Shown: in pieces, positions 1 through 64,000 of the stretch
Layout: each line of letters opens with the position of its first letter
Position numbering within the stretch: the stretch's first letter is position 1
NCBI GenBank assembly: GCA_029953675.1
Contig: JAMWBK010000010.1
Location: 868,001 to 932,000, forward strand
DNA: 64,000 nt
Origin: Rhodosorus marinus CCMP1338
Lineage: Eukaryota > Plantae > Rhodophyta
Direction: 5' to 3'
Made by a program: the position numbers and the translations under genes
Notes under the pieces: generated by a model
The model's input: only the letters and a program-made list of their open reading frames with translations
What the model was told of the DNA's origin: nothing
Database searches by the model: none

Positions 1-925
1 TTCAACATGGGAATGCGGCGCGGTCACTTCTCGTTGATTGCGGTTGACGAGGTCGGTCAAGCGATGGAACCTGAAGTGCTCAGCGTTTTGGGCGGACTGA
101 TGGCTCCCAGCACGCAGCTAGTACTTGCCGGGGATCCGAAGCAACTGGGACCGGTTGTACATTCTGACCTTGCGGTGAGGTACGGCCTGGGAGTTTCCTA
201 TCTAGACCGGATTGGGCTTGCGAAGGCGTACGCCAGGGACACGGCCAAGCACCCAAGTACTTGCGGATTTGACCCCAGGGTTATCACCGAGCTGGTACGA
301 ACTTATCGACTGCCCGAGAAACTGCTTGAAGTTCCGAATACGTTGTTCTACGAAGGAGAGATGATAGCCTGCTCAAGGGTTAGACCCTTGCCATGGTCCT
401 CACTTCCTCGACAGGACATCCCTTTGATGTTCACCAATGTTGCTGGGGAGGAGATGCGAGAAGGCAGCTCTCCCTCCTGGTTCAACGTTGAGGAATTGAT
501 CCAAGTCTTGGTGTACGTCAAGGATCTTGTTCAACATCATGGGGTTCTGGAACAGGACATTGTGGTGGTTACCCCCTATGCCAAACAGAGCCAGAAGATT
601 CGGACTGCACTAAAAAAAGAGGGGCTGGTCCCGCGTGAAGGTGGGCTCAACCGAACAATTCCAGGGGCAAGAACGTCGCGTCATCTTGATTTCGACTGTG
701 CGCAGTTCACAAACGTTTCTGAACTTTGACAAACAACACCATATTGGTTTTCTGGGCAACGCGAGAAGGTTCTACGTTGCAATAACGAGGCCGAAAGAGC
801 TCCTGGTCGTGATAGGTAATGCACAAGTCTTATCTTCAGATAAGCACTGGAAGCATTTGATAGACTTTTGCATAGCTCAAGGTGCTTTCAGAGGACAGCT
901 TCCAGTTCCCAACCAAACTGAATAG
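1..925 (+). CDS. MOV10: MOV10/SDE3-like UPF1-family (SF1) RNA helicase, C-terminal part; gene starts before the window; +1 frameshift near 612-635
   Basis: GHFSLIAVDEVGQAMEPE (motif II), LVLAGDPKQLGPVV (motif III), LVRTYR, SPSWFNVEE, VVTPYAKQ; after the frame change KVGSTEQFQGQERRVILISTVRS and GFLGNARRFYVAITR. FSP/SWFN and FLGN..RF-type spacing fits the MOV10/SDE3 subfamily. Confidence 0.85.
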
Positions 926-1849
926 GTGGTCTCTTTAACCTAGACCTCCTATTCAGAATATTGCTCCAACTTGAGTTTTTTTTGCTCGTGAGCACATGGG
1001 GTAACAAGTCTCTTGAGATATGACTACAGGGTTTTGAAGCTGCGTGGGGAAGCATGTCCAACACGTTGTATCTGCGTCCAAGTCACGAAAAACATGTTCC
1101 ATTGGATGATACCGTGTTGAGGTGCTTTTTCCATAATGCTTACTTCTCATCATGCCTCGACGAGCTAAAACTTTCATTCATGCTCGTAATCGATCGCTTG
1201 GTTTTTTAAAGCAGAAAGCAGCCTTGCCAGCATAACAGCTGCGAATCAGCGAAGCTGTTGCTGACGGGCGGACGAAATCTGCCCATAGGCGCTGTTGAGC
1301 CCTTTTTGTTTACCCTCTTGAGATTGCTTTGAGGACCAAGAAATCAAAGACGAACGATCTGAGCACATCAACCTAGGAAAGGAAGCGCTTTCACAGTCCT
1401 TAACTAGAAGGGAAGAATTTGTTTCCATGATATGAGCCCTTCCCGAAGTTGCTTTGCGACAAGGCGTCCATGAGCAATGGCTTGCGACTGTTGGGGTGAC
1501 CCGCTTGGTCAAGTTCCACGCAAGACGACTGGTTTGCTCAGCTCGGGAAAGGGTAGTGGTCTTGTTTTCAGAAGCCTATCAGCTTTCGCGTATATTCCAT
1601 CGTGAGCATTTGCAGCTACCCCGCCCCCAAGTGCAAAGAACTCGGGGCAAGAGTGCCATATACTAGGGCTCTTGAAGCATTAAAAATGTTCGAGACAAGG
1701 AGCTTGCGGCAGACGATTAGAAGCACACAGCTATCATGGACTTATTCGTGCGCGAGAATCGGGGCACTCTCCTTATAATTTGGAATCCTTATCTGGTTTA
1801 ATTACTGTACTTTTTCATTATTGACATTAGTAGCATTGTTAAAAAATAT

Positions 1850-2560
1850 TTAGAACAAGTTAGCCTCAATCCCCTTCTCCAAATACACAAAGTCCTCAAA
1901 GTGCTCGGCAGTGATCTTTAGCTCTTCCGTCAGCTGTGCAGTAGATGGCGAGGGAAGCAGCATCAACGTCTTCACAACGGCCTTAGGCAAATTCAGTTGA
2001 AGAAGCTGCGCAGCTACGCGCTCGCCAGCCCCATCACCAATAACCAGCAAGTTCAAATCTTGTGGATTACTGTACAAGCTCGTCACGACACACCAGAAAG
2101 TGGACGCCTTCCACATCATGGGCTCGCTCGGGAACATGCCCTCGCTTCGAGAACGGGCAGAAATAACAGGAATTTTACAGTGCTGCAGATACGCAGCTAC
2201 ATTAGGCATAAACTGGCTGGCGGACAACTCCACCCATCCAGCTTCTGCATTCGTAATAATAATAACATCTCCATACTTCCTAGCTTCCTCCAAAAGGACC
2301 AAAGCACGGCTCTCAAGGACCGTCATCTGCGCAGAGAACTCCTCGCTTGCCTTCGCTTCATTTGACTGCATGGCGCGCTTTTCCTCCGCGAAGAGGTGCG
2401 TCGACGACAGAATCGTATCATCCCAATCCAAAATCGTCAGCGTGTGCTTTCGGGGCGCCGCCCTCGGAACGCTCTTTACCGGCGCCTCCGTTCCAATCGC
2501 ATTCCATCCAGCCTCGAGGGGCATCGCCTTCTCAACCACAACATCTCCATCAAGTGCCAT
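1850..2560 (-). CDS. HAD-superfamily hydrolase-like protein (DWDDT type), intronless
   Basis: ATG at 2560, 236 aa. Motif I LTILDWDDTILSS, motif II IIITNAEAGWVELS, ISAR..E...P..WK, motif IV LLVIGDG. Resembles a conserved protist HAD family. Confidence 0.7.
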   Translation of the reverse strand: MALDGDVVVEKAMPLEAGWNAIGTEAPVKSVPRAAPRKHTLTILDWDDTILSSTHLFAEEKRAMQSNEAKASEEFSAQMTVLESRALVLLEEARKYGDVIIITNAEAGWVELSASQFMPNVAAYLQHCKIPVISARSRSEGMFPSEPMMWKASTFWCVVTSLYSNPQDLNLLVIGDGAGERVAAQLLQLNLPKAVVKTLMLLPSPSTAQLTEELKITAEHFEDFVYLEKGIEANLF

Positions 2561-5500
2561 CTTTACAAATATTTCACCCCTCTACAAACACCAAAACAAC
2601 TCTCCTTCTAAAATATACAACCAACTCTTCACCAAACTACTGACCTCCAGTGACACCAACTCGCACACCTCAACCTCTTGCCTCTCCTTATATAGCCGCC
2701 CCCCCCTCCCCCCCAAAAAACCCCTAGAAGTCTCTCTCCCATGCACAGAGCGCCATGGAAAATGTCAGCTTCCCTCTGCCCAACGAAATTCAAGGAAAAA
2801 AAATATACTCTCTCTAAAGGATGTAAAGCACCCTGGAAAACAGGGATGTAAACAAATTGGACCTTTCACAGCCATTTCCGTCTTTTTAAAAATGACTACT
2901 AATCTCTCTTCTTTCCCCACCCCCTACCTCCCGCCGCTCCCCTTTCACTCTACGTTTTCCCTACCCCCCTTCCTTTTAGTGCTCACAAGCTGCCAATGGA
3001 GGCCCTGACTGTTGCCACCTATAGAATTTTAGAATTTTACAGAAGGACTTTCCAATTTTGTTCAGGCCTTTGGGGTAACCATCTTTTAGGGGTTTAGAAT
3101 ACCTCCCCCTCAGGTTCTCTTGGAAGGGTGCCATTAGGGGTTGTTCAAAAACTTGTTTTGTTTTGGGGTTACACCATGCTTGTTTGGAACTTGGGAAGCG
3201 GATTTTAGTCTCCCTTCCAATTAGAATTCGAAGAGTACTCTGAACTGAACTCCGCATTGGATAACAATGTCTACCAGTTACCAGCAGTTTCAGCCCAGGC
3301 TCTTTTTTTTTTCTTTTCTTTTTAATATCTCGTCTGGATAGACTTGGGGCTGAATAAGTCGATTAAATCGTAGAAAAGATTTCTTAAAAACATTAGAGCA
3401 GTCGTATGATGTTGTGATTGGAGTTCTCGAAAAGGTGTCGTCAATAATGATTGGTTTCCTGCTTCACGCCACCCAATCGGGTCTGTCTCTAAAAATATTA
3501 TTCCGCAAAATTATATCAAGCCTACACTGTGATGGACCAACCAAGAGATAGAAACGTTCCAAGTTGATTCGGTTCTGGGAAAATGAGAGTTTCAGGATCC
3601 CCTACCCCTTCTCTAAGTTGAAATCGAATTCTGTTCTAAGTGGTAAAATAACTTTTAAAGAAATACCATCTCCGAGCTTGAAGAATTTTACCCCTCCTAT
3701 GGCACCATGTTTATCGGAAGAAGGGGATGAACCAATAGTACACTGATTACATTTGATTACATTCTTGGTCTTTCTTCTTCTTTTCCGGAAGGCACTATTG
3801 TGGCCCGTGTACATGGGTAACACGAAAGAAGTAGAAAAAAGCCTGGAAGTTAATAACGCCTGCAAGAATCCTGGTTCGAGAAACAACGACAAAAAACAAA
3901 ATACGAAGGGTGGCCGGAACGATCTTTTTCTGAATGGATTGATTACCGAAGGCAGCATATTTGTATCCTTATTCAATAAAATTACGCTTTAGCCAACTTT
4001 TTTGTAAGATGTTCAAGGGTCTAGCAGTTGACAAAGGTGGAAGATGAAGATTTTTCCTTTTTGGAGGTGCGGAGGATGGTCCGGGGCGGGGGGGAGTGAA
4101 GGGGAGAGGGAAGGTACTTTTGAAAACTCACTCTTGACCATAGAAACCCGGGGAAAAGTCTAGTCAATCAAGAAACCTCTCACGCACCCCCCCCAAAAAA
4201 CTGAAGATTTTCCATACCCAATCTCTCTCTCTTGGTATCGCTCTCCGAAAATGGCTTTTCTGCGTGCTAAGCTTGACACTTCTTGTTTTTTGAAAATAAT
4301 ATGTTCGTGAATTCGATGAGCCCATTTTCTTCCTTCCAAGGAAATTATTGTCTATACTGCCCTACAGTACTGCTGTCCCCTGGACAACCCAAATTTGTGT
4401 GTGATCTTTGTTTAATGATAATTCTTCTCATCCCCATCCCCCGCGGATGGGGGGGCGGATCAAGGTCGCCCTGGGTAGCCCCCTGACGTCCAGCAACGAT
4501 GGGAAATACCTGCGTTGCGGCTCGTTTTGGTCACGCGGGTTTTTGATCCCGTTCGGAGTTCCTAGTTGTCTAATTTGGTAATGACATTTTCAGAATTAGA
4601 GTTTCTGTTGTCTTTCTGCCTCCTCACGAGCTGAGTTGTCCCAAAATAGGGGTTTTCTTTTCTTTTTTGGGGAAGGCTATTTCCGTGGTTGCTGGTGAAA
4701 AACTGCGCTTCTACAATGCGCCAGGAAGAAGGGTTCCAAAAGCGGGAAGGGAACAGCATCAGCACCTGGATCCGCTCCACACACATCGAACCGACGATCA
4801 ACCACTTTGGCAGAGGTGTTGAGCAGATTTACCGTGTAGGGGTGGGGAGGGGGGGGGGTTGGCCACAGAAAGTACGGAATGTACAGAACGTACAGAACGC
4901 GGCCTAGGCAGCTAGTGTTTCTTAGAGACGTATCCAGCACGAGGGCTACCCACTCGACCTACGAGCACAGGAATTGCACCATTCTGCAGCAGCACGCTAA
5001 AGGGATGGCGGCATCTTGCTGCACCCCCATATTCGAGCAGGAAACATAGGAACGTCAAGCTACGAGCGAACAAGGTTGTGTGATACAATTGCGCAGGTGG
5101 AGCCCAGTCTCATTGCCTAGAGAAGTACGGGTATCTGGGACGTCCGGTCCCCTTCACTCCGCTAGAAATGGAGCGCCCCATCCGTTTACCCGTCCGTTTA
5201 CCCATCCGTTTGCTCGTACATCCAAGGTGCCCCGTCCTTCCAAATTATTTATGAAAAACAAACTTAGCTCAATAAGCTTCTGTTTCCGGTTTATAGAAAT
5301 CTTTCTGGGGAAGAGCTGCGGCAGGTGCCATATTTAGTTCCGGTCGGTGGGAACCGGTCCATAGCAACAAGGGTATTCATTGACCTATTGCTTCTTGATG
5401 CCAACCGAAGCTGGTAAGAACCAGGGCTGGTTGTGGTGCGGTCTGGTTTCCCCGTTTTCAGTTGCGGCTTTGTGGCTGTCCGCTGCTTGGCGCTTTCAAC

Positions 5501-6282
5501 TCGCATTGACGTTGGGACGATCTTCCGAAGAAGTTTGGGAGACATTGACATTTTCGTACAATCTTCTGCTCGTTTGGAAAGTGCCAAACTCCGGGAGCGG
5601 CGCGACGCGAGCTTATTATCTTGCTATTATTGTCCTACGCGGAGGCTGTACGCTGAGAGGCGATTTTTCAGCCGCACTTCGCAATAATGTCCATTGTTCG
5701 TCTTGTCTCTATTGACAGTAACGATTGGAATGGGCCCACAATTGAGCCTTTCCATCCACAAAACAGGACCAAAGGGCGACAGCTGGGTATCTTCTCCGTA
5801 CCCTGACAGAAGTCAACTATGGCTGCGGTTCTACCTTCGAGTTTGTGCACCGGCTAGTGGCCAATCTACATCGAAGAGATTGCACACTAGTGCGTTTCCA
5901 AATTTGGACAAAGCGTTAAAGGATTCCAATCCCATTAAGCCCCCGCGCAGGAATGTTTGCCCCCCCCTCCCATGTTGCAGAATCTGCTTAACATGGGTTT
6001 GCTCACTTACCAACCCATCTCCCCTGCGCGAATAGTAGTTGGAAAGCTCCCCTATAGCACGAAAAAGCAACCTTCGAAACTGCGTACCGAAGAATATATA
6101 AATAGCGCAAGAGTAGCAGCCACGCAAGAAAGCGCATAATTCGTTTGCGTATGAAAATAATCCAATATTCTTGAAAAGCAAAAAACCGAATTATAAGGCA
6201 CCACGTGTTCTTGCATACCAATCAAGGAGCGATCTCATTCATCCAACTAAGGCTCGATTAGTGTCCTTGTTGTTCCAATAAT

Positions 6283-6400
6283 TGAAACGTCCTGAGATGA
6301 CGTTGTCGTGGTTTCAATTTCTTCGTAAATCGGCTTTTACTTTTGTCTCAGATTTAACTTCTTTTTCCTAACTCTTCCTAACTTCTTCAGCCTTTTATTC
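6283..6400. repeat. ~120-bp direct repeat, copy 1 (copy 2 at 8634-8760); 5' leader segment of the minus-strand gypsy-like element
   Basis: Both copies contain TGAAACGTCCT(G/C)AGATGACGTT...GGTTTCAATTTCTTCGTAAATCGGCTTTTACTTTTGTCTCAGATTTAACTTC. Copy 2 lies between the candidate LTR and gag of the gypsy element. Confidence 0.9.
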
Positions 6401-7765
6401 TGTTGAAACGGTCACCACACACGATTAACGGTGACCATCCGCTCTCAGCGGATAGAAGTATTGGATCTACCGTGCGCCAACAGAAGGACAATCCCCACAT
6501 TGTCCTACATATGGTAGCACCGGTGTGTGGATGGTATACGGTAGGTCAACCGGATAGAGGTTCAACGTTTGAAGTAGTTTGAACCGTACAAGACATCGAT
6601 CATTTCCACGGTATAGTAGATTACTTAGGTGGGAGATATCGACCCCAATATGGTCAGGGAAACAATAAAGAAACTATCGAAGTTTGGCTGACGGGACTTT
6701 GATCAAGGTTGGGAAACCCCGAAAAACGCAACATGGTCTTATCGCAAGGTGCGATGTTATGAGAGAGGCGTTTATTCTTTAAGGATTGGACTTTAAAGAT
6801 TGGGTTTTCGAGAGTATGGCGACGAGGACCAGGGGGAGCGCTAGCGAACATGACGCGCGCTTGAAGGACTTCGCGCTACCGTCAGTGTTTACCGGGGATC
6901 AGGATTCGTATCGATCCTTCTGGAATTGGAGACACCAGGTAGAATGCTACTTGACGGTCCAAGGACTAAGGGATGTACTCGACAACCCCATAGACGCGAC
7001 CGAAGCAGAGAAACAGTATGTTTCAGCTGTGTTCTCCGAAGTGCTGGACGGGCCAGCACTGGACACTGCCTTCGCCTCTTCCAGAGAGGCCGCTCCGGGA
7101 GAGGTGTGGGCGACACTACGGGCTATGTATGAGCCCTCATCGCACAAGGCGGTTGACAAGGTATGGAGCAGAGTGTACAGGCGGAAACTACACTCGGCTG
7201 AAGCCCCTCGGTCCCTGGTTAACTCGTTAGAAAACCAGTTTGCGGAGATACGAGAGATCACGGTCGTGCCACCCACGGAGGATGAGAAAAGACGCGTTCT
7301 CATCAAGATACTGGAGGAACGGCGTGAGTACTCAGAGTTCCTGTACAAAGCATATAAGGATCCCAATTCGAATTGGATCAGCCCGTGCAAAGACTTCGAA
7401 GAATTACACAGGCTGCGAGGATCAAATGTGGATAGGCCTGACAGGTCTACAAAGTCAGAGCCCATCGTTAAGGAGCCCAGAGAGCATCGTGTTTTGACGA
7501 TGACAGCGAAAAAGAAGAAGAGTAACCCCAAACGAATCGTGTGTTTCGGGTGTAAGAACTTCGGCCATATACGAGCCAACTGTCCTGAGGAGCAGGACAA
7601 GGAGGAAAACAGGCCGGAAACGCGAAGATTCCACGCATGAATGACTGCGGTCAGAGCTCCAGCGAGGTTCGTGCTGGACTCTGGAGCAACGGACCACATG
7701 TTCACCTCGGAGATTGCATTCTCGGGCCCCACAAGGATGGTTGACACTGACGTCACACTCGTAAA
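6401..7765 (+). mobile_element. Ty1/copia LTR retrotransposon, 3'-truncated: putative 5' LTR start, gag (ATG 6816 to TGA 7640), start of protease
   Basis: Begins abruptly with TGTTG at 6401. Gag has copia-like features (FWNWRHQVECYLTVQGLRDVL) and zinc knuckle CFGCKNFGHIRANC. In frame after the TGA comes MTAVRAPARFVLDSGATDHMF, the copia protease LDSGA motif. Coding similarity ends near 7765. LTR end and PBS (possibly CA at 6646-6647, TGG at 6651) are uncertain. Confidence 0.85.
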
Positions 7766-7966
7766 GTCCAAACGGTGTTATGAACGCGGTTTTTGGTATA
7801 CCTGCTTCCTGCACTCGTAGCTGCCAGTCTCCGCTACGCAAATCGATGACTGAAATGAACTCTGCTTGCCCAACAGAATCTAAGCAGTCGTCAATTCGGG
7901 GAGGGCTGGTTCGATTCGGGATCGCGATTGCGTTCAAGCGCCTATAGTCGAGGCAAAGGCGTTGTC

Positions 7967-8000
7967 CACCGTGACTTTTTGTCAACAAAAAGTCACGGTG
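7967..8000. repeat. Perfect 15-bp-arm palindrome inside the degenerate gypsy RT
   Basis: CACCGTGACTTTTTG-TCAA-CAAAAAGTCACGGTG. Confidence 0.95.
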
Positions 8001-8782
8001 CGGCGTAAGGGGAAGAACTGGGCCTAACCAGCCCGTTCTGTAACAGCTCCTGCACTTGTCTCTTCAGCTCTTGCCCGTCGCGCAGACTCATTCTATATGG
8101 TCTCTGGGCTGGTGGGCTTGCGCCAGGTTTCTACGCAAGTTCGAAGTTAACTTCTCTCCAGGGTGGCAAGTCCTTGACGTTTCCTCAAAACGTCAAGGAA
8201 GTTAGTGTTCGCCCAATCGGAGAAGGTTATCTGCAAACTGTCGGCATCTTGCTCAACACCTTCTGGATTCAAGGTTGTCTCAAATCCGTTGTGGGTTTTT
8301 GATTTTCGGGTGTTAACGACCACCAATATGATGCGTCTCCAGTGAGATAACCCTCGGCCAGGGTATTCTTATATTCATCGTCGTCTTCGGGTAGTCGCGC
8401 CAATTTAAAATACGTTCGTAGGCTGTTTAGGAACGTGCTAATCAACAATGCATCCCTGCGTCCGTCGTAGGTCTTCGGTTGCAGGGCCTGGATCTTTTTG
8501 AGTGACAATATTCTGGTTCTGGTTCCTGGGCCTCGGGTTTACTGGTTTTCTGGTTCTGGGCTCATTTGCGTTGTCCTTCAGGTTCTCTGGCTCCGCGTCG
8601 GTTCCTCAATCGCATGCATGGGATGAGACCAACTGAAACGTCCTCAGATGACGTTTGTTCTGGTTTCAATTTCTTCGTAAATCGGCTTTTACTTTTGTCT
8701 CAGATTTAACTTCGGTTTTCTAACCCTTCCTAACCAACTCCCTTCTTCACCCTTTTCTTCCTACGGCCAACCCAGAGAGAAA

Positions 8783-8948
8783 TGTCATAGTTACAGTATA
8801 TATAGGCTAAGGTCAGCGTGCCAAATCTTGTCACGATTCTCCACTTTAGCCCTCCCGCCATGCTATGTTTAGCCCTCAAGCCTTGCTAGGCCGTGCTAGG
8901 TTTAGCACTCTGGCCGTGCTACTGAACCTGTCTCTTCAGGACATGACA
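8783..8948 (-). repeat. Candidate 166-bp LTR of the gypsy element
   Basis: Bounded by TGTCAT...ATGACA (TG...CA with 6-bp terminal inverted repeat), directly upstream of the leader and gag on the minus strand. No second LTR in the window and no canonical TGG PBS. Confidence 0.55.
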
Positions 8949-9916
8949 AGAATGCCCCATTTACGTCCTATTGACGAAATTCTTATGACCAAACTAGGAC
9001 TCCTGGGCTTCCCGGGAAGATCTTGACTGACTCTTAGCACTATCCAATTATCATCAATTTAGTGTCCCAGCGGAAATGATATTGTGAAATAATAGTAGAA
9101 ATTCGCCGCAGAAAAAGCGTAAGTTGACTGACATACGAAATTTCTCAAACATTATAAGCCAACGAGGAGTGACGCTTAATGGATTCCTGTTTTATACATT
9201 TTTAGCTTCTAAATCTATACGGTTCGTATTTCAAAACATGGCCGACTATTCTCTGGTATGTTCAAAAAAGCGTTTAGGGTTTAAATTATGATATAATAGA
9301 ATCATAATGTAGAATTCTCTGTGGTCGAGAGGGCAAATGCGTATTTTTTTGTCGTTCGGATTGATCGGCTGTTCTAACCTTTTTTGGGGGAGGTTGTTTG
9401 GATTGACTTGCGGTTGCCCTCGAAAACTGTTTTTTTTTCTGTGTTTCATGGACGGGAGGAGAACGAGAGCCAAGAGACTGTTCACTTTCGGGTAGGATGT
9501 GTACCTGTCGAAAGGCGGAGGACGTTTCTTTCCCGGTTGCACAGGGTACTTGAACGTTCCTGAATTTCTATAGCCTTTCCGATTCTGTATGTTCTCTTAG
9601 GGTGAGCTTCATTGAAGAAGCTTTTTTGGGATCTTGGGAAGGGAGGGAAGACGCGATCTGGGATAGAATTTGGGCCTGTGGGTTTTCTGTTCTCATTTTT
9701 TTGGAACCGGTGGCTGCCTCCGGTCTTTTCTTTTTGCGCAGTTCATCTGGATCCGCTGCGATCGAACTGTTCGTGTGCTGTTTTCGGACGGAGAGTAAGA
9801 GCGTGGGGACTTGGGAGTGATGTACTGAGGTTGGAGTTGCTTGGGTCGGGTGTGGAAGAAGTGGAAGGGTCTAGAATGGTGTGTAAATTGTCTTTTTCGG
9901 CTTGGTGAACTCAGAA

Positions 9917-10816
9917 ATGGCTGCTTCGAACCCGGAGAGGCGTGTCCGTTTCTCAGGACTTAGCTGGTGGTACAAGGACAGCGATTTAGAGACTCTCTGT
10001 TCCAGTCATGGCGAAGTCTTGGGCTTGTCGATCGAATACGACCATGCTAATGGTAGGTCGCTCGGGCGTGCAGAAGTGGAGTTTTCTGATTCGGACGCAG
10101 CGATCAAGGCGCATGAAGCACTGAAAGACCACGATTTTGGGAGGGAGGTATCCGTGACTCTTACGTCAACGGATCAAGAGAACGTGGGAAACGCACAGAC
10201 AGGAGCGAGTGGAAAGCATGATAACCTTGAACCCTCTGTCACCTCGAGGCCTCCCCCGATGCCATTTGTTGGACCGTTCGGTCAACCCGTCCCTAGACCG
10301 GTATTTCCTCCGAATCTTTCGGGAGTACCTCCAGTTGGCTTTCAGGTACGTAGATGCTTATGCAGTCGTCCTAGAGTTCCGTTTTTTTTGTCTACTGAGG
10401 ATCGGACGTGTTGCGTTGCTGGGAACGTGAGTAGGCTGGAGGATTTCCGATGATGATGCCGGGCATGATGCAACCAATGCCCCCAGTGCAACCAATGCAA
10501 CCTGTCGTCGACTCCAGCAAGAGGTCAGCAGCGCAATGCTAAGCCAATAATCCTATCGATTGCCTACCATAGCCTAAACGAATTTGTGATTTTTTCGACT
10601 TCTGCAGTAGACGAGGAAGGAACTGGGAGGGGCAGGACGGGGACTCGAAAAGACGAAGAGAGGATTCCTCTGGACGTGCAAGAGATAAGGACAGGGACAG
10701 GGATCGGGATCAGGGTCGCAAGGATCGAGACAAGGATCGAGATGGGAACCACTCGAGCGGTAGAGACCGTGATCGCGATAGGGACAGGGATCGTGATAGA
10801 GACCGTACCCGCGATA

Positions 10817-10847
<31 letters not shown>

Positions 10848-11088
10848 TGACCGAGACCGAGACCGAGACCGTGACCGAGACCGAGACCGCGACCGGGGTA
10901 GGCCTGATGACAGGGGACGAGATAGTCGCGATAAGAGAGATCGTGGACGTTCGCACCGAGACTATGATGACCAGTAAGAGCCGGACCGAAGCGTCGTTTC
11001 TTCCAAAGCATTTTTCTAACGAGCGTTCTCTGCGAACAACAGCCGTGACAAGAGCGACAAGGGTCGAAGCCGTCATCGGCGCAGGTAA
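9917..11088 (+). CDS. CPSF6/CPSF7 (CFIm68/59)-like RRM protein with Pro-rich middle and RD/RS-rich tail; about 4 exons
   Basis: RRM VRFSGLSWWYKDSDL...EYDHANGRSLGRAEVEF, with the LxWW and ANG.S.G signatures of CPSF6/7. Pro/Met-rich exon, then (GACCGA)n RD repeats. Intron 10974-11042 (GTAAG..CTAAC..CAG) restores the frame to ...GRSRHRRR-stop at 11088. Confidence 0.7.
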
Positions 11089-11447
11089 CGCCCCGATGCA
11101 GGGGGCATGCTTGGACATGGGATACGGACAAAAGCGGCAACGTTTGGAGTCGGTTAACGGCTCTATGGACAGAACCATGACCAACATGGGCAATGTATTC
11201 TTAACGAAGGGACTACCAATTTAGTAGGAAGCTAATAGTTACTAATCGTTTACGACTAACGGAATATTCAAATTTTTTTCTTCTATTTGTAACCCTGCCC
11301 CTGTTGATGCCACCCCCCTTACCATCGCTAACCATCAGACACCGTGTGCCTAAACTGTTATGCTTTGATGAAGAGGCTACCCCTACCTCATTCGCGGGAG
11401 ACGCTAAGAACTTGAAGACAGCACTGCTTTTCGGTCCTATTTCTATG

Positions 11448-11551
11448 CATGACTTCTGATGAGCCACCAGCCTTCCTCAGCACAGATCCGAGAATAAATC
11501 CATGACTTCTGATGAGCCACCAGCATTCCTCAGCAAAGATCCGAGAATAAA
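11448..11551. repeat. Tandem duplication, 2 x 53 bp
   Basis: CATGACTTCTGATGAGCCACCAGC(C/A)TTCCTCAGCA(C/A)AGATCCGAGAATAAA at 11448 and 11501. Confidence 0.95.
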
Positions 11552-11980
11552 GCACCTTTCTCGAAGTTCTTTTGATGAGTCAATTGACAAGCCGTTGCTG
11601 GTAATTCTAATGAAAAAATCGTGTAAAAGCGCAGTGAATTGACGCCAGCATGCGCCCGCACGCTGGGGAGGAGGCAACGCCATCCTCGACAACAGAATCT
11701 CGCTCTGGGACATAGCGGGCGGAAACGATGTACGTACAAGCTAAAACGTTTTATGTTGAGCACTCTGGGCAAACGCATAACTTGACAAGCCTTCGGTTCG
11801 GTTCGTGACAAAAATATAACAGTTCTGCGAACCAGGACTAACATAGAGCACGTGTGGAGTATACCGGTCTTCCAAACCCGTCTGTGCAAGTACAATCGCT
11901 CTTCAGCTGGTGAAGAGCGCGAATCCACCATGCTCAAGTAATATCATGGGCTTCCAGTTCTCAGCCTCACAAAGGCCAAT

Positions 11981-13194
11981 CTAGAGAAAATAGTCCGGAG
12001 TTCTTCGGGTTACGTGATCTTCTCCACGACGCGGAGCCGGATCGAATTGAAGGAATGTATAGTTTTTGTTTTCGTCGAGTTCCATGATGGCGGCCTGGAG
12101 TGTACATAAGATATTCTATTAGAGTTCGGTTGACTAGCATCTCCGCTCTGCAAGCAAAAATTCGTACCTGATTACCACATCGGTAACAGTAATTGGGAGC
12201 TGAGAAGATTGTCACAACGTTTCGGTCGTGGCACCAGCTGTATCCTTCCATAACAAGCTGATGTGCTCGGGCAATAAGAGTCACGTTGTTCGCATGGTTA
12301 AACTGATCGGAAATATCCTGACCGAAAGTGTACCCGGCCCCTCTTGGGGATATTCCCCAACCACAACGATCGTCAGGATCCGACCAAAGAACTGGTGAGG
12401 AAAAGTGGCAGTCAAGAAACGAACTAGTAAGGCACCGAAACAGAGCACAGGGCTGAGGTCCTTTGTTCAACGGCATTGTCATACGATCACACATTGGGCC
12501 TTCGTGTGGAACCTCCTGCACTCGATCCAACGCTCTGATCTGATCCAGCGTGTCAATCGACGGGGAGAGCCCGCCGTGGAGGCAGAAGATAGTGTTGTCT
12601 ACGAGCGCTGTCAGAGGAAGATAGTCGAACATGTCCGTGAAGTATTTCCAAACGACAGAATTGCTGTATTTCCGAAGGCACTCATCGTAGAAGCCATATA
12701 CCTGCGTGATCTGACGGGACTCGTGGTTTCCGCGAAGAATCGTTACGCGGTGAGGATACCGAACCTAGGATGTTAGATCCACCCGCAAAACAATTAGTTC
12801 CCCTAGAAAAACAAAATTCTAGTGAAAACACAGCAGCTCAACTCCCAATTATCCGCGGCAGGCCCACCTTCAAGCAGACAAGCGCAGTGACAGTTTCCAC
12901 CGAGTAGTAGCCTCGATCTACGTAATCCCCCATAAACAGATAGTTGGTGTCCGGGCAAGTGCCTCCAATTCTAAACAACTCAAGAAGATCATGGAACTGG
13001 CCATGAATGTCCCCACATACTGTGACAGGGCAATTAACTTTTTGGACATTCGATTCCTCCATCAGAATCGCCTGTGCCCTTTCACAAAGCGCCTTAACAT
13101 CATCCTCGGCCAGGGGTTTACAATTCTCAAGCATCAGCTCTTCCATGAGTCGCTCAAGTTCCCCGTTGGTCAAGGAAACCGTTGATGAAGTCAT
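11981..13194 (-). CDS. PP2A-C: Serine/threonine protein phosphatase 2A catalytic subunit, multi-exon
   Basis: [75 protein letters not shown], and C-terminal TPDYFL-stop at 11981. Confidence 0.97.
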
Positions 13195-16100
13195 CTTTCC
13201 CAACCCTTCCTCAACCGCTACAAGTACTTAATAAAAACACACCAACAAAATACAACATAAACGCTCTCGAGACCCTGCTTTCCCTCTAAACAGAAAGTCG
13301 CTGAGAGCCAAACAATCAAATCCCTCCCAAAAACAAACCAACAAACAGAAACCCTCACAAACCCATTCAAATGCGCCCCCCACCCACTCCCCTACCCCCC
13401 CAAGAACTATGAAAACAAGTCTTGTGAGCAGGACTCACACTACTCCCAACCCTCCTCCCCACACACACCCAACGTCCCTACGCCTTTCTCCTAAGGCAAC
13501 GACCGAATCCAACCCAACCCAACCCTCCAAAAAAAAAAGAAGATACAGCTCGAGCCCTCTTCTCCTCCTCCCCTTTCCGATCAATCGCCTTGATCAAACA
13601 TTCCCATTCACACCATGGATCGAACCTACCAATACCCCAAGCCCCTTCAAGAAGACGAATAATCAATCCCGTAATCACTTTCTTGCTTAAGGCCAAAAAC
13701 AAAAGAATTCCTTCACCATCCACGTAGGGCCAGGAAACAACTCCAAACCTTCGTCATCATCAAACCGAAAGAGCAAAAGCCGAAGGAAAAAAAGCAAGGG
13801 ATCCAGTACGCTTAACACAGATCTTCACAGCGGAGCACAACGAAACGGAACGAAATCTGTAGCTTTCGCTATAATGCGGGAGAGTTTAACACTTCACTCT
13901 TAACCTGTGCTCACTCAAACAGTTCTCCTTCCTCTTCCAAATCAACCACCACAAAAGCAAAAAACAAAAGAGACAGACGCACACCCCCTCCACACCCCCC
14001 CCATCGCCATCCTTACAACCAAAAACCTCAATAAACCAAACAAAAAACAAATAATAGCGCACCTCTCATCAGCATCCCGCCGATCAGAATTAATGCCCGT
14101 ATAGTTCTATATATAAGTCTATAGCTATCCTGAATAAGGACAAAATATTTAAAATCGTTCTTTTTGTGACCTATTGCTATTTTAGATAGTCATTGATTAT
14201 GATATCGACCCAGGTGCCGGGCAAAATTTCAAAAACTTCTGGGACTTTGTAGTTATATTATGAGTATGATCTTAGATTAAGATTTCTGTATGTTTGTTTT
14301 CGACGGTTTTGTTTCTGAATTTGAACAAGACGATATAAATTTAGATGGCCCTGTCCTTTTCTTTTGGCATCACAAAAAAAAGAAAAATGGTTTTGAGTTA
14401 GAAAAGTTGTTTAAAAACTTACTGCGCTCGCGGTGGTGTGTGGGCGGGACGGGTTCTGGGGGTTTTTGTTGAATTGTCTTCATGAAGGAAATTACGCAAT
14501 CGCGAAGCGGGACAGAAAAGGGAAAGGAGGATGTGTCTGGCTGTGAATTTGGATAGATTTCCTAGAAAATGTCAAAGGATGAGTTAGATTTTATACAAAA
14601 ATAGATTAGTGACACAATATATACGTCCGATGTTTCATGATTGGGGAGTTCACAAGTGATTTCGGCTAGATCACTGGAGCATGAAACGGGACGGTGGGTT
14701 GTAAAATTGAAATTTTTTTGGATCTGTTGTGCAGTCTACGTAGCAACGCAAACTGAGCGTGGGGAGGACACAGGATCCATGGCTTCTGACGGAAATAACA
14801 AAAACCATGATCGATAAGGCAGCTGCGCATTACCACATGCAACAGCACCAGACAGTTGGTTGATGATTGCGCAGACTGGCAGTAGTGTTATATTTGGTCT
14901 GACATCCGGCTGCGGGGTTCTGTTCTGCAAGCTAGTTGGACACGAAGGAATGAAGCACCCAAGGGCTATCGTTCGGATTCTCATCAGCTTCCCAACCTCG
15001 TCCTCGTGAGAAGGAGTTCACAGACTTGACCGCATCCCCAAACTATGCCCCTAGGTCTAGAGCTTGCCCAGAGATTTTCAGCCGGTCCGCTTCTCCCGGA
15101 CCGACTATGAATCGCTTAAATGTTTTGCATGGACCACAGAGCCCGAAAAAGCTTCCTACCGTAGATGATCAGTATTGGAACACGCTTATCTAATATTCAA
15201 GAGCTTTCGAAGTATTTCCGTGTTTATTGCCTTTTGGCCCAGGGGTTAGGTTGAAGTATCAAAACAGTATTGGTATGGAAAATAAAAATAAAATAGGAAG
15301 TTTGTGCCTCGAATGAACCGGTTGTATTTTTCGACGGTTCCATTCATGGCCGTCGACGATGACCTCGAAAATCTAGTGAAAAACAGTCAATCATAGTGAC
15401 TTCTCCGCAAGGAGTTGCGCAGAAACAAAATAAATAAGGACCTAGTCCTATTTGTGTGGAACCGCCTGCTCTAGAAAAGCATCAGCCTGAACCGCAAATA
15501 CACATTTGTGTAGGAACTTTTTAAGGCCTTGCAACAACACAAAGAATCATCCAAATCGGTCTAATATTAAAAGCAAACCAATTTAAAAACACTAGCATTG
15601 GTCACTACCCCACCGTTCAGGAAGCGCATCCCCCGAACGTCTCACATATTGATAAGCGTCTTCCTATTCTCCGTTCTAAATCCTCAAACCTTCGCTGGAA
15701 AGCCAGCAAGGTCATATTTAGTCAACTTTGCGATCTATTTACCCCCCCTCACAAGCTGATACAGTTTTGCGAGTCCCGACCGCCTCGCAGGCACTCCTAA
15801 ACCTGCCTTAATCAAGAACTACAACTCTTCGTTATGGTAAGAATTATAAAACAAAATATTTAAGACCGGACTGGACCACTCAGCGATGGGGGTAGTTGGG
15901 TTGATATTTTTTCAACCATTCACAGGTCAGTCGACGGAGGGCTTGGTCGCTCTCCGGAGGAGAAATTAGCGGGGGATTCCAGAATAAATCGAGTACTGTA
16001 TTGTTTAAGCAGGGTATACCGGTATAAGTTTAGTTTTTTGAGGTATCTTCGAAGTTTGTTCTGCAAAGGTCTATCAAGAATTACGTTCTACCGGAAGCAA

Positions 16101-17064
16101 CCGGTCATCGGCTCGCGACGGGCGGTAGCGAGACCTTACAGCCAAAAAAAAAAGAGGCACTGATTCTTCCTATTTTCGTAGTAGACGCAGGCTCAACCCA
16201 TCCACCCAAAAACTTCTCATAAAAAAAGAAATGCAAGACATCCGCCGGTTCGGTGAAAAAAAAAATCGTCCTAGTTCCAGACCATATAGATCTAGCAAAT
16301 CTAGCCTTCCGACTCGTTGGGAATGGTCGCACAGTTACGCGCGTTTCTATCGCTTGTTGTTCTCATATGATTGGTACATGTTTTGATTCTATTCCAATAT
16401 TTGTAATTAATTCCTTTTTACATAATATGACTTAAAATATCCAGCTCATATAGATTGAATAACACTTGAAATCAGTTATAATCTCTTGTTTTCATGAAAA
16501 TATTCGGACACCAAGTCAGTAAAGGTATATGATTGGATTATAAAAGTATTCAATCATTTACAAGCGAATTACGTGTGGCTTTTTTGGAAAGGAAGGGTCT
16601 CCGTGTTATTGCTCCTGATTGTATCAAAACTATGCTTAAAACGGCTATTATGAACTAGATTAGTGTTAGAAGTGGGAGTCCCCCACTTTGCAGTGTTAGA
16701 CAGGGGGGACTTTGGCAAAACAAAATTGAGACTGGAAACGCTCGGCACATCATTTTCTTCTTCTCCTTTTTTCTTGGTTTTTGTGTTGTTGACGTTCTGC
16801 TTTCGGTATTTGTTAGGCTGATGGAGAGGATGTGAGTCGGTCGGGCTGGTGCGAATGGGCCTGGTTGGTTTGGCTGGGGTTGGTGGTGGGGGGTTGTTGG
16901 GGGAAGCAGAGGCAGATTTTTCTGGGGGAGGGGGAGGGGGAGGGGAGGTTGGGGAAGTACGAAGGTTAAGGGCTTTAAGGGTTTTGAGAGGTGAAGCGAG
17001 AATTGTGTGTAACGTTGGTGTTAAACGAAGACTGAGTTTCAAGTGCACCGAGCATTTTGACAAG

Positions 17065-20000
17065 ATGGCGGAGACTGAAGTAGCGAACGGCTCCGAGGAC
17101 GTGCTGGAGGACGTTCGGTTTGATGATGACCCGAGCGCGAGGAAAAGGTGAGTGGTTGGAAGTTTTTATTTTTTGGGGGGCCAGTTTTCGGCTGGTATTT
17201 TCTTGGTTGTCTGGGTGAAACAGGAAGGATAGAAATTTAGATCCCTTTTTTTGCCGAACGAATGGCCATACCTCCCTTTTGCTGCTGCTGTTTGAGATTA
17301 TATTCTGTCTCGCATACTCATCTTCCATTTACTCGATCTAATTTGATGACGGTGTGCTGGTCATGCCTATTCTCTTCACAGTTATCCGCTGCAGTGGCTG
17401 ATTCGCGTAAGGGAGAAAGTCACAGAAGAGCATGAGTTGACTGAGGAGGGGTCGCAGAGTATTAAGCAAGCCACGGGTGACAGAAACCAACCCGTGAGTG
17501 GAGGAGCAAGTATGATGCGAGGATCTGGTCAACGGGGGGTACGATCGCCACAGGTGTTTTCCTCGGGGAATGGGGATACTGGGTTCAGACGAGTTGACAG
17601 TGGTCGACAAGGAGGAGGGGTAGAATTCCAGCTCAGTCGGGTGCGTATCTTCTCAAGAATCTCAGACCATGCAAGGTACTGCTCCTTTCTGCTTCAGATT
17701 GGGGGTTTACATGCTTACGGCTCTCCTTGATTCGACACGGCCTTCGAAGATGAGATTGTTTGTTTGAAACGGTCAATTATGAGAACGAGAGGAGTCCTAA
17801 AGTTCTGTGCAAACTGCGTTCCTCCTCTTCGTTGCAGGGATCGCGTACAACTCAGATTCGGCTACCACTTAATAGTTCAGAAGTACAGCGAGGAAGTATG
17901 TACGAACCCCCGGCGGAACAGGTTCCGATTGAGCGGGGAGAGAACGCGTGGAAACCCTCTACTGAGGTTGACAAAGTTGACGATCGAGAGAAGAATATAA
18001 AGGAGATACGATCTCTCCTGAACAAGATCACTCTGGACACCTTTGATAAACTTTACTCAAAACTGTTTTCAATGGACTTTTCCGACGAATTGGTAAGGAT
18101 TTCCAAGGTCAGAACAACGTGTAATCCCGCCGATTTGTTGCATCTGAACAGCGAGCTTGCTCTCCCCCTCTGTGCTCTGCAGCTACTGAAAGCCCTAATT
18201 GAGGAAGTCTACGAGAAGGCATTGTTCCAAAAGGCGTACGTAATTATGTATGCAGATTTGTGCTACAGATTTAACAAGGACTACCAGGACAAGAAAAAGG
18301 AGGAGCACAAAGGTGTCCCGGAGCAGAAGATGTTTAGAAAACAGCTATTGCAGCAATGCAAGAAGGAGTTTGACACCATCGCAAGCAAGAGGGGTATTGA
18401 CCTTGATCCTGAAGAGCTTAAGAACATGGATGAGGACGATCGGGTATGTCTTGAAGCTTGTGCAAACCTGGGTCTCCAGAGCATCATACGACTGTACCAG
18501 TCCGTGATATTAATAATTTCGCTCCGTATTCGTAGACCGCAGCAGAGATGAAAGCAAAACGGCGCATGCTGGGCAACATCAGCTTTATCGGAGAATTGTA
18601 CAAAAAGGGTTTAATTCCGGAAAGGATCCTTGTAGAGCAGTGCATTCGTAGATTGTTGGATAAGATTGAAAAGGACAAGGACGAAGACTTGATAGAATGT
18701 ATTTGTCATTTGTTCACTACTACTGGGGCTCACCTGGTGCAGGTATGAGCATAGGGCGAATCCCGGAGGTATTTGCGTTTCTCACGGAGCGAGACTAAGA
18801 GTTTCGCTTGCAATAACTGTGGTGGTGTAGGTGTGGACGAAGCATGGAACTGCAGAGAAGATAGACCCGTACTTCGAAAAGATCACAGAGCTTTCCAGCG
18901 ATAAGACCCTAGCCCCAAGAATACGTTTCATGTTGAAGGACCTGCTAGACCTTCGAAACGCTGGCTGGAAGCAGGCGAGGGCACAACCGGCTCAACAGCT
19001 GAAGAAAAGAGCTGAGGTCCAGCAGGAAGTCCGCGACGAAGAAGACACTAGAGTGCAAAAGCAGGCCAGCAGCTACGGAAGAAACGATCATAGGAATTCA
19101 GGCCGAAGACAAGGTTCAGTGCAGCCGCATGTCATGAACAACATGACAAGTCATTTACAGCCTCAGAGAAGCGCAAGCTACTTGCAAGGAAACCAGAGAA
19201 AGATGCAGGTGCCAACCAGGGCAGATTCCGTTAGCAGAAACAATCTGCAAGACGTCCGCTTAGGTCCCTCAACCGGGAAAAAGCCGTGGGGTAGCCAAGC
19301 ATCTAGCGGCGCGGCGAATCAATCGGTATGTTCTTGGATTGAACTGAGCGACATTGTACTCCAGGCCAACAAAGTCAACGTTTAAACCATGTATAGGAAA
19401 TGAGGCGTAGCATGACAACACAAAAAGGCGGAAGGGAGGATAGCAACGGTCCAGACTCGCCAAGGCGGTTGAATACGCTACCCAGCCGAGGATTGAGCGG
19501 TAGCATAAACGCCCCGAAGCCGAAGGAGGAGAAGAAGGTAGACGATGAGATGAAGCCGAATATTGCGGGGTTCGCTGGTTTGTCTAACATGTGTGGCTCG
19601 TTTGAATCAGGTTAAAGCTGAGGCTCTGCTAGAAAAGGAAGCTCTAGTAGCCAAAGCGAGGAATGTCATGCAAGAGTATGCGATGTACAAGAATGCTAAC
19701 GAGTCGAGACAGTACATGAGCGAATTCCCGAGGGCGCAGCGCGCGGATGTCATCAAGATATGGGTGGAAGATGCTCTCGAAGCTGGCACGGAGCCGGGAG
19801 TTATGGTATGAGGGAGAACATCCCTGCTTTTTAGGCCGAATTTGCTGTCTTTCAGATAGTCATCTGCGCAATGGTTAACGTTTTATGTATTGTCCTACGC
19901 AGAGCGACCTCCTTATCGCGGTAACGAGTGGCGAGTCGCCACCCATGTCGGCACCTGATTTCACGAAGGGAGTCAACAGCGTTGTGGAGGTGCTGGGCGA

Positions 20001-20414
20001 TCTTGAAATTGATTATCCCATGACGGGAAAACGTGTCCCCAAGTATCTTGCTCCCGTTTTCGCGTCAGGAAACGTTGAAGTGAAAAGCCTGGATGCACTG
20101 GGAGCAGCTTTGTCTGACGCTGGACCTCTCCTGCAGATGAATTTCGTTGTTAACCTCATTGCAGAATACAACGAGGCGAAGGGAGAGGTGAGTTTGGCTA
20201 CAAGTGAACAGTGCTCTTTTTGATGCGAACGCGGTTCTCACAATGCGTATTCTTTTTTTTGACTGATGATCTTGATCAGGATGAGGCGAAGACCATGTAC
20301 CTTACAACGAAAATGGACTTGATGTCGATTGCCAAGAGCTGGGATGAGAAGGAAGGGCCGGAGAAACTAAGAAGTCTGCTAGATGAGAAGAAGCTAACAC
20401 CGCTGCTGGCCTAG
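17065..20414 (+). CDS. EIF4G: eIF4G-family translation initiation factor (MIF4G + MA3 domains), multi-exon
   Basis: IRSLLNKITLDTFDKL, VYEKALFQKAYVIMYADLC, FRKQLLQQCKKEF, RRMLGNISFIGELYKKGLI, IECICHLFTTTG, IRFMLKDLLDLRNAGW; MA3-like exons (EYAMYKNANES.., DLEIDYP). The 5' exon assignment (ATG 17065) is tentative. Confidence 0.9.
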
Positions 20415-20638
20415 TGGAGCGAAGTAGAATGACAACAACAACGATGGATAAAACGTAGGAAAACGGACTCTATTATCTCGCGTCTCTTGATCAAACAGTG
20501 CCGTGAAGCAGTTTTGCATTAGCCGTGAAGTTTGTCTTCGTAGCAACCATACACCACTTCTGACCGGTTGAAATGGCTAACAAGAAGAGAAACCTTTCTA
20601 GAGTTTAAACAATCTTTCTGGTTCGTCTCTTTTACTGT

Positions 20639-22222
20639 TTACGAATTAAACAAAAAAAAAAGAGGTAGCTTCTTGTAACGATGCCATCTGCATCCAGTTT
20701 GTAGCACGGCGACTTGGTCCAACACTATCCTACATAAATACTGGGACACTACAAACGAGCGAGGATCGAAACTATTCAAGGATCCGCTACCAATGCCCAC
20801 AAACCTTCTAGAGGAGGCGACCGGAAAGGCCATCGATCGCAACCTATCTTGCAGCCAAAAACTGTGCGAGTTTTTCCACAGCCATGTCTGCATCGCCATT
20901 TGAGTTAAAGCGTCTTGATTAACCAGAGCGTTTCGGTTGACTGCACGTCCTCGTCCCAGTGCCTTATCCACAATCTTCTCTGCTCATGCAGTCTGCCAGA
21001 CTTAATCAAACATCTGCCCCACCCACAGCGTCGCGGTTAACCACATCATTGACTCATCGGCCTTATCAAGGGGGGTTAGTCCTTTCTTATTCGTGGTATT
21101 CATTCCCCCAGACCTGGCGTAATCCGGTCCATTGAACTGGGCGTCCACTGCAGACATTAGCTCCCTGATTGCAGCCTCCAGATCTGGACTTCTGTTCTCT
21201 CCACTCTCACACCAAATAACGCTTGCGTTCCTTATGTTTGGACGCCTCTTTGGTAAGCCAGGAAACGATTCGATGTCTTTCCCAAGGCAAAAAAGTTCAT
21301 GCAGGGGAGTATCAAAGTATTCGCCTCCCCCAACACCGGCAACCGCACGGTGACCAAGCAGCAGACGAATCATATCCACATCCCCATTAGAACAAGCAAG
21401 GTGCAGCGCGCTCCATCCTTCACCACAATCACCTCCCATTTGATTCGCGTCGGCTCCATGTCGCAATAGTTCTGCTGCGCATTCAATCTTGCCTTTTGCT
21501 GATGCCAGGTGCAGAGGGCTCCACGAATGGCTGTCCAGAACTGATGGATCTGCCCCGCCCTCCATCAGTATAGTCATCGCTTCAACATTGCCAAACTCCA
21601 CTGCATAATGAAGCCAGGTTCCCAGTGGCCTGCCTCTCCCAAGACACTCCCACCTAAACGGCAGAGGGAGATCATCCTTATTCACGTCCGATACCTGTCG
21701 ATATCGACATATGATCAGTTCTTTTTGACTGTGATCCTTGAATTCCAGATGTGCTCGGGAGGGAAAACCAACCTCTGAGATTATGACGCGAAGGGGAAGG
21801 TTTAGATTCCGCCGTATACACCCATGTACACGGAACATCCCTCCAACCTGCTCAAAGCATCTTTTCGCTTGCACTAAATGGCTCCGAACGAAAGGTTGGG
21901 CCAGTTTTCTTAGCCGCTGGCATGTTCTAGATATAACAAATAGAGATTGGGTATCATGCCAGAGGTCTTTCTCTCTGCACGCCTTCAAGCATCTGCTGCA
22001 TATAGTTCTCGTTTCATAGTCGACGCAATTCCGTCCGCAAATTGGCGTTTCGAATTTCTCCAGAATCATCTGCAGCAACTGCACGAAAAGATGTGCGCAA
22101 AACAAAGACAAGAAAAACGGGCAGCCGAGCATCAGTACAGGTAAGAGGACCAACGCTCCTCGCCGGTAGTACATTGCGCCAAGATCAAGCACACACAAAA
22201 ACAAGATCATTAATAGTTTCAT
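20639..22222 (-). CDS. Ankyrin-repeat protein
   Basis: Ankyrin repeats (TWLHYAVEFGNVEAMTILMEGGADP, WSPLHLASAKGKIECAAELLRHGADAN, WSALHLACSNGDVDMIRLLL, TPLHEL, GLTPLD). The last exon (20639-20971) and the true start are uncertain. Confidence 0.8.
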
Positions 22223-23634
22223 TCTCTCTTACATCATCATCCAAGTCCAACAGACCCCGAGACTGAAACACTCCCCCATCATTCATCTCCCCGTACAACC
22301 CACTAGAATTAAGCTCAACAACAAAAAAAAATTGCGTCGCTTCAAAAAGTTAACAAAAACAAACCTCAAGAAGATACAGCTATAAATACATATTCCTACT
22401 ATAAATCAGGATACCTATACTCGCCCTGTCCGCCCCCAAACCCAAACCCATTATAAACACCTCCACACCCATTCTTATATATCCATTCCGTCTAGACTGG
22501 CAATCTCTTTCTATCCCATACTTCCCAACCCACTTGCCACCAACCTCACCACAAACAAAAAAAAAACAAAAAACACTCTTCCTATTTTTGTCAAAGTTTA
22601 GGACATCTGTCTGCAGAAATCCAATCGTTGAACGTATTTTAGATTGTCCTCGTGCTAATTTGTTCCTTATTTTGCTTTATTAATACAAGCTTTTCCGTTT
22701 CAGATTTCTTTCCATGGTCGATTTTCAGGTGAATGGACCCGCCTTTGTGTTTTCTATATTTTGGATCATTATGGTTAGAAATAGTCTTTTTCTTCCCATT
22801 CAGCCCCGTTTTTAAGGAATCTAGGAGAGAGAAAGTCTACTCTGGTGCAGCTGTAGCCAAGTTCCTTTTACCGATCAATATTTTACTCCCAAAGAAAATG
22901 GATTGAAGTTCCAACTGGTCAAAAAGGACAAGCTGTCATGGGACTCACGCTCTTGCTTATTTTTTTTTTTGGGAAGAAACTCATAGCAACTGACAGAACA
23001 TTCGAAAATATTTTCATTAGACAGGGCTTCCCTGGGGAGCAGAAGACACCGAGTGGGACAGTGGATAACTCCGCAAAAATGTATTAAAATAAAAATGCTT
23101 TCGGTGTTGGGACAAACCGTCTCTCCAGAATTTTTTGGTCCCATAGAGGTTTTTCTTGTTTGACAAATGTAACATATTAGACGGACAGTCTGTCCTTGAG
23201 ATTTTTTTAGTGGGTTTTGTCCCAAAATGCGTTTAGCCTGGGTTTGAAAGAAATATCAATTGTTCTGTGAATGTTACCGTGATCGTACATGTCATCTTTT
23301 TTTGAGCTTAGCCGGCGATGAAATCTCTCTAGAAGGTCTCCGAATGATAATCATCACGGCGATAACAACCACTGAGTCTCTGCCAACGCCAAGAATTACA
23401 GGTTCAGCAGCGCCGCTTGCCTGAAAGCAGGGGGCAAGTCGTTTGCGGACTATATTTGTCATGGGGGTTGGTGTTGACGCAGCTGGCCAGCTGCGCCCGG
23501 GCTAGCACATTGCTGACTGTAGATATGACTTGTGACCTAGGAACGCAATCTATTGAAAACAGCTATATACTTTCTACTCTATTAATAATTAAAAACAACG
23601 CCGAGTGTAAAAACCTAACATCGAAAACGACTCA

Positions 23635-25577
23635 TTACATGCTCCACGAGCAAAGTTCGCTTCCTGTTAGCAGCGGAGTCGGTATTGGAGTTTCTGGGCC
23701 CTTAATTATTCTCCTAGGTGCGTCCTCGTTGTCCTCCTTGTTGTCCCCCATCTCGGTTGGTAGGTGTTGAACCCAGCTAAATGTGGGCCCGCGTTTTCCA
23801 CCGAGCCTCTCCGACTTCGCAGAGTAGCAAAACGCAGAACTATCAGCTGACCAAATCCGATGGCTCCTCGAGTATTGGTCTAAAGTGATTGTTTTCGTTC
23901 AGAGAGGGGAGAAACTTGTTAGCAAAGCCCAGGGGTTCTGTTGGCGAGACTCTTGAAGGTGGAAATCACGTACCAAAGAACGGCACGATCTGGGTCAGGA
24001 AAATTTTGCTTGGCGCGTGCTCCTCGAAACGAGCGAGGACGTTGCGTGAGAAATCGTACACGTTCCACCTACAGTGGTATTGAGAAATGCTGTCCATTGG
24101 CTCGCTGAGATAGAGCAGCTTTTTCGAATCCGGAGACCAAAAAAAAGCGAGCGTCCTCGAGAACGGTACGCTCAAGTTCACCTGTGCACAAGAACAGGAG
24201 AAGATTCGTTTGTCTAAGTGATCCAAAAAGAGTCTCTGCTTTCAATCTGCGGCGTTGTTTCAAGGGGGAAAACTTACGGTAAATGGAGAATCCTCCATAT
24301 TTCTCTGATCCTTCGCATCGAATGGACCATCGACGACAGTTAATTCCTCCGCTCGCTCGCCCCGAACAAGAATTGCGAGTCTTGACCCATCCGGCGACAT
24401 GGAGAAAACCGACGCTCCGTTCCCGATTCGTATCAAGTTCGCGCTCTCGCCGGTAACGATATCCGTGCACTTCAAGATGCTTGAGGTTCCGTCCTTCACC
24501 ATGTACAGTGCCTAATCAAGCAAAAAAGAATTCCGGCCGTCAGTATTTTAGTTCGATTCAAGCACAGTCCCAGCTCTCCCACTGTTGACTGGATCTTAGT
24601 GGACGTACTTGCGAGCCACCTTCCAGGGAAGGATTGGGGTGCCACTGAGGAGACTTGAAGCTTCCTGGTGATTCAGTGAGTAAAATGCTTTCCCTCTTTT
24701 CTGGAGCTTCGAATAGCTTGAAGCATTCAACAACAGATTTTGAGCCGATATGGGCAACCCCCCAGATGGTGTCAGTCTGTTTCATATCGTAGAAGAACGG
24801 TCTTCCCTCACCAAACTGAGGTCTCCGTTCGCGCGTTTGGACGTCCACGCATTCACAAGTAAGATCCCCATTCTTGCTTGACAGGTATGTCAATACGGTC
24901 CCACACGGAGACCAGAAGAAATAGAAGGGTGTCTCCTCGATGTTCCAGTCAACGACTAGCTCATTTTCAAATAGATTAAAAACCAGCAGCCGCCTCTGCT
25001 TGGGATCCACCACACTGACCTTGACAACAGCCAAGTAGTCCCCGGATGGGGACCACGAAGGCTGCTGATACGCGGAGTTCTTCTCACTGAACTTTGTGTG
25101 GGAGATCGGCACGGATCCGTCAGCGGCTGTTGAGACCACCTTTGTCACCGACCCCTCCCGCACGAGAAGATGGCTGATCCGATTAAGACTAAATCCGTTT
25201 CCCTCAGAGCGCTGCCTCATCAGCTCCCGCACACGATCTCGCAGAGTGGCTGCCGTTTTGTAGTCCTCTTCATCCAGGGCATTCTTCAGCGTGTCCCTCG
25301 CACTCAACAGTGGATCGTTGCTTCGCACGACGACTAACTCATCCCGCAGCCTCGCGGCGTCACCATACCGCTCATCGTTTACCGCAGCTTGCAGCTCTGC
25401 GTTCAGCTTAAAAAACAACTCTGGGCTCGTCTTGCCCTTCAAAGGCACCGGTGATCCGAACCCACCACCAACCCCATCATCCATAGAGCACTTGCATCCT
25501 TGGCCCCGACCACTATCCCGACGAACCCGACTCTTAAGAACCCCACCGATACCCACAAATCCGATCGGCACGTCCAT
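23635..25577 (-). CDS. Putative plastid-targeted protein: two UVR (UvrB/C) coiled-coil motifs plus TolB-like (PD40/WD40-like) beta-propeller; 3 or more exons
   Basis: N-terminus MDVPIGFVG...; LQAAVNDERYGDAARLRDEL and LKNALDEEDYKTAATLRDRV; repeated W/MSPxG/D motifs (QPSWSPSG, FFWSPCG, FSMSPDG, FFWSPDSKKLLYL). The spliced end reads FFDQYSRSHRIWSADS...ELCSWSM-stop at 23635. Confidence 0.75.
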
Positions 25578-26945
25578 CCGTTCTTAAAAGCACAAGTCTC
25601 AAGCCCGCACTTCCTTCCGCAGATCACTCCACCCCTCAGAACCGTTCTTGTCAGTCACCCCAAAACGAGAGAACGAAACCAACATCAACCACACAGAATC
25701 TCGCTTTCATTCAGACGCTTTCCCCTCTCCCTCTCAAGCCGAAGATAATTTCTCAAAGCGTTCGCCGTTTGCGGAGCTCGGAACCCGAACAACCTACCCC
25801 CCACCCCACCCCCCAAAAAAACACTAGACTGTGAAAAGTACCCGAAGCAGATCTTGACACTCCGCACGTAGCACAAGAATCTGATGCTCCCGGCTCCCTC
25901 GATGCTTCCTTTACCACATCCAAAACTCCCCCCAGCCCACCCACGCTCAGTGACAATCTATCTCCCCGTGACCTTGAAACAGATATTTATCCACCACAGC
26001 AGAAACCAAAATGTTTCCTTGAAGAAGAAGAAGCAATGCACCCGCTCCCTCTTCCCTCCTCCTTCCGAACTGCTCCATTCAGGCTGCTCTGGAGATGTTC
26101 GATTCTTCCGGAACGATCGAATCTCTCCACAACTGAGGGTCTTCGATGCTGGTTGCTAAACTAAACTGTCCGTTGTGTCTTCCACACGAGTAGAAAAGCA
26201 AATCTGCAGCTTCGACGGACTGCTACAGAGTGCTTGTACCGCTGAGGAAACGAAAGAAAAAAAAACAAATGCAAACTTATCTATACTACTAACAAAGATA
26301 GCGCTACTACTCTCGAATGGGAAACAGAGTCCATGCGGGAGGCGTTGGCATGTGGCATGCCACACCATATAGCTGGCTATTCAGACCCACTCTCGCAGAT
26401 GCTTGTGCGCCTCAAGCCGAACGAGGCTCTCCTCCATGAAGCTTCTCTAGTAGATTCTTTGTCAATCGGCTAAAGCGGCGGGTCATTCTCTGACACGGAC
26501 AATGCTGACAATTGTAAACCCCGATCCGAGTAGGAAGTCGAGTCTGACTTACCTTTGGACGGCTGAGAAGGCTGTATTGAAGATTTAGTGAAGACTTCCG
26601 TGGACAACCCTTAACTAATGGATTCATGTTCTGCGTCATCTCACGCATGTTCGAGTTCTACCTATTTGAGTTGGTAATACAACAAAAAGGATTCCTTTGC
26701 GAACCCGCCCAACCGTGAGAAGCTTCTCACACATCCTCAGTTTAGGTTCAGATTTCCACACAAGGCAGGGAGCTTCGAAGCCCGCTTCGTTTGCAATAGA
26801 TGCTCTGGAGACAACTGCTCAGTTAATAGATTCAACCTGCCGGAAGCTTGTGTGCCTGACCGGCCTTTCCATTTCTTTTACCCAACAAATCATCAATAGA
26901 GTTGTTTTCTAAAGTATCTGAGACCGGGCCGCGGATTCTGGGCGC

Positions 26946-27435
26946 TCATCCACTTTCGTCCGATTGAAGCTCCAGCAGAATTGAACCGACCCTATTCGCG
27001 ACGTCATAAGGTCCGACGAACGCTTCTTTCATGTCATAGTCCATCAGTTCGGATCCGATTTTGAGGATGACATCCCCGACGTCAGCATCCTCGTTCGCCT
27101 CTCTGGTAGTTTTTGTTTTTAGTGGTGCAGAGACAAAGGGCAGGTGAGTCACAACCACTTCGAGCAAATTCCAAAGATTAAGCCAATACCAGTCTAGTCT
27201 TTTTTTCTTCTTCAGCTGGCTGATTTGCTTACTTCATTTCCGCGTATAGTTCAGCAGCTCTGCTACCCAACTTTGAATGAATATCCTGCGGAATATACTC
27301 CTCATCAAGCCAGGACGTGATTCCTCTTTGAATCATACCCTTCTCCAGTTTTAGGCGATCCGAACATCTGCATACTGACAATATGCTTCCAGACCTACCT
27401 CTTCCACCCGCCAAGGGATGAACGAATCCTAGCAT
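26946..27435 (-). CDS. Small conserved cyanobacteria/plant-type protein of unknown function with putative plastid transit peptide; 2 exons
   Basis: MLGFVHPLAGG... transit-like start; SWLDEEYIPQDIHSKLGSRAAELY | EDADVGDVILKIGSELMDYDMKEAFVGPYDVANRVGSIL. Joined by a GTAAGC...CCAG intron that keeps the frame. Confidence 0.7.
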
Positions 27436-28272
27436 AGTTGGCCGACTCTCCTTGTTTCTCTATCTCCACACTCCTCTCCGCTTACCAAAAGCTAGTGAAT
27501 GCCTCTTCCACCCTGCCCAATATGAAGCGTTTCGATTCCCCATGAGGGCCTCACGAGATCCATGGCTCGCGAGCTCAGCTAGCCCAGCCTTCCTTACGAG
27601 CAAGACGGTTAGACAAATTCCTGTTTCATGAGCGGGAACTGTACTTTGGAACAACACGTGAATGCATGTCGCGTTCAGCAGCCACCACAGGGCAAAAGAA
27701 CAACAGACGTGTTAACCATGGAGGATTCTGCGTACGGCGAAGGACAGAGCTGTATCCGTTGATGAGCAGTCTTATGAGCCCGGTGCTCGCAATCCAAAAG
27801 AAGCGAAACACAACTTAAAAGAAAAAGCAGGGTGAAGGTGCTCAGCCATGTCAAGAGGACTGAGGAGTGACCGTGTGACGGATTGCGAGGGGAACGCGAC
27901 CAGAGGATCTCCGCAACAAAGCTCGTATGGAATTGTCCCTTGTCCGCTGACGTGCTTCCCTTCATCCTGCAAACAGAGGAAAATACCTCCATTGCAAAAC
28001 ACATCTTTCAAAACCGTTGCTCGGTTTCCTTGCTCTTCAGAAACCAAAACCTTGGGACGAAGCGGGTCAGAAACGCATCGCCATTTCAACAGTCCGTTTT
28101 GTTTTTCCCTTGTTGTGTTCTAGTAGATTCCTTAGTTCCGCAAATTCAGTTAGCTTCAGTACACTCTACATTTTCGATCGGTCTAGGCTCGCTCTGTTCG
28201 GTAGACACTGCCCTTTTCACAGTAGGACAGCCGTCCGGCGGTCAGGATGCATACATTCGGGGATGTCCACAG

Positions 28273-30655
28273 TCATTGAGGCCTTACACGCTCGCCAAGT
28301 GTCATTCTAGTCTCCCGTTTTCTTCTCGAAGATTCCCTTCTTGACGCTGAAGTCTTGATGCCTTTGGCAATTCGAACCGCAGACATGTTGTCGGGTTTTG
28401 AACCCAACGTATGCGCCTTAATACCGTAGAGACGAGGTTGGGATATCGGTCGACTTTCCTCTTCATCTGCTGAACCTTCAACCTCACTTTCACCTTCAGA
28501 GCTGTCCATGCCGGCCCTGAGTCCTCTCGCATCCTCTTGTAGTAGCTTCATGGGGTCTGGAATATCTTCTTCCTCCTCCAGCTCAAGATCCGAGTCAACG
28601 TCACCATCATCAAGAGCGGGTGCATCATCCTGTGGGTGCAACCTTCTGTAACGAGCATCCTCCTCATCGACTTCGAAGACGTCGTCCTCGAACATGGCCT
28701 TGAAACGATTGTCCGTAATCGCCGCAGTGGCAGCCTTCGCAGCACCGCCCTTCTTCCTTTGGGCCTTCTTCAGTGCTTCGTCAATCACCCTTTGGTTAAC
28801 CTTAACCTTTCTGGATCTCTGTGGAGTCGAGATTCGAGACGATCGCTCCTCCTCAATCTTCTCCCTGATTTTCTGTTTTCTATATTGCTCATATGCAAAT
28901 GGCTCCGCAGCTTCCTGTGCCTTCCGCCATAGCCGAAGATCCATGAAATACCCGTGCATATACCCTCGAACAAGATTTGTTCCCACAATATGCTCCAAGT
29001 TCAACTTCTTAAGCTCGTCCATCGTTACAAACCGGTAGTTCTCGTAGACCGTGCTGTTTCCAGTTTTCGATGAGCCCTCCTCAAGTTCCTCTGTGAAGTT
29101 GTCAAGGAAAGAACACCACTTGGGCGCGAGACCCAGAGCTGGGACATAGTAGGAGAGCACGCGGCTGGTTTCTGCAGCGGCAATCACAAGACCAGAATCT
29201 CCAACCAGGCACAGGTGGTTAACATCTGCCTTCGGCTCCACCGCGAAAAGATTCTTCGAAGATTCGGTTCTGCTCCACGCTTTGATGCTCTTCGCGTCGC
29301 AGCTGATAACATGCTCACCATCCCGATGCATTTTCACGCTCCTGATGGGTAGTCCATAACCTAATCCAGAGTGCCACCCCCGAACTGGGTCAGTTGCAGG
29401 GAGGATTTTCCCATCGCTTGTTGTAACACTGCTGCGGCCCACCTTGTTCTTTAGTCACATACGGCTTTGATGATCTGATGTCATAGACCAGCACCTGACC
29501 AGATCCTGTACCGACCGTCAGGTTCAAGCCATGCTTGCTGTCAAAGCTCATTGCAGTTACTTCAGCTCCGATCTTAAGCGTACCTAGCGAAAACGACGTC
29601 GTCATCAAGAACAAACCGAGGCAGAGCTTTCAGACTAGCGCGTCGACGTTTTTACATTTTGTCCCAGATTACTGCACTCATATTCATCTTCATGGTGGTC
29701 TAGTAGAGATCTTCGAGGGTTAAGTTCGAAGTCTACCGTGCGCAAACACATGGAGCTGCATCGACTCACCTGCTGCTTTGTTTCTGGATAAATCTCTCGG
29801 ATCCCAGGCTTCGAGAACGCCGTCCTCACCGCCGAATGCCATGAGCTGGTTGATGGGGTTCACCGCGAGGCAGTTGTTTCCTCCACCGGCTCCAGACTTT
29901 GTTACTAGCGGAGCCATGAATTTGCCATGTTCCATGTTTAGTCGATAAACCTCTTCGCCTTCTCCACAGACATAGAGTTCGGAGCTGCTCGGGTGCAGAT
30001 GCATTTCACGTCCAAACCTCGGTACTCGGACTTTGTAGTAAAAGCCAGCCTAGCTTCGCAAACATGATTCTTTTCAGGAAAACAACCAAGAATGCAAGGG
30101 CAGAGGCCGCTTGCTGTCTGCTAAGACGTTTTTAGAGGAGAGATGGAGCTTACTTGAGAGTGGATTTCAATTACTCGACTAGCGAGGAGAAAAGCCAACT
30201 TCTTCCAGTCAGGTTCCAGGATGGCAAAATCCACAATTTCGCAGTCGAGATTGCGTTGAAACTTCATGGAGAGCTCATTGACTTCAAAGCACTTCACCAT
30301 CGGGGCATAGGTCCCAGTCACGAGCAGGAAGTTCTTATCCTGAAACCAAAGTGCAAAACATATTCAACAAACGATTTTGTGTGAGAACCATTAGTACAGC
30401 CTGAAACCCTTTTTGGAGGCTTTTCCTTCGACGAAGAGTTCCGCGGAAAAATACCTCGCTGAGTCTGACCTTATGAGAAACGCTGGGCATCTCGAAATCC
30501 TGCAGAATCTGAACACCAGCCGCGCTCGCTTTCGCTTCCTCAAGCCGGCGCTTTCTTCTCTCTTTTGCAGTAGCACTCTTCTGCCATGAAGGCAATTTGG
30601 ATGCACGTGAGGTCACCTCATAGACCTTCACGTCGTCTCCAACCGCCTCCACCAT
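28273..30655 (-). CDS. NOL10: Nucleolar protein 10 / Enp2 (WD40 + NUC153), multi-exon; 3' end approximate
   Basis: VKVYEV...LPSW, QILQDFEMP, TGTYAPMVKCFEVNELSMKFQRNLDCE, YYVPALGLAPKWCSFLDNFTEELEE, VYENYRFVT, RGYMHGYFMDLRLW, DNRFKAMFEDDVFEVDE. Confidence 0.95.
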
Positions 30656-31099
30656 CGCTGCCCTGACAAAAAAAAGAGCGATATCTGTGACGAAAACAAA
30701 AACCACACTGCCAAAGACACAGCGTCTCTACACTGAAAAATCAGTTGGTACCGTCCAGGGGATTGAATCTAGCTCTCAAGGTCTTCACAAGCCTTTCACC
30801 AACCGCACTTCCGCTTCCCTCCTGGCATCGGAAAAGTGCTCAACGGAAAAATTCTTCAATGTCAGTCACCGTCGATTGCGCCGACATCGATTGGGACAAG
30901 TCGATGGGACAAATGGGACACCATCGCACGAATGCTCAGGAAGTGCTTGAGGTGGCATTGCCAACTTCAAAACGCCCGTAACTCGTTGAATCCAGGCGTT
31001 TTGGTTTGGACTGCCGTTGGCATAGACTGAGTAGGTTTATCCCCCACGATCTTTTGTCTCTGGAGACCTTGTATAGCGGTTACATCCGGCTGTCGGTCA

Positions 31100-32004
31100 T
31101 TCATCATCTGTTTACTCCGAGCCTCACTACACTGAGAAGCGAGCAACAGGGCGCTGATGACAGACGTCTAACAAAAAAGCAGCGTTTGAACGCCAGAGGG
31201 TCAAGGACAGCTCCGTGATGAGGCTATCAACGCGCCCTGGGTTGCTGCGGAGAGAGCACGAAGCCAACGAGAACCTACCATGTCAACTAAGCCAAAGCAG
31301 TCACTGATGAATGCTCGGTCATTCCAGAGAGAGAAGATGTGTGAACTTTAACAAGAACGTCCCTGGTTTTGCCAACGTCCTTCCGATGACGCCGTGTAGT
31401 CATCGCGCGACTGGAATTTCTGGAACCCGTTTAATCTGCCGTAGAGATTCGGAAAAGTCAATACGCGTTTGTACAAGCGCTTTTTGGATAAAGGTCCACA
31501 CGCGCTGTACGTGGAAATATCCACGTTTTGCGAAAGTGAGAGTTTGGAATGAAAGTGCTGCGCATGCTGGTATCTCTACCAGTTCACTAATCTTCATCCG
31601 GCAATTTCGACGTTCTTCGTACAAGTTCCATAGGCATTCTCCTCCATTCTTGCCCTCACTTTGCCGTGATTGTAGGTACTCCTCAAGCGGTCCTAAACTT
31701 AGCAGAGGCAGTCGTGTCACATACGCACACTAGGCAAACAGCGAGGACTAGTCGGTGCGAAAAGTATTGACGGAACCAAGGGATAACCTTGGTTTCCGTC
31801 GCTTTCAGACCGACTCAGAAGCTTGTTTATTTGGGTGACTGTATCACCAAACCTAGCTTCCCCGCGTGGGAACCACAACACGATGTGCACTGTTACGTGC
31901 TCGCTATGCCTGCATCGTTCCAACAGATTCTGCCAGCACACAGACTTCTTACAGGCGGTGAGGTCATTTACAACCGGTCTTCGTACACACCAACGTTTTC
32001 CCAT
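31100..32004 (-). mobile_element. Degenerate, 5'-truncated non-LTR retrotransposon 3' end (possibly CRE/R2-type with RLE domain)
   Basis: One frame continues through scattered stops from ~31720 to 31109, ending ...SLITELSLTLWRSNAAFLL...GSE-stop, followed by a GATGATGAA tail. Upstream is a C-x8-H-x4-[F] zinc-knuckle-like motif (RCRHSEHVTVHIVLWFP). The last ~180 bp are homologous to 59672-59857. Clade assignment is an inference. Confidence 0.5.
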
Positions 32005-32285
32005 TCCACGGTTCCAGTGCCGCTGATATGTGTGTGTTTCTAGTTCATTGAGAAGCTCGACTTCGGTTCCCGTTGGGTTTCCAGCTTTCAGGAGCTAGCC
32101 TCTGGTCAGTTCGTTTAGAGCCCAACTGCTACTGAGCGATCGAGCCCACGCTTAGTCAAAGAGAGAGGGATGGAAACGGCGTTAAAGACGCAAGCGATCC
32201 CATCTAATCGTATAGCTCAGTATGTACATTTAGGTTTACAGTTTGCCCGTCGAGTTAGGTTAGCAAGAGGCGAGGCGAGGCGGTC

Positions 32286-34577
32286 TCAGAGAGTCACGAA
32301 GTGGGTGTAAAGGTGATCTCGAAAAGCAAAGTAGTCCTCGCTGAGGTTGGCCTGTAGATCAAAGTCGCCCACTCCCAGTTTTTTCATCGTGACTACGGCT
32401 CCAGACTCTTGGTTTTCTGTATAGAGCACACCAGCAGTTATCTCAGGCTTGAAGCTACTATCGCTCTGCTTCAGAGTCTGCTTCAGGATCGGAAGGCGCG
32501 CGTCGCCAACAAAGACCGTTGCGTGTCCGGATGAAGAACCTTCTGGCACGCTCTCCAGAATTACATCCTCACGGTCCTCCGACTGTTCTATGCGAATCCT
32601 TCCATGCACAAACGCGACTTCGCCATCCGCGATCTTCCTAAATCGAAGGCTATTGAACAAGGAGTCCGCTAGCTTCAGTCTATATACGGACGTGTCACTC
32701 GTCACGTCTACAGTCTCCTTCTTCGAAGGTGCGAAAACTGAATCCTGGCTCAGACCTAGGCCGTTGATCCCCATCTCTACTACAGCTCGAGTTTCTTCCT
32801 CCGTCCCGTGCACGACAATCAGCCGTCGTGGCGCGACCGCAGACATGAGTTCTTTCAATGAGATCCCGTCGCATAGCCCAGAGAAATCCCGGGTTACCGT
32901 TTCACATCGCACCACAATGTCTACTTGCTCCTCAACATACTTTTTGGGGATCTTTCTGCGTTCCTCTTCTTCAGAGTCCGTGACACCCTCCATCGCAAAG
33001 TTCGTGCGAATTGTGAGATCTTTCGGTTCATCATCATCCATATCATCCTCGTCCAGCTCTGCTGCGTCCTCTCCCTTCCTGAACTGTTCTGGATCTACAA
33101 TTTCTCCATAGTCGTCCCACTTTCGCTCCTTTTCCTGGTACGGGAACATTTCAAAGTGCTGTTTCTTCAGCGAGTCATATCCATCGTCTTCTTCGTCCTG
33201 ACTCGCCTCAGAATCCATCGGCTGTGGGTTCGCCTCACTGTCCATGGCATCAGGTTGGGAAGCCGTGCCTTCCTGGTTTCTTGCAGCGTCCAGTTCTTTT
33301 TGTCTCTGCGCTTCTCGCCATTCCTTCAGCTCACCACCTTCCAGTGGAACTCGCTTCTTAGTGGTCCTCGTGAGTCTCATCGGACCCTGCAAGCTCTTCA
33401 GCTCATGTGCAAGAGTACCCTTTTGTACACGGTCCACAAGCAGGACGAGATTTTTTGGGTCCTCAGCCCACTCCAGAAAGTACTGCAGGGAAAAGCCTAT
33501 CTCCATGGTTGGAAACGAAGCTAAAACAACTTTCGGAGAGGGTAAAGCATCGACATCGGCCTTCGTATGACAGAGGTGAACGTGTTTGAACTGAAAAGGG
33601 TTCTCACGTAAGAGGTCGAACCTACTTGAGACGGAGTCGGACATCCACTCGATCATGCTTTGCGCAAAATCAAAAGTATTAAACGCCACAGAATCCAGGA
33701 TAGCCACTGGGTACTGCGTTATCTTCTTCTGGGACCAGGCCTCATCGAATAAGAGCGCCACTTCGACAACCCTTCCAGCGGTGTCAACCGGTACCAGCAC
33801 ATTTCCCCCGCGTTCTAGCGCCTGGATTGCCGGTCCTGTGAGATCTAGCTTTGGAGTGATTCTAGTCAATGACTGAACACAACGCAAACGAAAATAACGA
33901 GTGGGTGAGTGCAAAGTCATTCAGCTCCAGGTCAAGTGATGTCTTACCTGAGAAGCTCCTAGAATCAGATGCGACGGCCTAGACAGGGAGAGCAACGCGG
34001 TGGGGTTCAGGTGACGTTCTTTTCGATGGTTCACGTCTACTGCATAGATGACTTCTTCCGTATCCTTCATTTCTTCAGTCTCCTTCTTCACCTTCCACAC
34101 TGTACCGCCGAGCATGTGTCCAGCGCTGTACGGGGTGATCACGATCCCATCGCCCTTCCCTGTCAAAGCGAAGGGCTGTTGGAACTTGAGCTGTGTTATC
34201 CTTTCAAAAGCGTTGTCCACATCATCCAGATCGAACTCATTGAAGTCTTCCTGCTCCTTCTTAGCAAGCACAGCGTCGTACATGAACATTTGTCCCATTC
34301 GCCAGACCGGAAGGGTCGCGAACACTGGCACATTCAACCCCAGCTTGCCCACGGCATAAGGCAGTGCTCCAAGGTGCATCACATCCGGATGCGAAAGAAG
34401 CACAGCATCAACCTGAGGAGCAATCGCCCTCAGCGGCTCCACCGTGTCCAGATTGAACCTCTCATCCCATCCACAGTCAAGCAGGACTTTATAGTTGTCG
34501 AGCTCCAGGACACCACTCAGTGCAAGCTCAGAGCTCTTCGCACCATACAATGGTGTAAACCTAACAATGGATGCCAT
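32286..34577 (-). CDS. CPSF2: Cleavage and polyadenylation specificity factor subunit 2 (CPSF100); 2 exons
   Basis: LLDCGWDERF, LLSHPDVMHLGALPY (catalytically degenerate MBL motif), YSAGHMLGGTVW, YAVDVNHRKERHLN, GGNVLVPVDTAGRVVE, MIEWMSD, KWDDYGE, DFSGLCDG. Confidence 0.95.
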
Positions 34578-34810
34578 TATAGATGTTTTATGTGCATCTC
34601 TCTAACGGATTTTCTATCCAACCTTCAAGTCCAGCACTTGATCACCCCAAAACGATCCAAGCCAGACATACATCCCAATTAACAAAAGTGACACTTATAC
34701 ATGCTTTGACTGTACTACACTGTAGGATGCTTGAATATTTCGTAAATAAAACAAAAACTGAATATGATTGTACTATCCGAATATCAGAGCTGATCGATTC
34801 TGACGAAAAA

Positions 34811-36248
34811 CTAAGGTGGTAATAGGGCACGCCCTATGCATATTAGGATACTAATTTCAAGGTTTTGCTCTAAAATGTGCCCTCTCTGCTGGTCAAATCG
34901 TCGATTCCAACTGCTGCGCTCAACTTTTGATGCCCTATATTGTGCCCTAGGCAAGCCCTATCGCCCTATGCCAAGGTGTTCTTCCGTGTGAACTCTGGGA
35001 GCGGATGAGGAGTTGGGAAATCGATGGGAGAGGGTGCGAGCTTGTAAAATGCTTCTGCTGGATGGTTAAGGGAGTAAGAACACTGAATATGGTTGAACAA
35101 GGGTGCTATGGCGGAGGTGTGGTTGAAGTACATCCGTCTGCGGTGTCGAACCTGACGTTTTAGCTATTGTTTTATCATGCACCCCTTGATCCAGCGAAGA
35201 GCTCTTCTTTTGTAGAGAGCTGGGATGTACTGAGCTTGTTCAACTCGTTCATTGTTGCAGTCGGTTGTAACCAGGAGAGTTGAGGTCGAGAGCTTCCCCG
35301 GAGAAGCTGGCTGCGGCATCTTTTTTCTTGGAGTTTTTATGTTTGGTTTGTGGCTTACCACACCCGTTTACCACGCGTTGAGACCTTTTTTTGCACTTTC
35401 TGTTGCGTCTCCTACTCCCACTTTTTGTATTAGTTTTCATGCTCTCAGGCTTGTTGTCTGAATATACAATGATGAGGATGTACTACTAGAAGTATCCTTT
35501 TTTTTTGTGAACATGGACTTTCTACTGCAGTCCTTTGATTCCTCGAATATTTCAGGACCTGTCCGATTTCCATATTGCTTGCGTTGGCCTGTGCAAAACT
35601 TTGAGAAGCGGATGCGGAAGGAGTGCTAAGTATCTCTTCGCATTCTCCCAGCCTGGATTTCTCCTCTAAGATCGTGTCCGAGATATCAGGATCAAGATGT
35701 GCTGAAGTATCGAACTCATCAAGATCTTCTGGCACATAATTTGTTTTCAAGTCTTCCTTTCCTGCTCCGTTCTGGGAGCCGGTGAGACCGTTGTTTGCCC
35801 GGTTCGCGTTGACTATACCTCAAAGTTTCAATCGTGTATGCAGTCGAAAGTTCATCATCATCCGTTCATTCAGAGCCCAAGTACCCCGAGGAAAAACGAG
35901 TGTTGCCTGAATTTCCGCTCAAAACTTTTCCCGCAAGCCCTTCCGGAAAGCAGGAAGGTCTCCTAGACTATGTACCGTATTGCGAATTTTAATTCAATAA
36001 TTCATTATATTGATAGGGCTTTCATAGTACGAACGTACTTCGAAATATGGAATTTTATAAACAAAAACAACACTAGAATAGGGCATGAATTAATAATATA
36101 TCTACGCATAGGGCAAAAAATGGCCCTATGGCCCTATGGAAGTGGTTCAGAATCGACGGGTACCGGTCGGTCGAGTTTTTTTCATTATGGAGGTGCCCTA
36201 TGGAAACCTTGACATAGGGCGAGCCCTATGGCCCTATTACCACCTTAG
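34811..36248. mobile_element. Non-autonomous TIR DNA transposon (~1.44 kb) with subterminal repeat arrays and unidentified internal cargo
   Basis: Perfect 18-bp inverted ends CTAAGGTGGTAATAGGGC (34811-34828) and GCCCTATTACCACCTTAG (36231-36248); this may include a TA target duplication. About 15 GCCCTAT/ATAGGGC motifs are confined to 34.82-34.97 kb and 36.01-36.24 kb. An inner inverted pair: TCGCCCTATGCCAAGGT vs ACCTTGACATAGGGCGA. No transposase motif seen. Confidence 0.85.
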
Positions 36249-36889
36249 CAAAAAGGAGCTCACGGTGACGATTAACCGAATTCCGTACTATTGTACTAGG
36301 AGCAAGACACGTACTAGCAATCGTGTGGCTCTGAAAAAAGGAAGAAAAATTAGGATTTCACAACCCCCGAGAAAGTTTACAAAACATGAACAACACAGCG
36401 TGGCTAAATAGTCTCGTAGCTGTCACTACCCATAACCCCCTAATAAAAATTCCCAAAATAGATATCTGAATTGGTTGTGAAAGACAAAAACATCCAATAA
36501 ATTATATTGCGCATATCAGAAAAATTGACGCTTACAAATGCCATTCGCGTGGTGGACCAAATGCAAATCAATTTTTACATCACAGTCACCACATACGCTT
36601 CAATCCAAAACACAATAATATCATTCTACATAAACTATCTAAGTATATATGCAATCAATATTAGTATATTTGCTTAATATTGAGATGACGCTTATGAAGT
36701 ATTTTTGAAATAGACAACAGCTGGTGCAGTGGAGATTGGGAATGGCATTTTGGAGGAGTTGCATTCAAGTTGCCAGGCTACGTTGGGAGGGGGAGGAGTG
36801 GGGCGGGTTGGGAGGGGAGAGAGGGTAAGAATTGGCTGAAAAGAGGTCCTTGTAGAAGATGTTTCAGTATGTCTGTCTGGTTCTATTAG

Positions 36890-37699
36890 ATGAAGATGGG
36901 GTTCATTGGTTTGCGAGTTTGTGGGGAGGGCCTGTTGGAGTTCAGGAAAGCGGGTGCGGTGTGCAGGGGGGGGAGGAAAGGGGTTTTGGTGACGGCTAAG
37001 AATGGCTCTCTGGAGGAAAGGCTGAATTCGGTTTCTTTTGGATATGAAAGGGAGCCGCTGCTGCGTGGTTTGCCTGGTAAGTGTGCAGGGTGTCCGGGGC
37101 GAGTACGCTGGACTTGCCCGAAGGGGCATGTGATCAACGCAGTGGAAGGGTCTCTGTGCTGTAAGATTTGTCCGGCTTGTTTAGTGGAGGATTCTCCTCT
37201 ATTGAGAAGAGAGAAAGGCGGGAAAAGTCGATTGTCACTGCAGGAGTTTAAGCTTTTGGCTGTGGAGAAAGGGGGTTTGTGTTTGAGTCATAAATACTAC
37301 AACTCGAAAACGCCACTCCGATGGAAATGCGGCAAGGGCCACGAATGGGAATCCACCCCTGAAAACGTGCGCCGAGGATCTTGGTGCCCGACGTGTAGAA
37401 AGGAGGAGAGGAAGCTAACCATCGACGATATGAGAAAGACTGCACAGACGTTTGGTGGGACGTGCTTGAGCAAAACGTATTCAAATATTAAGGAGAAGCT
37501 AACCTGGAGGTGTGCCAATGGACATATATTTGAAATGGCACCCAACAACATAAGGCGTTTCTCTGGATCTAGAAAACCGTCCTGGTGCAAGGAATGCAGC
37601 AAACAGGAGACGGTGACCAAGGTACAGCAGGCCAAGGCCGTGAAGACGATGCTCAAAGTTGAGCCGAACCGTACCAAGAAGAGTATCGTATCATCTTAA
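36890..37699 (+). CDS. Intronless protein with three zinc-ribbon/treble-clef repeats and a putative plastid transit peptide
   Basis: RWTCPKGH...CKICPAC; GGLCLSHKYYNSKTPLRWKCGKGHEW...RGSWCPTC; GGTCLSKTYSNIKEKLTWRCANGHIF...SWCKEC. N-terminus MKMGFIGLRVC... Confidence 0.8.
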   Translation: MKMGFIGLRVCGEGLLEFRKAGAVCRGGRKGVLVTAKNGSLEERLNSVSFGYEREPLLRGLPGKCAGCPGRVRWTCPKGHVINAVEGSLCCKICPACLVEDSPLLRREKGGKSRLSLQEFKLLAVEKGGLCLSHKYYNSKTPLRWKCGKGHEWESTPENVRRGSWCPTCRKEERKLTIDDMRKTAQTFGGTCLSKTYSNIKEKLTWRCANGHIFEMAPNNIRRFSGSRKPSWCKECSKQETVTKVQQAKAVKTMLKVEPNRTKKSIVSS

Positions 37700-38523
37700 A
37701 CAAACCAAGAGTGTTTGGAAATGTACATGACGCTGTTAAGGCAAAAAAATTTCTCTTGCTTTCAAATTAACATCGAATACTGCGGAGGAAAGTTGCTCGA
37801 GATGTTCTATCTCATTTCGGGCACATGAAGTAATACACAGAACTCCCAGATTATTAAAAATGACGTTCCGGGGTGAATCCATGAGTCCCTGTTTTGTAGA
37901 AAGGTTAGGCTCAGCAATGGACGTGGCTCGACGCCCTGCACCGTAACCCATCCAAATTCCCCTGGGGCTCCATGTGCGGACGAGAATCTCAGCAATCACC
38001 AGCTTCAGTAAGCAAAAAGGCTCTGACTCGAAGAGTATAAACTCTGCTAAAGTATGTCTGCCGTAAGAGCACGAACTTGGACTTGGATTGTCGGCTACGC
38101 ACTTCGAGGGAAGCACTGGCGAATTACTGAGTAGATGGATAGTCACAGTTAAGCTGTAGCCACGTTAATGAAGGCTAGTCGTTTGTGCTTTGCAGTGCCC
38201 TGCGAGCATATTCCCTCTTGGAATTCCTTGCATCTGAGTCCACAGAAGATGAGCATTGAACAGTGAATGCTTGTGCCGAGTTCGAACCGTTTCGCCGAAC
38301 AGAGATGAAAGAGTTCGTGAATAGCTTACCCATCAGTCCAGGGAGCAGCTCGGGATCGCCGGTGTGTACCACAGCCGAGCTGTTTATGTACCACAGCCAG
38401 AGCGGACGGACGCCCAATGAGGGCGGGTGATCGGTTTCTGCTTGGTATTGTGTACTGAGTTCCGAAGTCTTTACCCGCAAGCGTTGAGAGCATTGTGGTT
38501 CTTTGTTTTGCTGCTCAAAAAAG

Positions 38524-39376
38524 ATGGTCGATATCTGTTTCGCTGCTGTGGCCTTTTCATTGGGGTTCAGGCGGACAACAAGAACCTGCGCTTCCAGAAA
38601 GGCGACAATGTACTCCGAGCTTCGAAATCCAGACGGTGGAGAACGGCAAGTTGGTCTTGAGTTGACCCTGCCATCTGAAAAGTACACGGAGACGCTCGGC
38701 GCCTTTCTGGCGCTCAACTCCGAGGTAGATGGATAACCACGAAATCGCGCTGCGCGATGTGTTGATGCTAACTTTTTCTTCCGTGGTGAATGATCAATCG
38801 CTCTAGGTTGGTGATGCCCTACTCCTGCATGGTGACTTGGGCTCTGGTAAGACAACCTTCGCGAGAGGTTACATTCGATGTTTTTTGGGTGACCCGAACT
38901 ATTTTGTGACCTCCCCAACGTACCTGTTGGACAATGCCTACCCCGACGAAGGCAATTCCATTCTTGAGGGGGTTGCCGTCCACCATCTTGATCTCTGGCG
39001 GCTTCAGGAAGGCGATACGCGATCTCGGCAGGTTGCAGATTTTGATCTTCTTTTCGAGCAAAGTGTTACCCTGATTGAAGTGAGTACATTCAACGCATAG
39101 AGAGGACGGAAACTAGTCTGTGGGGATCTCAAGTCTCTTCGCCTCTGTTCGTGTCTTAAAAAGTGGCCCAGTCGCCTTGCCGAATCAGACATGCCAAGAT
39201 CGCGCCTGGATATCTACCTTACTGCTCAGGAGAACGGGAGAACAGCTCGTCTAACTGGAACTGGAAGCCGCTGGGAGGAACAGCTAGATCAACTGAAGAA
39301 ATCCTGCTCAATATTGCCAGGCGGTTCAAACCTAGAGCTACCTCTCAGTGTAGTTCCAGATGACTGCTGGCTTTGA
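38524..39376 (+). CDS. tsaE: Bacterial-type tRNA t6A biosynthesis ATPase TsaE (YjeE), putatively organelle-targeted; 3 exons
   Basis: ETLGAFLA..|VGDALLLHGDLGSGKTTFARG, VTSPTYLLDNAY, VHHLDLWRL, VTLIE|WPSRL. N-terminal extension MVDICFAAVAF... Confidence 0.88.
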
Positions 39377-40697
39377 GCCACTCACGTGCTCACAGTAGGA
39401 TCAGCGATTTAACTTTTTTTTAGAGAAAGCGCTAAACCGGAATACGCTGTGAGAATGGCTTGGGGGAGGTTCGATGTGAATACCCTGCTCAGGGACCAGT
39501 CTCCAACAACTTATTTAAGCAGTGTCTTTGTGAATGCAGACTAAACGCAGAGTGAAAATTATTTTGGTCAACCTGGTTGAAGGTCGAGATCTTCACCCTC
39601 AGAGCTGATTTGGCTTGCGCGTTTCCGATCCTTTCGGGCAATTAGTTTCATTTCTTGGCGAAATGGCATATCGTTCTCTATCCCAGCTCGTTGGCAGGTG
39701 ACGCTCTTCAAACAGGCGTGAGCTGTTGTTCTTTCTGAGAAGGCTTCCCTCTGTGATGCAGTCATGGTGCCTGCCCTAGTATCGATGTGATGAGGCTCTA
39801 GCACGCACTTCCATAACGAGCGAGCTCAAGGCAGTTGTCGTACACCACGTCTTGGTTCAGAACTGACACCGTAACATTCAAGGCCAAACTGCTCCCAGAA
39901 AGAATGCTTATTTACCTATTTTCCTGGGGTTCATTAATCAAATGCAGGTTGAGTCCTAATCTAGAAAATACCTCTTTTCGAGCAAAATAAAAGCATTAGA
40001 AATGGACAAAGCTCATACATTTAGACGGCTCACTCACTTCCAGATATAGACAGTTGTCCAGCTCAATTTTCATCAAAAATATATAGTATCAGTTTCAACA
40101 GCAAATATTTTGATTACATATTTAGAATACATTTATTTCTCAACCAATCATCATCCTGTATATCACAGAAATTTTCTCCTCCAAAACATACTTCTTGACG
40201 TGCGTTTTGAGTATTTTCACGACGCCGTCGTCGTCCCATTTCACTCCTAGATTAAATACTAATCCAATAAAACTCTTCCACTAAATGAAAAATAAAAAGG
40301 ATACACTCATATCCAAATCAAGAACAAAATCCTCAAACTCTGGGCAACAAAATAGGCACCTACCCCGTACTAATGAGGAATTGATATTCTATTAGTTGAA
40401 GTTTTCGGCAGCACAATGAGTTTCTTGCAGTGAAATGGAGGGGAGGGAGAGTAGTGTCTACTGAGCGATGATAGGTAGCCATTATTTAGATTGGTGTATT
40501 TTCTTTTTTTTTGCTTCAAGGTCAATTGCTTTCTCGTCGTTGCCGACCTTCTGACGTTATCGACGAGGGAAGCTATGACGAGTAATAGGTTGGGAACGGT
40601 TGTGAATAGGGCATTGTTGGCGGGGGTTGGAAGGGACTAAGTTTCGTGAAGGAGGTGGGCTTCTTGATAGTTAAAATCTTGAGGCTGATATAGAACC

Positions 40698-41746
40698 ATG
40701 GGTACGTAATCGTAGCTGTGTAAAATTTTCGGGGGGTGTTTGTCTTTCGAGTCGTTGATCGGGGTTTTTCGCTGATCAGTGAGTTGCCTTTGTTCTCATT
40801 GTTTGTGTCTGTGTGTGTTAGGTATCTCGCGGGATAAGACGCATAAGCGTAGGTTGACGGGAGGCAAGCGCCCGTACTACCGAAAGAAGCGTAAGTTTTG
40901 TATGGGAAGACAGCCTACTCTCACGAAGCTTGGGCCGAAGGTGAGTCTTGGGGGCTTTCGAGAATGATTTGAGGGGATGCTTTGGTCATTTGGGGTTGAC
41001 ATAAAATGTGATTGTTAAAGCGGCCCCCTCGTTTCACCTTCAGATTGTGCGACCTGTACGAGTGCGTGGTGGAAATATCAAACAGCGCGCTCTGCGCCTT
41101 GAGACCGGAAATTTCTCGTGGGGATCCGAAGCGATCGCACGGAAAACTCGTCTGCTTGGAGTAACTTACAACGCGTCCAACAACGAACTTGTTCGAACAA
41201 ACACTCTGGTCAAGGGCGCTATCGTGTTCATTGACGCGAACCCGTTCAAGGCCTGGTACAATCAGCACTATGGTATCGAGCTTGGAAAGAAGAAGCATAA
41301 GGTACGATAGGATTGGACCGCATCCGGATGAGCGCAGAGCTGGATTTTTGTTATATGAGTTTGATCTGTGAAGAACTGGGATTACTCAACAGGGACTGAC
41401 ATGTTTTCGCCATTTCGTCATGAGCAGGAGGGTGATGAAGAGGGAACGAAGAGAAGCGCCTCGGTAATGAAGAAGATCGAGGCGAGGGAATCTTCCAGGA
41501 GTCTCGAGCGTCAGATTGAGGACCAGTTCATGACCGGACGGGTACGTCACATAAGCAGAGAGCGGGATCAATGATGCTCAAATAATGCTGACGAATGCTC
41601 CTTTGTCTATCGGAAAATAACAGTTGTTGGCGAGAGTTTCGTCTAGACCGGGACAGTGCGGCCGATGCGATGGCTACCTTTTGGAGGGAAGAGAGCTGGA
41701 CTTCTACGTCAAGCAGCTTTCGCATAAGAAGAAGAAGACGAAGTAG
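40698..41746 (+). CDS. RPS8: 40S ribosomal protein S8 (eS8), multi-exon
   Basis: ATG-G|intron|[84 protein letters not shown]; stop at 41746. Confidence 0.97.
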
Positions 41747-42378
41747 ATTAACAGATCTGCCGAAAAGTTGTAGGTCACCGATTAAGCTTTTGCGCATCTC
41801 CAGCAAATGAGTGCGCTCTTTTCCATACCCTTTTTTTTATAAAAGTGAAAATTACAAGATTGTCAAATAACTGCCTGGTTGTAATAGTCCTCGGAGAGAT
41901 GGACTCTCCTCCTTGAAGAACGGAAGCATAGCAGCTCAGCTCCACCCGCTCGTTCCGGTCAGTCATTGCCTGAGATTTCTCCGGAATAAGCACACGAGAT
42001 CTCGTTTTGGATATCCTTGACGGAGCCTTTCTGGGCCCCCCTCCCAAGAAACAGCACCATCAAGTATCCTTCCTTCGCCTGGAGACGAAAACGTCCGCCA
42101 AGCGCTGGTGGAGGGAGATTTTGAATCAACGTTGATCAATGTGGATTCATATCTGTTCTGCAGTTCTCACCCGAGCAAGGGAATATTGACCTAAAGCGCG
42201 GTATATCCATGCCAGAAACGAATCCTCGAAAACCGGGACTAGCAAGTTTTATTCACATCGTCCTTCAAATGGATTAAAAAAAGGCCTTCAATCTATATTC
42301 CATTCGTTGGTCCGTTGTCGTCAGCCCGGTCGACTACTGCCGCTCTTCTCCTAGTCACAGGGTCTCTGCTAACTTCCT

Positions 42379-44434
42379 CTATGAGCTGGTCTTGACTGCC
42401 CAACTTTTCGATTCCATCTGGTGAATCCCGCAGGGTCTCGTTCTGGTCACAGCGGAGGTGAGAGTTCCGGGGGAAAACTGTCAGGATTTACAAGATACGA
42501 CAATAGTTGAGCCAACTATACTTACAACAATATCATAATCGTCGTTTCCTAAAAACGCCCCGATCACGCCCAGGAACCCATCATGTTGCAAGAACAATGC
42601 CTACGAATTGATGGTTCAAGGTACAAAGTTAAAATAACCAAGTCTCTCCCAAACAACAAAACATACTGGGCTTCGGCGATTCTCTCGCACCTGCGTCTCC
42701 CCGTTGGACCAAAATCGAACAGCAAACGAGATCGCAGCGAGGGTATATGGGTGGTCTCGAATGAAGTTTCCGCCAAAGTAGATTCTCTGGACGTCGTATC
42801 TAGTAGAGGGTGACAAGTCAGCGGACACTACTCAAAAAAACAGAAAACGGAGAGCCGCAGCGAGGCTGCGCCATGTTTCGAAGCTTGTCAATACCTTTTC
42901 GAATTTAGGTACGCGATCTGACCAATGTTGAAGGCAACCATTCGGAGCAAGCTCAGGGCAACGTCGTTTGCGCTGAAAGCGGACCTAAGGCCCAAGTTTG
43001 CCAGTTTCTCCTGTGTTTTCTTGTCGTACCCCATCCTGAGCACGAAGAGGACAACCCAAAGTATCTTCCAATTTTAGGATCCAACAGCCCAGGGAAGCAG
43101 CTGTGGAACATTTTCTATTAACATACCATCGCAGGAATCGACCCAACGCGGGGGTAGACAGCAAAAAGTTCAACCATAGGTAGCTACTACCCTTAATCGC
43201 ACGTACAAACTGCTTCCACATTCCTGCCCAACCGTAGACATCCGGGGCCTCTTTCTTCATTACAACCTTGCCAAACGACGCAGCGATAACACTTGCATCC
43301 AAGCCTGCTAAGCGTGTAAGAAGGAAGAACAAGAAGTTAGAAATCACTCTCCGCTTTAAGCGCAGCGTCCTCCTCGCCCCCTGTCTTACCAATTTTCCCG
43401 TATTCGCCACCGTAAATATCTCCAACAAGCATGTCAACCTTGGAATTATTGCCAGACTTGGTCAATTCTATTACTTCGTCAAAAGTCTTGCAGTTCGTCA
43501 GCAATCGACTCAGACCCCTGGATTAAAATGTCGTCACATCAAAAGGGCAGGAAGACGATATAAGCCAACGGAGATTCAAGGCAAATCAAGACGTAAAAAG
43601 GATCAGCTTTGTCGATGACCAGAGATTGAGCAAAAGGGTTACTGTACCAAAAAGTTCCTCCTCCTAGACTAGATCCACTGACACGTTCATACTCCCCAAA
43701 CCCTGTGACCTTGATGATACTGACTCCTGATCCGATATTAACAAGCAGGTAAGGGAACGGGTCGTCGCTCGCGTCCACAAACTTGCGCGAGTTCTCAAGA
43801 TCCGGGAACACAGACGGGCTAGCTGGCTCTGACATTGCAGCCGACAAAAGCGGCTCGTGATCAAATATATAGACTTCCCTTTGGGCCTAGCAAAGCAGGA
43901 GTAGTGTGATTTGGGTGGGTTGAAGGGGTAAGCTTCAGGCTCTGTTCTCTGGAGTTGAATGTGCTGAGATTTAAGAGTACATACCTTTGTCAAGAGAAAG
44001 TTGAGTCCACGGACAAGACAGTCCATTTCATCCAGATGGTTAAGCACGACTGCAAGCTCCTCACGGAAATTCTCAGCATACTTAACAGCCCCACCTCCAG
44101 TCGCACGGACATCCTTGGATGAAATGCCGGAGCCCCAATTTTCTCTCAAAAACTTAACCAAATCATTAATGTTTCGCGTCTCAAAGGCGAAGAAGTTCAG
44201 TATGAAGCCGATCTCTGGGATATGGACCGACAGCTGAGCACCGGGCCAGGTCTCGTCCAATTTTTTGATCCCGAGTTCCTGCCGGGCTTCATCTTCCCGT
44301 TGTACGTACAAAAGTTTTGCCAGAGACCCGCCGATATCAATAGCAAATCGACGGGACTCAGGCCGTAAATTGACAGCTGCCAACAATCTCAAGGCAGTTG
44401 CCTTGTCGATAACCGCCGACTGCCGCCTGCGCAT
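42379..44434 (-). CDS. PANK: Type II (eukaryotic, fumble-family) pantothenate kinase, multi-exon; 3' end approximate
   Basis: [94 protein letters not shown]. Confidence 0.93.
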
Positions 44435-45038
44435 TTCAGCTAAAATCCAAGTGTCGAAAAGGAGAACGGAAGAAACCGAAAACCTCTAAACGTCGGGAGA
44501 GCTGGGCCTAGACCCCCTTTCCCTACTAAACCCAGACCCCTATACACCTCTCGGCGGAGTCAAAGCCCAACCGCCCACAGGCTGTACACCGTATACAATC
44601 ATGTACGAATAGTCCGCATCATGTTCAACCCACTAGATTCAAACATCAGTCCGCAATCTGAATAGCAACACTCCCCTCCCCCGGCAAACAAAGCCCCGGC
44701 CCCTTCCAGAAACTGATCTCCACACAGAAGTTACCCGGACACCCCTCACGGATTCCTAACCACAAAAAAAAGAACTACCAAAGCTCAAAGAGTCCCAACC
44801 CCCACGAAACCAATCCGCCCCTTTTCAATCCGAAGAAAAGCAAAGACAAAAGGGATCCCCACACAAACTCCTCCCACCAACACTAACAGTACAAAATCTT
44901 GCTTGCAGTAAGTCTCTTCCAAACTTCTAACCCTCCTAACCCTCCTAACCCCCCTCAACCAAGAATTTATTCTCCACTTCTCAACTTGAGATCTATCCAA
45001 CCCTTCCCCATACACTTCATATCTATATAGATATCTAC

Positions 45039-45184
<146 letters not shown>

Positions 45185-46708
45185 GGCTCTGTTCTTCCCT
45201 TCCCTTCGGCCGCCCCGATAAAGAAAAAAAAAAAAAGGGTCAAATAGAAAAGCCTCTTTCCCCAACTAAAAACCACAGGGAGGAAGAGAGACCTTCAAAA
45301 ACCCTTCAAAAAGGACAGAAACCAATGGGGCATTCTCTGAGCCCCCTGAGGAAGCGATATACATTTTCTCATTTTTTACAGAGGGATCAATCAAACGGTA
45401 CAATTATTTAAAATTTATAAACCCAATTTTATAGTTTTTAGTAAATAAAATGGAATTTCAGTATGATAGTTTATAAAATTTATGTATTACAATGTTTGTG
45501 GGCGAGGTAGACTTTAGTTTACTTGTTGTTATTTCAAGAATACTTATAATTCTCTGACATTGCTCCAATATTTTTAATCTAAAAGCATCCTCGATAGGGG
45601 GACGAACAGATCAGAGGAGGCGTGACATAATTTCTTTTTCTTTTTTAATGAACAGGTATTTTATTTTGGTGTAGTAAATTGACAGAACCAGCCGGATACA
45701 GTTTATTTTTTTCCAAAGTTCTTGTGTCTTCCATTGAACTGCCTCAGGGTTGGTTATTTATGAAACCCTCTTTCTTGGTTTGTGGAAGAATGTCTGTTTA
45801 AAAATAATGATAAACCAATTCGTTTTAGTATACTATTATGTACTATTGTCAACGATGTCCTTACCTTTCCAATATAAAAAAATTGACTACCAAACCCCCC
45901 ACCCTCCAGAAACCTACAATCTCGGCTGGGGGAGCCATCACCCGTAATCAATCACTGCATTTACCGTAATTGGCGAACTAAAAAAGTGGCCAAAAACCAA
46001 TTTTTCAATGGACCACATCCGCTATTCAACAGTATTTACGGTAGCACCAGGCGCAACCATTTCTGCCAGGGTCAATTTTTTCCGCCCCTCCCCCCCCCTT
46101 AAGTCAAAACGGTCCAAAACATGTAAAAATATGTTTTCTGTGGTGCTTTTGAAAAATTAGTATAAGACGACAAATTGATGAAATGGGTCACGTGAAAAGC
46201 GAATAATGACTGAAGCGTACGATCTCAGTTTTTCATTGGTGTACGCTTGTCGTTCAGTCACTATTTATAGAAATATACTGAATGTATAGACATTACGGTA
46301 AAGGAGAAGTATTTTTGTTTAAAGCAATCTGAATATTTTAAGACTCTCAGAACCTTGGTTATCGTATTATGTGGTAACTTGTTTCTTGGTGATTGACTCT
46401 TTTCCGTTCATCTAATTTTGGCAAATGCAATCCGATCATTTTCTCTTCAGAAAAGGTTTGTTTGGTCAACTCGATTTGTGTTTAGAGTTGTTTCAGCTAT
46501 ATGGTGCGATGGGCGAGTGCAGAGGGGGAGTGTTGGGGATGGAGGTGGGAGGAGTGTGAGCGGGAGGCCATGTTTCCCTCGTTTTTATTTTTATTTTAGT
46601 TTTATTCTGTTGTGTAAGGTAGCGGAAGAAAGAAATCTGAAGATATGTGTATGGATTGTCTGATTTCAGGGATTTCAGGTTTGGAACGAGGGTTGTAGAG
46701 TTGTTAGG

Positions 46709-48378
46709 ATGTTGGCTGGGCTCAGGATCAGGCCCATACCGAAGATGGTGAGAAGGCACGGGGTGAAATGTGCCACGGCGATACTGTTGCTCTTGGTTCT
46801 CAGAATTATGTCGAGGCACGTGTTTATCAGAGGGAGTGTGGAGCAGGGATCGTTGAACGCTGAGGGCTTTACGCGGATGAGTTGGAGAGGAGCTGGGAAT
46901 GTTCAACAGACGCCACTGAGCGCGGATCAGGAAGCGATTGTGGAGATGATGCTCCACGCATGGTCTGCGTATAAATCGGTTGCCTGGGGAAAGGATACTC
47001 TTAGACCAATTTCTGGGACGTACGAAACATGGTTCAACACTGGGTTGACAATCATCGACTCAATTGATTCTCTGTGGTTGATGAACCTCACGGATGAATA
47101 CAAAGCTGCGCGGCACTGGGCGGAAACGTCTCTTGACCTGGCGCAGAATCACTATGTGAATGTGTTTGAATGTACAATAAGATGTTTGGGCGGGTTCCTT
47201 AGCGCTTATGCTTTGAGTGGCGATATTCTATGGTTGAAAAAAGCGGAGGATCTAGGAGGTCGCTTGCTTCCCGCTTTTAGGAAGCACGCATCTGGACTGC
47301 CGACGCAAGATGTGAATCTAAAGACTGGGGACGCAAAGGGATCGGAAGTGTCCACCTCTGAGGCAACAACCCTGTTACTCGAGTTCCGCACGCTTGCTTA
47401 CTACACGGGGAGGTCTGAGTTCGCCGAGGTTGTGGAGAGGGTAATGGATGTTGTGCGGAAAAACCTTCCTAAGGACAAACTTGTTACTTTGTACATGAAC
47501 CCTGTGACAGGTGGATTTATCGGGAATACTAAGTCATTGGGTGCACGGGCTGACTCATTCTATGAATACCTGCTGAAAGCCTGGCTTCTTTCCGGTCGGA
47601 CGGATGAAAGGTGGAGGAAGTGGTATGTTGAAGAGGCCCAAGCGGTGAACAGCCAACTTGTAAAAACCAACTTTGCCGGGATGACGTACCTGGGCGAACT
47701 ACGAAGAGATTCGTACGTAGCGAAGATGGACCATCTGTGCTGCTTCTACCCTGGGGTACTCGCTCTGGGTTCATTGTTCGACGTATCCGACGGAGCGGGG
47801 CAACGAAACTTGAAAGAAGCAGGACATGACGTCGAACATTTAACTTTGGCAAAGGAGCTCACGGATACATGCTTCGAAATGTACAATATAACTAACTTGA
47901 AATTGGGACCCGAGATAGCTCACTTTGACGGTTCATCTGTTTTTATCAAACCCAATGATGCACACTCTTTGCTCAGGCCAGAAGCAGTAGAAGCCTTCTT
48001 TATTATGTAAGCTCTCGCGGCGACGCTCCATTGAATCCTATCTGGTCCCGTCCTAATCCTTCTCCCCGCAATCTCGATGATCTCGATGAATCCCTACGCA
48101 GGTACAGAGTCACGAAAGATAAGAAATATCGAAATTTTGGTCGGAGAGTTTATACTGCGATCAACAAACATGCGAGGGTGGAGAACGGGTTTGCATCCGT
48201 TAGATCTGCAAATGCAGAAAGTCCCATGTATATAGACAAGATGGAGAGCTTCTTTCTCGCGGAGACCCTCAAATACTTGTTCCTTCTCTTCTCAGAAGAC
48301 GAATCATTCCTGAGATTGGACCGGTGGGTCCTCAACACTGAAGCCCATCCACTCCCAGTTCAGGATAGCGAGTTGTAG
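46709..48378 (+). CDS. Class I alpha-1,2-mannosidase (GH47), type II membrane anchor; 2 exons
   Basis: TM segment AILLLLVLRIM; HAWSAYKSVAWGKDTLRP, TIIDSIDSLW, NVFECTIRCLGGFLSAY, GARADSFYEYLLK, MDHLCCFYPG, LLRPEAVEA, MESFFLAETLKYL, NTEAHP. Intron ~48007-48102. Confidence 0.95.
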
Positions 48379-49103
48379 TACATTAGTACGCAATGACCCA
48401 TCTTCTCGTCTGCTTGTTAGGCCCTGTTCCTAGATACCATCCACGGTAGCCCCACCGGATAATCGTAGGGCATGATCGTTCCTTCATGAATCGGCTTCCC
48501 GATAACGAGCCAATGCATGGATTTTTAACTTCAGTGCTCGGATCTACTAACTCTTGATAAGGCCGTATCATACTAAAAGTTGTTCTAACCGAGTTTCAAC
48601 GGCCCCATGAAGCGAAAGGCAGCGAAGGGCAATCTTTGCAATCTTTCCAGTGGAAGTCCCCCAACCATGCATTTTCTATACAAGTGGAATCTTCCGAACC
48701 CTGTGAATCCTCCTTCAGGTGCTTCCAGTCGCTGATCCTCCTCGCAAATCGGCCATATTGTCTCGCCTGATACTGTAGCTTGTAAGCGCACCTGGTGGGT
48801 TTCTCATTCCCACTTGACGATGCTTGCAGCAGTTCAACACCTTTGAGTTGCCTCCCAGGGCTAATTGGGAAGACCAAGCTTGGTCTTGGCGGTACTCGGC
48901 CACCAGCACAGAACCATGCGGTCAATACTGTTGCATTGTTTTTTTATTGACTAGCGATGATGCCCCGGTCTTTGGAACTTGGGGGCCATGGCATCTTCCG
49001 CATTTCTAGGTTGTGGGTATTGTGTTAAGTAACGTGAAAACCTACTTGTGATTACTGGTCTTCTTCCGACTAGTTAGTATTGATCCCACTCGCGTCGGTG
49101 TTG

Positions 49104-52100
49104 TTAATCAAAGAAATAGTCAGATTCAAGAACACCCTTCAGGTCAAGGTGTCCGTGTTCAGGGACATCAGGGAAATCGACGAAGGGATAGCACAGCTGG
49201 AAATGTTCCTGCAGTTCAGACAGGAGCTTACGACTGTGTAGGTCAACAAATGATTCACGCAAAATTCGGTTCATCATTGGTACCTGGGAGAGAACGAAAA
49301 CTGAATATTGAGACACTATAGCTCAAGCAGAAAACCCTTCTTCTAGGACCACCTACGTGAGCTGGGAAAGTCCAGAAGGAATCGTGTACAGCGCTGAAGC
49401 CTAGCCCGGCCTCACTGCAGCGAGCTGCGCACATCAACATATGCGTCGAGTCCAAAGAATGAATAAAGTTCGGAGGGAATGCTTCTCGCTGTCTTTGTCG
49501 ATGTATTCTGTCCGTTTCTGTGACATCCCTGTTCAACCTAACTCCTTGCAAGGTGCTGTAGACGCACTGCATAAATCCAGGAGGACAGATCAAAAGCGAC
49601 GGGATCCTCTTAGCTTGAATGCCTATCTTAAGCATGTCCTAGTGGAACCTCGTTGCTTACAGTCGATTGCCATTTCACATAGGGTTGCACACACGGCAAA
49701 CCCATTGGTGTGATCCAATGAACTGGTTGCCCGGCCGCCGATATCGCATCCGCGCTTCCAGACAGCCATCTTCTTGTTTCATCCGCATGTTTGAATAGAT
49801 CGCCAAGCGAGGACAGCGTACCCCGTGCAGCATAATCCGCTATTCGTGAGAGCGTCGCAGGCTCGACATTCCCCCTTAATGCTTTCAATTGTTTCTTGAT
49901 CTGTAGTTTTGCCCCGTAGGCGGTTACCCCGTATACAGAAGTCATCACCGTCTGCTTAACCGCTTTCCTAGTAAGCTACGCCGAAGCAAGAAACACGAGA
50001 AGGTTGGTCAATCAGCTAATTGAGTTTCAGCGCTCCTTTGCAAACGCTTGGGTTCCAAGCCGCGCTCAGCTCAACTAACCAATGGGAGCAGCAGCTCCGC
50101 ATTCTTATTTCCTCTAGCCGCGTCTTCCTTCACACTGGCCTTGACCCTCTCCAGAACAGTAGTATACACATCCCTTGGCGTTTCCTGGGGCACCAAATTC
50201 ACAGCACGGCCACCTTCGCCATCCCTACCAAGCGCGGCGTAGTGCTGCAGGCCGTTGCAAGATCCATCTTGATGAACAGGGAGTGAGCTGGTTTGGGCGT
50301 ACGCGTTGCTCTCTCCACCGGATAGAATTCTCTCCATTTCGAAACATGTGGCGAGTAACTGGAACGGGTCGTCTTTCGTAGCCCACCATTCCAAATTCTC
50401 CTCCGCAAGTGGATCCAAAGCCGCTTTGAAAGCCTATGAGTGGCACCCGAATAGCGAGTGAAGAGATTCAGAAAGAACTATCCACAAGCGTTGACGTGCA
50501 CAGATTCAGACATACCATTTTCATTGTATCATCTGCCGCGTGAATTCGTTCTGCAAGAGGCTTCTTATCTTGTCCTATTAAATTCGCCAGACGTATTTTC
50601 AACCAGTAGAGTCCTTCACGCCCAATCTCCGGTTGAGGACCAGCGAAGGTTAGTAGTCCACGACTTAAGTCGTCCCCGACATGACTGATGTGCGTGGACA
50701 TGGGATACGCCCGGCCTACAACAAAGAAGTAATTTGGTTATTGGAGCCGATTCAAAGAGGATCGCAGTGCACTTCGCACACCTCGAAAGTCCATGTTGTG
50801 CGGAAAATACAACTCCTCCTCGTCCTTCAGCTCCTTGGCATTCTCGAATTTGTACCATGTACTACATCTCTCAGAGTGCAGCTCCCGGTTGCCCTTCGTT
50901 ACTTCCACTTTTTTCTTTCTATACTCGCGATCAACGTCCTCCTGTGCGTATGCAAGTGAAGTTAGCGAACACACTAGGGAAAGTCACCCATTACCGATCG
51001 ACGCAGAGTAACCCTCACCAGCGGCACTCCTTCCGAAACACGTTTCTCAAAATATGCTTCCTTGGTTAGTAGCTCGTGATCGGTTCTTGAGATAAGCTTT
51101 GCCACAGCACCTCCGCGATCCCATAGAGTTTGTGCTAAATCAAGAACTCTGTGGTTAATCTTCCAAGGCTGCTTCCCGAGTGCATTCAGACCTGTTAATA
51201 AGTGCCAGGTTAGACACAACATGGCCCACTAACCATGGTGGAACGGAATCACGTGTGCATACCGCCATAAATCTGCTTCAAATCCGCAGATTCCAGCAAA
51301 GTCTTTTGGAGTGGGTAGGGCCTGGTTCTCATCATTCTCGCACGCGATATTAAATAGCCACCATTGTTTGGTGACTCCCAGTCTCGGGGGGGGATAATCA
51401 TTGGCCCATACTTCGGGGTAAGCTTCATCGCGTGAAACCTACACGTTTGTGTTCACAAGAAGTTAGAAAGAGATATGGTCGCTCACAAGGCATCCGCAAA
51501 ACAACTCATTCGCGCGAATCAGACCTAACGTCTTCGCTTAGTCGCTCATTGAGCCCGTCACTAAGTCGTAAGGTGCCAATCTGCCTCGCCTTAGTCGTTT
51601 TTGCTTTGTTATCAGCATATCTGATTTCATGGATGAACGCATAGGATTCCTTCGCTCCCTTGCCCATGCCCTTAGCGAAGCCGCCGCCACCTGGAATATC
51701 AAAGCCGGGAGCAGGTACAACTACAGAGAGCGGAAACACGGGCAGAAACACAAAGGATGAGCGAGAAAAATTCTTCTCCGAAATTCTCCTTCTCAAGGAA
51801 TCTTACATTCGTCCTTTTCAGCGTCCATCACAATCTTGCAATGTTCAACTACTAGAGCAAGCAAACGACTCCCAACCCTCGTAACCAGTACGTTGTCAGC
51901 TGTTACCTCTTCAGACCCTATTTCTGCAGCTGTTTTCAGCAGGTCATACTGCTGTTTCACGGAAGCCGGCGATCCTGTAGCCAGCTGCTTTTTGACAGTG
52001 GACACGACTTCCTGTGCTTTTCTCGCTTGCAATTCACTAACTGAACAAGAGAATTGTTCGCGGAAAAATATCAGCTCTTCAAATTCGCAGTTCCTCTTGC

Positions 52101-53104
52101 TAGAACGGACAAAGCCGGCGGCCCTTCATCGAAACTTTTTGAACCCCTTCTACCGCTTACCTGCCAGTGACTCCGCCTTCTTCCCTGGGCGAATGACTCG
52201 AAGAGTTCGATACCCGATTTCAGCCATTACGGCTCTGCCGACCGATCTTGACAGTTCTCGTACTGGTTTCTCTCCAGTAAGTGTGTGAAGAAGTACCTAT
52301 TGCGGACCATGAGGGCTCCCATGAGTTGTTTAATGACCAAATTTTTGCCTCCGAGCAAGTGAGAACTTCGATGCTTACGGTTTGTATCCCAAGAGCCGCC
52401 GCAGTTTCTGGTTCTAAACGCATTAGGTAGGATACACCCTCATCGAAGCGCCCATACACTTTAGGTGCACTAGTGTTAATCATCTCCGTCAGAGCTTTTG
52501 CGACGACGGGTTGCCAAGCCTCCGCAAATCGCTCCAATCCTTTTAGCATTGATCCATATCGACCATCCGAAACCGTATATCGTGAAAACATCTCCATCAC
52601 GTCTTCTTTTGACTTCTGCTCATTGCGTATTTGCCTCATCACTTTTTCCTTCAACTTCGGGTCATTGGGAATCGTGAAGTTTGCTGGAAGGAAAACATCC
52701 TCTTTACCCACCAAGTCTCGCAGGCGAAGATTCGGTGTTAGTTCGACATTACTGTTTCCCAAGCCATCGGCTGCTTCTTTGGGGTCTTGCATTCTCCCGG
52801 CCCTCAAAGCCTCCTCCTCCAGCGATTCCAGCGCAACAACTGGTGATGAATCCCATTTGTTCTCTACAACCTCTAGCAAGGTGTCGAAAAAGGACTCGCT
52901 GGTTCCAATTTCGTTTTTCTCGCGTTTTCCATCCACGGCGTACAGCAGGGCACTGGTAGGTTTGTCGCTTTCATCCTGGAGAGCGACAGAGCTTGAACCC
53001 TCACCAGATACATGCCGGGTGGAACTGATTCTACGTATAGCAGGCTGAACTGCGCTTCGGATAAACCTCACCGTGCTGGTGGTGAGCTCCACTCTGTGCA
53101 ACAT
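49104..53104 (-). CDS. RPOT: Phage T7-type single-subunit organellar (probably mitochondrial) RNA polymerase, multi-exon
   Basis: [29 protein letters not shown] (motif A), [15 protein letters not shown] (motif B), [14 protein letters not shown] and AVHDSFWT (motif C), C-terminal YFFD-stop. Arg/Ser-rich N-terminus resembles a mitochondrial presequence. Confidence 0.96.
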
Positions 53105-54828
53105 CTTGCCCCGATTCTGCTCCCTCAACTCTACCCAACCAGGGCGCGAAACCAAAAAACCACGGCAATATCCGCCGCTTTTAGATTTCGGCACACCCCA
53201 CACCCCCCACTCAAAATATTCTTTGTTGAACCTTTCAGCTCAGCAGACTACCGCTTCATGTTACATAACGAAAGCAACTCGCTCATCTCGAAACCCCTAC
53301 CCCCTCGCCCCCATCCATACATCCCGCTCTCATCTGAAAGGAACAGAGTAGACCGCTTCCGTCAAATGCTGAAAACACATCCGCTTCCGCCCCGCCTGAA
53401 AGCCACCAAATTTCCGCATCCTTTTTCCCTCACAAACCGAAATATCTTATTTTTCATAAATAAATATACACATTTCGTGCGAAACCTCTTACGATTCGGT
53501 TGCCCCCGGCCCGGTAAACTAAAAAACCAAAAAAATGTTAATCCGAAATCGATGCCACGAAAAAGCGATGAATGTCGTCTATTTATTTCCATTTTTCTTT
53601 GTTTTGGTGCGGAGCTAGAGGTTCTCTTCGGGTGGGTTTTTTTCCATCAAATGGTCCTGACGTGACTCGGTAACTCCGAACTTGGGACAATATTGCCTCA
53701 AAATATGGGTAAAGTGGTAATTTGGGCTTGTGATGTTCAGGTTCAACCCCTTTTCTCGCACCCGCTCATTTTTGGGAATCTTCGCTTTTTTGCTTAGAAG
53801 AGGGTGGTGTCGAGAAATCCTGAGCGGGTCGGTCCGGGCGTAGAAGATTATGGTGGCTAATCTAAATAATCTTAGAATTAAGGTGCCCGTTCGGATCGTC
53901 GAAAACATTTAGGAAAAGCCTGCCGGTTCTAGTCCAATTATCGACAGAATGTAAACGTTTAAACCGGTTATTAGTATACGCGTGTCTTTAAATGACGCGT
54001 GGTGTATATGAATTGGATATACTTAAACCGCTTAAACAGATGATTGGTTGATAGAGAAATACGGGTATTCCATCCCGTATGAGTGCGTTACTTGTGGAGT
54101 ATTGCACCCTCCCTCCTCAAGCATTAGCCGGCCATGCCAAACAGCGCGTAGAGGGTGATGCATCCCCATGCTGGCAGTCGATCATTCATCACGGCCCTCA
54201 AAACACTAACCAGCACCTGGGAAAATCAACCCCCACCTCAAAAGAGCTGAAGATAAGCTGTGGCCTCTTTAGTTCAGCTCCAAAGGTTCTTTCGAACTCC
54301 TCGTCGACACCTGCTGAGCGCACAAGCAGAACAATGGGGTGGCAAACTCCACTACAGCATATCAGTACTCAGCTGCTCCGTTCGATGACGGCGAAGAGTG
54401 CATCTAGGGATAGTTCCGCGAGGGACTACCCCCCCCGCATCTCATCTCGGAAAAGGGTACCCAAGGATCGACCTCCCGCTCCAAAGCGCACCCCTTGGCA
54501 GGCGGAGAAGAAAGCGCCATGACCTTCATCGTGGAATGTTCCGGTCTGGACCAGCATGAAATCCCTGAGATACATGGCTTATCGCATAGGGGCACTCGGA
54601 TGACGATCCCTTCGAAGGCAGAGAAGCGTGCATAGTGCGAACCTCTCGCAACTTCATGATGAGGATATGGAGGTGTGGTTGATGAGGATGGTGGTGGTTG
54701 GCCGTGCAAGCCTTTGGGTTGTAAGGACATAGGCTCACGGAGCGCCAAGACAATCTTCTGGTATTGAGGAAGCAAGAAAGAGGTTTTCTTTTTGCGGGCA
54801 GGAGCATTGGGTTTCTGTGCCACTGCAG

Positions 54829-55654
54829 ATGGCTTCACTGTATGAGGAATTCAAACCTAGCAGGGGCGGGAAGTATGTTGATCGTCGATTTCGCGGGTCG
54901 CCGGTTAGTAGCTCTTCAAAAAATGGATTTCCACGCAGTGCTGTTGTGTTTCTTTTCCGTATCTAAAGCAGTCACCAAAAACCCTGTCTTCTTTTTGACG
55001 GAATTGGGCTTCTTTGTTCTGTAGGAGGAGAGGGCGGCGAAGTTGGCGGCGTCTACAACCCTCTACGTTGGGAACCTCGCCTTCTATACATCGGAAGATC
55101 AGCTGTGGACTGCATTCTCGCGATTTGGGGAAGTCAAGCGGGTTATTATGGGGCTTGATCGGAATCTGAAGACACCCTGCGGATTCTGTTTTGTTGAATA
55201 CTATCGCAGGGAGGACGCTCAGAACGCGATTTGGATAATCAATGGGGTCAAAGTCGACGATAGGTTGATTCGCGCGGACTGGGATGTCGGATTTGAACCC
55301 GGTAGGCAGTATGGACGGGGCAGATCTGGTGCGTGGCTGGCAAAGGCTTGTAAAGGCGCTCTAGTCCAGTTATATCTTACATTTTGTTATGCGTACAATG
55401 GTCTAGGTGGTCAAGTTAGGGACGATGTCAGATCTACCTATGATGCGGGAAGAGGTGGATACGGCAAGGCGGCTGTGGAAGGGTATGGAGCACGCAACGG
55501 TATGCAGCTGTGGGGTCCGGCTGGTGAGCCTGATGCGATGAGGGATGATGAGGGCCCTGGGAGAAAACGTGGCCGAGAGGAGGAGCCAATGGTTACGGAC
55601 GCGCCAGAAGACATTCAGAAAAGGCGAATCTTCCGAAGGGGAGGGAATCGGTAG
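54829..55654 (+). CDS. NCBP2: Nuclear cap-binding protein subunit 2 (CBP20); 3 exons
   Basis: MASLY...YVDRRF | [58 protein letters not shown]|[15 protein letters not shown]. Confidence 0.96.
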
Positions 55655-55717
55655 CGGCTGTGCTCACCGTGATAGCGGCGCACGGATTAAGGGCATCTCC
55701 ACGCATCCAATTTTTTT

Positions 55718-57492
55718 CTATTCGAAGTCCGTTGCCATATCGCTTAGAAGCTCGCTTGTCTCGAGCATGTATGCGTGATCAATGCCAGCAGATGATGACG
55801 GAAATATTTTTTTCGAAGCCATTCGCAACTCTCGAGACCAATTTGAAGCCGCCTAAGGACAAGGAAGAGAAGAACGGAGTCCACTAAGCACATACCTCCC
55901 ATGTCAAGGAGCAAGCGCCGGGTGCAACACCAATCCGCGGCGCCCAACAAACCAAACTTTTGCAGACGTGCAAATTGTTCGCTGGAATGGGTATTGTCTA
56001 TGGTTTATCTCAATGAATAATAAAGCTTGAGGCGCCAAGCTCACCTGATGCCCACCCTTTGCGTCAGCGGAGAGAACCGAGAGCACTCCGCATGATTCAC
56101 ATTCGAAGTCCTTTCCTTTAGCTTTCATCCGCAATGCTGATGCGGCATTGTCCAGAAAGTTGCCGTCCCTGTCTACCGCTGCGCTGAAACGGTGGGGGAA
56201 AGGAACCGGAATGGGTAGAACCGAAGACTTGATGATTGAGGCTTCACTGCATTCGCTCTCCGCAAAATCCTCGTTGCTTGGGAAAGCGACACCACGAGAG
56301 CAGATGACAGTTGATTGGTAACTTCGCGAATCGACAGCGGAAAGATCAGATCCCTGGGAAATAAGACCGTTCAGCGATTTGCTGCTAGTTTGTCATCACC
56401 CCGATGCATTGAACCGGCGAATGTACTTACCAACGACGGAGTCAACGAGCGAAACGCAGGTGAGGCTAAATCCAGTGGACTGTCTTGTTGCAGTCGCATT
56501 GGAAAGATAAGATCTGCCCGGCTTACCTTCCAGGATGGACGAGTGCGCAACCTGTCGACGAGTTCCAGAAGCGACATCTGTTCCTTCTTTCGCAGGGGTA
56601 GGGACGCCATCTCGACTCCAACGGCTAGAGTTGAGGAGCTGTAGTATGGATTGAACACGTCAACCAAATTGAAGTGCTGGAAAGTGTTCGCGTCCCACTG
56701 AGTAGCGGAAAACGGAATCAAATGCTGGTCGAGGCGGGCACAAACCGCTGCAAGCCATGCATCGTTTAATCCGCTCTGGAGCTTCGACGGGGACCTCCTG
56801 CGCTGTCCACATCCGAAAGTGACGCCCGGGGGACCTGGAAACTCATCCTTTAGCGCGGTAAGCACAGAGTCGGCTACACCGGTATAGCCAGTATCAGACT
56901 CACAGAGGGTCATAACCCCGCTGAGATTATCACATTGCTCTGCTTGCCACCTGAAGGCATCGACGATGTCGTCCTCCCGTTCCGCTGTTACTAACTCTTG
57001 GCCATTTGTGAACAGCGCGGGCGGACGTCCATGGAAAGTTCCATCTAGTTGCAGATAGCTCCGATCGCTGAAGACTTCTTTGCAGTAGTCCGTCCAATAA
57101 GCAAGAAACTCTTCAGAAAATGGTAATTCGCCCTCCGGTAACCGAAGGTTTGTCCCTTCCACGCCAGCTTCCTCTTCAACACTCTTCATGAACTCGGTAG
57201 GTTCTATCCTCTCCTGTACATGAATAGACGAAGCACCGCCCCAGGAGAGGTCCACCCTCTCCACATGCTGATGGCTCCCATGGTATTGCGGTCGACTTCC
57301 AAGACTACCCTTTGAATCAATCAGCAATGCTCGGGGTCTATACGAACCGCCCAAACTCTCACTGTACAAACTCTCTGGAGACAGATCCCCTCCAAACGCG
57401 GAACCGAACAGTTCATTCTGAAAATTCCAGTAGTGAGCCCCGACAAAATTTGCCAAAGATCCGATCTGAACGACGATGAGATCTCTTCCCAT
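55718..57492 (-). CDS. MSTO1: Misato/DML1 tubulin-like protein, multi-exon
   Basis: MGRDLIVVQIGSLANFVGAHYWNFQ, YRPRALLIDSKGSLG, YWTDY, FRWQAEQCDNLSG, PYYSSSTLA, PIPVPFP. Downstream exons were spliced manually to a stop at 55718. Confidence 0.88.
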
Positions 57493-58227
57493 CACAAGGC
57501 ACAAGGCTGAGAGAGCACCACGAGCCCTAGTAGCTACTCGGTCGCTTCTAAACAGCGACAGAAACCACCACCTGGGAATCAAGATGCGTTCCTTTCCATT
57601 CTCGCAAACCGCCGGATCCCTTTGGCTGCATGCGAACTTCCTCAAATGATTCAGAACGATGAAACGGTATTCGCTTCTGTTCAAGTGACCATCCTTTCAA
57701 CGATGTCTCCGCTTCAAATATACTGTAGCATAAGACTCATTCATGGCTCATAAGTAAATGAAGGCCGTTACTCTCTTAAGGAACTTTATTGACCACAGTT
57801 TTCTGGAATCTTTGACGTCTTTTGTTGATTGACGTTCTCGTGGGTGCCTTACTGAGAGCTGAGCCATAGGTAGCCACCACTTTGTTTCCAGAAGTGTTCA
57901 AGAGGCCTCCTAACCTCGGGACTGAGCATTAGCATCAACGCTGTCTCTATTTGAGTGAAGCACACGTAGCTAGTAATTGAGGAATTGCAAATGAATACAT
58001 TCATTCGGCATTGATATCTGCGACAGAAGGCCGTTTTCTAGTTCAGGGCAGAATACAAAGGTCGCTTCCTCCTGCCTTTATTCAAGCTTAGCTGCACAAA
58101 TAGAACGGCAACATGCCCACTATAGCTGTGAAGGCGTGACAAAACAAGCAAAAAACACACACCAAAAACAACCAAAAACAAACCAAAAAACGCAAAACAG
58201 AAACGAACAGCAGCGAACGTGAGGAGC

Positions 58228-59184
58228 TCACTTCTTTCCTGTGTCGGCATTGTGATTTCCGTATATCGATGTAAAACAGTCACAAGGGATGCCCTCCGAA
58301 TCTAGTCGTAACCCAAACACCTGTGCACCGGACGGTGTTGACATTCCGAAAAACAGCTCTGAGCTCTCACCGATCACTTCCGGTACACATGCGAACATGG
58401 AGTCTCGCATGGGTAAGAGTGTCCTGTCTGCCCCAAACATATTGTTGAAGTGGGCATCCTCATCCGTCGGCTCGCAATATTTCTTCTCTCCACCGCTAAG
58501 TGTCAGTGCCATAGACGATGTAGGTTCTAGCGATGGAATCTCCTTGATTCTGTTGATCGGGGTAGTGGATTCGTCTATCGGCACCTTGTCTGGTATGGTG
58601 TCGTCTCTGTATGAGCAGATATGAAACTCTGTCAGCCGCCGCTTAGGCTTGTCAGGAAGGGGCTCGTAGAAAGCAAGAATCAGTCGGCGACTGAAGTCTG
58701 TGGTGAAGAAGTTGACTTCGACTATCCACTTGCCGTTTTGCGGGTTCCATTGCGCTGTGGACTGCGCTGCTAACCCCGGCATAACGTACGAAGTCCTTGT
58801 TGGTCCTTTGAAATCATCGTAGGTTAGCTTCTTAGCTGGTCCGTGATACTCCTTGTTAGCCGTCTTTCGGCCTTCCCATGTTCCGCTATCCGGGGTATCC
58901 TCAGGAAATTTGATAATATAGTGCAAGTCTCCTTTGTCCTTGGGTTCTTCAAGCCTGCCTTGCTTGAACTCCCTTTTCTCGTAAGTACCAACCCACTCCC
59001 CGCCCAGTAGACCTCGCACCAAGTCCCATTGCTCCTTGTGGACATCTTCCTGAGTCATTATGTTGGCCGCTTTAAGCGCCGCAGCCATCCTCCGCCTCTG
59101 CGGCACTGGCCGGTGCGTACATTGCGCCACATCCGAATATTTCAATGAATGAGCGGATGTACCGCTGACGAAACAGACGTCCAT
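58228..59184 (-). CDS. Tandem paralogue A: putative plastid-targeted DUF3598/BFA1-like (calycin-fold) protein
   Basis: MDVCFVSG... transit-like start. EQWDLVRGLLGGEWVGTY, EVNF..DFSRRLILAFY and TLLPMRDSMFACVP..ELFFG resemble the cyanobacterial DUF3598 pattern (QW...LGxWxGS / RRLRLVQLY / LLPDG..CP). An in-frame upstream ATG exists at 59454. Confidence 0.6.
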   Translation of the reverse strand: MDVCFVSGTSAHSLKYSDVAQCTHRPVPQRRRMAAALKAANIMTQEDVHKEQWDLVRGLLGGEWVGTYEKREFKQGRLEEPKDKGDLHYIIKFPEDTPDSGTWEGRKTANKEYHGPAKKLTYDDFKGPTRTSYVMPGLAAQSTAQWNPQNGKWIVEVNFFTTDFSRRLILAFYEPLPDKPKRRLTEFHICSYRDDTIPDKVPIDESTTPINRIKEIPSLEPTSSMALTLSGGEKKYCEPTDEDAHFNNMFGADRTLLPMRDSMFACVPEVIGESSELFFGMSTPSGAQVFGLRLDSEGIPCDCFTSIYGNHNADTGKK

Positions 59185-59671
59185 GTCGTGATCGAAGATA
59201 AATCCGTTCGTTCGATTCGAAGGATAATGAGTTCCAGACGCACTAGCCCACCACTCCAAACGCAGCAGCATATCTGAGGTGGATACCTCAAGAGCAAGGC
59301 CATCCCCATTTCGGCTTCCTTCCAATTTGTACCCCCAGACCAGCGTAATCCGTTTGTTCGATTCGAAGGGTAATGAGGCAAATACGCGCTGGCTCACCAC
59401 TCCAAATTCCAGGTCAAGCATATCCGAAGTGGACAGCTCAAAGGGTACGGCCATTGCCGTCAGCGAGCAATCCCAATTTAGATTCCGTTTCCGTCGAAAA
59501 ATGATTCCATATCAAAGTTGATTTCCGTTCCCATTCTGTTTAGAAATTCAATTATACTGTGCCGCACAATCGTTTGCACTCTCGTTGATTGGTCATAGAG
59601 GTGCTTAATACTACAAAACTCTCGAAAATGAGAGACTCGGGGTTGACAAAGAAGAACCTACGGATAGCGGA

Positions 59672-59857
59672 TGAGGGAGGTGCTTGTTGGCTTCTTTGGG
59701 CCTTTCTGAACAACCCAGGGCGTCTTGATAGCCTCCTCACGGAGCTCACGGAGCTATCCTTGACCCTCTGGCGCGTTGCTTTATTGTTGGACGCGCGTCA
59801 TCAGCGTCATGTTTCTCGCTTCTCAGGGTTGTTTGGCTCTGAATAAACGGATGATGA
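59672..59857 (+). mobile_element. Short 5'-truncated copy of the retroelement 3' end seen at 31100-31280, inserted in the paralogue A-B spacer
   Basis: Reads NNPGRLDSLLTELTELSLTLWRVALLL...RFSGLFGSE-stop, then ACG(GAT)3. CGGATGA occurs on both sides (59668-59674 and 59848-59854). The segment is missing from the homologous B-C spacer. Confidence 0.6.
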
Positions 59858-60581
59858 TCCGGCTCATCTTGATACGTTTTCGAACTAGTAAGAATATGAA
59901 TGAAATTTCGTATAGAATTTAATAGAGGCCATGCTTTTTGTTGGGTTTTTCTAAGGGGTCTGCTGTTTCCGAAAATGGGCCATCAGCAGGTTTGATGAAG
60001 TCAGTGGAAGCCAGAGGGTAGTAAATATGTTTTCAACTTTGTGGAACGAAATTTTGACAGCTTCAAAGATCATGTAACGAGATACCCGAGTTTTCCCCGA
60101 CGTGAAGCTCGGGGTCAGACCCTGATGCAACCCCAGGTACTATGAGAAACTTCAACGACCACAGTTTTTGCAATCTTTCAGGTATTTTATTGATTGACGT
60201 CCTAGTGTGTGCATTACGAAGAGCTGATCCATAGGTAGCCACCACTTTGTTTCTAGAAGTGTTCAAGAGGCCTCCTAACCTCGGGACTGAGCATTAGCAT
60301 CAACGCTGTCTCTATTTGAGTGAAGCACGCGTAGGTAGGAATTGAGGAATTGCAAATGAATACATTCATTCGGCATTGATATCTGCAGCAGAAGGCCGTT
60401 TTCTAGTTCAGGGCAGAATACAAAGGTCGCTTCCTCCTGCCTTTATTCAAGCTTAGCTGCACAAATTGAATGGCAACATTCCTACTATAGCTGTGAAGAC
60501 GTGACAAAACAAGCAAAACAACAACCCAAAAACAACGCAAAAAACACAAAACAGAAACGAACAGCAGCGAACGTGAGGAGC

Positions 60582-61526
60582 TCACTTCTTTCCTGTGTTG
60601 CCATTATGATTTCCGTATATCGATGTAAAACAGTCACAAGGGATGCCCTCCGAATCTAGTCGTAACCCAAACACCTGTGCACCGGACGATGTTGACATTC
60701 CGAAAAACAGCTCTGACTCCGAGCTCTCACCGATCACTTCCGGTACACATGCGAACATGGAGTCTCGCATGGGTAAGAGTGTCCTGTCTGCTCCAAACAT
60801 ATTGTTGAAGTGGGCATCCTCATCCGTCGGCTCGTAATATTTCTTCTCTCCACCGCGAAGTGTCAGTGCCATAGACGATGTTGGTTCTAACGATGGAATC
60901 TCCTTGATTCTGTTGATCGGGGTAATGGATTCGTCTATCGGCACCTTGTCTGGTATTCTGTCGTCTCTGTATGAGCAGATATGAAACTCTGTCAGCCGCC
61001 GCTTAGGCTTGTCAGGAAGGGGCTCGTAGAAAGCAAGAATCATGCGGCGACTGAAGTCTGTGGTAACGAAGTTGACTTCGAGTATCGGGTTCCGTGGCGA
61101 TGTGGAATGTCCAACTACCCCCGGTAAAAAGTACGCTGTCTCGTCGTTTTTGAATTTTTCATAGGTTAGATTCTTAAAACGTCCTTGAAACTCCTTATTC
61201 GCCGTCTTTCGGCCTTCCCATGTGCCGCTATCTGGGGTTTCCTCAGGAAATTTGATAATATAGTGCAAATCTCCTCTGTCCTTGGGTTCTTCAAGCCTGC
61301 CTTGCTTGAAATCCCTTTTCTCGTAAGTACCAACCCAATCCCCGTCCAGTACAACTCGCACCGAGTCCCATTGCTCCCTCTGGATTTCTTCATGCGTAAG
61401 CACGTTGGCCGCTTTAAGAGCCGCAGTCGTCCCCCTCCACTGCGGCATTGGCTGGTACGTGCAGCGCTCAGTATCCGAATATTTCAATGAATGAACGAAT
61501 GTACCACTGACGAAACAGAGATTCAT
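60582..61526 (-). CDS. Tandem paralogue B (DUF3598-like)
   Basis: MNLCFVSG... start. Colinear with paralogue A; the C-terminal half is nearly identical at nucleotide level. Confidence 0.6.
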   Translation of the reverse strand: MNLCFVSGTFVHSLKYSDTERCTYQPMPQWRGTTAALKAANVLTHEEIQREQWDSVRVVLDGDWVGTYEKRDFKQGRLEEPKDRGDLHYIIKFPEETPDSGTWEGRKTANKEFQGRFKNLTYEKFKNDETAYFLPGVVGHSTSPRNPILEVNFVTTDFSRRMILAFYEPLPDKPKRRLTEFHICSYRDDRIPDKVPIDESITPINRIKEIPSLEPTSSMALTLRGGEKKYYEPTDEDAHFNNMFGADRTLLPMRDSMFACVPEVIGESSESELFFGMSTSSGAQVFGLRLDSEGIPCDCFTSIYGNHNGNTGKK

Positions 61527-61962
61527 GGCGTAATCCATTCGTTGGATTCGAAGGATTGTAGGTCCCGTACCCACAAAGCCGCCGCTCCAAACGCAGTAGC
61601 ATATCGGAAGCGCATATAGCTCAAGAGCAAGGCCATTGCCATTTCGACTTCCTTCCAATTTATAACCCCAGATTAGCGTATTCCGTTTGTTCGATTCGAA
61701 GGATAATCAGTCTCATACGCACTAGCCCACCACTCAAAACCCAGCAGCGTAGAGGCGAAGTGTATCGACTTCAGCTACGATGCTGGGTAGGGGGGTAGCT
61801 CAAGGGGAAAAGGCCAATATTGCGATTTCGGCTTCCAGTTTTCCATTCCATTTCCGTCCAAAAATTGAATGGAAATCAACTTTGATGGGCGTTAGAACTA
61901 CAGTGGTACATTCCCATAAATTGTTCCACCCTCATTGATTGGTCGTGTACTTGCTCAGTTCC

Positions 61963-62240
61963 GCAAAAAACTTTCAAAAATGGGAGACTTGGGGGTATCA
62001 GGAAGAATCCACGATCAGCAATCATTTTGAGCGTGTTGTCAGACAACGAAAACACCACGCACGAAATTTCGAATAAAATTAATACAGGATTTGTTGGAGT
62101 TACAAAAAAACCATCAAAAATGATAGACTCGCGGTATCAGGAAGAATCCGAGATGATCAATCTATTTGAGAGTTTTTCAGACAACGAATTACTTACATGG
62201 ATGAAATTTCGAATAAAATTAATAGAGGATTTTTCCTTTG
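61963..62240. repeat. Diverged tandem duplication (~140 bp x 2) in the B-C spacer
   Basis: CAAAAATG..AGACT..GGTATCAGGAAGAATCC...CAGACAACGAA...GAAATTTCGAATAAAATTAATA.AGGATTT occurs at ~61963 and ~62101. Confidence 0.85.
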
Positions 62241-62569
62241 TTGGATTTCCTTATGGGGGCTGTTCCGGTGTTACGGCGTTGAGGCTCGGCCTTGCGTAAG
62301 GAGTGTACTTCTCCTTAGTTTGGGGGGGGTGTTGCATAGCCTTCGAATAAAGGTTTTGGTTTTGGTTTCCGAAAAAAGCTTCAGTACTTATTGAGAGGTC
62401 AGTGCAAGCCCAGGGGGACGTAAAATACTTTGAACTCTTTTTCGAACGAGGTTCGAGAGCAAACAGCTTCAAACAAATTTTCCCCATGCAACGAGATACG
62501 GGAAATTTTCTCGGATATTAAGCTCGGGGTATCTACCAGGCCCGGATGTAAAGCGAGGCACCCACCCTA

Positions 62570-63520
62570 TTAAGCCTTTGGTCTACTGTTGTGATTTCCG
62601 TAGATCGAAGTAAACCAGTCACATTGCACGCCATTTGAATCCAGTCTTAGACCAGCTACCTGGGCTGAGGATGGCATTATCACCCCGAAATACAATGATG
62701 AATTTGCACCGACCACCTCCGGAACACACGCAAACATTGAGTCCCGAAGCGGTAAGATCTTCATGTCAGGGTTAAGCATCCCTGTGCAATGGGTTTCCTC
62801 ATCTGTAGGGTTATAATATTTTGTCTCTCCACCGCGTATGGTCAGTCCCAGGCAAGCAACCGGTTCTAGGGACGGAATTTCCGTTATTCGATCGATTGCA
62901 GTTGGCGACTCGATGGCCGGGACTTTCTCTGGCACGTTACTATCTCTGAATGCACCGGTTAGACAGCTTTTCAGCTTCAGAGTTTGCTTGTCATCTATAC
63001 ATTCGTAGGTAGCAATCATCATGCGGCGGCAATAGTCTGTGGAGACGAAGTTGATTTCGACTCCATTAAACGGCGACTTGGTCCCCCACCAGTTCTGCCC
63101 GACAACACCTGGGAGGATGAATTGACGGCCAAGCTTAGATCCGAAGTTCTCGTAGCTAATATGCAGAATTTGACCTTGTTTCTTCTTGTCAGCCATCTGC
63201 CTCCCTTCCCATATACAGCTATCAGGGTCATCATCTGGAAAAGAAACAATGTAGTGCAGCTCTCCAATGTCCACCGGTTCACCCAGCTTGCCATCCTTGA
63301 AATCTTGTCTCCAGTACTTCCCAAGCCAGCTCCCAGGCAGGATAGTCTTCATTGAGTCCCATTGGTCCCTACGAATCTCTTCTTGGGTCATCATGTTCGC
63401 AGCTGGGGAGGATGCAAGTCGCGTTCTTCCGCTCCTTTTCGTCGAGTCGCATCTGCTTAACGCAGCGTCAGAAGCCTTCGCAAAGAGCGCAGAGGTGTGT
63501 ACAATGAAACAGCTTTCCAT
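62570..63520 (-). CDS. Tandem paralogue C (DUF3598-like), most diverged copy
   Basis: MESCFIV... start; DQWDSMKTILPGSWLGKY, EINFVSTDYCRRMMIATY, ITEIPSLEP, LPLRDSMFACVPEV, FTSIYGNHN. Intronless 316-aa ORF. Confidence 0.65.
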   Translation of the reverse strand: MESCFIVHTSALFAKASDAALSRCDSTKRSGRTRLASSPAANMMTQEEIRRDQWDSMKTILPGSWLGKYWRQDFKDGKLGEPVDIGELHYIVSFPDDDPDSCIWEGRQMADKKKQGQILHISYENFGSKLGRQFILPGVVGQNWWGTKSPFNGVEINFVSTDYCRRMMIATYECIDDKQTLKLKSCLTGAFRDSNVPEKVPAIESPTAIDRITEIPSLEPVACLGLTIRGGETKYYNPTDEETHCTGMLNPDMKILPLRDSMFACVPEVVGANSSLYFGVIMPSSAQVAGLRLDSNGVQCDWFTSIYGNHNSRPKA

Positions 63521-64000
63521 GTCGTAAAATAACCGTCTAATTTTAATTCATGATATGCACCCTACACCAGCACCACAGTCTTTCCAAGAGTCCCACCATC
63601 CCGGTACAACCTCATCAGTCGCTTTTACCCCCCAACCTTCCATGATCGCGAAGGCTAAAGCAATTCGACGAAAAGGAGCGCAAGAACGCGACCTGCTTTG
63701 CCCAACACAGCTCCAGCCCACAAGAAACCTCAATTTCTTGGGCCTAGTTGATAAGGAAAATTTTTGTATGAAAAAAGCAAGAAAAACAGGATACCTTTTA
63801 CTCAACCTTAGATAAAATTTTAAAGTTCTTGATACCCTATCTATTTTCTCCTTGATTCAACAACGAAATTCATATAATTTGTAAGGATTGGTGAGATCAG
63901 ATCACTCTATTGGTTATTGACCTGTTGAACAAGAACTGTACGACCAACGAAGGCAAGCTTGTTGAGGATCATTCGAGACTGGGCAACTGATGACTTAGAT

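Follow-up and report, generated by a model that had tools for sequence, protein, structure and literature searches.

Between two divergently transcribed genes of the red alga Rhodosorus marinus lies a 1,438-bp segment with perfectly inverted ends (positions 34811-36248), which raises the question of whether it is a mobile DNA element and, if so, of which kind and with what interior. The segment is part of a window of 64,000 nucleotides, i.e., the whole stretch of DNA that was analyzed. A preliminary description of the window read it as a Pack-type non-autonomous DNA transposon in the promoter region between CPSF2 and a zinc-ribbon gene. The gene on its left is CPSF2/CPSF100 because it encodes the Lactamase_B_6, Beta-Casp, RMMBL and CPSF100_C domains, and the gene on its right encodes a DUF4379 treble-clef zinc-finger protein. 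Both gene identities thus hold according to their domains, as does the placement of the element 234 bp upstream of the CPSF2 ATG (34577). The DUF4379 gene follows 642 bp away, so that the element occupies a divergent promoter region (Table 1). The CPSF2 frame itself is broken by a stop at 33921-33923, and the 738-aa model implies one short intron of ~75 nt.

Among public contigs, the 269-aa protein of the DUF4379 gene is encoded on a single one, JAMWBK010000010.1 of assembly GCA_029953675.1. The nuclear genome of R. marinus (Stylonematophyceae) comprises 31.2 Mb with 8,392 genes and ~15% repeats, and its gene models stem from BRAKER trained on RNA-seq (PMC10250338). DNA transposons are reported to be very scarce in red algae and above all in R. 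marinus, where they make up 0.03% of the genome (PMC10250338 supplement). The only classified DNA transposon is hAT-Tag1 (9.7 kb in 35 fragments, divergence 11.7%); CRE-type LINEs account for 9% of the genome and unclassified repeats for 4.03%, and the RepeatMasker table contains no Tc1/mariner or Harbinger elements (PMC10250338 supplement). We consider the segment likely to be one copy, intact in structure, of a non-autonomous class II transposon of the cut-and-paste type with terminal inverted repeats (TIRs).

Table 1. Positions of the element, its parts and the neighboring genes in the window.
Feature	Position	Strand	Details
CPSF2/CPSF100	32286..34577	-	738-aa model; Lactamase_B_6, Beta-Casp, RMMBL, CPSF100_C
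Candidate 6-bp duplication	34805..34810 / 36249-36254		GAAAAA / CAAAAA; with the full 18-bp TIR; 5/6, 0.9% by chance in register
Left TIR	34811..34828	+	CTAAGGTGGTAATAGGGC; outermost ATAGGGC motif forms its inner 7 nt
Candidate TA duplication	34812..34813 / 36246-36247		if the TIR starts AGGTGG (34814); 2/2, 7% by chance
Left subterminal array	34822..34969		5 exact GCCCTAT and 2 one-mismatch copies (GCCCTCT 34879, GCCCTAG 34944)
Left palindromic pair	34822-34837		ATAGGGC-AC-GCCCTAT; opens the left array
Inverted 9-nt block	34857-34865 / 36204-36212		TCAAGGTTT; common to both ends
Inverted 9-nt block	34899-34907 / 36150-36158		CGTCGATTC; common to both ends
Interior	34970..36012		no motif, no detectable coding or RNA-family content, no gene model
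Longest stop-free frame	35448..35819	-	124 codons; acidic, Ser-rich
Right subterminal array	36013..36237		9 exact GCCCTAT, both orientations
Tandem repeat	36120-36139		ATGGCCCT x2.5; within the right array
Right palindromic pair	36214-36229		ATAGGGC-GA-GCCCTAT; within the right array
Right TIR	36231..36248	-	exact reverse complement of the left TIR
TIR tip			(C)TAAGGTGGTAATAGGGC
Bordering sequences			...GACGAAAAAC on one side, GCAAAAAGG... on the other
DUF4379 treble-clef zinc-finger gene	36890..37699	+	269 aa

Inverted ends and subterminal motif arrays

The two TIR arms are complementary at 18/18 nt (100%) and lie 1402 nt apart. In the whole window, they form the sole perfect inverted repeat of at least 18 nt with arms within 3 kb, and such a pair occurs in none of 100 Markov-simulated windows whose dinucleotide make-up was matched to the real one. 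The perfect 18-bp ends given in the preliminary description are therefore real and, with up to three mismatches allowed, a second copy of the TIR is absent from the window. A lone inverted repeat of about this size is no proof of a transposon since the window also contains a perfect 17-nt inverted repeat (GTCATCATCAAACCGAA; 13753-13769 / 17114-17130) that is probably a chance occurrence. Its arms are 3.3 kb apart, the second arm lies inside an apparent first coding exon (ATG 17066, GT 17149), and motif arrays are absent from it. The case for the element hence comes from the TIRs and the motif arrays taken together, not from the TIRs alone.

The motif GCCCTAT is present in 16 copies in the window versus 4.4 expected (sd 1.8, maximum 9, 100 shuffles). 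All but two of these, i.e., 14 of the 16, fall within 34822-34969 or 36013-36237, a terminal zone of 395 bp (binomial P ~1e-29), which bears out the dense subterminal arrays described earlier. In the element, the sites are confined to the outer 160 bp on the left and the outer 236 bp on the right, and the 1,043-bp interior contains none. The base following the motif is a G in eight of the 14 copies, giving an extended form GCCCTAT(G). Number and orientation of the motifs are unequal between the ends, with five exact copies and two near-copies on the left and nine exact copies on the right.

Read from the tip inwards, the left end is CTAAGGTGGTAATAGGGC-A-CGCCCTATG and the right end, as its reverse complement, CTAAGGTGGTAATAGGGC-CATAGGGCT-CGCCCTATG, the right end having one additional motif copy relative to the left. 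Because both sides read CTAAGGTGGTAATAGGGC...CGCCCTATG, each end presents an inverted motif pair, and this palindromic pair ATAGGGC-NN-GCCCTAT is located 12-27 nt from the tip on the left and 20-35 nt from the tip on the right. Beyond the TIR, the ends have in common only the motif and the two 9-mers TCAAGGTTT and CGTCGATTC. When the two 260-bp ends are aligned globally outside the TIR, the score is 39, compared with 34 +/- 6.6 for shuffles, which reveals no longer subterminal inverted repeat.

A different reading takes the same features as a non-mobile cis-regulatory or architectural module of the host, in which the GCCCTAT sites of a bidirectional CPSF2/zinc-finger promoter would be bound by a host DNA-binding protein and the borders would carry an inverted duplication. 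The position exactly in the divergent promoter agrees with such a module, and so does the fact that a single copy is seen, both in the window and in 82 kb of the contig (positions 859850-941520, gathered by walking from four window proteins). Moreover, the distance of 2.3 kb between CPSF2 and the zinc-finger gene is ordinary compared with the 1.6-2.7 kb at other nearby divergent pairs, and another promoter block of the window (59511-59552 / 61845-61886) also has an imperfect inverted repeat. However, the motif is nearly absent from the other promoters in the 82 kb, with two isolated sites elsewhere in the window, and the boundary of the arrays coincides with a perfect 18-bp inverted repeat, the inner part of which is the motif itself. 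Furthermore, a motif-free interior of 1 kb separates the two motif zones, a layout that is diagnostic of transposon ends and not of promoters. A host module therefore seems quite unlikely, and we retain the reading of the segment as a non-autonomous transposon, which is probably what the preliminary description got right: inverted ends and asymmetric arrays are present, while a transposase and a gene model are lacking.

Coding content of the interior

According to the preliminary description, the interior is captured host sequence, which would make the segment a Pack-type element, i.e., a TIR transposon with an interior captured from a host gene. At first sight, the composition of the interior agrees with this. 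It spans ~1 kb, is unrelated to the ends and holds a 124-codon acidic, Ser-rich frame, to which basic stretches adjoin; the acidic, Ser-rich open reading frame that had been pointed out (35445-35750, minus strand, with EDLDEFDTSAHLDPDISDTILEEKS) exists. However, an open frame of 124 codons or longer is reached in 15.5% of dinucleotide shuffles of the element and is thus not distinguishable from chance. Protein similarity argues against capture as well. In a Pfam scan of all six frames at E<=10, neither a DDE domain (in agreement with the first reading) nor any other domain is matched, and a remnant of a hAT transposase or of its dimerization domain is likewise absent. Thirteen open reading frame pieces of the interior have no homologs at E<=0.01 in a collection of 5.8 billion protein clusters, a search run without a positive control; four window proteins are present in the gene-position collection linked to it, so that the R. 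marinus proteome should be covered. The 124-aa frame, searched exhaustively with phmmer against 1.84 billion representatives, returns one match (E=8e-4). This is a 585-aa protein with five tandem repeats, scored over five weak stretches, and it is not credible as a homolog.

The element contains no Rfam family at E<=1 and no tRNA according to a tRNA scan. No gene model is called between CPSF2 and the zinc-finger gene, and an exact-protein look-up of two open reading frames of the element yields no record of them as called genes.

At the DNA level, the interior does have at least one short piece in common with other genomic DNA, which speaks for capture. Its sole similarity within the 82 kb is a 37-bp match of 86% identity between 35854-35890 (plus strand) and 59858-59822 (E ~2e-6 in the fetched loci), and none of the genes in the 82 kb of contig is matched by the interior. 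The partner (59822-59858) is intergenic and precedes the ATG of a 408-aa gene of no known function by 370-400 bp, and at both sites the piece is oriented like the next downstream gene. It might be either a dispersed repeat or a shared regulatory piece. The preliminary description had listed a 45-bp piece of a LINE-like tail here; a match exists, but over 37 bp, and the open reading frames neighboring the partner show no reverse-transcriptase or LINE signal.

In sum of these searches, captured host sequence is unsupported because the interior has no Pfam or Rfam match, no protein homolog and no gene model, and its longest frame is of chance-level length. A Pack-type element is thus highly improbable. 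The interior of the transposon is best explained as filler that does not code or as what is left of a decayed parent element, not as a captured host gene.

Target-site duplication and superfamily

The flanks were tabulated in all registers for the single copy, and no register gives a clean target-site duplication of more than 2 bp. The preliminary description proposed either a TA duplication or TAA/TTA flanks. The first of these matches at both bases if the TIR starts at AGGTGG, and a clean TA favors a 2-bp family, Tc1/mariner-like or otherwise. TA is palindromic, and this match is therefore not separable from an extension of the inverted repeat, which runs one base past the TA (C/G). The second, which would point to PIF/Harbinger or Zator, is rejected since the left flank TAA and the right flank TTA are each other's reverse complement instead of a direct repeat. 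The preliminary description had missed another option, in which the full 18-bp TIR is flanked by a 6-bp A-rich duplication (5/6). In the hAT register, where the TIR would begin at T34812, the 8-bp flanks CGAAAAAC / GCAAAAAG are identical at 5/8 positions. The TIRs of hAT elements start with 5'-YARNG, and the tip TAAGG at 34812-34816 fits this rule. Merlin elements, which have a 5'-GG tip and duplications of 8-9 bp (PMC8101967), were considered as well; the flanks in the GG register (AAAAACTAA / TTAGCAAAA) do not match, and this candidate was dropped.

Repbase sorts non-autonomous elements by the length of the duplication and the first 11 terminal bases, and hAT families with other duplication lengths, e.g., 7 bp, are on record there (PMC4455052). 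Since one copy settles neither the duplication length nor the terminal bases, the superfamily is ambiguous, as had been stated, with TA at 2/2, the 6-bp duplication at 5/6 and the 8-bp duplication at 5/8. A 5-8-bp A-rich duplication, either with hAT-like architecture or in another family, is the assignment that we tentatively place first. A TA duplication, as in Tc1/mariner-like elements or another 2-bp family, follows closely. Superfamilies outside these groups appear unlikely, and the families with a 3-bp TWA duplication more so.

Ac/Ds-type hAT, En/Spm and P elements classically combine short TIRs with subterminal arrays in which a short motif is repeated asymmetrically and in both orientations. 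Subterminal sites of this kind elsewhere in the hAT superfamily are AAACGG of Ac and GTGGC of Hermes. The architecture of the R. marinus element is most like the Ac/Ds type with its short TIR and its asymmetric motif arrays in two orientations. As in Ds, dTph1 and Tag1 derivatives, the TIR is short (17-18 bp), with a TAAGG tip if it is counted from 34812, and a motif recurs many times, in either orientation, over the ~250 bp next to each tip. The non-coding interior and the insertion adjoining gene 5' ends would also agree with this group, and hAT-Tag1 is the one class of DNA transposon reported for the genome. In contrast to these elements, the 8-bp flanks match at 5/8, which is hard to square with perfect TIRs, and the element lacks a remnant of the transposase or its dimerization domain.

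The other groups compared with the element each have mismatches of their own. The Tc1/mariner (ITm) group would be suggested by the TA that flanks both ends without mismatch when the TIR is counted from AGGTGG, and presumably also by the AGGTG...TAGGG core, which recalls mariner TIRs. In mariner TIRs, however, the two bases before AGGT lie inside the repeat, so that the duplication here would be AC/GC. Dense subterminal motif arrays are atypical of this group, and Tc1-IS630-Pogo elements are absent from the RepeatMasker table of the genome. PIF/Harbinger (Tourist-like) and Zator elements resemble the R. marinus element in the GG start of the TIR, the TWA-type flanks and the insertion near genes; unlike in PIF/Harbinger, the TAA/TTA flanks are not direct, and Tourist/Harbinger does not appear in the repeat table of the genome. 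Pack-MULE and Pack-TYPE elements are likewise non-autonomous TIR elements with an interior unrelated to their ends, but here the interior has no parental gene or protein similarity, the TIRs are short and a 9-10-bp duplication is missing. With its 1,438 bp, the element also differs from MITEs, which measure under about 800 bp and reach a high copy number. Among transposable elements at large, it is of an ordinary kind.

Mobility, age and surroundings of the element

The element is delimited by TIRs (18/18 nt) and has no transposase gene of its own, as in non-autonomous class II transposons. It might move as follows. A transposase supplied in trans, either encoded elsewhere or now extinct, would bind the GCCCTAT(G) sites; on the terminal palindromic pair ATAGGGC-NN-GCCCTAT it would probably sit as a dimer, and additional copies of the protein could be bound along the subterminal arrays. 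The transposase would then pair the two ends and cut at the TIR tips, and the element would be reinserted with a short target duplication. Mobility is inferred and not demonstrated because one copy is seen and the genome was searched over 82 kb of contig. Outside the element, these 82 kb contain no further TIR (at up to four mismatches) and no further motif cluster. The pattern AGGTGGTAATAGGGC-N(2-12)-GCCCTAT, which fits both ends, is absent from the metagenome contigs and viral contigs searched, and a search of the literature for the TIR or motif strings matched only an unrelated primer. The search for an empty site covered metagenomes, in which identity to the CPSF2 N-terminus does not exceed 56%; these relatives are too distant to offer an orthologous site, and their loci show no similarity to the TIR or the element. 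Taken against the transposon reading are the single copy in 82 kb, the lack of an identified transposase partner and of a clean duplication of more than 2 bp, the presence of the chance-like perfect 17-nt inverted repeat in the same window, and a share of DNA transposons of merely 0.03% reported for the genome (PMC10250338 supplement).

All 36 TIR bases are identical between the arms (36/36), and this therefore suggests either a fairly recent insertion or continuing constraint. A further possibility is that R. marinus has lost the partner transposase and that the element, as a domesticated or long-immobile relic, is kept as a part of the promoter. The small share of DNA transposons and the 11.7% divergence of the sole classified family (PMC10250338 supplement) would be compatible with a relic, as would the absence of a partner in our searches. 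The identical TIR bases, however, speak for recent insertion or constraint and against long neutral decay. We regard a relic as rather unlikely, although it overlaps with the preferred reading of a non-autonomous transposon because both posit the same origin and differ only in present activity. At the other extreme, the element could belong to an unclassified TIR family and be young and still mobilizable, perhaps making a 6-bp A-rich duplication and using ATAGGGC-NN-GCCCTAT as a dimeric recognition site, in a red-algal genome reported to be nearly without DNA transposons, and its ends could supply part of the essential CPSF2 promoter. This combination is improbable. If true, active cut-and-paste transposition would become accessible to study in the Stylonematophyceae for the first time.

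The rarity of DNA transposons in R. marinus and the position in the promoter of an essential gene give the element some local interest. At 234 bp from the start codon of a gene for mRNA 3' processing, it offers a natural case of a transposon end that may contribute to a promoter. Moreover, perfect ends together with a clear candidate transposase-binding motif form a seed for classifying part of the 4% of unclassified repeats, and a tagging transposase for red algae could result from it.

Two other regions of the window have repeated or uncalled sequence. At contig positions 870561-877916 (window ~2561-9916), 7.3 kb are without a called gene and contain open reading frames of more than 270 aa on both strands (6786-7640 on the plus and 6947-7771 on the minus strand); this stretch could be a masked repeat. 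On the minus strand of 58228-63520, three tandem paralogous genes encode proteins of 408, 318 and 316 aa without a Pfam domain. These paralogs have conserved upstream blocks in common (59460-59650 and 61830-62000), and an imperfect 42-nt inverted-repeat pair at 59511-59552 / 61845-61886 is rich in GGAAA(C/T)GGAAT-like units. The pair resembles a promoter module that was duplicated rather than the ends of a transposon.
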